Assembly: GCA_037481835.1 (NCBI GenBank)
Contig: JBBFKW010000015.1
Location: 1 to 64,000 of the forward strand
Direction: 5' to 3'
Length of the DNA stretch: 64,000 nt
Source: Desulfosoma sp.
GTDB taxonomy: Bacteria; Desulfobacterota; Syntrophobacteria; Syntrophobacterales; DSM-9756
The notes beneath the pieces were generated by a model that was given only the letters and a program-made list of their open reading frames with translations, had not been told where the DNA came from and did not search any database. Of this stretch, positions 1-64,000 are shown piece after piece. A program made the translations under genes and the position numbers. Numbering within the stretch: position 1 is the first letter of the stretch; every line of letters starts with the position of its first letter.

Positions 1-101
1 TGATGATCGCCCATATCGACAAGAAGCGGGAAGCCTTGGGGATCATGGGCCCGCGCGAACGCAAGCTCTTCGATATGGCCGACCGCCGCGCCCTGGACTA
101 G
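1..101 (+). CDS. cooS: 3' end of anaerobic carbon monoxide dehydrogenase catalytic subunit (partial)
   Basis: Frame from position 3 reads MIAHIDKKREALGIMGPRERKLFDMADRRALD-stop (TAG 99-101), resembling CooS/AcsA C-termini; lies immediately upstream of acsB. Confidence 0.75.
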   Translation, partial: MIAHIDKKREALGIMGPRERKLFDMADRRALD

Positions 102-228
102 GTCGTGTGAGGGGCCCCCGGTTTGGCTTCCGGGAGCCGGTGGGCCCTTTGTGGAGAAAATCCGGCTCGGAGCCGGATTCGTTTGCGGCTGAACGGACGA
201 CAGTGTCCTTAAGAAAAGGAGTTTTGCT

Positions 229-2442
229 ATGTCTCGTTTGGTGGCTTTTGCCGCGATTCAAGGCGCGTACAATATCGTGTCCAAGGTTGAGGGCAAGTTC
301 AAGGAGGCCATGGATAAATACGGCCCGAACCAGCCCCTGGAATTTCCCAACACGGCTTATTATCTGCCGATTATCTACTCCATCTTGGGCATCAAGGTGG
401 AAAAGTTGGCCGATGCCGAACCCGTGTTGGAACGATGCAAGAAACTCCTGCCGCCGCACATCAAGGGGCGGATCCACACGCCGTACCTCGGCGGCACCTT
501 GGATGCCGGGATGGCGGCCATCCTGGCCGAAGAGATTTTTGAAGCCATCCGGTACGTGGAAGATCCGGATTTCTATCAAGCCGTGGAGGATCCGGACGTG
601 GAAGCCGGAAAGCTGTGGGTGGGTGCCGCGGATGATACGATCATGCGAAAACGCGGCATCGAGTTCGTGGACGGCAGTGCCCCCGGTTTTGCAGCCATCG
701 TCGGGGCCGCTCCGGATCCGGAAACGGCGAAGATGATCGCCGAAGAGTATCAGAGAAAGAACCTCTACGTCTTCATGTGCGCCAATCAAGCCGGCACTAC
801 CTTCACGCAGCAGCTCCTCGAAGCGGGGGTACAGATCGGCTGGTCGACGCGCCTTGTGCCCTTTGGGCCGGACATCTCCGCGGCCGTCTTCGCCTTGGGC
901 TTTGCCAACCGTGCGGCCATGGCCTTCGGCGGCGTCCAGCCCGGCGATTATCGTAAGATCCTTCTTTACAACAAGGAACGTATTTTTGCGTTCGTCAACG
1001 CCTTAGGCGAAGTCAACGCAGAATGGGCGGCCAACGCTGCCGGGGCCATCAACTGGGGCTTCCCGACCATTGCGGATACGGACATTCCGGAGATTTTGCC
1101 CACTGGTATTTGTACTTACGAACACGTGGTTTCCAGCGTGCCCCACAGCCAGATCTGCTCCAAGTCCATCGAAGTGCGCGGCCTCAAGGTCACTATCACG
1201 GAAGTGCCCGTGCCCGTGTCCTACGGTCCCGCTTTCGAGGGCGAGCGTGTGCGCAAGGAAGATGTGTACCTGGAATGCGGCGGCGGCAAAACGCCGTGCT
1301 TCGAGCTGGTGCGCATCGCTGAAATGGACGCCGTGGAAGACGGCAAAGTGGAAGTGATCGGCCCGGATATCAAGGACGTCCAGCCTGGAAGCCGCCTGCC
1401 TTTGGGCGTGATCGTGGAAGTGGCAGGCCGGAAAATGCAAGAAGATTACGAACCGATCCTGGAGCGCCAGATCCACCACCTGGTCAACTACGCCCAAGGC
1501 GTCATGCACATCGGCCAGCGTGACATCGCCTGGTACCGGATCGGCAAGGGCGCGGTGGAAAAAGGCTTCACCTTGGAACACATCGGAAAGATCCTCCATG
1601 CCAAGTTCCATCAGGACTTCGGGGCGATCTTCGACAAGTGCCAGGTGAAGATTTACACCGACGAAGCCAAGGTCAAAGAGTTGCTCCCCATGGCTCTGCA
1701 AATGTACCGCACGCGGGATGAGCGCATCGAGGGCATGACCGACGAGACGACGGAAATTTACTATTCGTGCACGTTGTGCCAGTCTTTCGCCCCGACTCAC
1801 GTGTGCGTTATCAGTCCGGAGCGCACCGGTTTGTGTGGGGCCTACAACTGGCTCGACTGCAAAGCTTCGTACGAGATCAACCCCACGGGGCCGAACCAGC
1901 CCATCGCCAAGGGAGAAACCTTGGATGAGCGCTACGGCAATTGGAAGGGTGTGAACGAGTTCGTGGAGAGGGCGTCCCGCGGTGCCGTCAACAGCTACAA
2001 CTTCTACAGCGTCGTCTACGACCCCATGACGACCTGCGGATGCTGTGAATGCATCGCCGCCGTCCTTCCCATGTGCAATGGCGTCATGACCGTGAACCGA
2101 GACTATCCGGGCATGACCCCTTGCGGCATGAAGTTCACCACGCTGGCCGGAACCATCGGAGGCGGCAACGTGACGCCGGGTTTTGTGGGCCACAGCAAGT
2201 ACAACATCACACAGCGCAAGTTCATTGCGGGCGACGGCGGCATCAAGCGCCTGGTGTGGATGCCCAAGATGCTCAAGGAGGAAATCCGCGAAAGGCTGAT
2301 CAAGCGCGGTGAAGAGATCGGCATTCCCAATTTCATCGACATGATCGCCACGGAAGAACAGGGTGTCACGGAAGATGAGATCCTGCCCTTCCTCCAAGAA
2401 GTGGGCCATCCGGCGCTGAGCATGGAGCCGATTCTTGGGTAA
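229..2442 (+). CDS. acsB: Acetyl-CoA synthase subunit of CODH/ACS complex
   Basis: 737 aa; A-cluster motifs CTLCQSFAPTHVC..LCGA and TTCGCCEC; N-terminal FPNTAYYLP; RBS AAAGGAG. Confidence 0.97.
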   Translation: MSRLVAFAAIQGAYNIVSKVEGKFKEAMDKYGPNQPLEFPNTAYYLPIIYSILGIKVEKLADAEPVLERCKKLLPPHIKGRIHTPYLGGTLDAGMAAILAEEIFEAIRYVEDPDFYQAVEDPDVEAGKLWVGAADDTIMRKRGIEFVDGSAPGFAAIVGAAPDPETAKMIAEEYQRKNLYVFMCANQAGTTFTQQLLEAGVQIGWSTRLVPFGPDISAAVFALGFANRAAMAFGGVQPGDYRKILLYNKERIFAFVNALGEVNAEWAANAAGAINWGFPTIADTDIPEILPTGICTYEHVVSSVPHSQICSKSIEVRGLKVTITEVPVPVSYGPAFEGERVRKEDVYLECGGGKTPCFELVRIAEMDAVEDGKVEVIGPDIKDVQPGSRLPLGVIVEVAGRKMQEDYEPILERQIHHLVNYAQGVMHIGQRDIAWYRIGKGAVEKGFTLEHIGKILHAKFHQDFGAIFDKCQVKIYTDEAKVKELLPMALQMYRTRDERIEGMTDETTEIYYSCTLCQSFAPTHVCVISPERTGLCGAYNWLDCKASYEINPTGPNQPIAKGETLDERYGNWKGVNEFVERASRGAVNSYNFYSVVYDPMTTCGCCECIAAVLPMCNGVMTVNRDYPGMTPCGMKFTTLAGTIGGGNVTPGFVGHSKYNITQRKFIAGDGGIKRLVWMPKMLKEEIRERLIKRGEEIGIPNFIDMIATEEQGVTEDEILPFLQEVGHPALSMEPILG

Positions 2443-2449
2443 AGACGTG

Positions 2450-2477
2450 GCCCGGGGCGACGGGGTTCGCCCCGGGC
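2450..2477 (+). other. Intergenic GC-rich hairpin between acsB and acsC
   Basis: GCCCGGGGCGA-CGGGGT-TCGCCCCGGGC, perfect 11-bp stem with no long U tail. Confidence 0.5.
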
Positions 2478-2522
2478 TTCCGCGCGTATTGACAACGTCA
2501 GAGGCGATGAGGAGAAAAACAC

Positions 2523-3875
2523 ATGGGCCTGACAGGAATCGAGATTTTCAAGCTTCTTCCCAAAACGAACTGTGGAGACTGCGGCGTTCCCACGTGTTTG
2601 GCCTTTGCCATGAACCTAGCGGCGGGCAAGGCCGAGTTGGATGCATGTCCCCACGTTTCCGAGGCGGCGAAAGAGAAGTTGGCGGCGGATTCCGCACCGC
2701 CCGTGCGACCGCTGGCGGTGGGCACCGGGGAATACACGGTGAAGGTCGGCGGAGAAACGGTCCTCTTCCGTCACGAAAAGACTTTCGTCAATCAGCCGGG
2801 GCTGGCCACCCTGGTGACGACGGCGGAAGATGCCGCATCGGTGGACGGCAAGATGGCCCGTTTCAAAGCGTGCCAGTTTGAGCGGGTAGGCTTGAACCTA
2901 CGTCCCGAAATGTTCGCCGTCAAAGACGCCACTGGGGATGCGGGGGCCTTTACCGCCCTGGCCAAAAAGATTTCCGACGGCACGGGTGCCGCTCTGATCC
3001 TCATGTCAGACAAGGTGGATGTGCTCAAGGCCGCGGCGGCTGAGTTGAAGGACAAGAAGCCGCTCCTTTACGCGGCCACGGCTGAGACCGCTGACGCCCT
3101 CGGCGCCCTGGCCAAGGAAACGGGATGTCCCTTGGCGGTCAAGGGGGACGGCACCTTGGAAGGCGTCATTGCGGTGACCGAAAAATTGGCGGCCATGGGC
3201 CTTAAGGACATCGTGATCGACACGGGGACCCGGGATATGAAGAAGGCTTTCGAAGAGCAGATTCATATCCGGCGTGCGGCCATCAAGAACCGATTCCGCC
3301 CCCTGGGCTATCCGACCATCATCTTCGCCAACGAAATGGCGGGCGACCTTCTCAACGAAGCCATCGTCGCCGCCACGTTCATCGCCAAGTACGGCGCCTT
3401 CATCGTCATGAGCGACGTGAAGCCGGAAGTGCATTTCCCGCTGCTTTTGGAACGGCTGAACATCTACACCGACCCGCAACGGCCCATGACCGCGGAACAG
3501 GGTATCTACCCCATCAACAACCCGGACGAAAACTCACCGGTTCTGGTCACCTGCAACTTCTCCCTCACCTACTTCATCGTGAGCGGGGAGATCGAATCCA
3601 GCCGCGTCCCTTCCTGGCTGTTGGTCCAGGATACGGAAGGACTCTCGGTGATGACCGCCTGGGCTGCCGGGAAGTTCAACGGGGAATCGGTGGGCACGTT
3701 TGTCCGCAAATGCGGGATCATGGACAAGGTCAAACATAAATCCATCGTTATCCCCGGCTATGCCGCGGCCATCAGCGGGGAATTGGAAGAGGAAATTCCC
3801 GGTTGGAACGTGGTGGTCGGCCCACGGGAAGCGAGCCACATTTCCAAGTTCCTCAAGGAATTCAAGCCGCAATAA
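2523..3875 (+). CDS. acsC: Corrinoid iron-sulfur protein large (gamma) subunit
   Basis: N-terminal LPKTNCGDCGVPTCLAFA..CP Fe-S motif; GGETVLFRHEK, YTDPQRP, SVMTAWAAGKF, VGPREA. Confidence 0.96.
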   Translation: MGLTGIEIFKLLPKTNCGDCGVPTCLAFAMNLAAGKAELDACPHVSEAAKEKLAADSAPPVRPLAVGTGEYTVKVGGETVLFRHEKTFVNQPGLATLVTTAEDAASVDGKMARFKACQFERVGLNLRPEMFAVKDATGDAGAFTALAKKISDGTGAALILMSDKVDVLKAAAAELKDKKPLLYAATAETADALGALAKETGCPLAVKGDGTLEGVIAVTEKLAAMGLKDIVIDTGTRDMKKAFEEQIHIRRAAIKNRFRPLGYPTIIFANEMAGDLLNEAIVAATFIAKYGAFIVMSDVKPEVHFPLLLERLNIYTDPQRPMTAEQGIYPINNPDENSPVLVTCNFSLTYFIVSGEIESSRVPSWLLVQDTEGLSVMTAWAAGKFNGESVGTFVRKCGIMDKVKHKSIVIPGYAAAISGELEEEIPGWNVVVGPREASHISKFLKEFKPQ

Positions 3876-3978
3876 CATTGGGGCGGAGGGGCCTGCCGGC
3901 GGGAGTGTGTCGTCGGCAGGACGGCCCCATCCCTTCGTTGCCCGAGTTTACGGAAACCCACAAGGAGGGTGCAATTCC

Positions 3979-4860
3979 ATGAAGCTTATCGGCGAGAACC
4001 TCAATATTATGAGCAAAAAGTACGGCAAGGCGCTGAAAGAGCGCGACGCCAAGACTCTTCAGGAGCTGGCCGTGCAGGAAGCCCAGGCCGGGATGGACTA
4101 CATCGATCTCAACATCGGCCCGGCGGGCAAGACCGGCGAAGAGCTCATGTCGTGGCTGGTTCCCGTCATCCATGAGGTCGTGGACCTGCCCCTGGCCCTG
4201 GATACGTCCAACATCAAGGCCATCGAAGCCGGCTTGAAGGCCCATAAGAAGTGCCGGGCTATGATCAACTCCATCATGGTGCGCCCCGAGCGCATGGACG
4301 CGCTGCTGCCCCTGGCCAAGGAATACGACGCGGAATTCATCGGCTTGCTGTGGGGCCCCGAAGGCATGCCGCGCGATGAAAACGAACGGGGTGTGCTGTG
4401 TGCCGAGATTCTTTTCCGAGCCACCGAAATGGGCATTCCCCCGGAACGGATTTACATCGACCCCATTCAAACGCCGGTCAACGTGCAGCAGATCCAGATC
4501 ATGAGCGCCCTGAATTTCATGAAAATGTTCCCGGACATGGCCCCGGGCTGCAACAGCACCATCGGGCTGTCCAATGTCTCCAACGGAGCTCCGGAACACC
4601 TGCGTCCCATTCTGAACCAGGTAATGCTGATTTTGTGGAAACGCTGGGGCATGAAGTCGGCCATCGTGGACACTTTCGACACCGAGCTGCACAAGATCGC
4701 CCGCGGCCAGCGGCCGGAACTGGAAGCCTTGGTGGCCAAGGTGGAGGACGGTGAAGAAATCGATATGGCCACCTTGACCAAAGAAGAAAAAGACTTCGTC
4801 AAGACGGCCCGCGTCATTCTCGGACACACGCTCTACTCCGATTCGTGGCTTGAAGTCTAA
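3979..4860 (+). CDS. acsE: Methyltetrahydrofolate:corrinoid Fe-S protein methyltransferase (pterin-binding TIM barrel)
   Basis: MKLIGENLN, IDLNIG, LALDTSN, MINS, IDP, GLSNVSNG motifs; ATG 3979 preceded by AAGGAGG; acs context. Confidence 0.9.
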   Translation: MKLIGENLNIMSKKYGKALKERDAKTLQELAVQEAQAGMDYIDLNIGPAGKTGEELMSWLVPVIHEVVDLPLALDTSNIKAIEAGLKAHKKCRAMINSIMVRPERMDALLPLAKEYDAEFIGLLWGPEGMPRDENERGVLCAEILFRATEMGIPPERIYIDPIQTPVNVQQIQIMSALNFMKMFPDMAPGCNSTIGLSNVSNGAPEHLRPILNQVMLILWKRWGMKSAIVDTFDTELHKIARGQRPELEALVAKVEDGEEIDMATLTKEEKDFVKTARVILGHTLYSDSWLEV

Positions 4861-4901
4861 CCCCATACAGAGCCTCGCTTCTTCCAGATCCGATGAGCAC
4901 G

Positions 4902-4931
4902 AAAACCCCATCCCTGCGAGGTGGGGTTTTT
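4902..4931 (+). terminator. Probable intrinsic terminator after acsE
   Basis: AAAACCCCAT-loop-GTGGGGTTTTT stem-loop with T tract. Confidence 0.65.
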
Positions 4932-5001
4932 GTGTCTCTATGGCCCGAAAGTGCCGATCAGGATAGAAACCCGACCAAAACCAAGGAGGGAAACACACCT
5001 T

Positions 5002-7743
5002 ATGGGAACGCGTTACGTGTACTTCTTCGGGGAAGGCAAAGCGGACGGAAGTGCCGCCATGAAACACCTCTTGGGGGGGAAAGGGGCCAATCTGGCCGAG
5101 ATGACCAACTTGGGCATTCCCGTCCCCCCCGGCTTCACCATTTCGACGGAAGTCTGCACCTATTTCTACAAGACCAAGGGCACTTATCCCCCGGGTCTCG
5201 AACAGGAAGTGGAAGAGGCTCTACACCGTCTGGAAAATCTCATGGGAAGGCGTTTTGGGGACCCGGAAAAGCCTCTGCTGGTCTCGGTGCGATCGGGTGC
5301 CGCCATCAGCATGCCCGGAATGATGGACACCGTGCTCAATTTGGGCCTCAATGACCACACGGTGGAAGGCCTGGCTCGGGAAACCCAGGACCCTCGGTTT
5401 GCCTACGATTGCTACCGCCGTTTTCTTAGCATGTACGGCGATGTGGTCTTGGGGCTCAAAGCGGAAAGCCCCGACGAGATCGATCCTTTCGAAGAAATCA
5501 TCGATGAGCTGAAAAAGTCGCGCGGCGTCCAGTTCGACAACCAGTTGAGCGCCGACGATCTCAAGGAATTATGCCTGCGCTATAAGGAGCTCATCCGCAA
5601 GAAGATCGGCAAAGACTTTCCGCAGGATCCCAAGATGCAACTCTGGGGGGCCATCGGGGCCGTGTTCGGGTCTTGGGACAACCCGAGGGCCATCGCGTAC
5701 CGTCAGATCAACGGCATTCCTGACGACATGGGCACGGCGGTCAACGTCCAGTCCATGGTTTTCGGGAACATGGGAGATGATTGCGCCACGGGCGTGGCCT
5801 TCACACGGAACCCGGCTACGGGCGAAAATGTCCTTTACGGCGAATATTTGGTCAACGCCCAGGGCGAAGACGTGGTCGCCGGCATCCGGACGCCGCAGCC
5901 CATCAACATCCGCCAGAAAACGGATCCCTCGATGGTGTCCTTGGAAGAAGCCATGCCGGAAGCGTACGCCGAGCTGGAGCGGATTCGAAAGATTCTCGAC
6001 CGGCACTATCGGGACATGCAGGACATCGAGTTCACCATTCAACGGCGAAAGCTCTGGATGCTCCAGACCCGAACGGGAAAGCGCACGGGCTTTGCCGCTT
6101 TCAAGATCGCGGTGGACATGGTCCGCGAAGGCATCCTGACACCCAAAGAAGCCCTCCTTCGGGTGGAACCGAACCAGCTGAACCAGTTGTTGCGCCCCAT
6201 TTTCGACGCCCAGGCCAAGCAAAAGGCCATCGCCTCCAAGGCCCTCCTGGCCAAAGGTTTGAATGCCGGTCCGGGAGCGGCGACGGGCCGGGTGGTCTTC
6301 AATGCGGTGGATGCGGAAGAGTGGGCCGAGCGGGGGGAAAAAGTCATCCTCGTTCGGCTGGAAACGTCTCCCGACGATATCCGCGGCATGCACGCCGCCC
6401 AGGGGATCCTCACCTCCCGCGGAGGCATGACGTCTCATGCGGCCCTTGTGGCCCGGCAGATGGGGAAGGTCTGTGTCGTGGGATGCGGGGATTTGGAAAT
6501 CGACTACAAGCACCGGCAGATGAGCGTCAATGGCCGGGTGGTCAAGGAAGGCGACTGGATTTCCGTCGACGGATCCACGGGCGAGGTTTTCGTGGGGCAG
6601 ATTCCCACAAAGCCGTCGGAAGTCCTGCAGGTTCTCTTGGATAAGACGCTCAAGCCGGAGGACTCGCCTATTTATCAAGACTACATGGAACTCATGCAAT
6701 GGGCCGACGCTCACCGCCGCCTGGGGGTGCGCACCAACGCCGACCAGCCCGATCAGGCTCAGACGGCCCTGCTTTTCGGCGCGGAAGGGATCGGGTTGTG
6801 CCGCACGGAGCACATGTTCTTCGAAGGGGAACGAATCCATGCGGTGCGCGAAATGATCCTGGCGGACACCAAGGAAGGAAGGGAAAAAGCCCTGGCTAAA
6901 CTGCTCCCCATGCAGCGAGAGGATTTCAAGGGCATCTTCCGGGTCATGAAGGGACTGCCGGTGACCATCCGCACCTTGGATCCGCCGCTTCACGAATTTC
7001 TGCCCACGGAAGAGGCGGACATCCGCACCGTGGCGGATCAGATGGGCGTGTCCGTGGATCGAGTGCGGGCCAAGATCCAGGCCCTCCACGAAGCCAACCC
7101 CATGCTGGGCCATCGCGGATGCCGACTGGGGGTGGTCTATCCGGAAATCACGGCGATGCAGGCTCGAGCCATTCTGGAAGCGGCGTGCGAAGTCAAAAAA
7201 GAAGGCCTTGACGTCCATCCCGAAATCATGATCCCGTTGGTAGGTCATGTGGCGGAGCTTGCCGATCAGAAACGGGTGGTGGACGAGGTGGCCGGCCAGG
7301 TCATGGAGCAGTACGGCGTCCAGTTGGACTACGTGGTGGGGACCATGATCGAGGTGCCCCGAGGGGCCCTCACGGCCGATGAAATCGCCAAGGAAGCCAT
7401 GTTTTTTTCCTTCGGCACCAACGACCTCACCCAGACGGTCTACGGCATCAGCCGCGACGACGCCGCCAAATTCCTCCATGACTATCTCGACAAGAGGATT
7501 TGGGATTTCGATCCCTTTGAACGCATCGACCAGGACGGTGTGGGGCAACTCATGAAGATGGGCGTCGAGAAAGGGCGCGCGACACGGCCGGATCTCAAGG
7601 TTGGGATCTGCGGGGAACATGGCGGGGAGCCGTCTTCCGTAGAATTTTGCCATCGGATCGGCTTGAATTACGTGAGTTGTTCTCCGTATCGGGTCCCTAT
7701 CGCCCGGCTGGCCGCTGCCCGCGCCGCCATTCGGGATGCATAG
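5002..7743 (+). CDS. ppdK: Pyruvate, phosphate dikinase
   Basis: [34 protein letters not shown] (phospho-His), [31 protein letters not shown] 5002 after AAGGAGG. Confidence 0.97.
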
Positions 7744-7773
7744 AAAGCGTTTCGTCACGACGAGGTCAAAGCC

Positions 7774-8739
7774 ATGGAGCGCCCCATCAGACTGCGGCGA
7801 TCGATCCTTTCGGTTCCTGCCAACCGGGAGAAAATGGTCCGAAAAGCGCTGAATCTTCCGGCGGATGTCGTCATGTTGGATTTGGAAGACAGCGTTCCGG
7901 TGGACGAAAAGGAAAAGGCCCGTCAAGCCGTGGTGGAGGCGCTCACGGCCTCAGGCTGGGAAGGGCGGGTTCGAGCCTATCGCATCAACGACATGGGCAC
8001 GCCTTTCGCCTACCGCGACCTCATCGATGTGGTGGAAAAGGCGGGCTCTTTTGTGGATGTCATCGTGGTGCCCAAGGTCAATGACCCGGCGGAAATCAAG
8101 GCCATTGATTATTGGCTCACCCAGATGGAGATGCGCCTCGGCCTTGCCAAGAAAATCGGCCTGGAAGCCTCCATCGAAACGGCACAGGGGATGCTCCGGG
8201 TGGGCGAGATCGCCATGAGCTCGCCTCGGCTGGAAGCCCTGGTATTCGGCATCGCCGATTACGGGGCTTCTTTGGGGATGCCCAGCGGCGGCATCAGCGG
8301 CCACGGGGACGCCGAAGGGGATGGGGCGGGTTTTCGATGGCTTTTTCCGCTCAGTCGAATGGTCATGGCGGCCAAGGCTGCAGGCCTTGCCGCCGTGGAC
8401 GCGCCCTACGGGGATTTTCGAGATCCCCAAGGTTTGGCTCGATCGTGCGGGGTGAGCCGCGCCTTGGGCTATGATGGCAAATGGGCCATCCATCCCGATC
8501 AGTTGGACGTGATCAACCGGGTCTTCACCCCCTCGGAAGAGGATGTGAACCGAAGTTTACGGATTGTGGAGGCTTATGAAGCGGCGCGGGCTCGAGGTGA
8601 AGGGTCCGTGGCCGTGGACGGCAAGATGGTGGACGCCGCTTCCGTTCGCGTCGCTCAAGTGACCGTCGCTGTGGCGGAAGCGGCGCGCCGAAGCGCAGGA
8701 ACAAACGCTTCGACGGCCCAACCCCTGTCGAAGGCTTAA
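7774..8739 (+). CDS. CitE / malyl-CoA lyase (HpcH/HpaI aldolase) family protein
   Basis: RRSILSVP, DLEDSV, RIN, PKV, IETAQG, GIADY, LGYDGKWAIHPDQ, DGKMVD motifs. Confidence 0.85.
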   Translation: MERPIRLRRSILSVPANREKMVRKALNLPADVVMLDLEDSVPVDEKEKARQAVVEALTASGWEGRVRAYRINDMGTPFAYRDLIDVVEKAGSFVDVIVVPKVNDPAEIKAIDYWLTQMEMRLGLAKKIGLEASIETAQGMLRVGEIAMSSPRLEALVFGIADYGASLGMPSGGISGHGDAEGDGAGFRWLFPLSRMVMAAKAAGLAAVDAPYGDFRDPQGLARSCGVSRALGYDGKWAIHPDQLDVINRVFTPSEEDVNRSLRIVEAYEAARARGEGSVAVDGKMVDAASVRVAQVTVAVAEAARRSAGTNASTAQPLSKA

Positions 8740-9000
8740 GAAAACCGCCAATGACCGCCGACGGAGCCTGCCACCGCAGAGCAAAGGAACGGCGGTGTGC
8801 GCATTTGCCAAAGACACCGGGCACCAGCGCCGCCGTCTGCTAACAGGAAAGGTTTGAGGGAGGCGACTCTCCGTCATTGTGAAAGCTCCGGATTGCTTCG
8901 AATTCTTCTTTCTTCCGACGCCCTGTGACACCGCCTTTGTATGGCGCTCCCTCTACGAACACAGCGTGGTCAACCTTGGAATCAGATCCATAGAGGAAAA

Positions 9001-10689
9001 ATGGACAGGGCAATGTCGCGAGAATGGAATGCGCCGGGACGGACCCCCATGGGGGAGGGTGGGGACTGTGAGACGCCGTCCGTCCTGAAGGAAAGGATCA
9101 TCCAGCAAAACAATGAGCTGCAGATCCTTTTCGATATTTCCTCGGCGATTCATAGCTCACCGCGCCTGGAAGATGTGCTCCAGCAATCCCTGATCGCCAT
9201 CCTGCGCACCTTGCAGCTTAAGATGGGCGCCATCTACCTTTTGAAACCCGACGGAGAGGGCGGCGGGACCATGGTTCTGGCGGCCCAACACGGTTTTTCG
9301 TCGACTCTGGTGGAAGCCATCCGGTCTTTCCACGTGGGAGATGGGTGGACGGCCGCCGGCCGCCTCAAGAACCGGGTGGCGTGGTTGAAAAGGGAACACC
9401 TTTTCTTCCCGGCCCTCAGGGAAAGGATGGCCGCGGAAGACATCCAAGAAATCATCCGCATTGCCCTGTTCACCCACAAGGGGGTGCTGGGCCTTCTCTA
9501 CGTGGCCAACCACGGAGCGCTCCAGATCCGGCACGATCGCCGGGAGTTCTTGACCACCATCGGCCAGCAGATCGGCGTGGCCATCGAAAACGCCCAGCTC
9601 TTCGAATCCGTCCAACGGGCGAAAACCGAACTGGAAATCAGCTTCGATGCCATCCAACACAGCATCTTCCTGGTGGAAGCTTCCGGGCGCATCCTTCGAA
9701 TCAATGAAACCACGGAGAAAAATTACGGCCCGAGGGAGCTGTTGCTGGGCAAGACCTACTGGGAGATCCTTTATCAAGCCGCCGAACCTCCCAGCGGATG
9801 CCCGATCCGGGAATGCCTCATGAGCCGCAGGCCTGTTCAAAAGGAAGGCCCCCATCCTCGCTGGGGGGGCTTCTATCGCCTGTATGCCTTTCCGGTCCTG
9901 AATCTTTCCTCTCAGTTGGAGCGCATCGTCTATTACGAAAAGGATGAAACGGAAGCGAGAAAGCTGGAGCAGCGTCTCCAGCAGACCGAACGCCTGCAGT
10001 CCCTGGGCACTCTGGCGGCGGGGATCGCCCATGAGATCCGCAATCCCCTGGCCACGATCAATTTCAATGCCCAAATGCTCCAACGGGAGCTGCGCCTGAA
10101 CGACAACCAGTCCCAAATGCTTTCGGACTTGATCCAGGAAGTGCGAAAGATCGACAACATCGTCCGGGAAGTGCTGAACTTCGCCCGCCCTCGGGAACCC
10201 CAGTTCCTGCCGGCAAACCTTAACGACATCGTGCGTTATTGTCACAACTTGTCCAAGGTCCACATCCGCAAGGCCAAAATCGACCTCAGCCTGGACCTGG
10301 ACCCAACCATGCCCGAAATCATCATGGATTCCGACCAAATCGGTCAGGTGGTCATGAATCTCATGATCAACGCCGTGGAAGCCATGCCGCACGGCGGGAG
10401 GATGGAAGTAAAAACCCGCGTGGACCAAGCCTCCGGCCGGGTGCTTTTGACCGTCAAGGACACGGGCGAAGGCATCCTTCCCGAAGACGAAGGAAGGATT
10501 TTCGACCCCTTTTTCACGCGCAAGGCCGAGGGGACGGGACTGGGTTTGAGTATCTGCCGCCGGATTTTGGAACGCCACGGCGCGCATATCGAAGTGGAAA
10601 GCCAGGTGGGGAAAGGGAGCGTGTTCCGCGTGGTGTTTCCCCTCACAAGACGCACAAGCGTGCCGCCCTTGGAGGAGACGATCAATTGA
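9001..10689 (+). CDS. Cytoplasmic sensor histidine kinase (GAF-PAS-HisKA-HATPase)
   Basis: GAF end AIENAQLF; H-box AHEIRNPL; N box NLMINAVEAM; DTGEGI, FDPFFT, GTGLGL; no TM segment. Start could also be 8941 or 9013. Confidence 0.92.
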   Translation: MDRAMSREWNAPGRTPMGEGGDCETPSVLKERIIQQNNELQILFDISSAIHSSPRLEDVLQQSLIAILRTLQLKMGAIYLLKPDGEGGGTMVLAAQHGFSSTLVEAIRSFHVGDGWTAAGRLKNRVAWLKREHLFFPALRERMAAEDIQEIIRIALFTHKGVLGLLYVANHGALQIRHDRREFLTTIGQQIGVAIENAQLFESVQRAKTELEISFDAIQHSIFLVEASGRILRINETTEKNYGPRELLLGKTYWEILYQAAEPPSGCPIRECLMSRRPVQKEGPHPRWGGFYRLYAFPVLNLSSQLERIVYYEKDETEARKLEQRLQQTERLQSLGTLAAGIAHEIRNPLATINFNAQMLQRELRLNDNQSQMLSDLIQEVRKIDNIVREVLNFARPREPQFLPANLNDIVRYCHNLSKVHIRKAKIDLSLDLDPTMPEIIMDSDQIGQVVMNLMINAVEAMPHGGRMEVKTRVDQASGRVLLTVKDTGEGILPEDEGRIFDPFFTRKAEGTGLGLSICRRILERHGAHIEVESQVGKGSVFRVVFPLTRRTSVPPLEETIN

Positions 10690-10766
10690 AGCCCATGCCC
10701 CTGTCCGGCCAATGATCCTGCCCTCTCTTCGGCAAACTCTCAGCGGCTGAGGTGGAATCTTTCCCC

Positions 10767-12209
10767 ATGCGAACGGCGCCGACCATCCTCATCATCGATG
10801 ACGAAACGGGCTTTCGAGGGGCTATCCGCCGGTTCTTGAGCGCCAATTACACCGTCCAGGAGGCGGGGACCGCCGCCGAAGGCATGCAATTGGCCGCCAC
10901 GCTCGAACCCGACGTGGTTTTGTTGGATATCGGCCTGCCTGACCAGAGCGGTCTGGACCTTCTGCCGCAGCTCAAAGAATTAAGGCCGTCTCCGACCGTG
11001 ATCATGGTGACGGCCTATGAGCAGGTGCGGGACGTGGTCCAGGCCATGAAAAAGGGCGCCTTCGACTACCTGGTCAAACCAGTCGACCTGGAAGAATTTG
11101 AAGTCACGGTCAAACAGGCTCTGGAATACGCCAGCCTCAGGCATGAGGTGGAACGGCTCCGCCACGAAATGCAGCGACTCCACCAGGTCAGCACCCTGGT
11201 GGGGAGCAGCCCCGCCTTTCTGGAAGCCCAACAACTGGCCATCCGAAGCGCTCAGAGCCCCGACGCCGGAGTGCTCCTTCAAGGAGAAAGCGGCGTGGGC
11301 AAGGAACTGTTCGCCCGGCTCATCCACGCCGCAAGCCCTCGGGCGACATATCCCTTCGTTGCGCTCAATTGCGCCGTCTTCAGCCCTGAAATCATCGAAA
11401 GCGAACTTTTCGGCTACGAAAAAGGCGCCTTTACCGGAGCGCGATCCGAAGGCAAAAAAGGATTGCTGGAAGCCGCCGACGGGGGCACGCTTTTCTTGGA
11501 CGAAGTCGCCGACTTGCCCCCGGAAGTGCAGGCCAAGCTCCTGCGCGTCCTGGAAGAGCACGAGTTCTACCCTCTGGGGTCCACGCGGAAAAAGACCGTG
11601 GATATCCGGGTTGTGGCCGCGTGCAACCGAGACCTGTGGCAGGCCTGCGAGGAGGGGGCCTTCCGAAAGGATCTGTTTTTCCGGTTGGCGACCATTCAGA
11701 TCGCTCTACCGGCCCTTCGGGACCGACGGGAAGACATCCTCCCCTTGGCTCGGTTCTTCCTCGAGCAGTTCAACGATAAGTACGGGAAGCGGTTTCGGGA
11801 TGTGAGCGAGGATGCCAAAGAGGTGCTCTTGACGTATCCTTGGCCTGGAAACGTGCGCGAGTTGCGGAACACGATCGAACGCATCGTCCTTTTGGAAGAC
11901 GACGACGTGCTCCTCAAAAGGCATTTCTATTTTCTCAAGCCCCAGGGCGGCCCCGCGACGGCGCCGGGCGCTCCGGAACAGGGCCGTTTTCTGGTGTGGG
12001 AAAATATGCCCGCAGAGGGGATGTCCTTGGAAGAGCTGGAGCGGAACATCATCCGGGAAGTGTATGAAAGGTGCGGGCGCAATAAGTCGAAAACGGCGCG
12101 GTTTTTGAGAATCCCTCGCCACGTGCTTATTTACCGCATGAAAAAATTCGCTCTTGATGGAGAACTTCCAACTCGAGAGCCGCAGGAGCTATCGGGGACT
12201 GGAGAATAA
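10767..12209 (+). CDS. Sigma54-dependent response regulator (NtrC/AtoC family bEBP)
   Basis: Receiver (IIDD, LLD, KP), Walker A GESGVGKE, GAFTGA, FLDE, WPGNVREL, C-terminal Fis-type HTH. Confidence 0.95.
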   Translation: MRTAPTILIIDDETGFRGAIRRFLSANYTVQEAGTAAEGMQLAATLEPDVVLLDIGLPDQSGLDLLPQLKELRPSPTVIMVTAYEQVRDVVQAMKKGAFDYLVKPVDLEEFEVTVKQALEYASLRHEVERLRHEMQRLHQVSTLVGSSPAFLEAQQLAIRSAQSPDAGVLLQGESGVGKELFARLIHAASPRATYPFVALNCAVFSPEIIESELFGYEKGAFTGARSEGKKGLLEAADGGTLFLDEVADLPPEVQAKLLRVLEEHEFYPLGSTRKKTVDIRVVAACNRDLWQACEEGAFRKDLFFRLATIQIALPALRDRREDILPLARFFLEQFNDKYGKRFRDVSEDAKEVLLTYPWPGNVRELRNTIERIVLLEDDDVLLKRHFYFLKPQGGPATAPGAPEQGRFLVWENMPAEGMSLEELERNIIREVYERCGRNKSKTARFLRIPRHVLIYRMKKFALDGELPTREPQELSGTGE

Positions 12210-12334
12210 TCTTTAAGAGCCTTGACAGCGGAGAATATTCTCCATGGCTTGGGATGTGCCGGGGACGGCGCCATGATGGGGGCAGGCGGGATGGGCTGGG
12301 GAGCTGAGGGGCACGGCGGTGAAGAAAATTCTCC
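12201..12334 (+). promoter_or_regulatory. Putative upstream activator sequences (three copies of a 14-bp palindrome)
   Basis: GGAGAATATTCTCC perfect palindrome at 12230-12243; GAAGAAAATTCTCC (12/14) at 12321-12334; GGAGAATAATCTTT (11/14) at 12201-12214. Confidence 0.6.
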
Positions 12335-12431
12335 ATAAGTCTATGGAAAGGACAAGGAGGGCTTTGAGACCGACGGCGGCGGGCGCCTTGAGGGATGCGG
12401 CGTGAGTCTTCTTTTCGGTAGCCCCAGACTT

Positions 12432-12447
12432 TGGCATGCGAGTTGCT
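12432..12447 (+). promoter_or_regulatory. Sigma54 (-24/-12) promoter
   Basis: TGGCATGCGAGTTGCT matches TGGCAC-N5-TTGCW with exact GG-N10-GC spacing, 28 bp before the next start codon. Confidence 0.8.
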
Positions 12448-12474
12448 CTAGCAAAAACTCCGAGTGGAGGCGGT

Positions 12475-12933
12475 ATGCAGCGGAATCTCCTGTCCAGTGC
12501 GCGAATTCTCCTCGTGGAAAGTGATGCCCCATTCAGACGCTCTTTGGAAAATGGCGTGAAGCGGGCCGGTTATCTTTTTGACAGTTGCGGCACGTGCGAC
12601 CATGCGCGGCAGCTGGCGAAATCGCGGCGTTACGATCTCTGCGTTGTGGAATATCATCTTCGTGACGGCAACGGGGCGCGGCTTGTTGCGGAACTCAAGA
12701 AAATGCATGCGGCACTTCGAGCGGTTCTCATCTCCTTCTACGACTTCGAGTGGATTTCTCGCGATGTGACTCCTGTGGCGGATGGCTTTCTCAAGAAACC
12801 TTTCGATCTGTTGGATTTCGAGCGCATGATCCATTCCATGCTGGCGGCGGTTCCCTCTCCTGCTCTTTTCTCTCGACTCTCGAGTTCCCTGGACCAAGCG
12901 CCGGCCCCGATTCTCAAGGAAGGGGTTCTCTAA
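12475..12933 (+). CDS. Single-domain response-regulator receiver-like protein (phospho-Asp replaced by Glu)
   Basis: ARILLVES, YDLCVVEYHL, VLIS, FLKKPF receiver pattern; ATG 12475 after GGAGG. Confidence 0.8.
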   Translation: MQRNLLSSARILLVESDAPFRRSLENGVKRAGYLFDSCGTCDHARQLAKSRRYDLCVVEYHLRDGNGARLVAELKKMHAALRAVLISFYDFEWISRDVTPVADGFLKKPFDLLDFERMIHSMLAAVPSPALFSRLSSSLDQAPAPILKEGVL

Positions 12934-13121
12934 GCGACACGACACGCGACAGCGCACAGTAAAGGTGGCTCTTCACACTCGCGCGGCACTCATGCTCCGG
13001 CGACAACTCCCATGATTCTAGCGGCAGTGGAGGCTCATGCTCATCTTCTCCGGATGATCCAGCGACCGTTCCAATTCAAAAACCTCGTTCTCCATTGAAT
13101 CCTCAAGAGGCCCTTTCCAAT

Positions 13122-13162
13122 GAAAGGCCGCAGGGCTTAAGCCTTGCGGCCTTTCGCTTTTT
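13122..13162 (+). terminator. Intrinsic terminator
   Basis: GAAAGGCCGCAGGGC-TTAA-GCCTTGCGGCCTTTC followed by GCTTTTT. Confidence 0.8.
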
Positions 13163-13355
13163 CGCACCTCTTTGGGGCTCCCTGGGCCCAGCCGGGTCAC
13201 TCCGATGCCGACGGATCAGTAAGCTTGTGCGCGTTTTCTCTTGAAATCCGTGGAGACGCCGGATATAGAAATTCTGTCTGCTTGGAAAGCACAGAATGCA
13301 CAGGGGTCTTGTCGTTTACGCCCGTTTCGGTGGGCACGAACAAAAGGAGGCGCAC

Positions 13356-13532
13356 ATGGTGGAGCTCAAAAGCCGACTTTTGGAAACATTATCGCAAAAA
13401 GGGATGGACGTTCAAGCTCTCGCCCAGGCCATGGAGTTTGACCCGGGCATTTTGAAGCTTTACTTGGTCAAGGACGACTATCCCATCCCGTCGCGCATCG
13501 TGAAAAAGATTGAAGAGGTTCTCGCCAACTAG
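13356..13532 (+). CDS. Small (58 aa) XRE/Cro-like helix-turn-helix protein
   Basis: Strong RBS AAGGAGG; MVELKSRLLETLSQKGMDVQALAQAMEFDPGILKLYLVKDDYPIPSRIVKKIEEVL has XRE-like helix spacing. Confidence 0.6.
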   Translation: MVELKSRLLETLSQKGMDVQALAQAMEFDPGILKLYLVKDDYPIPSRIVKKIEEVLAN

Positions 13533-13611
13533 GGGGAGCGGGCTCGCGGGACGCCGTGGAACAAATCCCGCGGGTCGGCTTTGCGAAACGCCGCCTCCCC
13601 CAGGGGGGCCT

Positions 13612-13659
13612 TTGGGGACCTTGGGCTGTCTGAAGGGCGGGCGTCCTTACGGTCCCAGG
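13612..13659 (-). repeat. Degenerate copy of CCTGGG...CCCAGG REP-like element
   Basis: Reverse complement starts CCTGGGACCGT, identical to the copy at 56980, and contains GCCCAAGGTCCC, similar to the copy at 62702. Confidence 0.4.
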
Positions 13660-13891
13660 GCATGGAAAGCCATCGTGCCGGTTGTCGCCTCTGACCCTGC
13701 CAAGAAAGTTCATTATCCATCGCAGGACATCGAGCTGTCTCGGGTTTTCAGCGATCACTGCCGAAGGATCATGTGCCCGCATGGGGCATGCGGCGTGTGA
13801 ATATGCCCTTCGCTTTGATGGGGGACAGGGCTCCGGGTGCATCGAAGCCCCGGGGCAGGGTGAGGACAGGAACAGGAACAGGAGGTTGTTG

Positions 13892-14842
13892 ATGGAACAG
13901 GAAAGAAAGCTTCAGAAGGGCTCGGCGCCAAAGGGTGTGTCACGTCGTGATTTCATGAAGTTTTGTACCATGGTCTCGGCGACCATGGGGCTGGCCCCGT
14001 CTTTTGCGCCCAAGATTGCAGAAGCGCTCGCCTCGGGTCCGAGGCCGCCCGTGGTGTATCTCCATTTTGCCGAGTGCACGGGCTGCACGGAGGCGGTCCT
14101 GCGTTCATCCTACCCGTGGATCGATGAACTGCTCTTGGAAACCATCTCCGTGGATTATCACGAAACCATCATGGCGGCGGCCGGCCACAGTGTGGAAGAG
14201 GTGCTGCATCAAACGGTAAAGAAGTACGAAGGGAAATTCATCTGTGTCGTGGAAGGCGGCATTCCCACGGCAGAGAACGGCATCTACGGCATGATCGGCG
14301 GAAAGACCATGCTGGAGATCGCCAAGGAAGTATGCCCCAAGTCCCTGGCTGTCCTGTGCATTGGATCGTGTTCCTCTTTCGGCGGAGTCCAGGCGGCGGC
14401 CCCCAACCCCACCGGCGCCAAAGGAGTTTCAGACGCTCTGGGCGATGTCTTGAAAGTCCCCGTGGTGAACATCCCCGGCTGTCCTCCCAATCCCATCAAT
14501 TTCGTCGGCACCGTGGTCAACTACCTCCTGTTCGGCAAGCTGCCCGATTTGGATGACAAGAAGCGGCCTCTTTTTGCCTACGGCAAGACCGTCCATGATC
14601 AGTGCCCGAGGCGGTCTCATTTCGAAAACGGCGAATTTGTCAAGGAATGGGGTTCCAAGGAAGCCCAGATGGGATACTGCCTCTACGAAATGGGCTGCAA
14701 GGGGCCTGAAACGTACAACAATTGTCCCTTGGTCAAGTTCAATGACGGGACGAGTTGGCCGGTAGAAGCCGGGCACCCGTGCATCGGCTGCAGCGAGCCC
14801 AATTTCTGGGACGCCATGTCCCCGTTTTATCAAAAGCTGTAG
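13892..14842 (+). CDS. Periplasmic [NiFe] hydrogenase small subunit
   Basis: Tat signal [41 protein letters not shown] cluster motifs; ATG 13892 after GGAGG. Confidence 0.96.
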
Positions 14843-14899
14843 CCCGCATTTCGGGACGCAAGCCTGAACCCGCATCCCAACCTCAAGGAGAGACAAAAT

Positions 14900-16540
14900 A
14901 TGGCACAACGAATTGTGGTCGATCCCATCACCCGAATCGAGGGACACCTGCGGATCGAGGTGGAAGTCGCCAACGGAAAGGTGACCAATGCGTGGAGCAG
15001 CTCCACGCTGTTTCGCGGCCTGGAAATCATCCTCAAGGGGCGCGATCCTCGGGACGCCTGGCTTTTCACCCAGCGCGCGTGCGGCGTGTGCACCTATGTG
15101 CACGGGCTGGCATCCATCCGGTGTGTGGACCATGCGGTAGGCGTGACCATTCCCGACAATGCCCGGCTCATTCGCAACCTCCTCATGGGCGCCCAGTTCC
15201 TGCACGATCACATCGTCCATTTTTACCATCTGCACGCCTTGGATTGGGTGGATGTGGTGAGCGCCCTCAAGGCGGATCCCGTTAAGGCTTCCAAGATCGC
15301 CAACGATGTTTCCCCGGCGCCGAAAAACGGCCCGGGCGATTTCAAGGCCGTTCAAGCCCGGTTGAAGAAGTTTGTGGACAGCGGCCAGCTGGGACTTTTC
15401 GCCAACGGCTATTGGGGCCATCCGGCTTACAAACTGCCGCCGGAGGTGAACCTCATTGCTGCGGCCCACTATCTGGAAGCGCTTCGGCAGCAGGCCCGCA
15501 CCGCCCGCATGCACGCCATCTTCGGGGCCAAGAACCCGCACCTGCAGAGCCTGGTTGTGGGCGGGGTGAGTTGCGCGGCGGATCTCAATCCGGACCGCAT
15601 TTCCGAATTCCTGTACTTGTGGAAGGAAACCATGGACTTCGTCAACAACGTCTACATTCCCGACCTGTTGGCGGTGGCTGGTTTTTACAAGGACTGGGGA
15701 TCCATCGGCGGAACGACCAATTTCCTCGCTTACGGCGAATTTCCTCAAAGCGCCAAAGAACCCGAAAGCCTTTTCTTCCCGCGCGGGGCCATTTTCAAAC
15801 GCAACTTGGCCAAAGTGGAAAATGTGGATCCGGCCAAGATAACGGAACACGTCAAGCACAGCTGGTACGAAGGCGACGGCGCCCTCAACCCCGCCCAAGG
15901 AGAAACCAAGCCCAAGTTCAGCAAACTGGATACCAACGGCGAATACAGCTGGATGAAGGCGCCGCGCTACAACGGGGAACCCATGGAAGTGGGACCGCTG
16001 GCGCGGGTGCTCGTTGCCTATGCCAAGGGGCATGAGCCGACGAAGAAAGCGGTGGACGGGGTCTTGAAGAAGCTGGCCATTCCCAAGGAGGCGTTGTTCT
16101 CCACTTTGGGACGGACCGCCGCCCGGGCCATTGAGACCCAGATCATCGGCGAGGCCATGGAGGGCTGGATCATGCAGCTGGTGGAAAACCTCAAGAAGGG
16201 CGACACCAAGACCTTCGAGCCCTACCAGATGCCGGACAGCGCTCAGGGCATGGGCCTGAACGATGTGCCTCGAGGGGCTTTGGGCCATTGGATTGAAATC
16301 AAGGAAAAAAAGATCGCCAATTACCAACTCGTGGTGCCGTCGACCTGGAACTTGGGGCCGCGCTGCGCCGCCAACAAGCCGGGGCCCGTCGAGGAAGCCC
16401 TGATCGGGACTCCCGTGGCCGATCCCAAACGGCCTGTGGAAATCCTGCGCACCGTTCACTCCTTCGACCCGTGTATCGCCTGCGGCGTCCACGTGATTGA
16501 TCCGCAGAGCAACCAAGTGTATAAGTTCAGAGTCGTCTAG
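14900..16540 (+). CDS. Periplasmic [NiFe] hydrogenase large subunit (group 1, Cys not Sec)
   Basis: DPITRIEGH, RGLE, L1 QRACGVCTYVH, L2 HSFDPCIACGVH followed by a cleavable C-terminal tail. Confidence 0.97.
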   Translation: MAQRIVVDPITRIEGHLRIEVEVANGKVTNAWSSSTLFRGLEIILKGRDPRDAWLFTQRACGVCTYVHGLASIRCVDHAVGVTIPDNARLIRNLLMGAQFLHDHIVHFYHLHALDWVDVVSALKADPVKASKIANDVSPAPKNGPGDFKAVQARLKKFVDSGQLGLFANGYWGHPAYKLPPEVNLIAAAHYLEALRQQARTARMHAIFGAKNPHLQSLVVGGVSCAADLNPDRISEFLYLWKETMDFVNNVYIPDLLAVAGFYKDWGSIGGTTNFLAYGEFPQSAKEPESLFFPRGAIFKRNLAKVENVDPAKITEHVKHSWYEGDGALNPAQGETKPKFSKLDTNGEYSWMKAPRYNGEPMEVGPLARVLVAYAKGHEPTKKAVDGVLKKLAIPKEALFSTLGRTAARAIETQIIGEAMEGWIMQLVENLKKGDTKTFEPYQMPDSAQGMGLNDVPRGALGHWIEIKEKKIANYQLVVPSTWNLGPRCAANKPGPVEEALIGTPVADPKRPVEILRTVHSFDPCIACGVHVIDPQSNQVYKFRVV

Positions 16541-16571
16541 TTCGGGGACGCACTGAACGGAAAAATCCCGA

Positions 16572-16605
16572 AGGGGACCCCGCCCTTTTCAGGGCGGGGT
16601 CCCCT
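16572..16605 (+). terminator. Strong hairpin (terminator or mRNA-stabilising) after hydrogenase structural genes
   Basis: AGGGGACCCCGCCCT-TTTC-AGGGCGGGGTCCCCT, perfect 15-bp stem. Confidence 0.65.
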
Positions 16606-16625
16606 CTTCCGTTTCCACGGGATGG

Positions 16626-17192
16626 ATGAATGCCATGAAGCCGAAGCGGATTTTGGTCTTGGGGGTGGGCAATGTGCTCCTAAAAGACGAGGGGCTCGGC
16701 GTGCATCTTGTGCACCGGCTTCAAGCGTCTTATGAATTTTCAGACAATGTGGAACTTCTGGACGGCGGGACGTTGGGGCTTCGTCTCTTGGATCCCATCA
16801 CTCAGGCGGATCACGTGATCGTCGTCGATGCGGTGCAAAACGGGGCCGCACCCGGAACGGTGCACAAAATTTCCGCGGAGGTTTTATCGAAGAGGGTGGC
16901 TTTCAAGAACTCCATCCATCAGCTGGATCTGGTGGAAACCTTGGCCTATGCTGAAATCCTAGGGCGGCGCCCCACATGTGTTATCCTGGGCATCGAGCCT
17001 TCGGACATCACCCCGTGGGGAACTTCTCTTACGCCCCCTGTGGCGGCCAAGGTGGAGGCTCTGGAGGCGTTGGTTCTTGAGGAAATTCATCAGGCGGGGG
17101 GATCCTGGGCGCTCAGGGCCGACGGATCTCCCGAAGCACTCGAGGCAAAAGGTTATGTGTTTGGCGATTCCGGCGGAAATCATCGCCATTGA
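16626..17192 (+). CDS. Hydrogenase maturation endopeptidase (HyaD/HybD family)
   Basis: VLGVGNVLLKDEGLGV, LLDGGT, IVVDAV, SIHQ motifs. Confidence 0.93.
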   Translation: MNAMKPKRILVLGVGNVLLKDEGLGVHLVHRLQASYEFSDNVELLDGGTLGLRLLDPITQADHVIVVDAVQNGAAPGTVHKISAEVLSKRVAFKNSIHQLDLVETLAYAEILGRRPTCVILGIEPSDITPWGTSLTPPVAAKVEALEALVLEEIHQAGGSWALRADGSPEALEAKGYVFGDSGGNHRH

Positions 17193-17391
17193 AGACGAAA
17201 TGGCCACGGTCAAAGTCGGGGGGGCTGTGCGCAAGGCCTCTCTCACCCTTCTTCCCGAAGCCGCCTCCATCGGCGACTATGTGATCGTCCATGCGGGATT
17301 TGCCCTCCACAAGGTCGATCCCGGGGAGGCCGAAGAGTCCTTGCGGCTCCTGCGCGAATTGGCGGCCCATGCGGCCGAGGGTTCCGAATAG
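17155..17391 (+). CDS. hypC: Hydrogenase assembly chaperone HypC/HupF
   Basis: MCLAIPA N-terminus and GDYVIVHAGFA; ATG at 17155 overlaps the protease 3' end. Confidence 0.95.
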   Translation: MCLAIPAEIIAIEDEMATVKVGGAVRKASLTLLPEAASIGDYVIVHAGFALHKVDPGEAEESLRLLRELAAHAAEGSE

Positions 17392-17406
17392 CCGGGAGGT
17401 CTTTTT

Positions 17407-18807
17407 TCAGAAATCGGCATGGCCCGGCGTGCGCGGAAAGGGAATGACTTCGCGGATGTTGGCCAGACCGGTCACGAATTGGACGAGCCGTTCCAGTCCC
17501 AAACCGAAGCCGCAATGGGGCGCCGAGCCGAACTCGCGCAGGTCCACGTACCAGGCGTACGCATCGGGGGAAATTCCCTTGCGGCGCATCTGTTCCAAGA
17601 GCACCTCCCGCCGTTCTTCTCTCTGAGACCCTCCGATGATTTCCCCGACCCTGGGAACCAGAACGTCCATTGCGGCCACCGTTTTGCCGTCGTCGTTGAC
17701 GCGCATGTAGAAGGGCTTGAGGTCTCGGGGAAAGTCGATGACGGCCACAGGCTTGCGAAATTTTTTCTCCGTCAGGTACCGTTCGTGTTCCGACTGGAGA
17801 TCGGCGCCCCATTCCACCGGAAAGGCGAAGGGTTCGTCGGCCTTCTTGAGTATGTCTACGGCTTCGGTGTAGGTGATGACCTCAAAGGGCTGTTGGGCCA
17901 CGGTCTCTAAGGACTCGAGCAAAGCGGGTTCCACGAACCGGGCGAAGAACTGGAGATCGTCCCAGGCGTTTTCCTGAAGATCGGAAATCACGGAGTGCAG
18001 GAGACGCTGCGCCAATGCCAGGTCGTCGTTGAGGTCCGCGAAGGCCATTTCGGGCTCGATCATCCAGAATTCCGCCAAGTGTCGGCTGGTGTTGGAGTTT
18101 TCCGCTCGAAAGGTCGGGCCGAAGGTGTAGACTTTTCCGAGAGCCAGCGCATAGATTTCCGCCTGGAGCTGGCCGCTCACCGTAAGAAAGGTCGGTTTCT
18201 GGAAAAAATCTTCCTGAAACACCCCTTCGCCGGATGTGGCCGCCGGCCTGGTGGGGTCCAGGGTCGTCACGCGAAACACTTCCCCGGCGCCCTCGCAATC
18301 GCTTGTGGTGATGATGGGAGTGTGGATGTAGAAGAAGCCTTCTTGTTGAAAGAAGGTGTGAAGGGCGTAGCTCAGCCGGTTGCGGATGCGGGCGACGGCG
18401 CCGAGGGTGTTGGTGCGCGGGCGCAGATGGGCGATGGTCCGGAGGAATTCAAAGCTGTGGCGCTTCTTCTGCAACGGGTAGCGTGTCGGGTCGGCCCAGC
18501 CGAAAAGGACGATGTCCCGAGCGACAAGTTCGATGCTTTGCCCCTTTCCCGGAGAGGGGGCGACGGTGCCGTGGATTTGGACGGCGGATCCCGTGGTCAG
18601 CCGATCCACGAGGGCGGCTATCTCCGGGCGGTTTCGTTCCAGGACGATTTGGAGGTTTTTCAGGCACGAGCCGTCGTTCAGTTCCACGAAACTCACCCCT
18701 GCCTTGGAATCCCGCCGGGTCCGTACCCATCCGCACACCACGACGTCCGAGCCCAGAAGGGCCGATTCCTCTTTGAAAATGTCCACAATGCGAACGGCTT
18801 TGTCCAT
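17407..18807 (-). CDS. asnS: Asparagine--tRNA ligase
   Basis: [64 protein letters not shown]. Confidence 0.96.
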
Positions 18808-18989
18808 GGTGCAAAAACCTCCCCTCAGGGCCATGGGGCCGACGGCGCCACGGCGTCTTGCAGTTGCCTTGCCGGGGGTATTTTGGTAACGGTGCGGCCG
18901 GGCCCGAAATTGGCCGTTTTCCGCAAGATTTTAAGCATGCACCTCACTCATAGAATGGAATGCTCCGCAAGGGCAAGGAGAGATTCCCC

Positions 18990-20237
18990 ATGGTGCAGGG
19001 CGAGCGAGGTTTTTGGAAGTCTCGCTTTTTCGTCGATGAGCCGCCTGAACCTGTGCCGGGGGGACCCCGCGTCTGGTTCCATGCGGCCTCCGTGGGGGAA
19101 GTCAACGGAACCCTCGGAGTTTTCCGTCGGCTGCGCGCCTCGTGTCCCCATGCGACCCTGTTCCTTTCCGTGGGGACGCCACAGGGCTATCGGTTCGCTC
19201 GATCCCATGTGCCTGATGGCGTCCATGTGTTTGCCGCTCCTGTGGATGTTCCCTGGGCCGTATGTCGGACAGTCTCCCGTCTCCGCCCCGATCTTTTCGT
19301 GGGTTTGGAAAGCGAATTCTGGCCCGTGCTCCATTGGTGCCTGGCAAAACACCGCATCCCGGTGGTTCTCCTGAACGGCCGTGTCTCGGAACGGTCCGTG
19401 CGGCACTACGGGCGTTTGTCTTTCATCTTCGGCCATGTTTTCCGCGCCATTCAATGGGCTTCCGTAAAGACCGTTGAAGACGCGCAGCGTTTGGAGGCCC
19501 TGGGGGTCCCGGCCCATCGCATCGCCGTCATGGGCTCGGCCAAGTACGATACCCTTGTGGATCGCGCCCAGGCTTCGTTGATCGAAGGATGGCGGCGGCG
19601 TCTGGGAATTCCGGAGGGCACGCCGGTGGTGGTGGCGGGAAGCCTTCGCGGCGCCGAATGCCGAACGCTCTTGGAAATCTTTCAGAACCTCAAGCAGGAT
19701 CATTCCGACCTGGTGGGACTTTTCGCTCCCCGCCATTTGGATCGGGTGCCCCAGATGCTCGAATGGCTTGAACGGCACCATGTCCCGCACGATGTCTTGT
19801 CTTCCTTTCTTTCAACAACGCCGCAGGTCCGCCGGTCCGATTATCTTGTGGTGGATTGTATCGGGCATCTTTTCGAGCTCTACGGGCTTGGGGACCTCAT
19901 CTTTTGCGGCGGGACCCTGGTCCCTGTAGGGGGGCACAACATCGTGGAGCCTGTGGCCTGGGGAAAGAGAGTGTATTATGGGCCTTACACGGACAAAGTT
20001 TTTGAGGAACATCGGGTGTTAAGCCGTTACGGGGTCGGCGTCATGGTGCCCAGCGCCGAGGCCCTTTCCCATCGATGGCATGCCGCCCTTGCCGCCGGCC
20101 GATTGTCCGAATCGGTGGAGGCGGCGGCTCGAGAAGCCATGGCCGAACTCGCTGGCGTGGCGGACCGGCAGGTCGCAGGATTGCGACGTTTCTTGGACGG
20201 CTCCGGGCCTTGGGAAAAGGTCGCGCACCGACCCTGA
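18990..20237 (+). CDS. waaA: 3-deoxy-D-manno-octulosonic acid (Kdo) transferase
   Basis: WFHAASVGE, ESEFWP, NGRVS, APRH, GGHNIVEP motifs; ATG 18990 after AAGGAG (alternative start 18960). Confidence 0.9.
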   Translation: MVQGERGFWKSRFFVDEPPEPVPGGPRVWFHAASVGEVNGTLGVFRRLRASCPHATLFLSVGTPQGYRFARSHVPDGVHVFAAPVDVPWAVCRTVSRLRPDLFVGLESEFWPVLHWCLAKHRIPVVLLNGRVSERSVRHYGRLSFIFGHVFRAIQWASVKTVEDAQRLEALGVPAHRIAVMGSAKYDTLVDRAQASLIEGWRRRLGIPEGTPVVVAGSLRGAECRTLLEIFQNLKQDHSDLVGLFAPRHLDRVPQMLEWLERHHVPHDVLSSFLSTTPQVRRSDYLVVDCIGHLFELYGLGDLIFCGGTLVPVGGHNIVEPVAWGKRVYYGPYTDKVFEEHRVLSRYGVGVMVPSAEALSHRWHAALAAGRLSESVEAAAREAMAELAGVADRQVAGLRRFLDGSGPWEKVAHRP

Positions 20238-20260
20238 AAACCCTACAATCCCCAGGAGAT

Positions 20261-20292
20261 GTCGGTTGGGGTGAGCGCAGCGAACCCCAACA
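20261..20292 (+). repeat. GTAG-type REP-like palindrome, copy 1
   Basis: GTCGGTTGGGGTGAGCGCAGCGAACCCCAACA; near-identical copies at 28110, 35786 and 62573. Confidence 0.85.
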
Positions 20293-20353
20293 CTCCCAAC
20301 GGCGTCTTCCCCGCTTTTCGTCAACCCTTGGCCACAGGGACCCCGGAGCGACC

Positions 20354-21145
20354 ATGGAGCGACTGATCGGACTTCTCAAGGCCTACAAGGAAGGTTCGGC
20401 GGACCTGGACGACGTTCTCGCTTTTGTCCGCCGCTTGCCTTTTGAAAATTTGAATTTTGCCCGCGTGGACCATCACCGGAGCCTCAGGCGAGGCTATCCT
20501 GAAGTCGTTTACGGCGAGAACAAGGACGCCTCGCAGATTCTCAAAATTTTGCAAGCCATGGAAAAGACAGGGGCCCCGCTTCTGGTCACGCGCATCGACC
20601 GGGAAAAAGCCGATGAGATTTGCCGGGTCATGGGAGACCTCCAGTATGATTCCACGGCGCGGGTGCTTTACCGAAAGGGACCGGCTCGAGGGATTCCAGA
20701 GGATCAACGGCGTCCGGTCCAAGTGTTGTCGGCGGGGTCTTCCGACTTGGCCGTTGCGGAGGAAGCCGCTGTCACGGCGGAAGTCCTGGGGCAACGCGTG
20801 CAGCGGTTCTACGATGTGGGCGTCGCCGGCCTTCACCGCCTGCTGAATCTCCTGGACGAACTCCATCGGGCCGCCGCCTACGTCGTTGTGGCCGGCATGG
20901 AAGGGGCGCTTCCCAGTGTGGTGGCGGGCCTTGTGGCCCGGCCTGTCATCGCCGTTCCCACCAGCATCGGCTACGGAGCCTCCTTCAAGGGGCTTGCGTC
21001 TCTTTTGGGCATGCTAAACAGTTGTGCTCCCGGGGTGGCCGTGGTAAACATCGACAACGGTTTCGGGGCGGGCTATCTGGCGAGTATGATTGCCGATATG
21101 GCCAACGCCCCGCTCCAGGGCGGTTCCGGAGGTTCGGGAACGTGA
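20354..21145 (+). CDS. larB: Nickel-pincer cofactor biosynthesis protein LarB (PurE-like carboxylase)
   Basis: FARVDHHRSLRRGYPEVVYGENK, AGSSD, DVGVAGLHR, AGMEGALPS, PTSIGYG, NSCAPG, NIDNGFGA. Confidence 0.92.
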   Translation: MERLIGLLKAYKEGSADLDDVLAFVRRLPFENLNFARVDHHRSLRRGYPEVVYGENKDASQILKILQAMEKTGAPLLVTRIDREKADEICRVMGDLQYDSTARVLYRKGPARGIPEDQRRPVQVLSAGSSDLAVAEEAAVTAEVLGQRVQRFYDVGVAGLHRLLNLLDELHRAAAYVVVAGMEGALPSVVAGLVARPVIAVPTSIGYGASFKGLASLLGMLNSCAPGVAVVNIDNGFGAGYLASMIADMANAPLQGGSGGSGT

Positions 21146-21157
21146 CAAGGAGAAGAT

Positions 21158-21583
21158 ATGGCACGGGACTACCGACCCAATGTCAGGGAAATGTCCGTCA
21201 TCTCAAAGCTGGACCAAGCCAAGGAGATTCAGCGGGTGCGGGCCTTGCAGCTGCTTCGGGACCACGTGGATGAACTGAGCGGCCGCATCGCCATGAAATT
21301 GATCGAAAGCAAACTCGTGGAAACCACCAGCAAGACGGAATTGGAAGAACAGATCCATCGATGCCTGAGCACCCTGCTTACCGCTGAGGACTTCGAGGTG
21401 CAATACCAGGTGGCCAATATCCGAGACCTCGTGCCGCGCCCCCATTTCATCAGCCTGTACGTGACGGCTTATATCATCGAAAAACTCATCGATCACCGCT
21501 GTATCGTGGATATCTACGGCACAAACGAAGAAATCTACCGGTGCGTCAACGCCCAGGTGACGCGCCTGATCCCCCTGCAGTAG
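21158..21583 (+). CDS. Hypothetical protein (141 aa, helical)
   Basis: RBS AAGGAG, typical codon usage, directly downstream of larB; no motif recognised. Confidence 0.75.
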   Translation: MARDYRPNVREMSVISKLDQAKEIQRVRALQLLRDHVDELSGRIAMKLIESKLVETTSKTELEEQIHRCLSTLLTAEDFEVQYQVANIRDLVPRPHFISLYVTAYIIEKLIDHRCIVDIYGTNEEIYRCVNAQVTRLIPLQ

Positions 21584-21591
21584 GCCTTCCG

Positions 21592-22155
21592 TCAAAACCG
21601 CACGAGCCGGTCGCAGCGGCGCATCAGTTGTTCCATGCCGAGACGTTCTCGGGCCGAAAAGGCATCGGTTCCCAGGCTTACACCGTAATAGCCGTTCACC
21701 ACGCGTGTCGAAAAACCCTCGAGCCAATCCAGCAGGTTTTCCACGGAGCCGGCCTGGAGGTATAGGGAGACGTCGTTTATGAAGACGGCGGGAAATTTCG
21801 AAGCGTCCACTTGGGCCAAGAGAGACTCGATGCGTTTGGCGTTTTCCTCCGCAAGGCGCCGGCGTTCGTGGTCGGATGCGGCCTGGAGCCGTGGTGCCGC
21901 CACATCCGTGGAAAAACGGCGCACCCGGGGTGATTCGGGAATCGCCAACCGCCCCCCGATTCCCGGCCTAAAGGCCGGATGGGCGCTCCTTTGGGGAAGA
22001 CGCGGAGCCAGGTCGACGACGGCGACGGGTTCATTAAAACGCAAAAGGTAGGCTTGAAGGAGCCGGCCCATGTAGGTGGTCTTTCCCGTATTGACCTCTC
22101 CGACGATGAGGATGAACCGGTTCCGACAGTCTTCTGCGGTAAGCTCCTCGGTCAT
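21592..22155 (-). CDS. Small P-loop NTPase of unknown function
   Basis: Walker A ILIVGEVNTGKT and Walker B-like VFIND; start overlaps the ECF-T stop (TGATG). Confidence 0.75.
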   Translation of the reverse strand: MTEELTAEDCRNRFILIVGEVNTGKTTYMGRLLQAYLLRFNEPVAVVDLAPRLPQRSAHPAFRPGIGGRLAIPESPRVRRFSTDVAAPRLQAASDHERRRLAEENAKRIESLLAQVDASKFPAVFINDVSLYLQAGSVENLLDWLEGFSTRVVNGYYGVSLGTDAFSARERLGMEQLMRRCDRLVRF

Positions 22156-22859
22156 CACGGCCCTCGCCTTTCCCAGAACAAGAGTCCCGCAAAAGCCAGA
22201 ATCCCCAGGACGACCCAGACGAGGTCACGGAGTGTAAAGGGGTGCCGCTGAGGCTCGCTCTGGGCCGGTCGGCTGAATCCTCGGGATTCCATGGCCATGG
22301 CCAGGTTTTCTGCCAGCATGAAGGCCTGCACCAGCAAGGGCATGAGCAGGGCCGTCAATCGGGGAACGTTGGTCAGCCGCAATCGTACGTCAATGCCCCG
22401 TGCCGTCTGGGCGTCGTAGATGTTTCGGAGGGTGCGGCCCAGCAGGGGGACGTAGCGGAGCGCGGTGAGCAACATGAAAATCACGGGGTAAGGGACTTTC
22501 ATAGACCTTAAAGCGACGGCTAATTCCTCGGGGGTGAGGGTCTGGAAAAAGAGGACCGAAGCGGCGAAAAGGTTCACGAGCCGATGGGAAAGATCCGCGG
22601 CGATCTCAAGGCCGAAGGCAAGCAAGGAGATGACGAAGACCGTGCCCACCGTGGGCCAGATGAGGTGCAGAGAGGACCGTCGGATCTTTCCGCGACCGAA
22701 CGCCATGAGCCCTAAGGCGAGGAGGAGGCTTTCTCCGATGAGCGCCGGTCGGGTTCGGGTGAGCATGACCGCCGTGATGATGAGCACTCCCAGAAAGAGG
22801 CGCACTCTGGGATCCAGCCGGGCGCCGGGTCTCGGTGCTGGAACGGGTTCCCATTCCAT
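22155..22859 (-). CDS. ECF transporter transmembrane T component
   Basis: LDPRVRL start, hydrophobic helices, ALRYVP, AQTARG and AMESRGF motifs. Confidence 0.92.
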   Translation of the reverse strand: MEWEPVPAPRPGARLDPRVRLFLGVLIITAVMLTRTRPALIGESLLLALGLMAFGRGKIRRSSLHLIWPTVGTVFVISLLAFGLEIAADLSHRLVNLFAASVLFFQTLTPEELAVALRSMKVPYPVIFMLLTALRYVPLLGRTLRNIYDAQTARGIDVRLRLTNVPRLTALLMPLLVQAFMLAENLAMAMESRGFSRPAQSEPQRHPFTLRDLVWVVLGILAFAGLLFWERRGP

Positions 22860-24316
22860 CACGCGTCCTCCGCCGTCGGGACCATGGATCGATCCTCCAC
22901 GAGACGCCCCTGATCCAGCACGAGGCGACGGGAACACACGGCGCGGGCGAAATCCGTGTCGTGGGTGACCACCACGAGGGCGATCCCCCGGCTCCGGACG
23001 ATTCTGGGAAGGAGTTCCGCCAGTTCCCGTCGGAATCGACCGTCTTGGCCCGCCGTGGGCTCGTCCAGCACGAGAACCTGAGGGTTCATGGCAAGGACAG
23101 AGGCTACGGCGACTCGCTTCTTTTCTCCTTCGCTGAGGCGGTACGGGCTTTGTTTGGCCAACGGACGCAGGCCGAAGAGGTCAAAGAGGTGTTCGATCCA
23201 GTCCCGGTCCGCGGCAATCCCTTTTTTTTCCAGAAGCTTGGGCCCCGCCCACACTTCGTCTTCGACTCGGACTTTGAAAAACTGATCGTTGGGATTTTGA
23301 AAGCTCACCCCGATGTGTCGCACCCGCTTGGCCGGGGGCATCCCATGGATGTCTTCCCCGCACCAGAGGGCGGATCCGTGGTGGGGTTTGAGTAAGCCTC
23401 CGAGGATTTTGACGAGTGTGGTCTTGCCGGATCCGTTGGGGCCGGTGACGGCCACGCGTTCCCCCGCTTTGAGCGTAAACGATACTTTGTCCAGGACCGG
23501 CCGGCCATCGCGGCGGAAGGTGACGTTGGAGAGTTCCAGCAGGCTTTCCCGGGCGAAGGGAAAGGTGTCTTCCGTGGGCTGGGGATATCGGGGCACAAGG
23601 CCCGTCTCCTTGAGGGGCCGGAGTACCGCCTTCGGTGTGCCGTCGAAGGTCACGCGGCCGGATTCCATGACCAGACAGCGATCTGCATCGAGCAGGAAAT
23701 CATCCACCAGGTGTTCCGCCACGATGACGGTTGTGCCCGAACGATGCACGGCGGCCAACGCTTGTCTCAGGCGCCCCCGGTTGGGGGCGTCCAGGTGGGC
23801 GAAAGGTTCGTCCAGGGCGACAATGGGCGGTTTCAGGCACAAGGCCGAGGCGATTGCCGCCAGATGCTTTTCTCCCCCGGAAAGGTCGTGGGGCGCTCGA
23901 TAACGCAAGTGTTCGATACCGAAAAAGGAAAGGGTTTCCTGGATTGTTCGGCCGAATTGGGGTGCCGGGATGGGCGAACGTTCCAAGCCGAACAGGAGTT
24001 CCGCTTCGACGGTTCCGCAAAAGAGGTAAGCGTCCGTGTTTTGGAGCACCACGGCCACCTGTCGGCTCAAGACCGCCGGAGGCGTTTCGCTGACGAGGCG
24101 ATTGCACACCAAAGCGTCGCCGGAAAAATCCCCGCCGAAAAAATGAGGCACGAGCCCGTTGAAAAGGGAAATCAATGTGGATTTGCCGGACCCGTTGGGC
24201 CCGAAAATCACGACGTATTCCCCTTGCCGCACATCCAGGTCGATGCGGTCCAGCGCCCACGGGGCGATTCCATGGCGGCCCGGGTAACGATACGCCGCGT
24301 TTTTCAGATGGATCAC
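22859..24316 (-). CDS. ECF transporter ATPase with two fused ABC domains
   Basis: Two Walker A motifs (GPNGSGKS, GPNGSGKT), LSGGE / LSEGE signatures, LDEP twice; GTG start overlaps the thiW stop (GTGA). Confidence 0.92.
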   Translation of the reverse strand: MIHLKNAAYRYPGRHGIAPWALDRIDLDVRQGEYVVIFGPNGSGKSTLISLFNGLVPHFFGGDFSGDALVCNRLVSETPPAVLSRQVAVVLQNTDAYLFCGTVEAELLFGLERSPIPAPQFGRTIQETLSFFGIEHLRYRAPHDLSGGEKHLAAIASALCLKPPIVALDEPFAHLDAPNRGRLRQALAAVHRSGTTVIVAEHLVDDFLLDADRCLVMESGRVTFDGTPKAVLRPLKETGLVPRYPQPTEDTFPFARESLLELSNVTFRRDGRPVLDKVSFTLKAGERVAVTGPNGSGKTTLVKILGGLLKPHHGSALWCGEDIHGMPPAKRVRHIGVSFQNPNDQFFKVRVEDEVWAGPKLLEKKGIAADRDWIEHLFDLFGLRPLAKQSPYRLSEGEKKRVAVASVLAMNPQVLVLDEPTAGQDGRFRRELAELLPRIVRSRGIALVVVTHDTDFARAVCSRRLVLDQGRLVEDRSMVPTAEDA

Positions 24317-24795
24317 GGTTGCCAGAGGCCTCCCTTGCGCAGGAGGTGCAAGGCGGCCAATCCCAGCACGGTGCCTCCCAGGGTGCTGATGCTGAAGGCG
24401 GTCATGAGCGTCACCAAGGGAATGGTTTTCCCCATGAAGACGGGCGCGACGATCCACACGCTGACGAGCGCTCCCAGGACGCCCGTGCCCACAAGTTCTC
24501 CGGCGGCGGCGGCGTACATGTTCTTCGTGGCCTTGTAGGCCAGGCCGGCCAGGAGGGCTCCGATCATGCCCCCGGGAAAGGCCAGCAAGGTGCCCAGGCC
24601 CAACAGATTACGGATGACGGCCGCGACGGCGGCGACGGTGACGGCGTAACCCGGGCCGAGCATGACGGCGCTCATGACGTTGATCATGTGCTGGGCGGGA
24701 AAGCATTTGGCGATTCCCACCGGAATGAAAATGGGGGACAGGGCCACGGCGAGGGCCACAAAAATCACGGCTCTGGCGATCTGACGCGTCTGCAT
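24313..24795 (-). CDS. thiW: ECF S component, ThiW family (thiazole precursor)
   Basis: KCFPAQHMINV, RNLLGLGTLLAFPGGMIGA, GELVGTG are ThiW-family signatures. Confidence 0.85.
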   Translation of the reverse strand: MQTRQIARAVIFVALAVALSPIFIPVGIAKCFPAQHMINVMSAVMLGPGYAVTVAAVAAVIRNLLGLGTLLAFPGGMIGALLAGLAYKATKNMYAAAAGELVGTGVLGALVSVWIVAPVFMGKTIPLVTLMTAFSISTLGGTVLGLAALHLLRKGGLWQP

Positions 24796-25122
24796 GGTCC
24801 CACTCGGCGATGAGGTCAAAAAAGGAGCCGAACCCCCCGGCCACCCAGGTCCGGCGCTCTTTTCGCAGGCTCTTTTCTTATCATGGCGCCTGCGAAAGCG
24901 CAACGGAGCACTCCCCGTGGCTCTTTGACCGGTTTTCACCCGTGGAAAAAATGCGTGCTCCTCGCCCCCTGCCCCTCCAGCGGGCTGTGCGGGCCGGTTT
25001 GGTTGACAGGAGCCGGCACGGAGGCTATGGTGCTTTGCATCTTTTTGGAATGTTGAGGAAAAGGCCGAAGGCGCATCCCGCCGTCCGTGAAGGGGGGGCT
25101 TCGGTGTGAGGGAGCTGCATCA

Positions 25123-26385
25123 ATGGGCAAAAACATCGGGTTTGTGTCCACCAGGTTCGCCGGGACGGACGGCGTGTCCTTGGAGGCGGCCAAATGGGCC
25201 CAGATGCTTTGGGATCACCACCATGTCTCGTACTGGTTCGCGGGAGTCTTGGATCGCAATCCCGACGTGAGCGTTGTGGTGCCGGAAGCGTTTTTCGATC
25301 ATGAAGAAAATCTATGGATCAATCGCCATGTCTTCGGCGTTCAGAAACGCACGCCTTACATCACCGGCCGGATCCATGCCCTTCGGGAATACCTAAAGAT
25401 CAAGCTCTATGAATTCATCGCCAAGTTCGACATTCACATCTTGATCGTCCAAAACGCCGTCACGATTCCCATGCACGTCCCGCTGGGCTTGGCCATCACT
25501 GAACTCATCGCTGAATCGGGCATTCCGACGGTGGCCCATCATCACGACTTTTATTGGGAGCGGACCCGCTTTTCCGTGAACGCCGTCCAAGATTATCTGC
25601 AAATGGCGTTTCCACCCAAGTTGCCGAACATCCAGCATGTGGTCATCAATTCCATCGCCCAGGAAGCGCTGGCCCTTCGCACGGGGATTTCGTCCATCGT
25701 GATTCCCAATGTGTTGGATTTCGAGAGCGAACCATGCATCGATTGGGAATTCACAAAAAACTTTCGAGCGGAAATGGGCTTCCGGGAAGACGACATCCTG
25801 TTCCTGCAGCCGACGCGAGTGGTCCAGCGCAAGGGCATCGAGCATGCCATCGATCTTGTGCATGCCCTGGGGGATCCTCGCATCAAGCTCATCATTTCCC
25901 ATGCCGCAGGGGATGAGGGCATGGATTATTTCCAGTGGCTCCAGGATTATGCCGAGGAACATCATGTGGACATGCGCCTTATTTCCCACCATGTGAGCGA
26001 CAAGCGCGGCGTGAACGAGGACGGAACGAAACGCTATGCCTTGTGGGACGTGTATCCCCACTGCGATTTCGTCACGTATCCCAGCACCTACGAAGGATTC
26101 GGCAACGCTTTTCTGGAAGCCATCTACTTTCGGAAACCTTTGTTGGTGAACCGCTACGATGTCTTTGTGCGGGACATTGAGCCCCAAGGGTTCGACGTGG
26201 TGGTCATGGATGGGTACGTGTCGGAACGGGTCGTTCGGGAAGTGCGGGAAATCCTGGATTCCCCCGAACGGCGCCAACGCATGGTGGACCATAACTACGC
26301 CGTGGCTACGCGCCACTATTCCTACGCGGTGTTGCGGAGGCGGTTGGCGTTCTTGATTTCCAATTTCTTCGGCATTGAAATTTAG
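25123..26385 (+). CDS. GT4 glycosyltransferase, mannosylglucosylglycerate synthase (MggS)-like
   Basis: DGVSLE..KW, HHHDFYWER, VIPNV, LQPTRVVQRKGIE, YPSTYEGFGNAFLEA. Confidence 0.8.
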   Translation: MGKNIGFVSTRFAGTDGVSLEAAKWAQMLWDHHHVSYWFAGVLDRNPDVSVVVPEAFFDHEENLWINRHVFGVQKRTPYITGRIHALREYLKIKLYEFIAKFDIHILIVQNAVTIPMHVPLGLAITELIAESGIPTVAHHHDFYWERTRFSVNAVQDYLQMAFPPKLPNIQHVVINSIAQEALALRTGISSIVIPNVLDFESEPCIDWEFTKNFRAEMGFREDDILFLQPTRVVQRKGIEHAIDLVHALGDPRIKLIISHAAGDEGMDYFQWLQDYAEEHHVDMRLISHHVSDKRGVNEDGTKRYALWDVYPHCDFVTYPSTYEGFGNAFLEAIYFRKPLLVNRYDVFVRDIEPQGFDVVVMDGYVSERVVREVREILDSPERRQRMVDHNYAVATRHYSYAVLRRRLAFLISNFFGIEI

Positions 26386-26423
26386 CAGACCGCAATGCCG
26401 AGCGGCTTGAGGGAGGAAAGGGA

Positions 26424-27497
26424 ATGGTCGCGGTCATCATGGCCGGAGGGTCCGGGACTCGGTTTTGGCCCTTGAGCCGGGCGTCGTATCCCAAACAGTT
26501 CTTACGAATCATCGGTGGGACGCCCCTGCTTCGGGTGACCTACGAACGCCTTCGCCCCCTTTTTGCCGATGAGCGCATTTTGGTCGTCGTCGGTCGTGAG
26601 CATGAAGCCGAAACGCGGCGCATTCTTTCGGACACCCGGGTGACGGTGTTGGTGGAACCTTTCGGGAGAAACACGGCCCCATGTGTGGGGCTGGCCGCGC
26701 GGTACGCCGCGTGGAAGGGCATCCAGGATCCTTTGGTGATCCTTCCTGCGGATCATTACATTGCAGACGCCGAGGCTTTCCGCACGGCGCTGCAAAAGGC
26801 GGGAGCCTTGTGCGCCGAAGGGGGCATCGGGACCCTGGGAATCGTCCCCACGCGGCCCGAAACCGGCTACGGATACATCGAGGCCGATCAAGACAGCCAT
26901 TCGGGGGACGGGGCTTACGCCGTGGCGCGCTTTGTGGAAAAGCCGCCCCTGGAAACGGCCGCCGCCTATTTTCAAAGCGGTCGTCATTATTGGAACGCCG
27001 GCGTCTTCTTGGCCACACCGGAAACCCTGCTGCGGGAGTTTTCCCGGTACATGCCCGATTTCGCCGAGCGCCTCAAGGCCTTGGACGCCGCTTTCCATAC
27101 GCCGCGTTTCGGCGAAGTGCTGGAGTCGATCTACCGTGCTGTGGAAAACATCTCCTTCGACTATGCCATCATGGAAAAGACGACCGAGAAGGTCTTCGTC
27201 GTCCCGGTGGATTGCGGATGGAGCGACGTGGGCTCATGGCTCAGCCTTTACGAAGTCCGCCGCCGGGCCCACGGGATATCCGACGGCACCATCGTGGAAG
27301 GCGACGCCCAGGCCATCCGCTGCCGGGAATGCTTCGTTGTGGCCGAAGGCAAGAGATTCGTGGCGGTTCTGGGACTGGAGCGGGTCTTGGTCGTGGATAC
27401 CTCCGACGCTCTTCTTGTGGCCCATCTCGACAGCAGCCAAGAAGTTCGCACTATCGTCGACCATCTCAAGCGGCATGGACGAGAAGAACTCCTATAA
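26424..27497 (+). CDS. manC: Mannose-1-phosphate guanylyltransferase
   Basis: [55 protein letters not shown]; no C-terminal cupin domain. Confidence 0.93.
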
Positions 27498-28026
27498 GTT
27501 TTGCCCGTATTGCGGCGCCCCGCTGGCTCGGAACGCCAAGGGCCGCCCCCATTGCCCGGCGTGCGGGACGGTCTTTTACCGAAATCCCACCGTGGGGGTG
27601 GCCGTGGTGGTGCTGGAAGACCGTAAGGTTCTCTTGGTTCGCCGGCGGGGCAGTTATCGCGGAACATGGTGCATTCCCTGCGGGCATGTGGAATGGGGCG
27701 AGGAGGCTCGGGAAGCCGCCGCCAGGGAACTGGAAGAAGAGACGGGTTTGAAGGCCCACGTGGGGCCCGTCGTTGCGGTGCACTCCAATTTTCACGACCC
27801 CGAGAGGCTCACCGTCGGGATTTGGTTTCTCGGCCGGCGCACGGGCGGGTCTCTTCGGCCGGGATCCGATGCGGACGCCGTGGATTTCTTTTCCTTGGAC
27901 CGCCTACCCGAACCCCTGGCTTTCCCGACGGACGTTCGGGTGTGCCGCATGCTCCAAAAACGTGCCCGGGACGGAACTCTGGAGATGTGGATCCGGTGCC
28001 TGGATGACGAGCGCGCAGATCCGTAG
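27475..28026 (+). CDS. NUDIX hydrolase with N-terminal zinc ribbon
   Basis: FCPYCG..CPACG..YRNP, then Nudix box [23 protein letters not shown]. Confidence 0.9.
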
Positions 28027-28109
28027 AGGGCATGTCTGGAGAAGGGGGCGCTTGCCTCGGGCGGGATCAAGGCGGTCAGGACGTCCCATGGGCATCGCAG
28101 AACAATCCC

Positions 28110-28141
28110 GTAGGTTGGGGTGAGCGCAGCGAACCCCAACG
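28110..28141 (+). repeat. GTAG-type REP-like palindrome, copy 2
   Basis: GTAGGTTGGGGTGAGCGCAGCGAACCCCAACG. Confidence 0.85.
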
Positions 28142-28253
28142 CTCTGAGACTCAGGGCCGGATGAGCGAGGCCGACCCCACCCCCTCCGACGGGCGTTCGC
28201 GGTCAAGGCGATGGTTTTGGCCAAACTTTACGCGCAGAAAGGATGACGCACCC

Positions 28254-29330
28254 ATGGAAACATGGCTTGTGACCGGGGGAGCCGGCTTTATCGGCAGCAA
28301 CTTCGTCCACTTGGTTCGCCGTCTGAAGCGGGCCCGGGTCATCAATCTGGACAAATTGACCTATGCCGGCCACCTGGAATCTTTGGAACCCTTGAAGGAC
28401 GACCCCGATCATCTTTTCGTCCGAGGGGATATCGGCAATGTGGAACTGGTTTTTTACCTCCTGAACACTTACGGGGTGACCACGGTGGTGAATTTTGCCG
28501 CCGAATCCCACGTGGACCGATCCATCGACGGGCCAGGGGACTTCGTCCAGACCAACATCGTGGGGACCTTTCGGCTCCTGGATGCGGCCCGCCATTACTG
28601 GAACGGACTGGACGGGGACGCCAAGGCCCGATTTCGGTTCCTGCACATTTCCACCGATGAAGTCTACGGATCCTTGGGCCCCGAAGGCTTTTTCACGGAA
28701 TCCACCCCCTACGCCCCAAATTCTCCTTATTCCGCCTCCAAGGCGGCGTCGGATCACCTGGTGCGGGCCTATCACGAAACCTACGGGCTGCCCACGCTGA
28801 CCACAAACTGCTCCAACAACTACGGGCCTTACCAGTATCCGGAAAAGCTCATTCCCTTGATGATTCTCAACGCCTTGGAAGGAAAACCCCTGCCCATCTA
28901 CGGAGACGGGCTCAATGTCCGGGATTGGCTCTACGTGGTGGACCATTGTGAAGCCATCCTGCGCGTGTTGGAGTCGGGCCGTGTGGGCGAAACCTACAAC
29001 ATCGGGGGGCATAACGAAAAAACCAACGTGGAAGTCGTTCGCACCCTGTGCCGCGTGCTCGAGGACTTGGCGCCGTCACGGGACAACCCGGCCATGCAGA
29101 CCACAGGGGCGCGATACGAGGACCTCATCACTTTCGTGCCGGACCGTCCCGGCCACGATCGGCGTTACGCCATCGACGCATCCAAGATCGCTCGGGAGTT
29201 GGGATGGCGCCCTCGAGAGACCTTCGATTCCGGGCTGCGCAAGACCGTCTCGTGGTATCTGGAAAACAGGGAATGGTGCCGCAAGGTGACCGAAGGGGTC
29301 TATGATCGAACCCGCTTGGGGAGAGCCTGA
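28254..29330 (+). CDS. rfbB: dTDP-glucose 4,6-dehydratase
   Basis: [53 protein letters not shown]. Confidence 0.95.
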
Positions 29331-29501
29331 TTTGAACGCCGGGGGTTCCTTGCGGTGCGGGCGTTCCCGCTGGGCACGGAGAAGTCGTCCCCATGTCGGG
29401 TGACGGCCTCCGGACGACATGCCGGAAAAACCCCGCGCCTCGGATCTTTTCGGACAAGCCCCTCGGCGCAGCCCGGGGGCGTTGAGTGATGGAGTCAGAC
29501 C

Positions 29502-30602
29502 ATGAACGCAATGAAGCCTGAACACATGAAGGCGTTGGTTTTGAGCGGCGGGTCGGGGACACGGCTTCGCCCCTTGACGTACACCGGCGCCAAGCAGTTG
29601 GTCCCGGTGGCCAACAAGCCCATCCTCTTTTACGTTTTGGAAAACATCGCCGCGGCGGGTATCCGGGATGTGGGCCTTGTGATCGCTCCCGAAACCGGCC
29701 AGGAAGTCATGGAGGCCGTTGGAAACGGCAGCCGCTGGGGCCTCAATGCCGAATACATCCTCCAGGAACGCCCCCTGGGTTTGGCGCACGCCGTGCTCAC
29801 GGCCAAGGACTACCTCAAGGCCTCCCCGTTTCTCATGTACCTCGGTGACAACCTCATCGGCTGCCGGGTACGCGCCGAAGTGGAAAGCTTCCTTCATGAT
29901 CCGTCGCTTTCCGCGGCGATTTTCCTAAAGACCGTTCCCAATCCCAGGGCCTTTGGCGTCGCGGTGGTCAACGGCGATGGGCAGGTGGTGGACCTGGTGG
30001 AAAAGCCGGCCGATCCCCCGTCCAACCTGGCTTTGGTCGGCATTTACCTCTTTCGGACGGAAATTTTTGAAGCCATCGGCAATATCCGCCCATCGGCCCG
30101 CGGGGAACTGGAAATTACCGACGCCATCTCCTGGCTCATCAAGAGCGGCCGTCGCGTCCACAGCCACATCATCCACACCTGGTGGCTGGACACCGGCAAG
30201 AAGGACGACCTCCTGCTGGCCAATGATACCGTCATGGACGATTGGCTGAAGACGCACATCGCGGGCACGGTGGATGCGCACAGCCAAGTGACGGGGCGCG
30301 TCCATATCGAAGACGGCGCCCAGTTGATCCGGTCCGTGGTGCGGGGCCCTGTGATCATCGGGGCTGGAGCCACCTTGGTGGAAGCGACCATCGGGCCCTT
30401 TACGGCCATCGGCCCGGGGGTGCTCATCGAGCGGTCCACCGTGGACCATTCGGTCATCATGGAAGGGTGCCACATTCGCGATATCGCACGGCTGGAAAAC
30501 TCGGTTTTGGGACGCCGCGTCAAGGTCTGCCCCACGTCCACACCGCACGGTGCCATCAGCCTCATGGTGGGCGACGACTGCGTTATTGAAGTGAGGCGGT
30601 GA
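29502..30602 (+). CDS. rfbA: Glucose-1-phosphate thymidylyltransferase, long form
   Basis: LSGGSGTRLRPLT..KQL, GLAHA, YLGDN, EKP, RGELEITD, WLDTG plus a C-terminal hexapeptide-repeat region. Confidence 0.9.
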   Translation: MNAMKPEHMKALVLSGGSGTRLRPLTYTGAKQLVPVANKPILFYVLENIAAAGIRDVGLVIAPETGQEVMEAVGNGSRWGLNAEYILQERPLGLAHAVLTAKDYLKASPFLMYLGDNLIGCRVRAEVESFLHDPSLSAAIFLKTVPNPRAFGVAVVNGDGQVVDLVEKPADPPSNLALVGIYLFRTEIFEAIGNIRPSARGELEITDAISWLIKSGRRVHSHIIHTWWLDTGKKDDLLLANDTVMDDWLKTHIAGTVDAHSQVTGRVHIEDGAQLIRSVVRGPVIIGAGATLVEATIGPFTAIGPGVLIERSTVDHSVIMEGCHIRDIARLENSVLGRRVKVCPTSTPHGAISLMVGDDCVIEVRR

Positions 30603-30729
30603 AATTTCTCCGGCGGATATTCATTGACGAGGAGGCCGCGGCTTTGCTAGAAAAACGGCAAATACGCCCGGAGCCGAACGGCACGGAGCCACGGAAGGTT
30701 GGGAAGCCCGGTTCAGGAAGGAGGCCGTC

Positions 30730-30933
30730 ATGTGGGGGATGGATTTTCTGTGTGCGACGCTGAAACGCAGTTTGGCGAGTATGCTTCCGTGGGACATCCC
30801 ATGGTATGATCCCAGCCACGCGGTGTTTTTCGCTGCTCTTTACGGCGCCTTGAGCGTCATCGGCCTCGGGGTGCTCATCGCCGTGCTCATGACCTTGAAA
30901 CAGCTCAAAAAAGGAAACGGCGCGCCCCACTAA
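30730..30933 (+). CDS. Small single-pass membrane protein
   Basis: Strong RBS AAGGAGG; one long hydrophobic helix preceded by PWDIPWYDPSHAVFF. Confidence 0.65.
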   Translation: MWGMDFLCATLKRSLASMLPWDIPWYDPSHAVFFAALYGALSVIGLGVLIAVLMTLKQLKKGNGAPH

Positions 30934-31134
30934 AATTTCGGCCTGTTCGGGCGCCACCGCTCTATTCCTTTAAATTCCCGGGACCCTTTTTCGACGGCGT
31001 CAGCACCTTCGAAAAGGGCTCTCCTGCATTGCCCCAAAAGGCGGTCCCAGACCGCCTTTTTCATCCCCGACGGTGTGTGCGGCACTTCCCCCAAGTCATG
31101 TTCCAACTCAGGATCCCCAAAAGGAGGGTACGGC

Positions 31135-32493
31135 ATGGACCCGAAAGCCTTTCGCGAATATGACATTCGCGGCCTGGTGGATAAGGAAATCCACGACGAC
31201 GATGTGATCCGGCTGGGTAAAGCCTTCGCCACGTACCTCGCTCCCTACGGCAGGCGCCGAGTGGTCGTGGGGCGCGATTGCCGTTTGAGTTCCGACCGGT
31301 ACCGTGATCTTCTCGTGCAGGGCATGCTGTCCGCGGGACTTGACGTGGTGGATGTGGGCGTTGTGCCGACACCGCTCTTTTATTTCGCCATTCGCCATCT
31401 GGACCGGGAAGGCGGCATCATGATCACGGCGAGCCACAATCCGCCGGAATACAACGGTTTCAAGGTGTGCAACGGCTACGACACCATTTCGGGCCCGGAG
31501 ATTCAAAAGCTGAAAGAAGTCATGGACGCGGGAGATTTCGTCCGAGGGGACGGGACGGTGAGCGATTACGACATCGTGACCCCTTACTGGGATTTTGTGT
31601 GCGGCAACATCGTGCTGGATCGGCCCTTGCGCGTCGGGGTGGATGCCGGCAACGCCGTGGGAGGTCCTGTGGCGGTGCCTCTGTTGGAAAGGCTCGGCTG
31701 CCATGTCTACCCCTTGTACTGCGATATGGACGGGACCTTTCCCAATCACGAACCGGACCCCACGGTCATGGAAAATCTCAAGGACCTTATCGAGCTTGTG
31801 CGGCGGGAATCCTTGGATGTGGGCATCGCCTACGACGGCGACTGCGACCGGCTGGGGGTGGTGGATCACTACGGGAACGTGGTCTACGGCGACAAACTCA
31901 TGATCATTTTCGCCCGGGAAATCCTCAGCCGAAAGCCCGGGGCCGTGTTCATCTCCGAGGTCAAGTGTTCCAAGACGCTCTACGACGACATCCGAAAGCG
32001 CGGCGGAACGGCCATCATGTGGCGCACGGGTCATTCCCTGATCAAGGCCAAGATGAAGGAAACCGGGGCCGATCTGGCGGGGGAGATGAGCGGCCACATG
32101 TTCTTCAAAGACCGCTACTTCGGATTTGACGACGGAATCTACGCCTCGTGCCGGCTCCTGGAAATCCTGGCTCGAACCCGCAAGAGAATTCCCGAACTCT
32201 TGGAAGGGGTGCCGGAGACGGTGACCACGCCCGAGATCCGGGTGGCGTGCCCCGACGAAATCAAGTTCGCGGTGGTGGAACGGGCCGTGGCCTATTTCAA
32301 GAAGGAAGGCTACGACGTGATCGATGTGGACGGGGCGCGCATAGTGTTCCCGGACGGCTGGGGGCTGGTGCGGGCTTCCAATACCCAGCCGGTCTTGGTC
32401 CTTCGCTACGAGGCGGAAACCGAGGCGCGGCTCAAGGAAATCCAAAACCTCATCGAAGAAACCATCGAAAAGATTCGATCGGGGGCCTTGTAA
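31135..32493 (+). CDS. Phosphomannomutase/phosphoglucomutase
   Basis: FREYDIRG, ITASHNP (phospho-Ser), DGDCDR, GEMSGH, RASNTQP; ATG after AAGGAGG. Confidence 0.95.
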   Translation: MDPKAFREYDIRGLVDKEIHDDDVIRLGKAFATYLAPYGRRRVVVGRDCRLSSDRYRDLLVQGMLSAGLDVVDVGVVPTPLFYFAIRHLDREGGIMITASHNPPEYNGFKVCNGYDTISGPEIQKLKEVMDAGDFVRGDGTVSDYDIVTPYWDFVCGNIVLDRPLRVGVDAGNAVGGPVAVPLLERLGCHVYPLYCDMDGTFPNHEPDPTVMENLKDLIELVRRESLDVGIAYDGDCDRLGVVDHYGNVVYGDKLMIIFAREILSRKPGAVFISEVKCSKTLYDDIRKRGGTAIMWRTGHSLIKAKMKETGADLAGEMSGHMFFKDRYFGFDDGIYASCRLLEILARTRKRIPELLEGVPETVTTPEIRVACPDEIKFAVVERAVAYFKKEGYDVIDVDGARIVFPDGWGLVRASNTQPVLVLRYEAETEARLKEIQNLIEETIEKIRSGAL

Positions 32494-32504
32494 GCCCCCC
32501 GGAG

Positions 32505-33818
32505 CTAGGCTTTGACGATCTTTTCACGCCCTTCCGTGACGTGCTTCGTGGCATTTCGGGTGTCGATCACCAAGGGGGCGTGGCGCACAATCCAGGGATA
32601 GTCGTAGGCGCTGTGGTCCGTCAGGATGACCACGGCCTCCACGGACGAGAGGGTCTCTTCCGTCAGCGGCACCGATTCCTGGTCGAAGCGATGCTTGCGG
32701 CCGGGTTTCAGTTTGGGGATATGAGGGTCGTTGTACAGCACGACGGCCCCCCGGTCCTGCAAAAGCTGCATCACTTCGTAGGATGGGGACTCGCGGTCGT
32801 CGTCGATGTCCTTCTTGTAGGCCACCCCCAGAATGAGGATGCGCGAGCCTTTGAGGCATCGGCACCGGTCGTTGAGGGCCTCCGTGATGCGCTCCAGCAC
32901 GTAGTAGGGCATGGAGACGTTAACTTCCCCGGCCAGCTGGATGAAGCGGGTGGCGAAGTCGTATTCCCGGGCTTTCCACGACAGGTAAAAGGGGTCGATG
33001 GGAATGCAGTGACCGCCCAGGCCGGGCCCGGGGTAAAACGGGGTGAACCCGAAGGGCTTGGTGGCCGCCGCTTCAATGACTTCCCAAATGTCGATCCCCA
33101 TGCGGAAGGCCAGGACTTTGAGCTCGTTGACCAGGGCGATGTTGACGCTGCGGTAGATGTTTTCCAGGAGCTTGGTCAGTTCTGCGACACGGGTGCTGGA
33201 AACGGGCACGACCCGCGTGACGGCGTGGCCGTAAAGGGCCTTGGCGCATTCCAGGCAGGCCGCAGTGACCCCGCCCACCACCTTGGGAATGTTTCCCGTA
33301 TGGAAGCTCGGGTTGCCGGGATCTTCCCGCTCCGGGGAAAAGGCCAGGAAGAAATCCCGGCCCACGCGGAGCCCCGTGCGCTCCAGCTTGGGCAGCATGA
33401 GTTCTTCGGTCGTTCCGGGATAGGTGGTGCTTTCCAAAACCACGAGATGCCCCGGGCGCAGGTGCTGCGCGATGGTTTCCGTGGTGCTTTCAATATAGCG
33501 AAGATCGGGTTCCATCTTGTCCGTGAGGGGCGTCGGCACGCAAATGACGATGCAGTCCGCTTCACGAAGTCGTTCGAAGCTGATCGTGACATCCAACTGC
33601 CCGGCTTCGAGAAACTTTCGGACGGGCTCGATGGGAATATGACGGATGTAGCTCTTGCCGTGGAGCAATGCGTTGATCTTGGCGCTGTCCACATCGAAGC
33701 CGATGAGAGGAAATCCGGCTTCGCCGAAACGGATCAGGAGGGGGAGCCCCACGTAGCCCAGACCGATGATTCCCACGACAGCTTTTCGCTCTTGGATCTT
33801 TTGAAGCAGTGCTTCCAT
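32505..33818 (-). CDS. UDP-N-acetylhexosamine 6-dehydrogenase (nucleotide sugar dehydrogenase, WbpA/WecC-like)
   Basis: IGLGYVGLP, ICVPTP, ESTTYPGTT, SPEREDPG, GLGGHCIPIDP, GVAYKKDIDD.RESP. Confidence 0.92.
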   Translation of the reverse strand: MEALLQKIQERKAVVGIIGLGYVGLPLLIRFGEAGFPLIGFDVDSAKINALLHGKSYIRHIPIEPVRKFLEAGQLDVTISFERLREADCIVICVPTPLTDKMEPDLRYIESTTETIAQHLRPGHLVVLESTTYPGTTEELMLPKLERTGLRVGRDFFLAFSPEREDPGNPSFHTGNIPKVVGGVTAACLECAKALYGHAVTRVVPVSSTRVAELTKLLENIYRSVNIALVNELKVLAFRMGIDIWEVIEAAATKPFGFTPFYPGPGLGGHCIPIDPFYLSWKAREYDFATRFIQLAGEVNVSMPYYVLERITEALNDRCRCLKGSRILILGVAYKKDIDDDRESPSYEVMQLLQDRGAVVLYNDPHIPKLKPGRKHRFDQESVPLTEETLSSVEAVVILTDHSAYDYPWIVRHAPLVIDTRNATKHVTEGREKIVKA

Positions 33819-33907
33819 AGGTGAGCAGCCTCCGTTGTGTGTTGATTTTTCGAACGAGGAAAAGGTGACATTGGGACGCATTGTGCCCAAGGAGAAGGCA
33901 AAGAGCA

Positions 33908-34894
33908 ATGGAGAAAAACGCACGCGGTTCTTTTCGGTGTCTTGTGACGGGAGCGGCGGGTTTCGTCGGAAGCCACCTGTGTGAAAAGCTTTTGGCCCTA
34001 GGGCATACCGTGGTGGGCGTCGATAATTTCTTTTCCGGACGTCGCGAGAATCTCGACTCCTTCTCGGCCCATCCCCGGTTTTTTTTCCACGAAAGATCCA
34101 TCGTGGAACCGGACCTGCTCGAGGAGCTCCATGCGGCCCACGGCCCCTTGGACACCGTGTTCCATTTGGCGGCCATCGTCAGTGTGCCCTATTCCTTGGA
34201 TCATCCTGAAGAAACCTACGACGTGAATTACCGAGCCACGGTCCGTCTGTTGGACGAAGCCGAAAGGCTTCGGGTGCGTTCTTTTGTGTTCGCGGGTTCC
34301 GCGGCCGAATACGGGACTCAGGATCGAATGCCGCTTCGTGAGACCGATGCCGGGGACGGCACCCGATGGCTCAGCCCCTACGGAGAAGCCAAGTACCGAG
34401 CCACCATGGCCGTGGCCTCCCGCCGAAGCCCCCTGCGAGGGGTGTCCCTTCGATGTTTTAATATCTACGGGCCCCGCCAGGACCCTTCCAGCCCTTACAG
34501 CGGCGTCATTTCCCGTTTTGTGGACATGGCCGTGGCCGGCAGGCCTTTGACCGTCTTCGGAGACGGACTGCAGACCCGGGATTTTGTGTTCGTGGATGAC
34601 GTGGTGGCTGCCTACTGTCAGGCGGCGGGAGCTGCGGATGGAGCCGGAAGCGGTCCCTGCGGGATCTATAACGTGGGTTCGGGCCGACCTACGGCTGTCC
34701 TGGATCTTGCCCGTTTGATTTGCCGCTTGACAGAGCGTCCGGAATCCATCACGTTTTGTCCAGAACGACCCGGGGACATCCGACACAGCACGGCAAGCAT
34801 CCAATCCGCCTTGCGAGAATTGGGCTGGGCGCCCCGGATCGGCCTGGAAGAAGGCCTGAGACGAACCATTCAGTGGATGCGGGGTGCCGCGTAA
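33908..34894 (+). CDS. NAD-dependent epimerase/dehydratase (UDP-glucose 4-epimerase-like SDR)
   Basis: VTGAAGFVG, HLAA, SAAEYG, SPYGEAK (YxxxK), RCFNIYGPRQDP, GDGLQTRDF. Confidence 0.9.
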   Translation: MEKNARGSFRCLVTGAAGFVGSHLCEKLLALGHTVVGVDNFFSGRRENLDSFSAHPRFFFHERSIVEPDLLEELHAAHGPLDTVFHLAAIVSVPYSLDHPEETYDVNYRATVRLLDEAERLRVRSFVFAGSAAEYGTQDRMPLRETDAGDGTRWLSPYGEAKYRATMAVASRRSPLRGVSLRCFNIYGPRQDPSSPYSGVISRFVDMAVAGRPLTVFGDGLQTRDFVFVDDVVAAYCQAAGAADGAGSGPCGIYNVGSGRPTAVLDLARLICRLTERPESITFCPERPGDIRHSTASIQSALRELGWAPRIGLEEGLRRTIQWMRGAA

Positions 34895-34957
34895 CTCTTG
34901 GAGGTCAGAGCCTCTCCCAATGTCAACGGAAGTCAGAAAAAAACGAAGGAGGGAGCT

Positions 34958-35773
34958 GTGAAGAAGGCGATCTTTTTGGGTGTGGCGTGTCTTGCGGTGG
35001 CGGTTTTGGTGATGACCTGCAAGCCGTCCGGAGACGGCGGCAAGCTGCCGGTGAGTCGGGCCCTCGAACCGTATCGTGCTGTGGACTTCAGCCATCTCCT
35101 GGGCATGGAAGGCTTCAGCGACGCCCTTCTCAGGATGCATTTCACCCTGTACCAAGGCTATGTGGCCAATACCAACGCCCTCTTGGAGAAGACCCGGGCC
35201 TTGGCCAAGGAAGGCAAGGCCGACGGTCCGGAATACGCCGAACTGAAAAGGCGGTTGGGCTTCGAATTCAACGGCATGAAGCTTCACGAGTACTACTTCG
35301 GCAACTTGGGTGGATCCGGCGTCCTGCCCAAGAACAACGCCCTCTATGCGGCCATTGAGGAAAACTTCGGCAGCTTCGAAAACTGGAAGGCGGATTTCAT
35401 CGCCACAGGAAGGATGCGCGGCATCGGCTGGGTTGTTCTGTACCAGGATCCGGCCACGGGCCGTCTTGTGAACACGTGGATCAACGAACACGAAACCGGC
35501 CATTTCGTCGGCTGTGTGCCGCTTTTGGTCATGGATGTCTTCGAACACGCCTACGTAACGGACTACGGTTTGGACCGAAAGGCCTATATCGAGGCCTTTT
35601 TCAAGAACTTGAACTGGAAAGTGGTGCTCCAAAGGTTCGGTCTTGAAGTGAACGAAGCCGATTTTCCGAAGCCACCGACGCAAGCCGGCGCCGCCAAGGC
35701 AGAGGAGGCCGGCCCGGCCAAGGCTGAAAAGACCTCCGCGGAACCGGCGCCGCCCAAGGAACAGAAATCGTGA
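34958..35773 (+). CDS. Fe/Mn superoxide dismutase family protein with N-terminal export signal
   Basis: Metal ligands MHF, LHEYYF, DVFEHAY; MKK plus hydrophobic signal ending in Cys; Ala/Pro/Lys/Glu-rich tail; GTG start after GGAGGGAG. Confidence 0.88.
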   Translation: MKKAIFLGVACLAVAVLVMTCKPSGDGGKLPVSRALEPYRAVDFSHLLGMEGFSDALLRMHFTLYQGYVANTNALLEKTRALAKEGKADGPEYAELKRRLGFEFNGMKLHEYYFGNLGGSGVLPKNNALYAAIEENFGSFENWKADFIATGRMRGIGWVVLYQDPATGRLVNTWINEHETGHFVGCVPLLVMDVFEHAYVTDYGLDRKAYIEAFFKNLNWKVVLQRFGLEVNEADFPKPPTQAGAAKAEEAGPAKAEKTSAEPAPPKEQKS

Positions 35774-35785
35774 GGAACAAGGGCT

Positions 35786-35817
35786 GCAGGTCGGGGTGAG
35801 GGCAGCGAACCCCAACA
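35786..35817 (+). repeat. GTAG-type REP-like palindrome, copy 3 (degenerate)
   Basis: GCAGGTCGGGGTGAGGGCAGCGAACCCCAACA. Confidence 0.8.
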
Positions 35818-35934
35818 ATAACGGTAATCCTTACCCCGGGTAGAAATCCTTGCCTCATCGGCGACCCGCTCGGCTTCAAGAAGTCGGCCGAAGCGGGATT
35901 CTTTTTCCCCATAGCGAGGATCCCGGCTGGAGAG

Positions 35935-38541
35935 ATGGTCATGGAAAGCATCGTGGAATCCCTGAAGAAGCAAAGGGAGCAGGTTCTGCACAGTTCGGAC
36001 GAGGAGACGCTGCGGCGGCATATGAGCCTACTGGAGATCGCCGTCATCAGCCTCCACAACCGATTGGTCAATCGCATGGCGTCGGAATCGGAACGGTTCC
36101 GATCCAGCGGCGCCATTGTGGCCATGGGGAATTTGGGCCGCGGTGTGTTGGGCCCCCAAGATCCTGTGACTTTGTTATGGCTCCGTACGGAAACCTTTCC
36201 CTGGGACGAAACGGCCCAGCAGGAAATCACCGCCCCGCTGGTGGAAGCCGGGTGGCGGGTGAGCCTGCGCTGCGCGACCATTCCCGAGCTCCTTGAAGAG
36301 GCGGAATCGCACCTGGCGTTTTTTTTCGAACTCCTGGACGCGCGGTACCTTTCCGGCAACCGCCAGTTGATCGGGGAGCTGGATCATGCCCTGGATGATT
36401 TCATCGCTGAGCATCAGCAGGTCCTTTTCGATGAGCTCTACGTGGGGATTCGAGGTCGCCATGCACGGTTTTCCAAGGCCGAAGACTGGCTGGAGCCCGA
36501 TGTGCTGGAGAGCCCCGGAGCCCTCAGGGACATTGACTCCATTCGTTACGCCGCACGCATCCTATTGGATGTGCGCTGCTTCGACGACGCCATCTTTCAG
36601 GGTTACCTCACGCGAAAGGAAGTGGACCGGCTGCAAGGCGCCGAAAAGAAGCTTCTCAAGTGGCTGAACCTGCTTCGAACCGTCAAGGGGGACCGGCAGA
36701 GCGTGCTGGATTTTCAGGTTCAGGAAATCCTAGCGGAAAAATTGGGCTACAGCGGACGGTCCGGGTTCCTTCCCGTGGAATCGTTCATGCAAGAAGTCCA
36801 TGAGACCCTCCATGAAGTGTTCTGCGTCAGTTCGGAGTTTTGCGAGCGACTCCAGGAGACGGGAAAGATCGCAAGCGCCCCGGCGCCTCCCGCCGAGCGC
36901 GTCCATGTGGAAGAAGGGATGAGCCTCCTCGGCGGGAGGCTCCACGTGGATCCGGCGCGTTATGAACCGTCGGCGGCCAACGTGATCCGTCTCTACAGCC
37001 TGGCCGCCCGCCACAAGGCTGGTTTTTCCAGCGCCACGCGCCGGTGGCTGCACCATCACCGCAGCGTGGTGGAAACCGCCGCCGCCGATCCCGGCGTCCA
37101 GGAAGCCTTCCTGGACCTGGTGGCCTCCGATGACGGCCACCTGTCCGTCGTCCGAAGGTTTTACAACGACGGGTTTCTACGGGCTCTTGTTCCGGAAACG
37201 GCCTTGGTCCACGCCCTGGTGCAGCATGACGCGTTCCATGTCTATCCCGTCCATGAACACCACCTGAGGACTCTTCGGGAAATTAAGCGATTGCAGGCGG
37301 GCGAGTATCGCGACGAGGAGCCGGAGCTGACGGTCTTGGCGCAGGAGACGGCCGAGAACCGGTGGCTCCTGCTGGCGGCCTTGTTCCACGACATCGGCAA
37401 GCACGTGGGAAGCCGTCACGCCAAGCACGGAGCCGACATGTTCCCGCTCATCGCACGGCGCCTCGGCTTGAGCCCCGAGGGCACCGAGCTGGTGACCTTC
37501 CTCATTCGCCATCATCTGCTCCTGATGGACACCGCCTCCATGAGGGACCTGGGGGACATGGAACTCCTCGTGCAGTGTGCCCGGACCGTGGGGGATCCGG
37601 AAAAACTGCACCTGCTCATGATCTTGAGCTTTGCCGACATGATGGCCACGGGCCCCCGTGCCGCGCAAAAGTGGCGGGAAACCCCGGTCCGGGAGCTGTA
37701 CCAGCGGTTGGCCGATCTTCTGGAGAAGGGAGAGCCCGGTGAGGAGATCCTGGCGGAACGTGTACAACGCCTGAAAGAGGCGGTCTTCGAAAGGGTGGCC
37801 GACCTGGTGGATCGATCCCGCCTGGAAGAGCATTTCCGCGACATGCCGCCGCGCTACGTGCTGACCAGTTCGCCGGAAGCCGTTGCCCGGCATTTGAGGT
37901 TGGAAATGGAGCTCGGCCCTGAACCGGACGCCTTCGTCTGGGAAGTGCAGAAGGAAAACGGCGGCGTGGAAATCACGGTGCTCAGTCGGGAAATGCCCGG
38001 GTTCTTGGCCAAGTCGGCCGGGATCCTCACCCTGCACGATTTGGATATCCGGGATGCCAGGATCTTTACCAAGAAAAACGGGGTGATGATCCTCGTCTTT
38101 CGGTGCGGTTTCGTTTCGTCGTCGTCGGTGGAACCCGATTGGGCCTTGGTGCGGGCCGACTTGCGCCGACTCCTGGAAGGCCGGCTGGCCCTGGATTATC
38201 GGATCGCGTTTCACGCCGCTACCAGAGGGGCGGGGCGAACTCACCCCTTGATTCCCAGCCCCAGCCGTGTTCTGGTGGATAACGAGTCGGCGAGGGAATA
38301 CACGATTGTGGAAGTGTACACCATGGACCGCCCCGGGCTCTTGTACACCATCACGCGCACGCTGCTGGATCTCCAGGTGCGCATCTACGTGGCCAAAATC
38401 ACCACCAAGGTGGATCAGGTGGCCGACATCTTCTACATCAAAAATCACCGGGGGGAAAAGGTGACCGACCGGGAACAGGTGGAGGAACTCCGTCGGGCCC
38501 TGCTCTTTTATCTGGACGGGCCGCCCCGGGCGGCGACTTGA
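35935..38541 (+). CDS. glnD: GlnD-like protein (degenerate nucleotidyltransferase domain, HD domain, two ACT domains)
   Basis: 868 aa; PGALRD, HDAFHVYPVHEH, LFHDIGK, ADMMATGP, DRPGLL, AKITTKVDQVADIFY; N-terminal DxD motif absent. Confidence 0.85.
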   Translation: MVMESIVESLKKQREQVLHSSDEETLRRHMSLLEIAVISLHNRLVNRMASESERFRSSGAIVAMGNLGRGVLGPQDPVTLLWLRTETFPWDETAQQEITAPLVEAGWRVSLRCATIPELLEEAESHLAFFFELLDARYLSGNRQLIGELDHALDDFIAEHQQVLFDELYVGIRGRHARFSKAEDWLEPDVLESPGALRDIDSIRYAARILLDVRCFDDAIFQGYLTRKEVDRLQGAEKKLLKWLNLLRTVKGDRQSVLDFQVQEILAEKLGYSGRSGFLPVESFMQEVHETLHEVFCVSSEFCERLQETGKIASAPAPPAERVHVEEGMSLLGGRLHVDPARYEPSAANVIRLYSLAARHKAGFSSATRRWLHHHRSVVETAAADPGVQEAFLDLVASDDGHLSVVRRFYNDGFLRALVPETALVHALVQHDAFHVYPVHEHHLRTLREIKRLQAGEYRDEEPELTVLAQETAENRWLLLAALFHDIGKHVGSRHAKHGADMFPLIARRLGLSPEGTELVTFLIRHHLLLMDTASMRDLGDMELLVQCARTVGDPEKLHLLMILSFADMMATGPRAAQKWRETPVRELYQRLADLLEKGEPGEEILAERVQRLKEAVFERVADLVDRSRLEEHFRDMPPRYVLTSSPEAVARHLRLEMELGPEPDAFVWEVQKENGGVEITVLSREMPGFLAKSAGILTLHDLDIRDARIFTKKNGVMILVFRCGFVSSSSVEPDWALVRADLRRLLEGRLALDYRIAFHAATRGAGRTHPLIPSPSRVLVDNESAREYTIVEVYTMDRPGLLYTITRTLLDLQVRIYVAKITTKVDQVADIFYIKNHRGEKVTDREQVEELRRALLFYLDGPPRAAT

Positions 38542-38561
38542 ACGGCCGAGGAGAAAGCCCC

Positions 38562-39584
38562 ATGTCTCTCTATATCCGCCGCACCCGCGAAGGGCGCCAA
38601 ACGCATTACGTGCTGAGGGAGTCCTATTGGAACGGGTCGTGTTTTGCCGCGCGAAACATCCTGGATTTGGGCACCGATCCGGCGGAGCACATCGTCTATG
38701 CAGGCGGCAACGGATTCTACTTCAGCGATGCGGTGGAAGAGGCTTTCTCCCGAATGGGACTCGAAAGGGAAACCGAAGATCTGGAACAGGCTTTCCTCAA
38801 TTACCTGGATCCGCACATCCGCCGCATCATCGAAAATTTCACCACGGGAAGATCCCCGGCCCATCCCTCATGGAATTCCGAGCAACTGGCCCATCGGCAG
38901 CGGTTTCTCCATCCGTTCGACAAGCGCCGCATGCATTTCCTCCGGTGCGGTCGGATCGACATCGGCTCCTTGGACGGCCGCAGCTGGAAGTTCTTGAACG
39001 TTCTGTGCGACAAATGCCGGGATGAAATCGAGCATGTCATCGAGGGGTTGGAAAAGGATCTCAGGCCCCAGGAACGGCGCAATTATCTCTTCACGGCCCT
39101 GGAACTCCAGAGGTACTTCCCCAGCCACCTTCTCAAGAACAATCCGGCCGCGTTGGATCCCCAAAAGGTGGATGCGTATTTCCTGGAAGAAATCTGCAGG
39201 CTGAACGAGGATCCAACGTTTTTCGTGGGCGTCGAAGACCACAGTCCCAAGAGGCTCCATCCCTATCTCGTGAAATACGTCATCATGTATTTCGATCACA
39301 CCTTCACGCCCCAGTCTCTGTGGGAACGGATCTTCGAGGACTTCGTGAGGCAGCGGCAGTTTCGTTTTCAGCCGGCGGCGCGCCCAGGCCTTTCGGAAGA
39401 GGAGGCGTGCGCCTGCTTAGGGTTGCATCCCAAAGAATACCGGGCCATGAGCGCCCAGGCTCTGGCCCGGCATTATCGAAGGCGGGCGAAAAAACATCAT
39501 CCCGACGCGGGCGGAGACCACGAAACCTTCATTCGTTTGTCCCAGGCCTACGAGTGCCTCGCTCGGAAAAAAACGCGGGCCTGA
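38562..39584 (+). CDS. Protein with C-terminal DnaJ (J) domain
   Basis: C-terminal ACACLGL..YRRRAKKHHPDAGGDHETFIRLSQAY with HPD motif; unrecognised N-terminal region. Confidence 0.85.
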   Translation: MSLYIRRTREGRQTHYVLRESYWNGSCFAARNILDLGTDPAEHIVYAGGNGFYFSDAVEEAFSRMGLERETEDLEQAFLNYLDPHIRRIIENFTTGRSPAHPSWNSEQLAHRQRFLHPFDKRRMHFLRCGRIDIGSLDGRSWKFLNVLCDKCRDEIEHVIEGLEKDLRPQERRNYLFTALELQRYFPSHLLKNNPAALDPQKVDAYFLEEICRLNEDPTFFVGVEDHSPKRLHPYLVKYVIMYFDHTFTPQSLWERIFEDFVRQRQFRFQPAARPGLSEEEACACLGLHPKEYRAMSAQALARHYRRRAKKHHPDAGGDHETFIRLSQAYECLARKKTRA

Positions 39585-39621
39585 ACGGGGCTAACGGGTT
39601 CGGGTGCCGCTTCGGCATTTT

Positions 39622-40578
39622 TCATCGCAGTTCGCACTGCAGGAGGTCCTGGACCACGCTGTAGGGGTCCGTTTCCCGGGCGGTGACTTTGCGCACCAGG
39701 TCGTCCAGGCTCACCCCCCGGCTTTCCATGCGCCGAAGGAGTTCCGCAAGCGCTTCTTCCCGCAGGGTTTCCAGGAGTTGCGTCTTGGCTCGCTTCTGGG
39801 TGACCGCTTCCCACTGACTCCGGTCGTTTTCCAAAAGGTATTGGCGATGGCGTTCCACGGCGTCCATGAGTTCCGGGATGCCGCGTCCTTTCAGCGCCTC
39901 GGTTTCGATGATCGGCGGCTCCCAGTGCTGGTCCCCGAGGCGGCGCAGTCCCAATTCGATGAGGTTTCTCAATTCGCGCACCGTCTTGCGGGATCCTTCC
40001 CGGTCGGCCTTGTTGACCACGAAGATATTGCCGATTTCCATGATCCCGGCCTTGATGGCCTGGACTTCGTCGCCCATGCCCGGAATGGTCACGAGCACGG
40101 TGGTGTGGGCGCAATTGGCGATGTCCACCTCGTCCTGCCCCACGCCCACGGTTTCCACCATGATGATGTCCTTGCCCATGGCATCCAGGACGGTGATCAT
40201 GTCGTTGGTGGACTTGGTGAGCCCCCCGAAGTGGCCGCGGGTGGCCAAGGAGCGGATAAAGACGCCGCCGTCCAGGAAATGGCGCTGCATGCGGATGCGG
40301 TCGCCGAGAATGGCGCCTCCGGTAAAGGGGCTTGTGGGGTCGATGGCCAGGATGCCCACGGTCAGGCCCTTCTTGCGGTATTCCATGGCCATCTGGTCCA
40401 CGAGGGTGCTCTTGCCGACCCCGGGGGATCCCGTAAATCCCAATATGTACGCCCTGCCCGTATGAGGGTAGAGTTCCTTGAGGATTTCCCGGGCGGACGG
40501 CATCTGGTCGTCGATGTCGCGCAGGAGACGCGCGACGGCCCGCACGTCCCCCGCGAGGATTTGGTCCACGATGCTCAT
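39622..40578 (-). CDS. meaB: B12-mutase metallochaperone GTPase MeaB/ArgK
   Basis: GSPGVGKST, AIDPTSPFTGGAILGDRIRM, ETVGVGQ, KAGIME, VNKAD. Confidence 0.95.
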   Translation of the reverse strand: MSIVDQILAGDVRAVARLLRDIDDQMPSAREILKELYPHTGRAYILGFTGSPGVGKSTLVDQMAMEYRKKGLTVGILAIDPTSPFTGGAILGDRIRMQRHFLDGGVFIRSLATRGHFGGLTKSTNDMITVLDAMGKDIIMVETVGVGQDEVDIANCAHTTVLVTIPGMGDEVQAIKAGIMEIGNIFVVNKADREGSRKTVRELRNLIELGLRRLGDQHWEPPIIETEALKGRGIPELMDAVERHRQYLLENDRSQWEAVTQKRAKTQLLETLREEALAELLRRMESRGVSLDDLVRKVTARETDPYSVVQDLLQCELR

Positions 40579-40593
40579 GGTCCGTGTCTCTTC

Positions 40594-41013
40594 CTAGGCG
40601 ACCATCGCCTTGCGTGGTTTCACATGGGTGCGGACCCACTGGACGATGTCGTCCAGTTTGGCTCCGGGCTCAAAGATTTCCTTGATGCCGATGGCCTTGA
40701 GTTTGGGGATGTCTTCCAAAGGGAAAATGCCGCCGCCGATGACGGTGATGTCTTCGGCGTTGTTTTCCTTCAAAAGTTCCATGATCCTTGGGAAAGAATA
40801 GCGGTGGGCCCCGGAAAGAATGCTCAGGCCGATCAGGTCCACATCCTCCTGAATGGCCGTGCTCACGATCTGTTCAGGCGTCTGATGGCATCCGGTGTAG
40901 ACCACTTCAAAACCTGCATCCCGGAAAGCCCGAGCGATGACGCGGGCCCCTCGGTCGTGTCCGTCCAATCCCGGCTTGGCGATCAATATGCGCAGTTTCC
41001 TTTCTTCAGCCAT
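40594..41013 (-). CDS. Acyl-CoA mutase cobalamin-binding small subunit (IcmB-like)
   Basis: [11 protein letters not shown] (DxHxxG), [13 protein letters not shown]. Confidence 0.93.
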
Positions 41014-41137
41014 GGAAACCATCCCTCCTGTGTCGTCGTCGTTGACCGTTGATTCTGCATTCGAAGCCGCCCGGGGCAGGCCTCCGGCGCAAAGGCGGAA
41101 CACCGCCGCCCGGCCCCGGCCTCATGGATGCCCAAAG

Positions 41138-42838
41138 CTAGAACGTTCCCGGGTCGGAATAGGTGCCGAAGACCTCGCGATAGAGATCGCAGCATTCCTG
41201 TTCCGTGGCGCCGGCCCGCACCGCGTCGATGAGCGCCGGCATGACGTTGTTTTCCCAACACGGAGGCCCTTCGCAGCGTCGGCGCAGTTCGTCCATGGCC
41301 TTCTGGAGCTTCACCTTGTCGCGCTTTTCCTTGAACTGTCGGGTGCGCTCGATCTGGAAATTTTCCAGCTCGTCGTCGATGCGCAGGACGAACTCCAAAT
41401 CGGGTCGAGCGCTGGGGAACTTGTTCACCCCGATGATGATCTTTTCGCCTTTTTCCACCTGCTGTTGGAAATGATAGGCGGCGTCGGCGATTTCCATCTG
41501 GGGATAGTCCTTTTCGATGGCGGCCACCATCCCTCCCAGCTCATCCAGCTTTCGGATGTAGACCATGGCCTCTTCTTCCATCTTGTCGGTGAGGGCTTCC
41601 ACGAAATAGGAGCCGGCCAGAGGGTCGATCACGTTGGCCACCCCGGTCTCATCGGCCAGGATCTGCTGGGTGCGAAGGGCGATGCGCACGGCTTCCTCGC
41701 TGGGGATCATGTACACTTCATCCAGCGAGTTGGTGTGCAGCGACTGGGTGCCTCCCAGGATGGCCGCCAGGGCTTCCGTGGTGGTCCGGATGATGTTGTT
41801 GTAAGGCTCTTGGGCCGTAAGAGAGCACCCCGCCGTCTGGGTGTGGAAACGGCACATCATGGAACGCGGTTTCTGGGCCTTGAACCGATCTTTCATGAGG
41901 CGGGCCCATAGCCTTCGAGCGGCGCGCATCTTGGCGATTTCTTCGAAGAAATCGATATGGGAGTTCCAGAAGAAGGAAAGGCGCCCGGCGAAGTCGTCCA
42001 CCTTGAGGCCCCGCTTGATGCATTCTTCCACGTAGGTGATGCCGTCGTAGATGGTAAAGGCCAGTTCCTGCACCGCCGTGGCCCCGGCTTCCCGGATGTG
42101 GTAGCCGCTGATGCTGATGGTGTTCCAGCGGGGCACTTCGTACGTGCCGAATTCCACGGTGTCCACGACGAGCCGCAGGCTGGGTTCCGGGGGAAGCATG
42201 AGGGTTTTTTGGGCGATGAATTCCTTGAGGCAGTCGTTTTGGATGGTGCCGCCCAATTTCTTGCGATCGAAGCCTTGGTTTTCCGCGTTCGCGATATACA
42301 TGGCCCAGATGACCGAGGCGGGCGGGTTGATGGTCATGGAGGTGGTCACTTCTTCCAGGTTGATCCCGGCGAAGAGCCGCTGCATGTCGTCAATGGTGTC
42401 GATGGCCACACCGCATTTGCCGCATTCACCGCGGGCCACCGGGGCGTCTGTGTCATAGCCCATGAGCGTCGGGAAATCGAAGGCGGTGCTCAGTCCCGTT
42501 TCCCCGTGTTCGATGAGGTAATGAAAGCGCTTGTTGGTGTCTTCGGCGGTTCCCAGGCCCGCGAACATGCGCATGGTCCACAGTCTCGCCCGGTACATGG
42601 TGGGCTGGACGCCGCGGGTGAAGGGATATTGGCCGGGAAAGCCCAAATCCTGGGAATAATCCTTGTCCTTGATGTCCAGAGGCGTGTAAAGGGCTTTCAC
42701 TTCCATGTCCGAGACGGTGGAAAACCGCTCCAGCCGTTCCGGCATTTTCTGCAAGGCCTTCCCATATTCCTGCAACCAGTCCTGGTACTCCTTTTCCATC
42801 CGATCCAGTTCCGCTTCTGAAAACATCTTTCGGCCCAT
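41138..42838 (-). CDS. Acyl-CoA mutase large (substrate-binding) subunit, isobutyryl-CoA mutase-like
   Basis: YPFTRG, WTMRMFAG, GLSTAFD, TIQNDCLKEFIAQK, SISGYHIREAG, HTQT, SLHTN; Phe/Gln at specificity positions. Confidence 0.9.
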   Translation of the reverse strand: MGRKMFSEAELDRMEKEYQDWLQEYGKALQKMPERLERFSTVSDMEVKALYTPLDIKDKDYSQDLGFPGQYPFTRGVQPTMYRARLWTMRMFAGLGTAEDTNKRFHYLIEHGETGLSTAFDFPTLMGYDTDAPVARGECGKCGVAIDTIDDMQRLFAGINLEEVTTSMTINPPASVIWAMYIANAENQGFDRKKLGGTIQNDCLKEFIAQKTLMLPPEPSLRLVVDTVEFGTYEVPRWNTISISGYHIREAGATAVQELAFTIYDGITYVEECIKRGLKVDDFAGRLSFFWNSHIDFFEEIAKMRAARRLWARLMKDRFKAQKPRSMMCRFHTQTAGCSLTAQEPYNNIIRTTTEALAAILGGTQSLHTNSLDEVYMIPSEEAVRIALRTQQILADETGVANVIDPLAGSYFVEALTDKMEEEAMVYIRKLDELGGMVAAIEKDYPQMEIADAAYHFQQQVEKGEKIIIGVNKFPSARPDLEFVLRIDDELENFQIERTRQFKEKRDKVKLQKAMDELRRRCEGPPCWENNVMPALIDAVRAGATEQECCDLYREVFGTYSDPGTF

Positions 42839-43816
42839 AAAGTGTCCCTCCTCCAACGATGAAAACCCTGTGCCCACGGTGCGGATGCGGCGCTTCCCCG
42901 TGCAGCTTCGACCAACGCCACGGGAGCTGCCTCATATCATGAGGGAAATATACGCATAGCGTCTTCGGTCGTCCGCTGCCTTTGCAGGGTCCAAAAGAGC
43001 AGCTTCCGACGGTGCCGTCAAGATTTCTTTCGAAAAGCGATGTCGTCTCGAGGGTGTCCGAGGTGGCATCGCGTGGAATCGAGGGTCTGGACCCGGGGAG
43101 CTTCGCTTGGGGGCCTCTGGCCGTGCCGATTTGATAAGGCCCATGGCAGGGATCGTGTGCGCCCTCTTCGGGCGCTGTGGCCGGAACGGCGTCGCCTGCG
43201 ATCGCCCGAGGCCACGCCCCATCCCCGCGGACCTTAAAAGAGGGGGTTATGCGATGTCAAACAAAATTTTTTTCTCTTGACCATAGCAAAAACCCTGATG
43301 TAGGAAGAAGCCGAACTGGTACCAAGAACTCGAAAAGAGCGCGCTCCTCCTCGGACTCACGCCGTTCTTCGCTGCAGCGTCTCCCCCGCTCCCCGTTCAC
43401 GACCTCCCCGATCATTGGTACCGATTGGGAAATTTTTCCTTTCATCAAAAGCCGTGCCCTCAAGGGATGCTGTCCATGCGAGATCTTGGTTTCGGGCGGT
43501 TCGATCCTGCGCCGATGCAGGATGTCTTAGATCCTTTCGTAACCCGGCGTTCCATTCCGTTCAGACGGTGCGGTTTTCCCATGATGACCTGACGTGGCGA
43601 CATCCAGACTTACAGTTTCCTCAGCCGATGCCACCCCCGGCGCGCCGCAGGGCGAAGCGCCTTGGCGGGGGCGAAGGCGAAGGGGGGTATTGTTGTGCTT
43701 TTGGACGTTCGTGGATTCCTGCCGACGGAAAGGGGGTGGTGGACGAGCTCGGTCAATGGGGTGAGGGGCTTTGTGAGGGCAACGTGTTTTGAGGGTGAGT
43801 GAATAGGGAGGTTACA

Positions 43817-44053
43817 ATGTTTAAGGGGATGCCGAAAATTTTCTGGATCGGTATGTTGCTCCTTTACGGCTGGTTTTTTCTTTTCTTCATCCTAGAAATT
43901 ACCGTTCCCAAATTTCCTCTGATGAAATTCCTCGGGGTTCCTGCATGCTATGTCTACAATTGGATTGTGGGTCTTTGGATCATCAATATGATTGTCGCCG
44001 CTATTTTCTATCTGGCCGAGGAAGCCCGGGAAGCTCGGCTGGCCAAGAAATAA
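43817..44053 (+). CDS. Small two-TM membrane protein (DUF485-like SSS accessory subunit)
   Basis: RBS GGAGG; two hydrophobic helices with FLGVP..Y linker; directly before the SSS symporter. Confidence 0.75.
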   Translation: MFKGMPKIFWIGMLLLYGWFFLFFILEITVPKFPLMKFLGVPACYVYNWIVGLWIINMIVAAIFYLAEEAREARLAKK

Positions 44054-44063
44054 GGAGGAAAGA

Positions 44064-45659
44064 ATGGGTGCGAATCCAGTTGTTATCGCAGGAGCCCTGA
44101 TCTATTTCGCCATCATGATCGCCATCGGCTATTTCACCCGGAAAGCCGCCTTGAACGCGTCCGATTATTACGTGGCCGGCCGCAAGGTGGGCTCGTTCAT
44201 CAACGGGGCGGCGCTGGCTTCCACGTATCTGAGCCCGGCCAGCTTCTTGGGGCTTCCGGCCTTTATCTTTCTTTTGGGCTATCCCTTCTGGTGGGCCCTG
44301 GTGGGGATCATCGGCGGCATGCCCATCGCGACCCTCTTGACGGCCGCTCCCTTGCGCAAATACGCTCCCACTTCTTTTACGGACTACTACGCGGACCGTT
44401 ACGACACCAAGTGGATGCGCCTCATCGCGGGCGTTCCCACCATTATCGCCGGTTTTGCCTACGTGACCCTTTCCATCGTCGGGACGGCGCTCTTCATGCT
44501 CGCCATCTTGAAGCTCAACTACAATATTTCGGTGGTCATCGGGGCTCTGGTGGTTTTCATTTACGTCTTTTACGGCGGGATGGTGGCCACCACCTGGTCG
44601 GCGGCTTTTCAAGGGGTGACCATGGCTGCGGCGGCGGTCATCGGCGCCATTTACACCATCGCTCATTTCGGCGGCCTGAATCCCATGACGGATGCCATTC
44701 TGAGCGTGACCCCGAACTTCTTTAATTGCCCCTACGTCAGCGAAAAACCGTCCAGCGCCCTCATGGGCATGTGGACCGGCATCGTGGGCTTTTACTTTAC
44801 GTGGCATTTCGGTTTTGCGGCCATGCCATACACGGTGGTGCGCTTCTTTACGGCCCAGGACATCAAGTCGGCTCGGCGAAGCGTTTTCTGGGCCATCTTT
44901 TTCGGCGGTTCCATGTACGTGGGGTTGATCATTATCGGTTCGGCCGCCCGGGTGCTCATCGAAACCCTGCACCCCTACATGTCGGTTGAAGGCGTCAAAG
45001 ACGCCATGGGCGTGCTCAAGCACATGAAAGGCGTCTACGGCGTGGGTGGGGCGGCTGTCACGGACTACTCCATGATCGCCGCCATGGAAGGCTTGAAGAG
45101 CCCGTTGCTGTTGGCCGTGATCTGCGCCGGCGGTTTGGCCATCGCCATGTCCACGGCGGCCGGCTGGACCATGGTGCTCAACGTCCTGCTGGGCCGGGAC
45201 CTCATCGGCAAGGTCTTCGGGAGCAAATGGCCTGAGGAAAAGCCGGTCCAGGTGACCCGGATCATGACCGTCATCATCACGGTCATCTGCACTCTGGTGG
45301 CGTTCAGTCCACCCGCGCTGGTTCTGGATATTTCGGGCGCGGCCTTCATCGTGATCCTGTGCTCCGTCGGTCCTCCGCTCATCCTGGGGATCTGGTGGGA
45401 CAAGGCGAACACCACCGCGGCCGTGATCAACATCATTGTCATGACCGTTTTGTCGACCTACTCCTGGATGTACGCCAACAGCAAACTGGGAAGCGCTCAC
45501 TGGTTCTTCCTGAGCCAAAAAGGTGGTATTGTGACACCTCACCAGTTTTACTGGGTGTTCGTCGGGTTCGTATTCTTTGTGTTGGTCAGTTTGGTGACCA
45601 AGCCCAACAGGCCTGAGGTGATCCAGAAGTATTCTTACAATTTGAGACCGGAAAACTAG
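44064..45659 (+). CDS. Sodium:solute symporter (ActP-like monocarboxylate permease)
   Basis: DYYVAGR, NGAALAS.YLSPASFLG, GGMVATTW, P..VVRFFT, many TM helices. Confidence 0.9.
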   Translation: MGANPVVIAGALIYFAIMIAIGYFTRKAALNASDYYVAGRKVGSFINGAALASTYLSPASFLGLPAFIFLLGYPFWWALVGIIGGMPIATLLTAAPLRKYAPTSFTDYYADRYDTKWMRLIAGVPTIIAGFAYVTLSIVGTALFMLAILKLNYNISVVIGALVVFIYVFYGGMVATTWSAAFQGVTMAAAAVIGAIYTIAHFGGLNPMTDAILSVTPNFFNCPYVSEKPSSALMGMWTGIVGFYFTWHFGFAAMPYTVVRFFTAQDIKSARRSVFWAIFFGGSMYVGLIIIGSAARVLIETLHPYMSVEGVKDAMGVLKHMKGVYGVGGAAVTDYSMIAAMEGLKSPLLLAVICAGGLAIAMSTAAGWTMVLNVLLGRDLIGKVFGSKWPEEKPVQVTRIMTVIITVICTLVAFSPPALVLDISGAAFIVILCSVGPPLILGIWWDKANTTAAVINIIVMTVLSTYSWMYANSKLGSAHWFFLSQKGGIVTPHQFYWVFVGFVFFVLVSLVTKPNRPEVIQKYSYNLRPEN

Positions 45660-45741
45660 CGGGAGCCGGACGGACCGGGGGAAGCCTCGGTTCGTCCTTC
45701 CCGCACGTCGCAGATGCGGGAAGGCACACCAGAGGGGATTC

Positions 45742-45975
45742 ATGGCGGAACAGAGTCACAACGAAAGATTGGAGCGCTGGGAGCGGCACCGTCGGCGATG
45801 GTATCTTTTATATTTTTACGTCGGGGTTGGGATTAACTTGTTGCTCTATTTTACAAAGCCTTACGGGTTCGATCCCAGCGGCAGTCTCTTCTGGGGATCT
45901 TTTTATGGTATTGGGATTCCCCTGTGCACCATGTTTCTCGGGGTTGCAATCCACCGAAAGCTTTTGGGCGCCTAA
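45742..45975 (+). CDS. Small two-TM membrane protein
   Basis: RBS GAGGGG; two hydrophobic segments; operon position. Confidence 0.65.
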   Translation: MAEQSHNERLERWERHRRRWYLLYFYVGVGINLLLYFTKPYGFDPSGSLFWGSFYGIGIPLCTMFLGVAIHRKLLGA

Positions 45976-45983
45976 ATTCTCGG

Positions 45984-46892
45984 ATGAAACCTATTCTGTT
46001 GCTTCCCGTCGTTTTAATCGTCTTGGGGGTGTGTGCATTCATCACGGAAGGCTCCGTCGCTTCGGCGGAGGTCACCTTTGTCCATGAGGTGGAAGCGGAA
46101 GATCTTTTTTCCGGCAAGAAGGTCGTCACATTGACCACCGGTTACGGGGCTGATGGGATCTACATGGACCAGCAACGGCAGTACACGGGATCCTGGATGC
46201 GACTGCTCTTCGGGGGGGTCCGCCGGGACCGCCGGACGGTGGTCATCTCCCTGGCCGGCGGGGACATTCGGGAGCTCGATTGGGGCCGGGATAAATGCCG
46301 CATTTTTCCCTTGGATCGGCTGAGGGATCCCTCGTGGATCCACAGCCTGGAAAAGCCTCGGGAGGATCTGCAGCCGCTCATGGCCGACCGGTACCAGGTG
46401 CAGGCTCCCCAGCTGACGATTACGAGCGACGAGGCGGAAGAACGCATCGGAAACTACCGATGCCGGCACGTGAAAGCGCACCTGCGGCTGGACACTTTCG
46501 ACAGGTTGCGGGAAGCGCACAGCGTGACCGAAGTGCAGCAGGATTTGTGGCTTTCGGACGAGGTGCCGGGGTTGGCGGAAAGCCTTCGGGTGCACCAAAG
46601 CCTGGGGGATCTTCTCGGGTTGGAAAAAGAGCGGTTCGGGCCCCTCTCTTTCCTCTTGTCCTATTGGCAGGGCCCTTTGCTGCCCATCGCCGTTGATTTG
46701 GAAAAGGTCCGGGGGTACCCGGTCAAAAGCACGGTGCGCGTTACGGCGCACTACATCCCCAAAGAAGGGGAATCGAAGAAGGTGAGTCGTGTCGTTAACG
46801 AAGAAACCAGTATGTTGAAGGAGGTCATCCCGGCCCTGGACAAAGCCTTGTACGCGGTTCCTCCCCATTTCTCAACGGTTCGTGTTCCTTAG
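45984..46892 (+). CDS. Exported hypothetical protein (beta-rich, DUF4412-like)
   Basis: Signal peptide [30 protein letters not shown] and LWLS..VPG patterns; F/Y.VP C-terminus. Confidence 0.65.
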
Positions 46893-46938
46893 GTGTTCAA
46901 ATGGGTTAACGTATCGTTCCAACGAAAGGGAGTCATCC

Positions 46939-48282
46939 ATGGCACGAGAAGACTATTTCAAATGGGCGGAAAGCGTTCTCGATCCTTCCAAGACTTTTGA
47001 AAAGCCGGAAGCTTTGGCGGACATCAAGATTGTGGAGCTCTGCACCTTGATCTTGGGGCCTTCGTTGCCCGCATACTTATCCGAACTCGGCGCGACCGTC
47101 TTCAAAGTGGAACTGCCCGGTATGGGCGACACCATGCGGTCCCTGACGCCTTTCGCCAAGTTTTTCAACGGAGCGGCCATGGGATGGCTGAAGGAAGCCC
47201 GAAACAAGTATCATTTGGCCATCGACGTGCGCGTGCAGGAAGGGGCGGAGCTCTTCAAAGAGCTGGTCAAGCGCTCGGACGTGGTGGTGGAAAACCTGCG
47301 GGCCGGCACCATGGACAAATGGGGGATCGGCTACCGCCAGCTCCGAGAAATTAATCCGCGCATCATCTACATCGCCTTGAACGGGTTCGGCCAATGGGGC
47401 CCGTACTTGGAACGGCCGTCCTACGACGCCATCGCCCAGTCGGAATCGGGGGAAGCCTGGATCAGCGGCTTTCCCGATAAGCTGCCCATGAAGGCCGGCA
47501 TTTGGTTGGCGGACTATTACGGAGGCCTCGTCGGCGCGGTCGGAGTGCTCGCCGCCCTGGCCCACCGGGACCGCACGGGACGCGGCCAATACATCGAATA
47601 CTCCCAGGCGGAAAATCTCATGCGGGCCATGGACTGGACTTGGCTTTACCAGCACTTCACCGGCAAGTGCCGCGAGCGGTACGGCAATCGGGACGTGAGC
47701 ATCTGCCCGGCGGATATTGTTCCCAGCAAGGACGGCGAAATGGTGGCCATCGGCGCCGCCACGGACAAACAGTTCCAAGGATTGTGCGAGGCCATGGGAA
47801 AGCCGGAACTGGCCCGGGATCCGCGTTTCGCCACCCACCTGGAACGCCTCAAGGAAGAAAACGCCCTGGAATTGTTGGCGACCATCCGCCAATGGGCGGC
47901 TGGGAAGACCTATGGGGAAATCGACGAGCTGGCCGGCCGCTACGGGTTCGGCGCCCAAAAGGTGTCCAACGGCAAGGACCATTTCGAAGACGAACACCTG
48001 CGCAAACGCAATTTCACGTATTACGTGGATGATCCCATCTATGGCGATTTTTATGAAGAGGGCATTGCGCCGAAACTTTCGGAAACGCCGGGTCGGATCA
48101 AATGGGCCGGAAAGCCCGTGGGCTTCGACAACGAATACGTGCTCAAGCGCTTCCTCGGGCTGAAGACCAAGAAGATCAAATACCTCAAGGAAAAGAACAT
48201 TATCGGCAAATGGGTGGATGTGCCTCCCGGCCGCAAACCGCCCGAAAGGTGGGACGGCAAATCGGGCATCCTTCTCGCCTAA
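46939..48282 (+). CDS. Class III CoA-transferase (CaiB/BaiF family), catalytic Asp retained
   Basis: [47 protein letters not shown]. Confidence 0.92.
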
Positions 48283-48338
48283 GCATTAACGAAGCATCCT
48301 TTGTGACGGAAAACTCTATGGTTTCAGGGAGGACATCG

Positions 48339-49661
48339 ATGCATATGGAAAAGGAAAAAAGCTGGGGCGATTGGATTCGGGAACTGGACGATCCGGCGAA
48401 GAACCGAGAAAAACCCGAAGCGCTCGATCACATCACGGTGCTGGATGTGAGCTATGCCAATATGGCGGGGTGTTTCTGCACGTCCACGCTGGCCGAATTC
48501 GGGGCCAACGTCATCCGCATCGAACCCCCGGACGGGGATCCGGCCCGCACTTTCTCCCCGTGGGGCTACATGCACATGGGGACCGGTTTGGGGTACCTGA
48601 ACGAAGGGCGGAACAAGCACCACGTGACCTTGAACCTAGAGTCCGAAGAAGGGCAGGAGATCTTCCGAAAGCTGGCCAGGAGAGCCGATGTGGTGGTGGA
48701 AACCTTCCTGCCGGGAACCATGGATGCCTGGGGCATCGGCTACAGGCAGCTCAAAGAACTCAACCCGCGCCTCATCTACTGCGCCCTCTACACCTACGGG
48801 CAGTTCGGCCCCAAGGCCGCGTGCGGCAAAGCCGACGTGGACGTGGTGGACCAGGCCTATTCGGGCGTGGTGTCGGTGAGCGGCGAACCTCCGGAAGATC
48901 CCCAGAATCCCAAACCCTCGGAAGTGCCCACCAAGCAAGGGAACTGGATGGGCTGGTATGCCGGCGGGGCCTGGGCGTCCGTGGCCATTCTCGCCGCCCT
49001 TCACTACAGGGTCGGCTCGGGCAAGGGCCAGTTCATCGACGTGTCCCCGGCGGAAGCCTACGGCCGGTGCATCAATTACGGGATCACCTATTACTACGGC
49101 TTCAAGGACACCATTCCGCGCGTGGGCAACTACGATGTGGGCGTTTTCCCTTACACCTACTTCAAGTGCAAGGACGGCTTTGCCTTCCTGTCCGGGTTCG
49201 CCGACCCCAACTGGAAGGCCTTGTGCACCATTATCAACCGTCCCGATTTGCAACAGCAGTTCCCCACCATTTTCGAACGGCTCAATGTGGACAACATGAA
49301 GGTCATGTACAAGGAAATCGAAAAGTGGACCACGGCCCACACCTACGACGAGATTTTCGATGCGGTCATGGATTACAATAAAAATATCGGCCAGGGCGTG
49401 GTCGTCCCCGGTCGGATTTCCTCGCCCATGGATACCATGAAGGCGGAAAACTGGTGGGTGCGCATGGCTTTGGAAACCATCGACGATCCCCATTACGGCG
49501 AAGTCACCATCGCCAATCACGCCCACAAGATGACGGAAACGCCGCCGCGCGTGAAATGGATTTGTCGGCCCGTGGGGGCGGACAACTACTACGTTTATGC
49601 CAGGATGTTGGGCTACGGGCCCAAGCGGCTGGAAGAGCTCAAGGAAAAAGGGATCATCTGA
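48339..49661 (+). CDS. Class III CoA-transferase family protein, catalytic Asp replaced
   Basis: FGANVIRIEP, RNK, DVVVETFLPG, YGQFGP; WMGWYAGG at the position of WLADYYGG. Confidence 0.9.
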   Translation: MHMEKEKSWGDWIRELDDPAKNREKPEALDHITVLDVSYANMAGCFCTSTLAEFGANVIRIEPPDGDPARTFSPWGYMHMGTGLGYLNEGRNKHHVTLNLESEEGQEIFRKLARRADVVVETFLPGTMDAWGIGYRQLKELNPRLIYCALYTYGQFGPKAACGKADVDVVDQAYSGVVSVSGEPPEDPQNPKPSEVPTKQGNWMGWYAGGAWASVAILAALHYRVGSGKGQFIDVSPAEAYGRCINYGITYYYGFKDTIPRVGNYDVGVFPYTYFKCKDGFAFLSGFADPNWKALCTIINRPDLQQQFPTIFERLNVDNMKVMYKEIEKWTTAHTYDEIFDAVMDYNKNIGQGVVVPGRISSPMDTMKAENWWVRMALETIDDPHYGEVTIANHAHKMTETPPRVKWICRPVGADNYYVYARMLGYGPKRLEELKEKGII

Positions 49662-49682
49662 TCTCGCAGTGTTGTGAACCCC

Positions 49683-49716
49683 AAAGAAAAAGGCCACGCT
49701 CGTGGCCTTTTTCTTT
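49683..49716. terminator. Bidirectional-type intrinsic terminator hairpin
   Basis: AAAGAAAAAGGCCACG-CT-CGTGGCCTTTTTCTTT, perfect 16-bp inverted repeat. Confidence 0.75.
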
Positions 49717-49743
49717 GCGCCGGCTCCGCATCGGGGTGGCCCA

Positions 49744-51552
49744 ATGATTCCTCCAAAAGAATTCCTTCGAAAAATCAAGCCATTTTCTTTTCTCCCCGAA
49801 GAGCACCTCGCGGCCTTGGTGGGGGGGTTGGACGTGGCCATGTACCAGGCGGGGGCCGTCATCTTCAACAAGGGGGACGTGTGCCCGTCTGTCTTCCTGG
49901 TTTTTTCGGGCCTTGTGGGACTCTACGACGGTGACGAGGTGGTGGACCTGGTCGCTAAGGGGGAAATCTTCGGCCTCCTTTCCGCCTTGCACCGGAGCCC
50001 GTCCTATTACGAAGCCCGTGCGCTGGAGGACAGCCTCTGCTACCTCATCGACGCTGAAGTCTTCGAGAGGGTCTATCAGGCGCACAGCGCCTTCGCTTCC
50101 TTTTTCAGCACGTTCATCGAACGGCGCTTTCGATCCTTCTCCATGCTCGCCCGGGATCAAGAGTCGGTCCAGGAGGGCGCGGCTTCCGTTCTCGTAGAAA
50201 CGCTTCTCACCAAGGGACCGGTCATGTGCGCCCCCGATACCCCCGTCCGGGAAGCCGTGCGCATCATGGATACCCATCGGGTGGGTTCGGTGATCGTCGT
50301 CCAAGAAGGCAAGCCCGTGGGCATCCTGACCAACAGGGACATGCGACGGGTGCTCCTTGAAGGGTCTGCGGACAGCCTGGTCAAGGAGTTCATGTCGTCT
50401 CCGGTGACGACCGTGGATCGTCGGGCTTCAGTGCTGGAAGCCTACAGCACGCTGCTCAGGACCGGGATCGACCACCTGGTCGTTGCGGACTCCGACGGAA
50501 TCTGGGGCGTGGTAACAAGCAAGGACGTGCTCTCACAGTTGGAACCGTCCTCGTCCATTCTTTCCCTGTATCGCAAGGTGCTCAAGGCCACGGACTTGGA
50601 AGAGTTGCAGAGCGCTTTTCAAGCCATTCGATTGGCCGTATCGGAAATGGCCCTCAAGGGCACCCATTTTTATCAATTGTCCCGCATGATCACCTCGGTC
50701 TACGATATGGTGGTCATCAAGGTGATTCAAAGGCACACTGGGGAGGAGGGCGAAGGACAGGATTTTCTATGGGTGCACGTGGGCAGTTCCGGCCGCAAGG
50801 AACAGATTCTCACCACGGATCAAGACAGTGCCCTCATCTGCGGTCTTTCGTGCCCGCGTGTGGACGCCGCCGAGCGCATCAGCAGCGATCTAGCAAAAGT
50901 CGGCATTCCCCAGTGCCCTGCGGGGTACATGGCCTCCAATCCCCGTTGGCATCTCAGCCTCGAGCAGTGGAAGGAGCAGTTCCGGCGCTGGTTCTTGGAA
51001 CCGATTCCGGACCATGTGCGTTACCTCACAGTGTTCTTGGACCTGCGGGGAGTCTACGGCCGGATGGAGCTGCTCGGCAGCCTCATCGATTACATTCACG
51101 AGACCGTCACCAATCAGGCAGTGCGCTTTCTTGCCTACGATGCGGCTCTTCATGAACCGCCCATCGGCATTTTCGGGATCAAACATAGGGATCGCGGGAT
51201 CGATTTGAAACGTTTCGGCATTTATCCTATTGCCAACGGCATTCGCGTGATGATCCTGGACCACAGGATGCTGCGCATCACCAACACGCGGGAACGCATC
51301 GAAGCGCTGAGGGACGGCGGCGTTTTGGGGAAAGAAACTGCAGGCGACCTCCTCGAGGCCTATGCGTTTCTCCAGGATCTTCGGTTGCGGCACCAGGCCC
51401 GGCGACTGAAACACGGCGGAGCCGAAACGAATCTTCTCATGGCTGAACATCTGGACAAGATGGATCTCCTGGTCCTCAAGGAATCCCTTAAGGTCGTGGC
51501 CTCTTTCCAGAAGAACCTCAAAGCCCGTTACGGCGTCGATCGAGGGCTTTGA
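49744..51552 (+). CDS. cNMP-binding / CBS-pair / DUF294 nucleotidyltransferase-like protein
   Basis: N-terminal cNMP fold (GEIFG, ARALEDS), CBS pair (GILTNRD, GVVTSKD), GSSGRKEQILTTDQDSAL, CPAGYMASNPRW, DLR, IDLKRFG. Confidence 0.92.
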   Translation: MIPPKEFLRKIKPFSFLPEEHLAALVGGLDVAMYQAGAVIFNKGDVCPSVFLVFSGLVGLYDGDEVVDLVAKGEIFGLLSALHRSPSYYEARALEDSLCYLIDAEVFERVYQAHSAFASFFSTFIERRFRSFSMLARDQESVQEGAASVLVETLLTKGPVMCAPDTPVREAVRIMDTHRVGSVIVVQEGKPVGILTNRDMRRVLLEGSADSLVKEFMSSPVTTVDRRASVLEAYSTLLRTGIDHLVVADSDGIWGVVTSKDVLSQLEPSSSILSLYRKVLKATDLEELQSAFQAIRLAVSEMALKGTHFYQLSRMITSVYDMVVIKVIQRHTGEEGEGQDFLWVHVGSSGRKEQILTTDQDSALICGLSCPRVDAAERISSDLAKVGIPQCPAGYMASNPRWHLSLEQWKEQFRRWFLEPIPDHVRYLTVFLDLRGVYGRMELLGSLIDYIHETVTNQAVRFLAYDAALHEPPIGIFGIKHRDRGIDLKRFGIYPIANGIRVMILDHRMLRITNTRERIEALRDGGVLGKETAGDLLEAYAFLQDLRLRHQARRLKHGGAETNLLMAEHLDKMDLLVLKESLKVVASFQKNLKARYGVDRGL

Positions 51553-52154
51553 TGCTTTTGAGTGAAGCGACCTTTGTGTCCGTGGACGTGGAAACCACGG
51601 GACTGGATGTGCGCCGTGACGAGATCATCGCTGTGGCCCTTGTGCCCATCAAGGCCATGAAGATCCGAGTTCGGGACGCCTATTATTCCTTGGTGAAACC
51701 CAGAAAATATCGACTGGAAACCATGAAATACCATGGTATCGGCATGGACGCCCTTGGGCAGGCGCCGACCTTCGAGGACATTGCTGAAGCGCTGGAACGC
51801 CGGTGCGAGGGGATTCTTGTGGGGCATTGCGTGAACATCGATTACCAATTTCTTCGGCGCCATTTCAAAAGCGCAGGCATTTCATTTCAGAGAGATATCG
51901 TGGACATCGCCGATGTGGAAAAATGGATCGGGCAAAAAACCAGCCATCGGCCCACCTGCGATGAACTCAGCCTGGACGCCTTGATCACACGATACGGCTT
52001 AAAGGAGCACTACCGCCACCACGCCTTGGCGGACGCGTTTTTCGCCGCCCAGATTTTTCAGATTCAGATGACCAAACACGGCGTGCCCGCCGTGGAGCAG
52101 CTCTTGGAGCTTCTCAGGAATCAGAAACTGTGCGACGCTTCGTTTTTGTTTTGA
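51552..52154 (+). CDS. DEDDh 3'-5' exonuclease family protein (DnaQ-like)
   Basis: VSVDVETTGLD, HGI, VGH..IDY.FL, HHALADA; ATG overlaps the upstream TGA. Confidence 0.92.
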   Translation: MLLSEATFVSVDVETTGLDVRRDEIIAVALVPIKAMKIRVRDAYYSLVKPRKYRLETMKYHGIGMDALGQAPTFEDIAEALERRCEGILVGHCVNIDYQFLRRHFKSAGISFQRDIVDIADVEKWIGQKTSHRPTCDELSLDALITRYGLKEHYRHHALADAFFAAQIFQIQMTKHGVPAVEQLLELLRNQKLCDASFLF

Positions 52155-52323
52155 AGTCGGATGCGCCCGGGTTTCTCTCCGCCGCAGTGGGGGGCGGAAA
52201 AAAGCTTTGTGATGGGGAAGCGTTGTGCTAGTCAAAAAAAGAGTGAGCCAGGCGACGAGAATGGGGCATTGAAGGGGTATCGGTAAGGGGTTACGAGTTC
52301 AACGGGTGAAAAGGAGTCGGGTT

Positions 52324-53151
52324 ATGAAAAAAGGGCTGATGGTTTTGGGGCTTGCCGTGGCGATGGTTGCGGCTGTCGTGGTGGCGGGCCGGGCGGCGGA
52401 CATTGAGCTGGCCAAGAAATCCACTTTGGAGGAGATCCTCAAGAGAGGGGAGCTGCGGGTTGGGTTTGAAGCCGGCTACATGCCTTTCGAGATGACCGAC
52501 AAGAAAGGCAATTTCGTGGGCTTCGACATCGACATGGCCAAGGAAATGGCCAAAGCCATGGGCGTGAAATTCGTTCCGGTGAACACGGCGTGGGACGGCA
52601 TCATCCCCTCTCTCATCACCGGCAAATTCGACATCATCATGAGCGGCATGACGGTGACCCAAGAACGGAATCTCAAGGTCAATTTCGCCGACCCTTACAT
52701 CATCGTCGGGCAGACCATCCTTTTGAACAAGAAACATGAAGGTGCGGTCCACTCCTACAAGGACTTGAACGATCCCAAGTACATCGTCACTTCCAAACTG
52801 GGCACCACCGGCGAACAGGCCGTCAAGCGCCTCATTCCCAAGTGCACTTACAAGTCCTTCGAAACGGAAACGGAAGCGGCTCTCGAAGTGGTCAACGGCA
52901 AGGCGGACGCCTTCGTTTATGATCTTCCCTTCTGCGTCGTCTTTTTGGCCCAACAGGGAGCCGGCAAGCTGGTGTTTTTGGATCAGCCGTTTACCTATGA
53001 ACCGCTGGCGTGGGCCGTCAACAAGGGGGATCCCGATTTTCTGAACTGGCTGAACAATTTTCTCCGCCAGGTGAAAAACGACGGCCGTTACGAGCAAATC
53101 TACAACAAGTGGATCAAGAGCACGGAGTGGATCCAGGACGTGGCCCAGTAA
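52324..53151 (+). CDS. Polar amino acid ABC transporter substrate-binding protein
   Basis: Signal peptide; GELRVG, YMPFE, GFDID, WDGIIPSL..GKFD, GMTVTQER, GTTGE. Confidence 0.93.
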   Translation: MKKGLMVLGLAVAMVAAVVVAGRAADIELAKKSTLEEILKRGELRVGFEAGYMPFEMTDKKGNFVGFDIDMAKEMAKAMGVKFVPVNTAWDGIIPSLITGKFDIIMSGMTVTQERNLKVNFADPYIIVGQTILLNKKHEGAVHSYKDLNDPKYIVTSKLGTTGEQAVKRLIPKCTYKSFETETEAALEVVNGKADAFVYDLPFCVVFLAQQGAGKLVFLDQPFTYEPLAWAVNKGDPDFLNWLNNFLRQVKNDGRYEQIYNKWIKSTEWIQDVAQ

Positions 53152-53199
53152 GAAGCACGGCGTCCCTGACGCGATGATCTGGGCTGAGGATACGGTCTC

Positions 53200-54201
53200 A
53201 TGGCGAGAGCTTCACAGCAGATGACCCGAGGGGCTTATGCCTTTTGGGTCATGGTTTTCTTCGTGATCGTTTTCGGGGTTGTGGCCGCCCTTTACTATGC
53301 CACTCGCAAGGTGGACTACGTGTGGCGGTGGTACCGCGTGCCCCAGTATTTTCTCTACAAGGAAAAGGCCGAGGTCCGTTCGGAAATCCAGGGGCGCGTC
53401 CAAGACGTTGTCCGAAACGGCGACAACGTGCTGATCCGCGTCACAGGAGATGAACAGACGGCCCAGTATACGGTTCCGGCGAAGGATATCCGGGTGGATG
53501 CCGGGGATACCGTCTATCCCGGCGATGTTTTGGGCGTGTTCCAGAGATGGAAGGTGGGCATCCTCATGCAGGGACTGTGGCTCACCCTCAAGGTGAGCCT
53601 CATTTCCATCATGTTGGGGATCGTCATCGGCCTCATCGCCGGGCTGGCCCGCATCTCTTCCAACCCGGCTCTCAAGTGGTCCGCCGTGACCTACGTGGAA
53701 ATCATCCGAGGCTCTCCCCTGCTCGTCCAGATCTTTATCTGGTATTTCGTCCTCGGCACGGTGATCAACACGCTCCTGGCCAAAAACGGCATGATGCAGC
53801 TGCCGCCCCTCTGGTACGGCGTCGCGTCCCTGGCCTTTTTTTGCGGCGCTTACGTGGCTGAAATCGTGAGGGCCGGCATTCAATCCATTCACCGAGGACA
53901 GATGGAAGCGGCCCGGTCCCTGGGGATGAGCTACCCCCAGGCCATGCGGCATGTTATTCTCCCCCAGGCCCTCCGGCGGATCCTGCCTCCCCTGGCCGGT
54001 CAGTTCATCAGCCTGATCAAGGACTCCTCCCTTCTGGGCATCATCGCCGTTCGAGAACTCACCAAGGCGACCCGGGAAGTGGTCACGACCAGCCTGCAGC
54101 CCTTCGAATTGTGGTTCATGTGCGCCCTGCTCTATCTGGTGCTCACCTTCGGGCTGTCCATGTTTGTCCAGTATTTGGAAAGGAGGACCGCGGTTTCGTG
54201 A
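53200..54201 (+). CDS. Polar amino acid ABC transporter permease (with inserted beta domain)
   Basis: [44 protein letters not shown]. Confidence 0.93.
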
Positions 54202-54929
54202 TCACGGTGGACAAGGTTTCCAAAACGTTTCATGCACCCCATGAGGTCAAAGCCCTCCAGGACGTTTCCTGTCGAGTCGCCAAGGGCGAAGTCGTGGTCA
54301 TCATCGGCCCTTCGGGATCGGGCAAAAGCACTCTGCTCAGGTGCCTCAACCGCCTGGAACATGCGGATACCGGGCACATCTACATCGACGGGGTGGACAT
54401 CCTGGACCGCAAGACCAACATCAACAAGGTCCGGGCCGAAGTGGGCATGGTGTTCCAGTCGTTCAATCTGTTTCCCCACAAGACCGTGCTGGAAAACGTC
54501 ACTCTGGCCCAGCTGGTGGTCCGCAAGAGATCCCCCAGGGAAGCCCGTGACAAGGCCATGGCCCTCTTGGAAAAAGTGGGCATTCCGGATAAGGCGGCGG
54601 TTTATCCCGATCGGCTTTCCGGAGGCCAACAGCAGCGCGTGGCCATCGCCCGGGCTCTGGCCATGGATCCCAAGGTCATGCTCTTCGATGAGCCCACATC
54701 GGCTCTGGATCCCGAAATGATTGGGGAAGTGCTGGATGTCATGAAAAACCTGGCCCGGGAGGGGATGACCATGGTGGTGGTCACCCACGAAATGGGGTTT
54801 GCCCGGGAAGTGGCCGATCGGGTGATCTTTATGGATCAGGGCCGCATTGTGGAGGAAGGCACCCCGGAACATTTCTTCACCAATCCGACGCACAATCGGA
54901 CGAAACTTTTCCTGAGCCAGATCCTTTAA
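54198..54929 (+). CDS. Polar amino acid ABC transporter ATP-binding protein (GlnQ-like)
   Basis: [41 protein letters not shown] overlap with the permease. Confidence 0.95.
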
Positions 54930-54946
54930 ACCTGGGAGGCGAGGCT

Positions 54947-55804
54947 ATGGAAAAACATCTCCTGATCACCGTAAGCGATGAAATGTCCCATCTGTACGGG
55001 GTGCGCTTTGTGGCCAATTTCTTTCAGCAAAAGGCCTCCTGCCGCCTCACGCTCCTCTACGTGGCGCCCACGCAGATGACAGGCGACTGGAAAGCCGACA
55101 GGCCTTCCGGGCGCGCCAAGGTACCCGAAGAAACCCGGGTTCGGGGCGAAAAAGCCTTGGACCGCAGCGCCGAGATTCTCGTCGAGGCGGGCTTTGCGGA
55201 ATCCCAGATCCAGTCCAAGTTGATTCCCAAGGAAATGGAAACGGTCAAAGAGATCGTCATGGAAGCCCGGCGCGGCAACTACGACGCGGTGGTTTTGGGA
55301 CGCCGCGGCTACGCCGCCTTTGCCGGGGTGTTTTCCACGAGCATCAGCACGGAAGTGCTTCGCCAGCCGATGCCGTGCCCGCTGTGGATCTGCCGAAATC
55401 CTGGATGGGAACGGGAGCGCGTTCTCCTGTGCGTGGACGATTCCCATGCCAGCGGGCGGATCGTGGACCACGTGGGGTTCATGGTTCGGGACGAGCCGCA
55501 CAGGATCTGCTTGTTCCACGTCATCACCGATCGAGGGCGCCAGACCCGGGAAATCGTGGACAACGCCCGAAAGGTCCTGGTGGAAAACGGGGTGGCTGCA
55601 GACCGGATCGACTGGAAGATCACCGTTTCTCAAAACGTCTCCGAAGCCATCATGGACGAATGCCGGGAGGCGCCGACCTCGGTGATCGCCATGGGCCATG
55701 AAAACGACGGAAGCGGCAGCTTCTTTGGGGGCCTTTTCTCCGGATCCGTCTGTTCCGGCGTGCTCAAGCGTTTCGAAAACGGCGCCCTGTGGATTTCCAA
55801 GTAA
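54947..55804 (+). CDS. Universal stress protein (tandem USP domains)
   Basis: KHLLITV, TLLYV, YDAVVLGRRG, VLLCVDDS, IAMG..FSGSV. Confidence 0.85.
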   Translation: MEKHLLITVSDEMSHLYGVRFVANFFQQKASCRLTLLYVAPTQMTGDWKADRPSGRAKVPEETRVRGEKALDRSAEILVEAGFAESQIQSKLIPKEMETVKEIVMEARRGNYDAVVLGRRGYAAFAGVFSTSISTEVLRQPMPCPLWICRNPGWERERVLLCVDDSHASGRIVDHVGFMVRDEPHRICLFHVITDRGRQTREIVDNARKVLVENGVAADRIDWKITVSQNVSEAIMDECREAPTSVIAMGHENDGSGSFFGGLFSGSVCSGVLKRFENGALWISK

Positions 55805-55820
55805 GCGCAGGGCGGGTCGC

Positions 55821-56846
55821 TCAGGCGAGGCGAAAACGCTCGCGAAGGCGGCGGCTCAAGACCCGGATGGCCTCGAAGGCTTTTTCCACCGTCCGGGTGC
55901 CGTCCGGGTTGACCAGGCAACAAGTGGCCGGAGACAACAGGCTCTGGGCCACCAACTCTTCCGTGTCGATCCCCTTTCGGGCTAGGGTGTGCCAGAGGCC
56001 CAAGAGGCGCGTTTCCAGGGAATCGACGGATTCGGCTTCAAAAGGTTCCACGTTGGGGGGCACCATGCCCCAGATCAAAATGCCTCCCCGGTCCAGGAAG
56101 CGCCGGATCGCCCCCGCATAGGACACGAAGATCTCCCCGTTGGAATACATGTCCAAGGACAACACGTCGAGATCCAGGTTGAGCAAAAAGTCCCAGTCCG
56201 GGTTGCCGCACAGGTGAATCCCTCGGGGTCTGTCGATCTTGGCGAAGAAATCCTCCATGTCGGAGCGGGCGGTGAGGTGATTGTAGCCGCTCAGGGCGCT
56301 GAAGATGAACTGGAGGCCCGGTTCATCGACGAACATGAACGCGTTGGGGTGGAGCGCCTTGAGTCGCTTGAGCTGGACGTTGACCCTTTGGGCCATGAAT
56401 TCGAAAAGAAAGGGGCGCACCGTATCGTTGAAGAGAATGGGGCGTTCGGCTTCATCCTGCACGTTGAACCCGAAGCTCACGGGCCCTTCCAACTGCCCTC
56501 GGATCGCCGGCCGGTCGGAAAAGTCCATCTCAAGGAACCGGTGATAGACCGCCGAATAGGCCGGGCTGATGTCGAACAAGGAAGGGTCTTCGAAGCGGGC
56601 GAGGACGTCCGGGAGTTCCTCGATGAATTTTTCCGTGGAAAAGCGAAGCGTGCGATGTTCCACATCCAGCAGGATCCCCGGGAAATGCTCCGACGCCTGG
56701 ACGTACATGTCCTCGTAGTAGTTGAGCAAAGGCAGTTGGGGCCAAAAAGGGATGTCCAGGGACAGGGCCACGGAAAGGGCGCGTTCCACGTCGCGGTGCG
56801 GCATGACGGCCATGGCCGTCGTCAGCAGGTTTCCCGGTATGGGCAT
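55821..56846 (-). CDS. Core (folate-independent, MesB-like) methionine synthase family protein
   Basis: Single MetE-like barrel: MPH, PFWPQLP, EDMYVQ, GQLEGPVS, FVDEP, GIHLCG (HxC), WGMVP, LSPATCC. Confidence 0.72.
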   Translation of the reverse strand: MPIPGNLLTTAMAVMPHRDVERALSVALSLDIPFWPQLPLLNYYEDMYVQASEHFPGILLDVEHRTLRFSTEKFIEELPDVLARFEDPSLFDISPAYSAVYHRFLEMDFSDRPAIRGQLEGPVSFGFNVQDEAERPILFNDTVRPFLFEFMAQRVNVQLKRLKALHPNAFMFVDEPGLQFIFSALSGYNHLTARSDMEDFFAKIDRPRGIHLCGNPDWDFLLNLDLDVLSLDMYSNGEIFVSYAGAIRRFLDRGGILIWGMVPPNVEPFEAESVDSLETRLLGLWHTLARKGIDTEELVAQSLLSPATCCLVNPDGTRTVEKAFEAIRVLSRRLRERFRLA

Positions 56847-56979
56847 AAAGTGTCCTCCTTGTTCGGCGGTTTGGTCCGGGCGCGGCACGCCGGGTCCGGA
56901 TGGGCCGAGTCCTCAAGCGCCCCCTTTCCGGGGCCGCCCCTTCCCCTAGACTTGAAAGCTTATCGAGAAATGGCTCCTG

Positions 56980-57038
56980 CCTGGGACCGTGGGCGTCTCA
57001 CCCGCCTGTTGTGCGGTTAGAAGGTTTTCGTTCCCAGG
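56980..57038 (+). repeat. 59-bp REP-like element with CCTGGGA...TCCCAGG termini
   Basis: Same length and collinear similarity to 62702-62760. Confidence 0.6.
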
Positions 57039-57098
57039 ACAATGCGCCCCGAAACACCGGCTCGGACGCGTGCCTCGTCTCAGAAATCCGTTCAGCAT

Positions 57099-57174
57099 CC
57101 GTCGCCGTTCCCGCGAAAGCGAGGAGCCAACTTTTCCAGCCGGATATAGACTCCTGCTTTCGCGGGAGCGACGG
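57099..57174. repeat. CGTC-type REP-like inverted-repeat dimer
   Basis: CCGTCGCCGTTCCCGCGAAAGCGAGGAG ... CTCCTGCTTTCGCGGGAGCGACGG, imperfect long hairpin. Confidence 0.6.
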
Positions 57175-57198
57175 TTCGACGAGTCCTCGCCCAGGCTT

Positions 57199-58830
57199 CT
57201 AGGACCCGAGAATGGCCTTCAGATCTTCTTCCGGCGTGCTGATGGGCTTGACGTCGAAATTCTGGACGAGCACCTGCAGCACGTTGGGAGTGATGAAGGC
57301 CGGCAAAGAAGGCCCCAGCCGGATGTTCTTGATGCCGAGGGCAAACAGGCTGAGGAGGATCGCCACGGCCTTTTGTTCATACCAGGAAAGGACCAAAGAC
57401 AAGGGAAGATCGTTGACGCCGACGTTGAAAGCCTTGGACAGAGCCACGGCGATCTGCACCGCCGAATAGGCGTCGTTGCACTGCCCCACGTCCATCAAGC
57501 GCGGCAGGCCGCCGATGGTGCCCAGATCCTTGTCGAAAAACCGGAACTTGCCGCACGCCAAGGTCAGGACGACGCAATCTTGGGGGACGAGTTCCACGAA
57601 TCGCGTGTAGTAGTTCCGGCCGGGCTTGGCCCCGTCGCAGCCGGCCACCAGGAAGAAATGGCGGATGGCGCCGCTTTTCACCGCTTCGATGACTTTGTCG
57701 GCCACGCCCAGAACGGTGTTTCGCGCAAAGCCGACCATGACGTGAGCGCCGTTCACATCGTCGGCAAAGCCGGGCAGTTCCAGGGCTCTCTGGATGACCG
57801 GCGAGAAATCCCGGCGATCCACATGTCGCACCCCGGGCCAGCCCACGACGCCGCTGGTAAAGATGTTGTCCTTATAGGTTTCCTGCGGCTTTTGGATGCA
57901 GTTGGTGGTCATGAGGATGGCTCCGGGGAAAGCGGCGAATTCCTTGGCCTGGTTCTGCCATGCCGTGCCGTAGTGCCCGTAAAGGTGCTCGTACTTCTTC
58001 AGTCCCGGATACCCGTGGCAGGGAAGCATTTCCCCGTGGGTGTAGACCGTGATGCCTTTTCCTTGGGTTTGCTTGAGGAGCTCTTCCAGGTCCTTGAGGT
58101 CATGGCCGGAAACGAGGATGGCCTTCCCCTTGCGGTGTCCCAAAGGCACCTTGGTGGGGACGGGATGACCGTAAGTACCGGTGTTGGCTGCATCGAGGAG
58201 CTCCATGGCCCGGATGTTCACTTCGCCCACGCGCAGAACCCGGGCGACCCAGTCGTTCAGGGTGAGATCCAGGCGCAGCGTGTCTGCGAGGATTTCCTGA
58301 AGAGCCGCGTAGACGGCATCGTCTTCCTGGCCGAGGATCTGGGCGTGGTCGGCATAGGCGGCGACGCCCCGTAGGCCGAAAATGGCCGTGTGCTTTAAGG
58401 ATCGAATGTCCGGGTTCGGTTCGGGATCTTTGTCGAAAGCCACGGTTTCCCCCTGCCGGACCATTTCGAAAAGGGTCGATGCCGGCTGAAAAGCCGCCGG
58501 GCCGTTCCCGAAGTCCACGGTGCCGCCCGCCGCCTTCACCTTCGCCTTCAAACCTTCCCGGAGTTCCACCGTCTTTTGGATGAAACGCACCAGATCCTCA
58601 GGATCGAAGTTCACATTGGTCAGCGTGCTGAACAAGGCTTCGCACGTAAAGACGTTGACGGCTCGGTCGTTGATGCCCACCGCACGGCCCGCCACGGCCA
58701 CCTGGCTTAAGCCCTTGAGCAGATGCGTCAAAAGATCCTGCAGGGCGGCCACATCCGGTTGCTTGCCGCACACGCCCAGCTTGGTGCATGCTTCGTTCTT
58801 CGCCGTCTGTTCGCATTGGTAACAAAACAT
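57199..58830 (-). CDS. hcp: Hybrid cluster protein (hydroxylamine/NO reductase)
   Basis: MFCYQCEQT..C...GVCGK, SGHDL, YTHGEMLP, TTNC, AGCDG, LACGK, GQCND, SWYEQKA. Confidence 0.97.
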   Translation of the reverse strand: MFCYQCEQTAKNEACTKLGVCGKQPDVAALQDLLTHLLKGLSQVAVAGRAVGINDRAVNVFTCEALFSTLTNVNFDPEDLVRFIQKTVELREGLKAKVKAAGGTVDFGNGPAAFQPASTLFEMVRQGETVAFDKDPEPNPDIRSLKHTAIFGLRGVAAYADHAQILGQEDDAVYAALQEILADTLRLDLTLNDWVARVLRVGEVNIRAMELLDAANTGTYGHPVPTKVPLGHRKGKAILVSGHDLKDLEELLKQTQGKGITVYTHGEMLPCHGYPGLKKYEHLYGHYGTAWQNQAKEFAAFPGAILMTTNCIQKPQETYKDNIFTSGVVGWPGVRHVDRRDFSPVIQRALELPGFADDVNGAHVMVGFARNTVLGVADKVIEAVKSGAIRHFFLVAGCDGAKPGRNYYTRFVELVPQDCVVLTLACGKFRFFDKDLGTIGGLPRLMDVGQCNDAYSAVQIAVALSKAFNVGVNDLPLSLVLSWYEQKAVAILLSLFALGIKNIRLGPSLPAFITPNVLQVLVQNFDVKPISTPEEDLKAILGS

Positions 58831-58902
58831 GGGTGCCTCCTTTTGTGTTGTGCGTCCTCTCATGCGGCATCACAACGCCGCTTTTCCGCCTTCGATGAGC
58901 AC

Positions 58903-58944
58903 ACCATAAGACGGCGCGGCACCGGAATCCTTGACCTAGGTCAA
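58903..58944 (-). promoter_or_regulatory. CRP/FNR-family (HcpR-type) binding site and class II promoter for hcp
   Basis: Perfect palindrome TTGACCTAGGTCAA at 58931-58944; minus-strand -10 TATGGT at 58908-58903 puts the site centre at -41.5. Confidence 0.75.
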
Positions 58945-58958
58945 AAGGGCGAGATTTT

Positions 58959-60098
58959 TTACAGATACTGGCCCCCCAGCTCCTCGATGACGGCGTCAAT
59001 GTTCTTGCCGGTTTCCTGTTCCAATTCCCTTCGGGCCCTTTCCAGGCGGGGGCGAAAGGCCGCAAGATCGTCCACGCAGCGCAAAGCGCCCCCATAGCGC
59101 CCCAGGCGGTACAGGATGCGGTCGTCGTCGGAAAGAGCCAAGTACTGGTCGATGATGCCCAGCATCTTGGCCTTGTCGCGGGGGAAGGTCCCTTCCAGAT
59201 TTTCCAGGAGGTTTCGCATGTGGTCGGAGGTGAGTGTGCTGTGAATGTTTTTCAGGTTCTCGATGAGAAGGCGGATTTCCCGCACCGTATCGTCGTCGGA
59301 AAGGGTCTGGAACGCGCCGGACGCCAGGTGATCCCAAAGCGGCGTATTGGGCGGGACGCGCAGGGTGCGCAGGCGGATGAAGTGAGGGTCGATGGCTTCC
59401 AGGACCCGAGCCGTCTCCAGGGCGTGTTCGCGGCTCCATCGCGTGCCGCCGAGCCCCGGCATGATGTATTCGGACAGCGTCATGCCCGCTTCCTTCACTT
59501 TGAGGCCCGCTTCAATGTGCTGCGCGGCGGTCGCTCCCTTGTCCATGAACTTCAGGACCGTATCGGATCCGCTTTCCAAGCCGATATGGATTCGGTCCAA
59601 ACCCGCCTCCCGGATTTCCCGCAGCTCCTCCACACTCTTTCGCGCCAGGGTGGCGCTTCGCCCGTAGGACGTCACGCGCGTGATGCCGGGGACTCTTTCC
59701 TTGAGGTAGCGCAGGGCTTGGACGAGATCGGCCGTGCGCATGATGGGGTTATTGGCGTCCTGCAAAAAGACCGTGCCGTCCCCGTGATAGAGCCAGACGG
59801 CCACGTGGCGCTCACAGCCGCTTCGAGCGGGATCGGTGAGGATCCGGTTGATGACCGGCGCGCTCACCGCTCCCCCTTCGCCCATGGACCACGAAAGGGC
59901 TTTCACGTCATCCACGATGGCCCGCACCGTGTCGATGTCGGCTTTGATTTCGGCCAATGATCTCCGACTGAAGGGCCGTCCCTTGTAGACGGGACAGAAA
60001 GCGCACCGATTCCACGGACAATTTCTCGTAAACCGCAGGAGCAAACTCCGCGATTCACTGGGCGGCCGGATCGGTCCCTGTTCAAAATGAAAACGCAT
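58959..60098 (-). CDS. Radical SAM protein (uncharacterised family)
   Basis: PIRPPSE, CPWNRCAFC (CX4CX2C), FLQDAN, IGLESG, MPGLGG, SDHMRN; ATG 60098 is 7 nt from GGAGG. Confidence 0.9.
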   Translation of the reverse strand: MRFHFEQGPIRPPSESRSLLLRFTRNCPWNRCAFCPVYKGRPFSRRSLAEIKADIDTVRAIVDDVKALSWSMGEGGAVSAPVINRILTDPARSGCERHVAVWLYHGDGTVFLQDANNPIMRTADLVQALRYLKERVPGITRVTSYGRSATLARKSVEELREIREAGLDRIHIGLESGSDTVLKFMDKGATAAQHIEAGLKVKEAGMTLSEYIMPGLGGTRWSREHALETARVLEAIDPHFIRLRTLRVPPNTPLWDHLASGAFQTLSDDDTVREIRLLIENLKNIHSTLTSDHMRNLLENLEGTFPRDKAKMLGIIDQYLALSDDDRILYRLGRYGGALRCVDDLAAFRPRLERARRELEQETGKNIDAVIEELGGQYL

Positions 60099-60221
60099 TC
60101 CCATGCCTCCACTGCCCTTCTTCGATCCCCGCAGGGTTGAGTTTCCCAGGGGCACTCAGTATATTCTTTTCGTTCGCTGGGTCCATGGACAAGAGCCCAC
60201 TCCAACCGAGGAGTTCATCGC

Positions 60222-60545
60222 ATGACCGAAGAAAAGTTCACGGCCGTTTACCTCATGGTGCGAAAGGAAGAACTGCGTCCCGAAGACGAGGGGTCCTACG
60301 AAAAACCGCTGGCGGCCCAGCGGGAAGCATGCCTTGCGTTCATCAAGGAAAACCTGCCGGCGGAAGACCACGAAAGGGTGAGCTTCTACACCAGCCGGTC
60401 CCAACTTTTCATGGACATGGATCGAAAGAAGGTGAAAAGCCTCGTGGTCTACGAATTGGACCGACTGGCGGCGGATGAAAAAGAGCTGGAAGGGATCCTC
60501 TTTGAGTGTCGATCCGCCGGCGTTCCCGTCCTCGCGGTTCGTTGA
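60222..60545 (+). CDS. Stand-alone resolvase (serine recombinase) N-terminal-like domain lacking the catalytic Ser
   Basis: RBS GAGGAG; AVYLMV..Q...C..F..LVVYELDRLA..GVPV pattern. Confidence 0.6.
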   Translation: MTEEKFTAVYLMVRKEELRPEDEGSYEKPLAAQREACLAFIKENLPAEDHERVSFYTSRSQLFMDMDRKKVKSLVVYELDRLAADEKELEGILFECRSAGVPVLAVR

Positions 60546-60553
60546 AATGGAAA

Positions 60554-60578
60554 GGGCCGGTGGTGATGCCACCGGCCC
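60554..60578 (-). terminator. Hairpin between convergent genes (probable hsp20 terminator)
   Basis: GGGCCGGTGG-TGATG-CCACCGGCCC, followed by TTT on the minus strand. Confidence 0.55.
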
Positions 60579-60594
60579 GCAGTGTTCGTGAAGC

Positions 60595-60993
60595 TCAGCT
60601 CGTCTTGACCACGACCTTTCGGGGCTTGGCCTTGTCCACCTTGGGCAATGTCAGGGTCAAGACGCCGTCCTTCATGGCCGCTTCGATTTTCGACTGGTCG
60701 ATGATGCGGCCTAGAGTGAACTGGCGGTAGTAGTCCCCCACGCCGTATTCTCGCAGGAGCACCGTTTCCCCTTCCCCTTCCAAGGTGACGGTGCCGCGAA
60801 TGGTCAGCTGGTCGTCCCGGATGTCGATGTCCACATTGTCCGGGGACACTCCCGGCATGTCGGCCACAAGGGTCAAGGCCTCTTCCGTCTCATAGATGTC
60901 CACCGCCGGGATGTAGACGGGAATGTTCCGCGTGGTCTCCGACTGGGTCTGCACTTCCTTCTTCTCCCTCACCTGGATGTCCTTCTCGGCCAT
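60595..60993 (-). CDS. Hsp20/alpha-crystallin small heat shock protein
   Basis: PAVDIYET, ADMPGV, YYRQFTL, KDGVLTLTLPK. Confidence 0.93.
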   Translation of the reverse strand: MAEKDIQVREKKEVQTQSETTRNIPVYIPAVDIYETEEALTLVADMPGVSPDNVDIDIRDDQLTIRGTVTLEGEGETVLLREYGVGDYYRQFTLGRIIDQSKIEAAMKDGVLTLTLPKVDKAKPRKVVVKTS

Positions 60994-61037
60994 GGTCGTC
61001 ACCCCCTTCTCCAATGAAGCGCTTCACGTCTCGACTC

Positions 61038-61502
61038 TTATGCGGTCTTGACCGCGATCTGTTTCGGGCGCACTTCTTCGGCCTTGGGCAACGTGATCCG
61101 GAGAATGCCGTTCTTGAAGACCGCTTCCACCTTGTCGGTGTTAATGCGCGTCGGCAAGGTCAAGCTGCGGCGGAAACGGCCGAATTCCCTTTCGCGACGA
61201 TGATAGCTCACATTTTCTCCCACCTCGGCGCTCTTGCGCTCGCCGCGAAGGGTCAAGGTGTCGCCTTCCACGGAAATTTCGATGTCGCCGGGGTTGATTC
61301 CGGGAAGTTCGGCACGCACATAGAGGTTATCCTTGTCCTCACTCACGTTGAGCGGCGGAAACACCCCGACCCTCAGCGGCCGAAACCCGCGGAATCCCGT
61401 GAACAGCCGATCCATTTCCCTGCGGAGCCGATCCATTTCCCGTTCCATTTCTTCAAAGGGGCGAAAGAGATCTCCCTGGTCGGACCAGCGAATGAGTGCC
61501 AT
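61038..61502 (-). CDS. Hsp20/alpha-crystallin small heat shock protein
   Basis: FPPLNV, AELPG, RGER, YHRREREFGRFRRSLTLP, NGILRITLPK. Confidence 0.94.
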   Translation of the reverse strand: MALIRWSDQGDLFRPFEEMEREMDRLRREMDRLFTGFRGFRPLRVGVFPPLNVSEDKDNLYVRAELPGINPGDIEISVEGDTLTLRGERKSAEVGENVSYHRREREFGRFRRSLTLPTRINTDKVEAVFKNGILRITLPKAEEVRPKQIAVKTA

Positions 61503-61563
61503 GGCGGTGTCCTCCTTTCCTATTGAATTTATTTGAGAATCATCGTTTGTTCGGTTCGGTCAA

Positions 61564-61592
61564 AAATTAAGTTCGGCTCACAAACCTGTCAA
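61564..61592 (-). promoter_or_regulatory. Putative sigma70-family promoter for the hsp20 pair
   Basis: Minus strand TTGACA (61592-61587), 17-nt spacer, TAATTT (61569-61564). Confidence 0.5.
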
Positions 61593-61677
61593 GACGACCC
61601 CATGGTCGTTGACAATGGGGGGAGAATCTCTTACGAGTCGCCGTGATGGGGACATCTCGAAAGGAGGGCGACGGGCG

Positions 61678-62502
61678 GTGAGGACTTTTGAAAAAGAAGA
61701 CCCGCGGTTGGAAGGGATCGGCTGGGTGGCCGATTCGGGACCGTGTTCGGGGGCCTATGTCCTGGATGGAGGGCGTTTGCTCATCGACACGGGCAACATG
61801 GTGGGGCTTGTGGACGAAATCCGGGAAATGGCGCCGTTGGAAAAGTTGGAGCGCATCGCCCTCACCCATACCCACTTCGACCACGTGGGGGGGATGGCCG
61901 AAATCTATCAAACGGTCGCCCCGGATGTTCTCATGCATCGGATGGCTCGGGAATACGCGCGGTTGCTTCGTCATCCCTTTCCGGAATTTTTCCAGAGCCT
62001 GGAAGAAGCGGGAAAGATCCACTACGTGAAGGACGGCGAGGACATCCCCGGCGTCGGCGTGCACGCCCTTCATCTTCCCGGGCACACGGCGGGAGACCTG
62101 TGTTTTTATATGCCGCAGGCACAGGCCCTTTTCAGCGGTGATGCCGTCCTTCCCCACCAGGTGCGGTTTGCGGCGATTCTTTCCAAGCCCGATGAAATCT
62201 GCGGCGGTCGCATGAAGGACAAAGTGGAAAGCCTCAGGCGGCTTCTTCGTCTCCCCGTGGCGCACCTCTTCCCGGGACATGGGGAACCCGTGCTCCACAA
62301 AGGCGGTCATCAGATCAAAATCGCCCTGCTGACCCTCTATCAAGCCCTGTACGAAACGCCCCCCGAAAAGGCCTGGCTTTTCATGGCCGAGGACCTCCTT
62401 GAGGCCGACCAGCCTGAGGAAGCCTACGAATGCGTGAAAAAGGCGCGGGCCATCGCCCCGGATTCGGAAGCGGTGGCCCGTGTCGCCGAAAAGTTTCGTT
62501 AG
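61678..62502 (+). CDS. Metallo-beta-lactamase-fold hydrolase with C-terminal TPR-like helices
   Basis: LIDTG, THTHFDH, PGHT, FSGD, PGHG; GTG start after AAGGAGG. Confidence 0.88.
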   Translation: MRTFEKEDPRLEGIGWVADSGPCSGAYVLDGGRLLIDTGNMVGLVDEIREMAPLEKLERIALTHTHFDHVGGMAEIYQTVAPDVLMHRMAREYARLLRHPFPEFFQSLEEAGKIHYVKDGEDIPGVGVHALHLPGHTAGDLCFYMPQAQALFSGDAVLPHQVRFAAILSKPDEICGGRMKDKVESLRRLLRLPVAHLFPGHGEPVLHKGGHQIKIALLTLYQALYETPPEKAWLFMAEDLLEADQPEEAYECVKKARAIAPDSEAVARVAEKFR

Positions 62503-62572
62503 CCGTCCGGCCCGATCCGGGATCGGCGGCGGATTCCCGATGCCCGGGCCTCATGCCCTCTTGAACAAACCC

Positions 62573-62604
62573 GTAGGTTGGGGTGAGCGCAGCGAACCCC
62601 AACA
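62573..62604 (+). repeat. GTAG-type REP-like palindrome, copy 4
   Basis: GTAGGTTGGGGTGAGCGCAGCGAACCCCAACA. Confidence 0.85.
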
Positions 62605-62701
62605 CCGCGCCCAACAATAATCCCGGTCGCGCTCACATGTCGCGCTCTCACAAGGAAGGGTGAAGCTGGAAAACCTGGAGCGTGTCCGACAATAACTTCC
62701 T

Positions 62702-62760
62702 TCCGGGAGCGCGGGCATCCCGCCCGCCCCACAGGTGAGCCGCAGGCCCAAGCTCCCAGG
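62702..62760 (+). repeat. 59-bp REP-like element (..GGGAGCGCGGGCATCCCGCCCGC...GCTCCCAGG)
   Basis: Collinear with 56980-57038 (20 of the first 27 nt identical, shared TCCCAGG end). Confidence 0.6.
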
Positions 62761-62898
62761 AAAAACATCCCCATTCTTTATTGTGGGACGCGCGGCTAGG
62801 AGGCTGTCCGACAATTCGATTCTTGCCGATTTCAGCAACGTAAATTCAGATAGTTACGATGCCACAAACCACCAAAATCGGCATTCTCGGACAAGCTC

Positions 62899-63267
62899 CT
62901 AGTTGGTTCCCACCAGCAAAACGATCTGGGTCTTTTCCTGATCTTTGGTGACCACCACGTGAACCATCTTGTCGCCTTTTTTCCAGTGGCCTTGGAGGCC
63001 CTCCGTGTGGGTCATTTCCATCTGGGTTTCCCATCCGGCCTTGGTGAGGGCTTCCTTGTAATAGGCGTAGGCTTTCTGAGGCGGATCCGAACTCGTCAGG
63101 ACCACGTGGGAGCCTTGCGGGGTTTTCATGGCCATTTCCACCTGAGCGCCAGGATATTGCGCTACGATGGCCTTGAGCTCCTCGGGGTAGTCGACTTGCG
63201 CCAGGGCAGGGGCGACCAGAAAGAAGGTGCACAGGACGAGGGCGATGGGCATAAGCCGAGGGTTCAT
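62899..63267 (-). CDS. Small exported hypothetical protein
   Basis: Signal peptide ending ALA; YPGA, YYKEALTKAGW; RBS AGGAGG. Confidence 0.75.
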   Translation of the reverse strand: MNPRLMPIALVLCTFFLVAPALAQVDYPEELKAIVAQYPGAQVEMAMKTPQGSHVVLTSSDPPQKAYAYYKEALTKAGWETQMEMTHTEGLQGHWKKGDKMVHVVVTKDQEKTQIVLLVGTN

Positions 63268-63370
63268 CTTAGCCTCCTGCATACATGAAGGGTCAACACA
63301 GCGCAGGCTTCACGACGGCGATCCGGCCGAAACGACGCCATCTTAGAGGCGGGAGCTCACAGGGGCAACG

Positions 63371-63400
63371 AAAAATTAAGGCCGGGGGGGCCCCCGGCCT
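63371..63400 (-). terminator. Probable terminator after katG
   Basis: AGGCCGGGGG/CCCCCGGCCT stem followed by TAATTTTT on the minus strand. Confidence 0.6.
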
Positions 63401-63406
63401 GCCGGC

Positions 63407-64000
<594 letters not shown>

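Follow-up and report, generated by a model that had tools for sequence, protein, structure and literature searches.

In bacterial nitrogen control, the textbook sensor of glutamine is GlnD. In GlnE both nucleotidyltransferase (NT) domains keep their catalytic aspartates, removal proceeds by phosphorolysis, and there is neither an HD nor an ACT domain. RelA and SpoT represent a duplicated bifunctional enzyme that writes and erases and has C-terminal domains of ACT type; RelA carries a pseudo-hydrolase domain that is dead but folded. In GlnD the UMP-removing (UR) activity belongs to the HD domain and the uridylyltransferase (UTase) activity to the N-terminal domain, with separate active sites, and PII is stated to be the only known GlnD substrate (PMC4285133).

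Here we describe GlnD2, a GlnD-family paralogue encoded in a stretch of 64,000 nucleotides (the window). Canonical GlnD, of the E. coli and R. rubrum type, has the same NT fold, GlnD_UR_UTase domain, HD domain and two ACT domains as GlnD2. GlnD2 differs in that it lacks the NTase signatures, falls below the equivalog cutoff and does not lie beside glnB; it carries HD and ACT substitutions that are fixed in its clade, and it is kept in genomes in which no PII was found. Those parts of the literature available to us, including work on GlnD paralogues and on GlnD in this phylum, describe no second or dead-transferase GlnD of this kind; the sole 'GlnD-like' mention found there is of an uncharacterised Campylobacter protein (PMC12795558).

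The gene and its domains

The open reading frame of GlnD2 is listed at 868 amino acids and is uninterrupted, as had been claimed from the letters of the window alone. The true start is probably the second ATG, at 35941, which gives 866 residues, because a GGAG is present at 35927-35930 and the nearest orthologues in the database likewise have 866 residues. The gene, its parts and its neighbours are as follows.

34898..35773, + strand: Fe/Mn superoxide dismutase (SOD) with a lipoprotein-like N-terminus, upstream of GlnD2 (Pfam Sod_Fe_C and Sod_Fe_N)
35935..38541, + strand: GlnD2, the GlnD-family paralogue, as listed
35935..36096, + strand: N-terminal helices, residues 1-54, with clade-invariant S9, Q13, N42, R43 and N46
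36097..36444, + strand: predicted pseudo-nucleotidyltransferase core, residues 55-170, catalytic residues gone and fold retained in the model
36115..36183, + strand: degenerate G[GS]...DxD motif, residues 61-83, in which G65-N66, P77 and T79 replace GG and D.D
36451..36834, + strand: GlnD_UR_UTase helical domain, residues 173-300 (Pfam PF08335, 87.7 bits)
37180..37734, + strand: HD phosphohydrolase domain, residues 416-600 (Pfam HD at residues 468-568), metal and catalytic residues present
37930..38214, + strand: first ACT-like domain, residues 666-760 (Pfam ACT), aligning with canonical ACT1 but diverged
38257..38514, + strand: second ACT domain, residues 775-860 (PF24931 and PF01842 over residues 779-856)
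38538..39584, + strand: open reading frame with a C-terminal J domain (Pfam DnaJ, residues 299-348); its TTG start, as listed, overlaps the stop of GlnD2

GlnD2 was compared with TIGR01693, the NCBIfam equivalog for [protein-PII] uridylyltransferase, which has a cutoff of 519.4 bits. The profile matches residues 20-857 with 465.9 bits, below the cutoff; across the order the GlnD2 clade scores approximately 428-475 bits and the canonical paralogue 520-692 bits. The automatic label '[protein-PII] uridylyltransferase', which GlnD2 orthologues bear, is very probably wrong on activity. GlnD2 and the canonical GlnD of the same genome are similar in length and share 32% identity over 804 residues; the two stretches of GlnD2 matched by Pfam ACT align with canonical ACT1 and ACT2.

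The canonical glnD resides on contig C6, in a nadE-glnB-glnD-glnA cluster, and its product scores 640.8 bits against the same cutoff. It keeps its own intact HD site and is bifunctional by sequence. Here, then, is the second GlnD that the sequence-only reading had predicted as a separate writer, and the Tyr51 that it had proposed to look for is present in all three PII proteins of the genome. A DUF294 enzyme, which the same reading had put forward speculatively as writer, is unsupported in that capacity and was rejected as a partner: a homologue was found in only two of five GlnD2-carrying genomes and never near GlnD2.

Transferase, hydrolase and ACT domains

Residues 61-83 of GlnD2 read IVAMGNLGRGVLGPQDPVTLLWL, and the same region of the genome's own canonical GlnD reads GGFGRGQLSFASDLDLVFL. 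Alignment of the two proteins (BLASTP and MAFFT) places the canonical pair of aspartates at P77 and T79, as had been read from the window. The whole SDxD motif has become D76-P77-V78-T79, and the second glycine of GG is N66. Two further departures that had been pointed out are also confirmed: the LWD position is occupied by L102-V103-E104, and the EPxxK..GGLRD position reads E187-P-D-V-L191-E-S-P-G-A-L-R198-D199, with L191 in place of the lysine. The corresponding columns were counted in 130-138 canonical GlnD representatives drawn from all taxa, where the canonical residues are D77 (130/130), D79 (129/130), S76 (129/130), G or S66 (130/130), W103 (125/130), D104 (127/130), K191 (135/137) and R198 (136/138). 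Given this near-universality, neither chance nor ordinary drift comes close to accounting for the replacements in GlnD2.

The loss is conserved in orthologues. Not one of the 39 genomic or 120 database orthologues keeps DxD (in five of the latter, one of the two positions is a Glu), and K191 is likewise absent from all members of both sets. R198 is gone from most clade members, in which E187, P188, G195 and D/E199 of the helical motif are retained; 14 of 22 canonical-invariant columns of the NT core are lost from the clade and G65, G68, R69 and G70 are retained. With every signature of the uridylyltransferase site gone, the claim of a dead site holds. The Pfam profile NTP_transf_2 does not match GlnD2, but neither does it match the canonical paralogue of the same genome, and the missing match was therefore rejected as a criterion. 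Since the residues that hold metal and nucleotide are gone, we infer that the N-terminal domain is a pseudo-enzyme, predicted to be unable to add UMP.

An AF2 model of residues 1-340 (pLDDT 90.1, pTM 0.86) contains helices at 2-19 and 25-47 and strands at 59-64, 78-84, 109-114 and 137-141. The best PDB match that Foldseek returned for these modelled 340 residues is GlnE 1V4A (E 1.5e-7, TMq 0.61), followed by GlnE 3K7D (E 4.6e-6, TMq 0.46-0.54) and then by DrrA and ANT(4'). The N-terminus is thus confidently predicted to keep a GlnE/GlnD-type fold, with an NT core and a helical domain that superpose on GlnE. The likeness to GlnE comprises this arrangement and the shared PF08335 family; GlnE itself is a separate gene in the genome that carries GlnD2.

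The HD and ACT motifs had been described as intact, which proved right for the ligands and for the ACT motif DRPGLL but overstated the case for the HD domain, which is not wholly canonical. H435, H442, H485-D486, K489, H527 and D568 are all present and identical to those of canonical GlnD, and the Pfam HD match (PF01966) reaches 30.5 bits where the cutoff is 22, the H...HD...D ligands being conserved. H435, H442, D486, K489, H527 and D568 occur in 39/39 genomic orthologues and the HD residues in 113-120 of 120 database orthologues, with H485 in every one. D568 is absent from seven of the 120 and likewise from two distant members (P0122 and P0123); because of this loss the HD centre may be inactive in some members of the clade. 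Two positions that are near-constant in canonical representatives have changed in GlnD2, which has H for D440 (D in 125/140) and M for R/K536 (118/141). The HD changes fixed in the clade are Y434F, T438P, D440H/Q, H451K, R/K536M/L, K543E, S569M/L and L584P, among which those at 440 and 536 suggest an altered HD specificity. The two ACT domains have fared differently: the first has lost 13 of 24 canonical-invariant columns across the clade, and the second is the most conserved part of GlnD2 (mean pairwise identity 0.67).

Distribution, selection and genomic context

GlnD2 is an ancient GlnD paralogue. The clade is monophyletic, was found only in one bacterial class (Syntrophobacteria by the names of the sources), and shows conservation throughout the order and in members of a sister order; the cultured Syntrophobacter fumaroxidans and Desulfosoma caldarium carry orthologues. 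Whole-gene dN/dS is 0.05-0.12 over 11 pairs (0.05-0.28 for the NT core, and with dS saturated in several of the pairs compared), against 0.06-0.14 for canonical glnD of the same genomes. Mean pairwise identity is 0.517 for GlnD2 and 0.570 for canonical GlnD; over the N-terminal 54 residues it is 0.56 for GlnD2 versus 0.37 for canonical GlnD in the same 32 genomes. The clade-wide loss of DxD, the canonical-like dN/dS and the confident N-terminal model mean that the gene is not decaying: it is neither a sequence error nor a pseudogene, and the relaxed selection over the whole gene that had been named as a possible refutation was not seen.

No nitrogen gene is linked to GlnD2, and none of glnB, glnK, amtB or glnA is syntenic with it in 39 loci; glnB adjoins canonical glnD across the order. 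Neighbours across the loci are SOD, enoyl-CoA hydratase, the J-domain reading frame, divergent hisH/hisF, or SLT-LysM. They vary with locus family: SOD lies upstream on the same strand at 7/8 loci of family f1, 4/6 of f2 and 0/25 of f3, and the J-domain reading frame lies downstream at 8/8 loci of f1 and at 0/31 loci of f2 and f3 together. A scan around GlnD2 in the window found no promoter-like site, and terminator-like sites were fewer than in shuffled sequence.

PII is present in 94 of the 96 genomes surveyed across the order. In the remaining two, G014 and G440, none of PII, canonical GlnD, AmtB and GlnE was found, and GlnD2 is the only GlnD-family match. These are metagenome-type assemblies from different genera, 93% and 95% complete, respectively, with an estimated contamination of 6% in G440; their congeners G444 and G040 carry AmtB and GlnE. 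In G440 a single contig carries nadE and, next after it, the gene that comes after glnD in another genome (G021), with six genes collinear: a clean deletion of glnB-glnD. G440 has glnA as a pseudogene, truncated and interrupted by an in-frame stop. For G014 synteny gave no clean deletion, the contig of the sister genome breaking inside nadE. GlnD2 is intact in both genomes, with all HD ligands present, and its dN/dS is 0.15 (G440 against G040) and 0.11 (G014 against G444). The loss of PII from G440 is recent (dS 0.14 to G040), and retention of GlnD2 there could in part reflect too little time, yet glnA has already decayed meanwhile.

Possible roles and comparison with known systems

We give about even chances to the reading that GlnD2, its transferase domain a pseudo-enzyme, works as an ACT-gated HD hydrolase on a target other than PII. 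After duplication of GlnD, the NT domain would have lost its metal- and nucleotide-holding residues and kept its GlnE/GlnD-type fold. This domain most likely became a binding or regulatory module, because purifying selection on it persists and it has gained invariant residues of its own. Retention of the HD centre and of two ACT domains makes an ACT-gated HD hydrolase the most likely mode of action. The selected role would be independent of PII-UMP, because lineages without a detected PII/GlnD/GlnE/AmtB/GS-I network maintain the gene; given such independence, the substrate is probably either a nucleotide or a nucleotidylylated protein other than PII. A new substrate had been offered as the alternative to a separate writer, and the evidence as a whole leans towards it.

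The sequence-only reading was of a monofunctional, eraser-only GlnD. As such, GlnD2 would be a UR enzyme acting on PII-UMP; tuned through its diverged ACT domains to a signal other than that of the bifunctional canonical GlnD, it would shift the steady state of PII-UMP. The dead writer on which the reading was built stands; PII-UMP as the target is weakened, GlnD2 being kept in two genomes where no PII was found. Several observations accord with it: the HD residues are retained, a canonical writer and three PII proteins with Tyr51 are encoded in the same genome, and Zhang et al. in 2010 reportedly found UR activity in GlnD from which the NT domain was absent. The two activities reside in separate domains and sites (PMC4285133). 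Since PII co-occurs in 94 of the 96 genomes, GlnD2 may have a PII-related role in most species. Against this, GlnD2 is intact and constrained in two genomes without detected PII, canonical GlnD, AmtB or GlnE; an eraser is not missing, as canonical GlnD has an intact HD site; synteny with glnB, glnK, amtB or glnA is absent from the 39 loci; and D440 and R/K536, near-invariant in GlnDs that act on PII, are replaced clade-wide. We consider an enzyme dedicated to PII-UMP unlikely, although it is a reading to be taken seriously.

GlnD2 might also be a sensor or scaffold in which both centres are silent, binding an ACT ligand and using its N-terminal helices and pseudo-NTase domain to engage a partner, for example to regulate canonical GlnD or some other protein. 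The clade-specific invariant residues of surface type in these two regions, the status of the second ACT as the most conserved domain and the loss of D568 from some members are what such a protein might be expected to display. NTase folds have elsewhere been turned into binding modules: the DZF domain of NF45/NF90 has an NTase fold without catalytic carboxylates and is reused as an interaction module. NF45/NF90 did appear as weak fold matches to GlnD2 (ranks 39 and 50), but the likeness is one of principle only, since these are proteins of eukaryotes with no relation to GlnD2 in sequence or context. The HD catalytic set, however, is present in 39/39 genomic and at least 113/120 database orthologues, an invariance that is difficult to account for if the site neither catalyses nor binds metal, and where a genome has no canonical GlnD, GlnD2 cannot serve to regulate it. 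A wholly non-catalytic GlnD2 is, we think, distinctly improbable.

Transfer of a nucleotide by the N-terminal domain via other acidic residues (E104, D150, D154, D189) would reconcile the retained G65, G68, R69 and G70 with E or D at position 104 in 38/39 orthologues and with acidic positions of the clade that are absent from canonical GlnD (150 in 39/39; 154, 189 and 86 each in 33/39). It is nonetheless very hard to credit, the strand carboxylates, the second G/S of G[GS], the preceding serine and the motif containing K191 and R198 all being lost. A decaying gene or annotation artefact, in effect a pseudogene in progress, might be read into the score below the TIGR01693 cutoff and into the splitting of the gene into two adjacent frames in one relative (G029), but is effectively refuted by the open frame in the window and 39 orthologues, by dN/dS of about 0.1 in every domain and by conservation of the clade across the order and into the sister order.

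Returning to the ACT-gated hydrolase with a non-PII target, we suggest tentatively, and at somewhat less than even chances, that GlnD2 is the first GlnD-family protein with a physiological target other than PII: an amino-acid-sensing HD hydrolase that takes a nucleotidyl group off a different protein or breaks down a nucleotide signal, and in which the former transferase domain serves as the target-recognition module. A class-wide, writer-dead paralogue that keeps an eraser centre and sensors shows a repurposing of the GlnD scaffold, and because it outlives the PII network, lost in its entirety, a role apart from PII is indicated. If GlnD2 does have such a target, there is a PII-independent branch of signalling in syntrophic sulfate-reducing bacteria, for which the orthologue of S. 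fumaroxidans provides a concrete and cultivable test case.

GlnD2 parallels the split between RelA and SpoT, here within a system of post-translational modification. By analogy, one copy in each pair has a domain that is dead but apparently folded and conserved. The pairs belong to different families and the substrate of RelA/SpoT is a small molecule; in RelA it is the eraser that died, whereas in GlnD2 it is the writer, and the sister copy of GlnD2, canonical GlnD, is still bifunctional by sequence.

The paralogue and its transferase and HD motifs

The gene considered here, GlnD2, is an uninterrupted open reading frame of 868 aa (35935-38541, + strand) on contig C15 of a host genome of 3.63 Mb that is 99% complete. 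Near-identical database proteins bear source names that point to Desulfosoma, order Syntrophobacterales. The GGAG at 35927-35930 stands at a more suitable distance from the second ATG (35941) than from the first, and the database orthologues nearest to the protein are 866 aa long; on both grounds the true product is probably one of 866 aa, beginning at ATG 35941. Residue numbers follow the 868-aa version throughout. The GlnD equivalog model TIGR01693 spans residues 20-857, end to end, but the score of 465.9 bits falls short of the model's curated cutoff (519.4). Orthologues are labelled 'uridylyltransferase family protein' or 'HD domain-containing protein' by NCBI, and '[protein-PII] uridylyltransferase' by JGI.

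Pfam domains of GlnD2
Residues 173-300: GlnD_UR_UTase
Residues 468-568: HD
Two stretches, the best 790-838: ACT
Residues 779-856: ACT_ACR9_3rd (PF24931)

The same genome encodes a canonical GlnD, to which GlnD2 is 32% identical over 804 residues.

Transferase motifs of the genome's own canonical GlnD and the residues aligned to them in GlnD2
GG: G65-N66
SDLD: D76-P77-V78-T79
LWD: L102-V103-E104
EPHLK...GSLRD: EPDVL191...GALRD

A library of 1.84 billion proteins supplied a reference set of 130-138 canonical GlnD representatives, in which positions in these motifs are near-universal (D77 130/130, D79 129/130, S76 129/130, G/S66 130/130, W103 125/130, D104 127/130, K191 135/137, R198 136/138). 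With such positions replaced in GlnD2, every recognised transferase signature is, as far as sequence can tell, gone; the sequence-only reading, which had called the uridylyltransferase site dead, is thus confirmed against both the sister copy and the reference set. That reading also held the HD domain to be intact. This is true of the catalytic residues: H435, H442, D486, K489, H527 and D568, universal among canonical representatives (140-141 of 140-141), are all present, and the HDIGK motif keeps H485. It is not true of two other near-invariant positions, namely 440 (D in 125/140 canonical representatives, H in GlnD2) and 536 (R/K in 118/141, M in GlnD2).

Conservation, selection and origin

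A six-frame search of 41 genomes (the order's three families, 19 genera, the window genome included) recovered a GlnD2 orthologue in all 41 at 40-89% identity, the one in genome G004 being cut by a contig end, and a canonical paralogue (~27-34% identity) in 40, the exception being G014. The orthologue of G029 (contig C33, 101531-104117) occupies two adjacent frames, a frameshift or sequencing error, and in G033 (contig C26) orthologue and canonical glnD lie ~8 kb apart.

Alignment of 39 orthologues (clade B) with 32 canonical copies (clade A) shows that the loss is conserved among related genomes. Every clade A copy carries GG.GR...SD.D and LWD. DxD is found in 0/39 members of clade B, where position 77 is Glu in two members and position 79 in one; among 120 further database orthologues the counts are 0 for DxD, 5 for a single Glu and 0 for Lys at K191. 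The same 120 retain H435, H485, K489 and H527 without exception, H442 and D486 in 119, and D568 in 113. The clade A N-terminal nucleotidyltransferase (NT) core has 22 invariant columns, of which 14 are lost and 5 remain in clade B; of the 56 such columns in the HD domain, 37 remain. Several HD replacements, among them Y434F, T438P, H451K and L584P, are fixed in 39/39. Residue 568 is V, N, I, L or T in library proteins P0122 and P0123 and in seven of the 120 database orthologues. With this last HD aspartate replaced, some members of the clade may lack HD catalysis too.

Mean pairwise identity over the same 32 genomes is 0.517 in clade B versus 0.570 in clade A (NT core, 0.43 versus 0.54); over the first 54 residues it is higher in B (0.56) than in A (0.37). 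Nei-Gojobori dN/dS for 11 informative pairs (a twelfth, saturated, was left out) is 0.05-0.12 in B and 0.06-0.14 in A, and 0.05-0.28 in the NT core of B. Selection is therefore not relaxed over the whole gene: judged by these ratios, purifying selection acts on the catalytically dead NT domain, and decay into a pseudogene is excluded. Invariant residues specific to clade B include S9, Q13, N42, R43, N46, R56, W107, R137, S140, R143 and W185. Residues 1-340 were modelled with AlphaFold2 from a 71-sequence alignment (mean pLDDT 90.1, pTM 0.86). The model finds its best PDB matches in the two GlnE NT domains 1V4A (E 1.5e-7, TMq 0.61) and 3K7D, then in DrrA and ANT(4'); in the model the nucleotidyltransferase fold is retained without the chemistry.

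Among the best 150 library representatives, degenerate motifs occur only in P0012, P0121, P0122 and P0124 and in the fragments P0123, P0125, P0192 and P0213 (the C-terminal fragment P0206, which lies outside the motif positions, is not in this tally). Nearly all other full-length representatives have canonical motifs, with single changes in a few (P0144, P0149, P0165). Across 401 genomes sampled evenly from the phylum, strong matches (E < 1e-200) are confined to the three families of the order (13/13, counting the window genome); 11 intermediate matches fall in families f35 and f23, and the four checked are all canonical. A copy with clade B HD signatures also occurs in G184, which belongs to a sister order within the class; a contig end cuts the N-terminus of that copy. 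In a midpoint-rooted FastTree phylogeny of 203 sequences, where long-branch effects are possible, the 42 clade B tips form one monophyletic group (support 1.0) that sits on a long stem and is not sister to clade A of the class, itself monophyletic (support 1.0). This placement suggests an old duplication or acquisition and not a recent in-lineage copy.

Retention of GlnD2 without PII

The canonical GlnD of the window genome (878 aa; TIGR01693 640.8 bits, above cutoff) is encoded on contig C6 at ~116.7-122.2 kb (locus L001) in the order nadE, glnB, glnD, glnA, matching the nadE-PII linkage described in PMC7196632. Across the order, glnB adjoins canonical glnD. PII is represented in the genome by three proteins that all bear Tyr51, a GlnB and two GlnK linked to amtB, and GlnE is present as well; by gene content the conventional cascade is complete and includes its own GlnD, which looks bifunctional. 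The separate writer implied by the sequence-only reading thus exists, in the form of a second glnD.

A survey of 96 genomes of the order found a GlnD-family match in all, above the canonical cutoff in 83; canonical copies are fragmented in many of the remainder. In five genomes (G014, G440, G442, G463, G465) the family is represented by one match. PII is present in 94 of the 96 and was not found in G014 (genus g9, 93% complete, 1% contamination) or G440 (genus g15, 95% complete, 6% contamination). The sole GlnD-family match in either genome is a clade B copy with an intact frame (874 and 959 aa, respectively) and all HD ligands.

On contig C63 of G440, the gene that begins ~220 bp after nadE is orthologous to the one directly behind glnD in the congener G021, and six genes are collinear; read from this junction, the absence is a clean glnB-glnD deletion and not an assembly gap. 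The GS-I glnA of G440 survives as a remnant: an in-frame stop interrupts it, and similarity ends after ~residue 185. In G014 neither glnB nor glnD occurs in the 7 kb of contig beyond nadE, and the search for a GS-I orthologue in that genome came up empty. AmtB and GlnE were not found in G014 or G440, whereas the window genome and the congeners G040 and G444 have both. Because the missing genes belong to at least four separate loci, incompleteness of 5-7% is very unlikely to be the cause. Each of the two genomes keeps a second, more distant GS paralogue at 48-50% identity.

The GlnD2 copies of G440 and G040 are 95% identical (dN 0.022, dS 0.143, ratio 0.15); G014 compared with G444 gives dN/dS 0.11 over 859 codons, with dS saturated. 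The GlnD2 of G440 has diverged from that of G021 (68%) to about the same degree as the genes on the deletion-bearing contig (64-83%), which argues against a contaminant. It looks as though the whole PII network was lost convergently in two genera, and the keeping of GlnD2 in both is evidence that its selected function does not require PII.

Genomic setting and possible role

Genes near GlnD2 in the window
34898-35773, +, Fe/Mn SOD, lipoprotein-type, upstream
38538-39584, +, ORF with C-terminal J domain, downstream
39622-42877, -, MeaB GTPase and methylmalonyl-CoA mutase, convergent, beyond the J-domain ORF
49702-51552, cNMP-CBS-DUF294 gene

The SOD has an N-terminal hydrophobic stretch ending in Cys and a C-terminal tail rich in Ala, Pro, Lys and Glu. 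The J-domain ORF (348 aa) has its J domain at residues 299-348 and no other Pfam match; its start may be an internal ATG a few codons in. MeaB and methylmalonyl-CoA mutase fit a propionate-metabolising syntroph. Elsewhere in the window, 25087-34894 is a sugar-nucleotide/polysaccharide block (glycosyltransferase, two NTP-transferases, NUDIX, two epimerase/dehydratases, phosphomannomutase), and 43992-51552 groups a sodium:solute symporter and two family-III CoA-transferases with the cNMP-binding/CBS/DUF294 protein. The last had been put forward speculatively as the writer; a homologue occurs in only 2/5 GlnD2-carrying genomes, on another contig or megabases away, so the idea is unsupported.

Neighbours at 39 GlnD2 loci (families f1, 8 loci; f2, 6; f3, 25)
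SOD, upstream, same strand: f1 7/8, f2 4/6, f3 0/25
J-domain ORF, downstream: f1 8/8, f2 0/6, f3 0/25
Enoyl-CoA hydratase, downstream, same strand: f1 0/8, f2 6/6, f3 11/25
hisH, upstream, divergent: f1 0/8, f2 0/6, f3 13/25
SLT-LysM, downstream, convergent: f1 0/8, f2 0/6, f3 10/25

The SOD thus adjoins GlnD2 in two of three families, and no nitrogen-regulation gene is linked to GlnD2 across the 39 orthologous loci.

Comparative analysis establishes that GlnD2 lacks transferase signatures, keeps the fold, retains HD and ACT features, is under purifying selection, is limited to its clade and is retained independently of PII. We give roughly even chances to its being a hydrolase with a non-PII target. 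Such a protein would be an ACT-gated HD hydrolase, in which the pseudo-transferase domain and N-terminal helices could serve as a recognition or regulatory module and the clade-fixed changes at D440 and R/K536 would reflect a changed substrate.

The eraser-only GlnD of the sequence-only reading, removing UMP from PII, agrees with the loss of the UTase motifs and the kept HD domain, and GlnD without its NT domain reportedly keeps UR activity (work ascribed to Zhang et al. 2010); it is unlikely, however, as GlnD2 persists in the two genomes where PII was not found. A non-catalytic sensor or scaffold is somewhat less probable still. Positions 86, 150, 154 and 189 are newly acidic in clade B and not acidic in clade A; a cryptic transferase we consider highly improbable. 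Decay has a negligible chance, given the low dN/dS of the gene and its constrained NT core.

In the full-text literature searched, with subscription journals mostly outside it, neither a GlnD paralogue with a dead transferase site nor a second glnD from this group is described. Family and domains are known; what is new is a conserved, subfunctionalised form of GlnD with evidence for a non-PII role.
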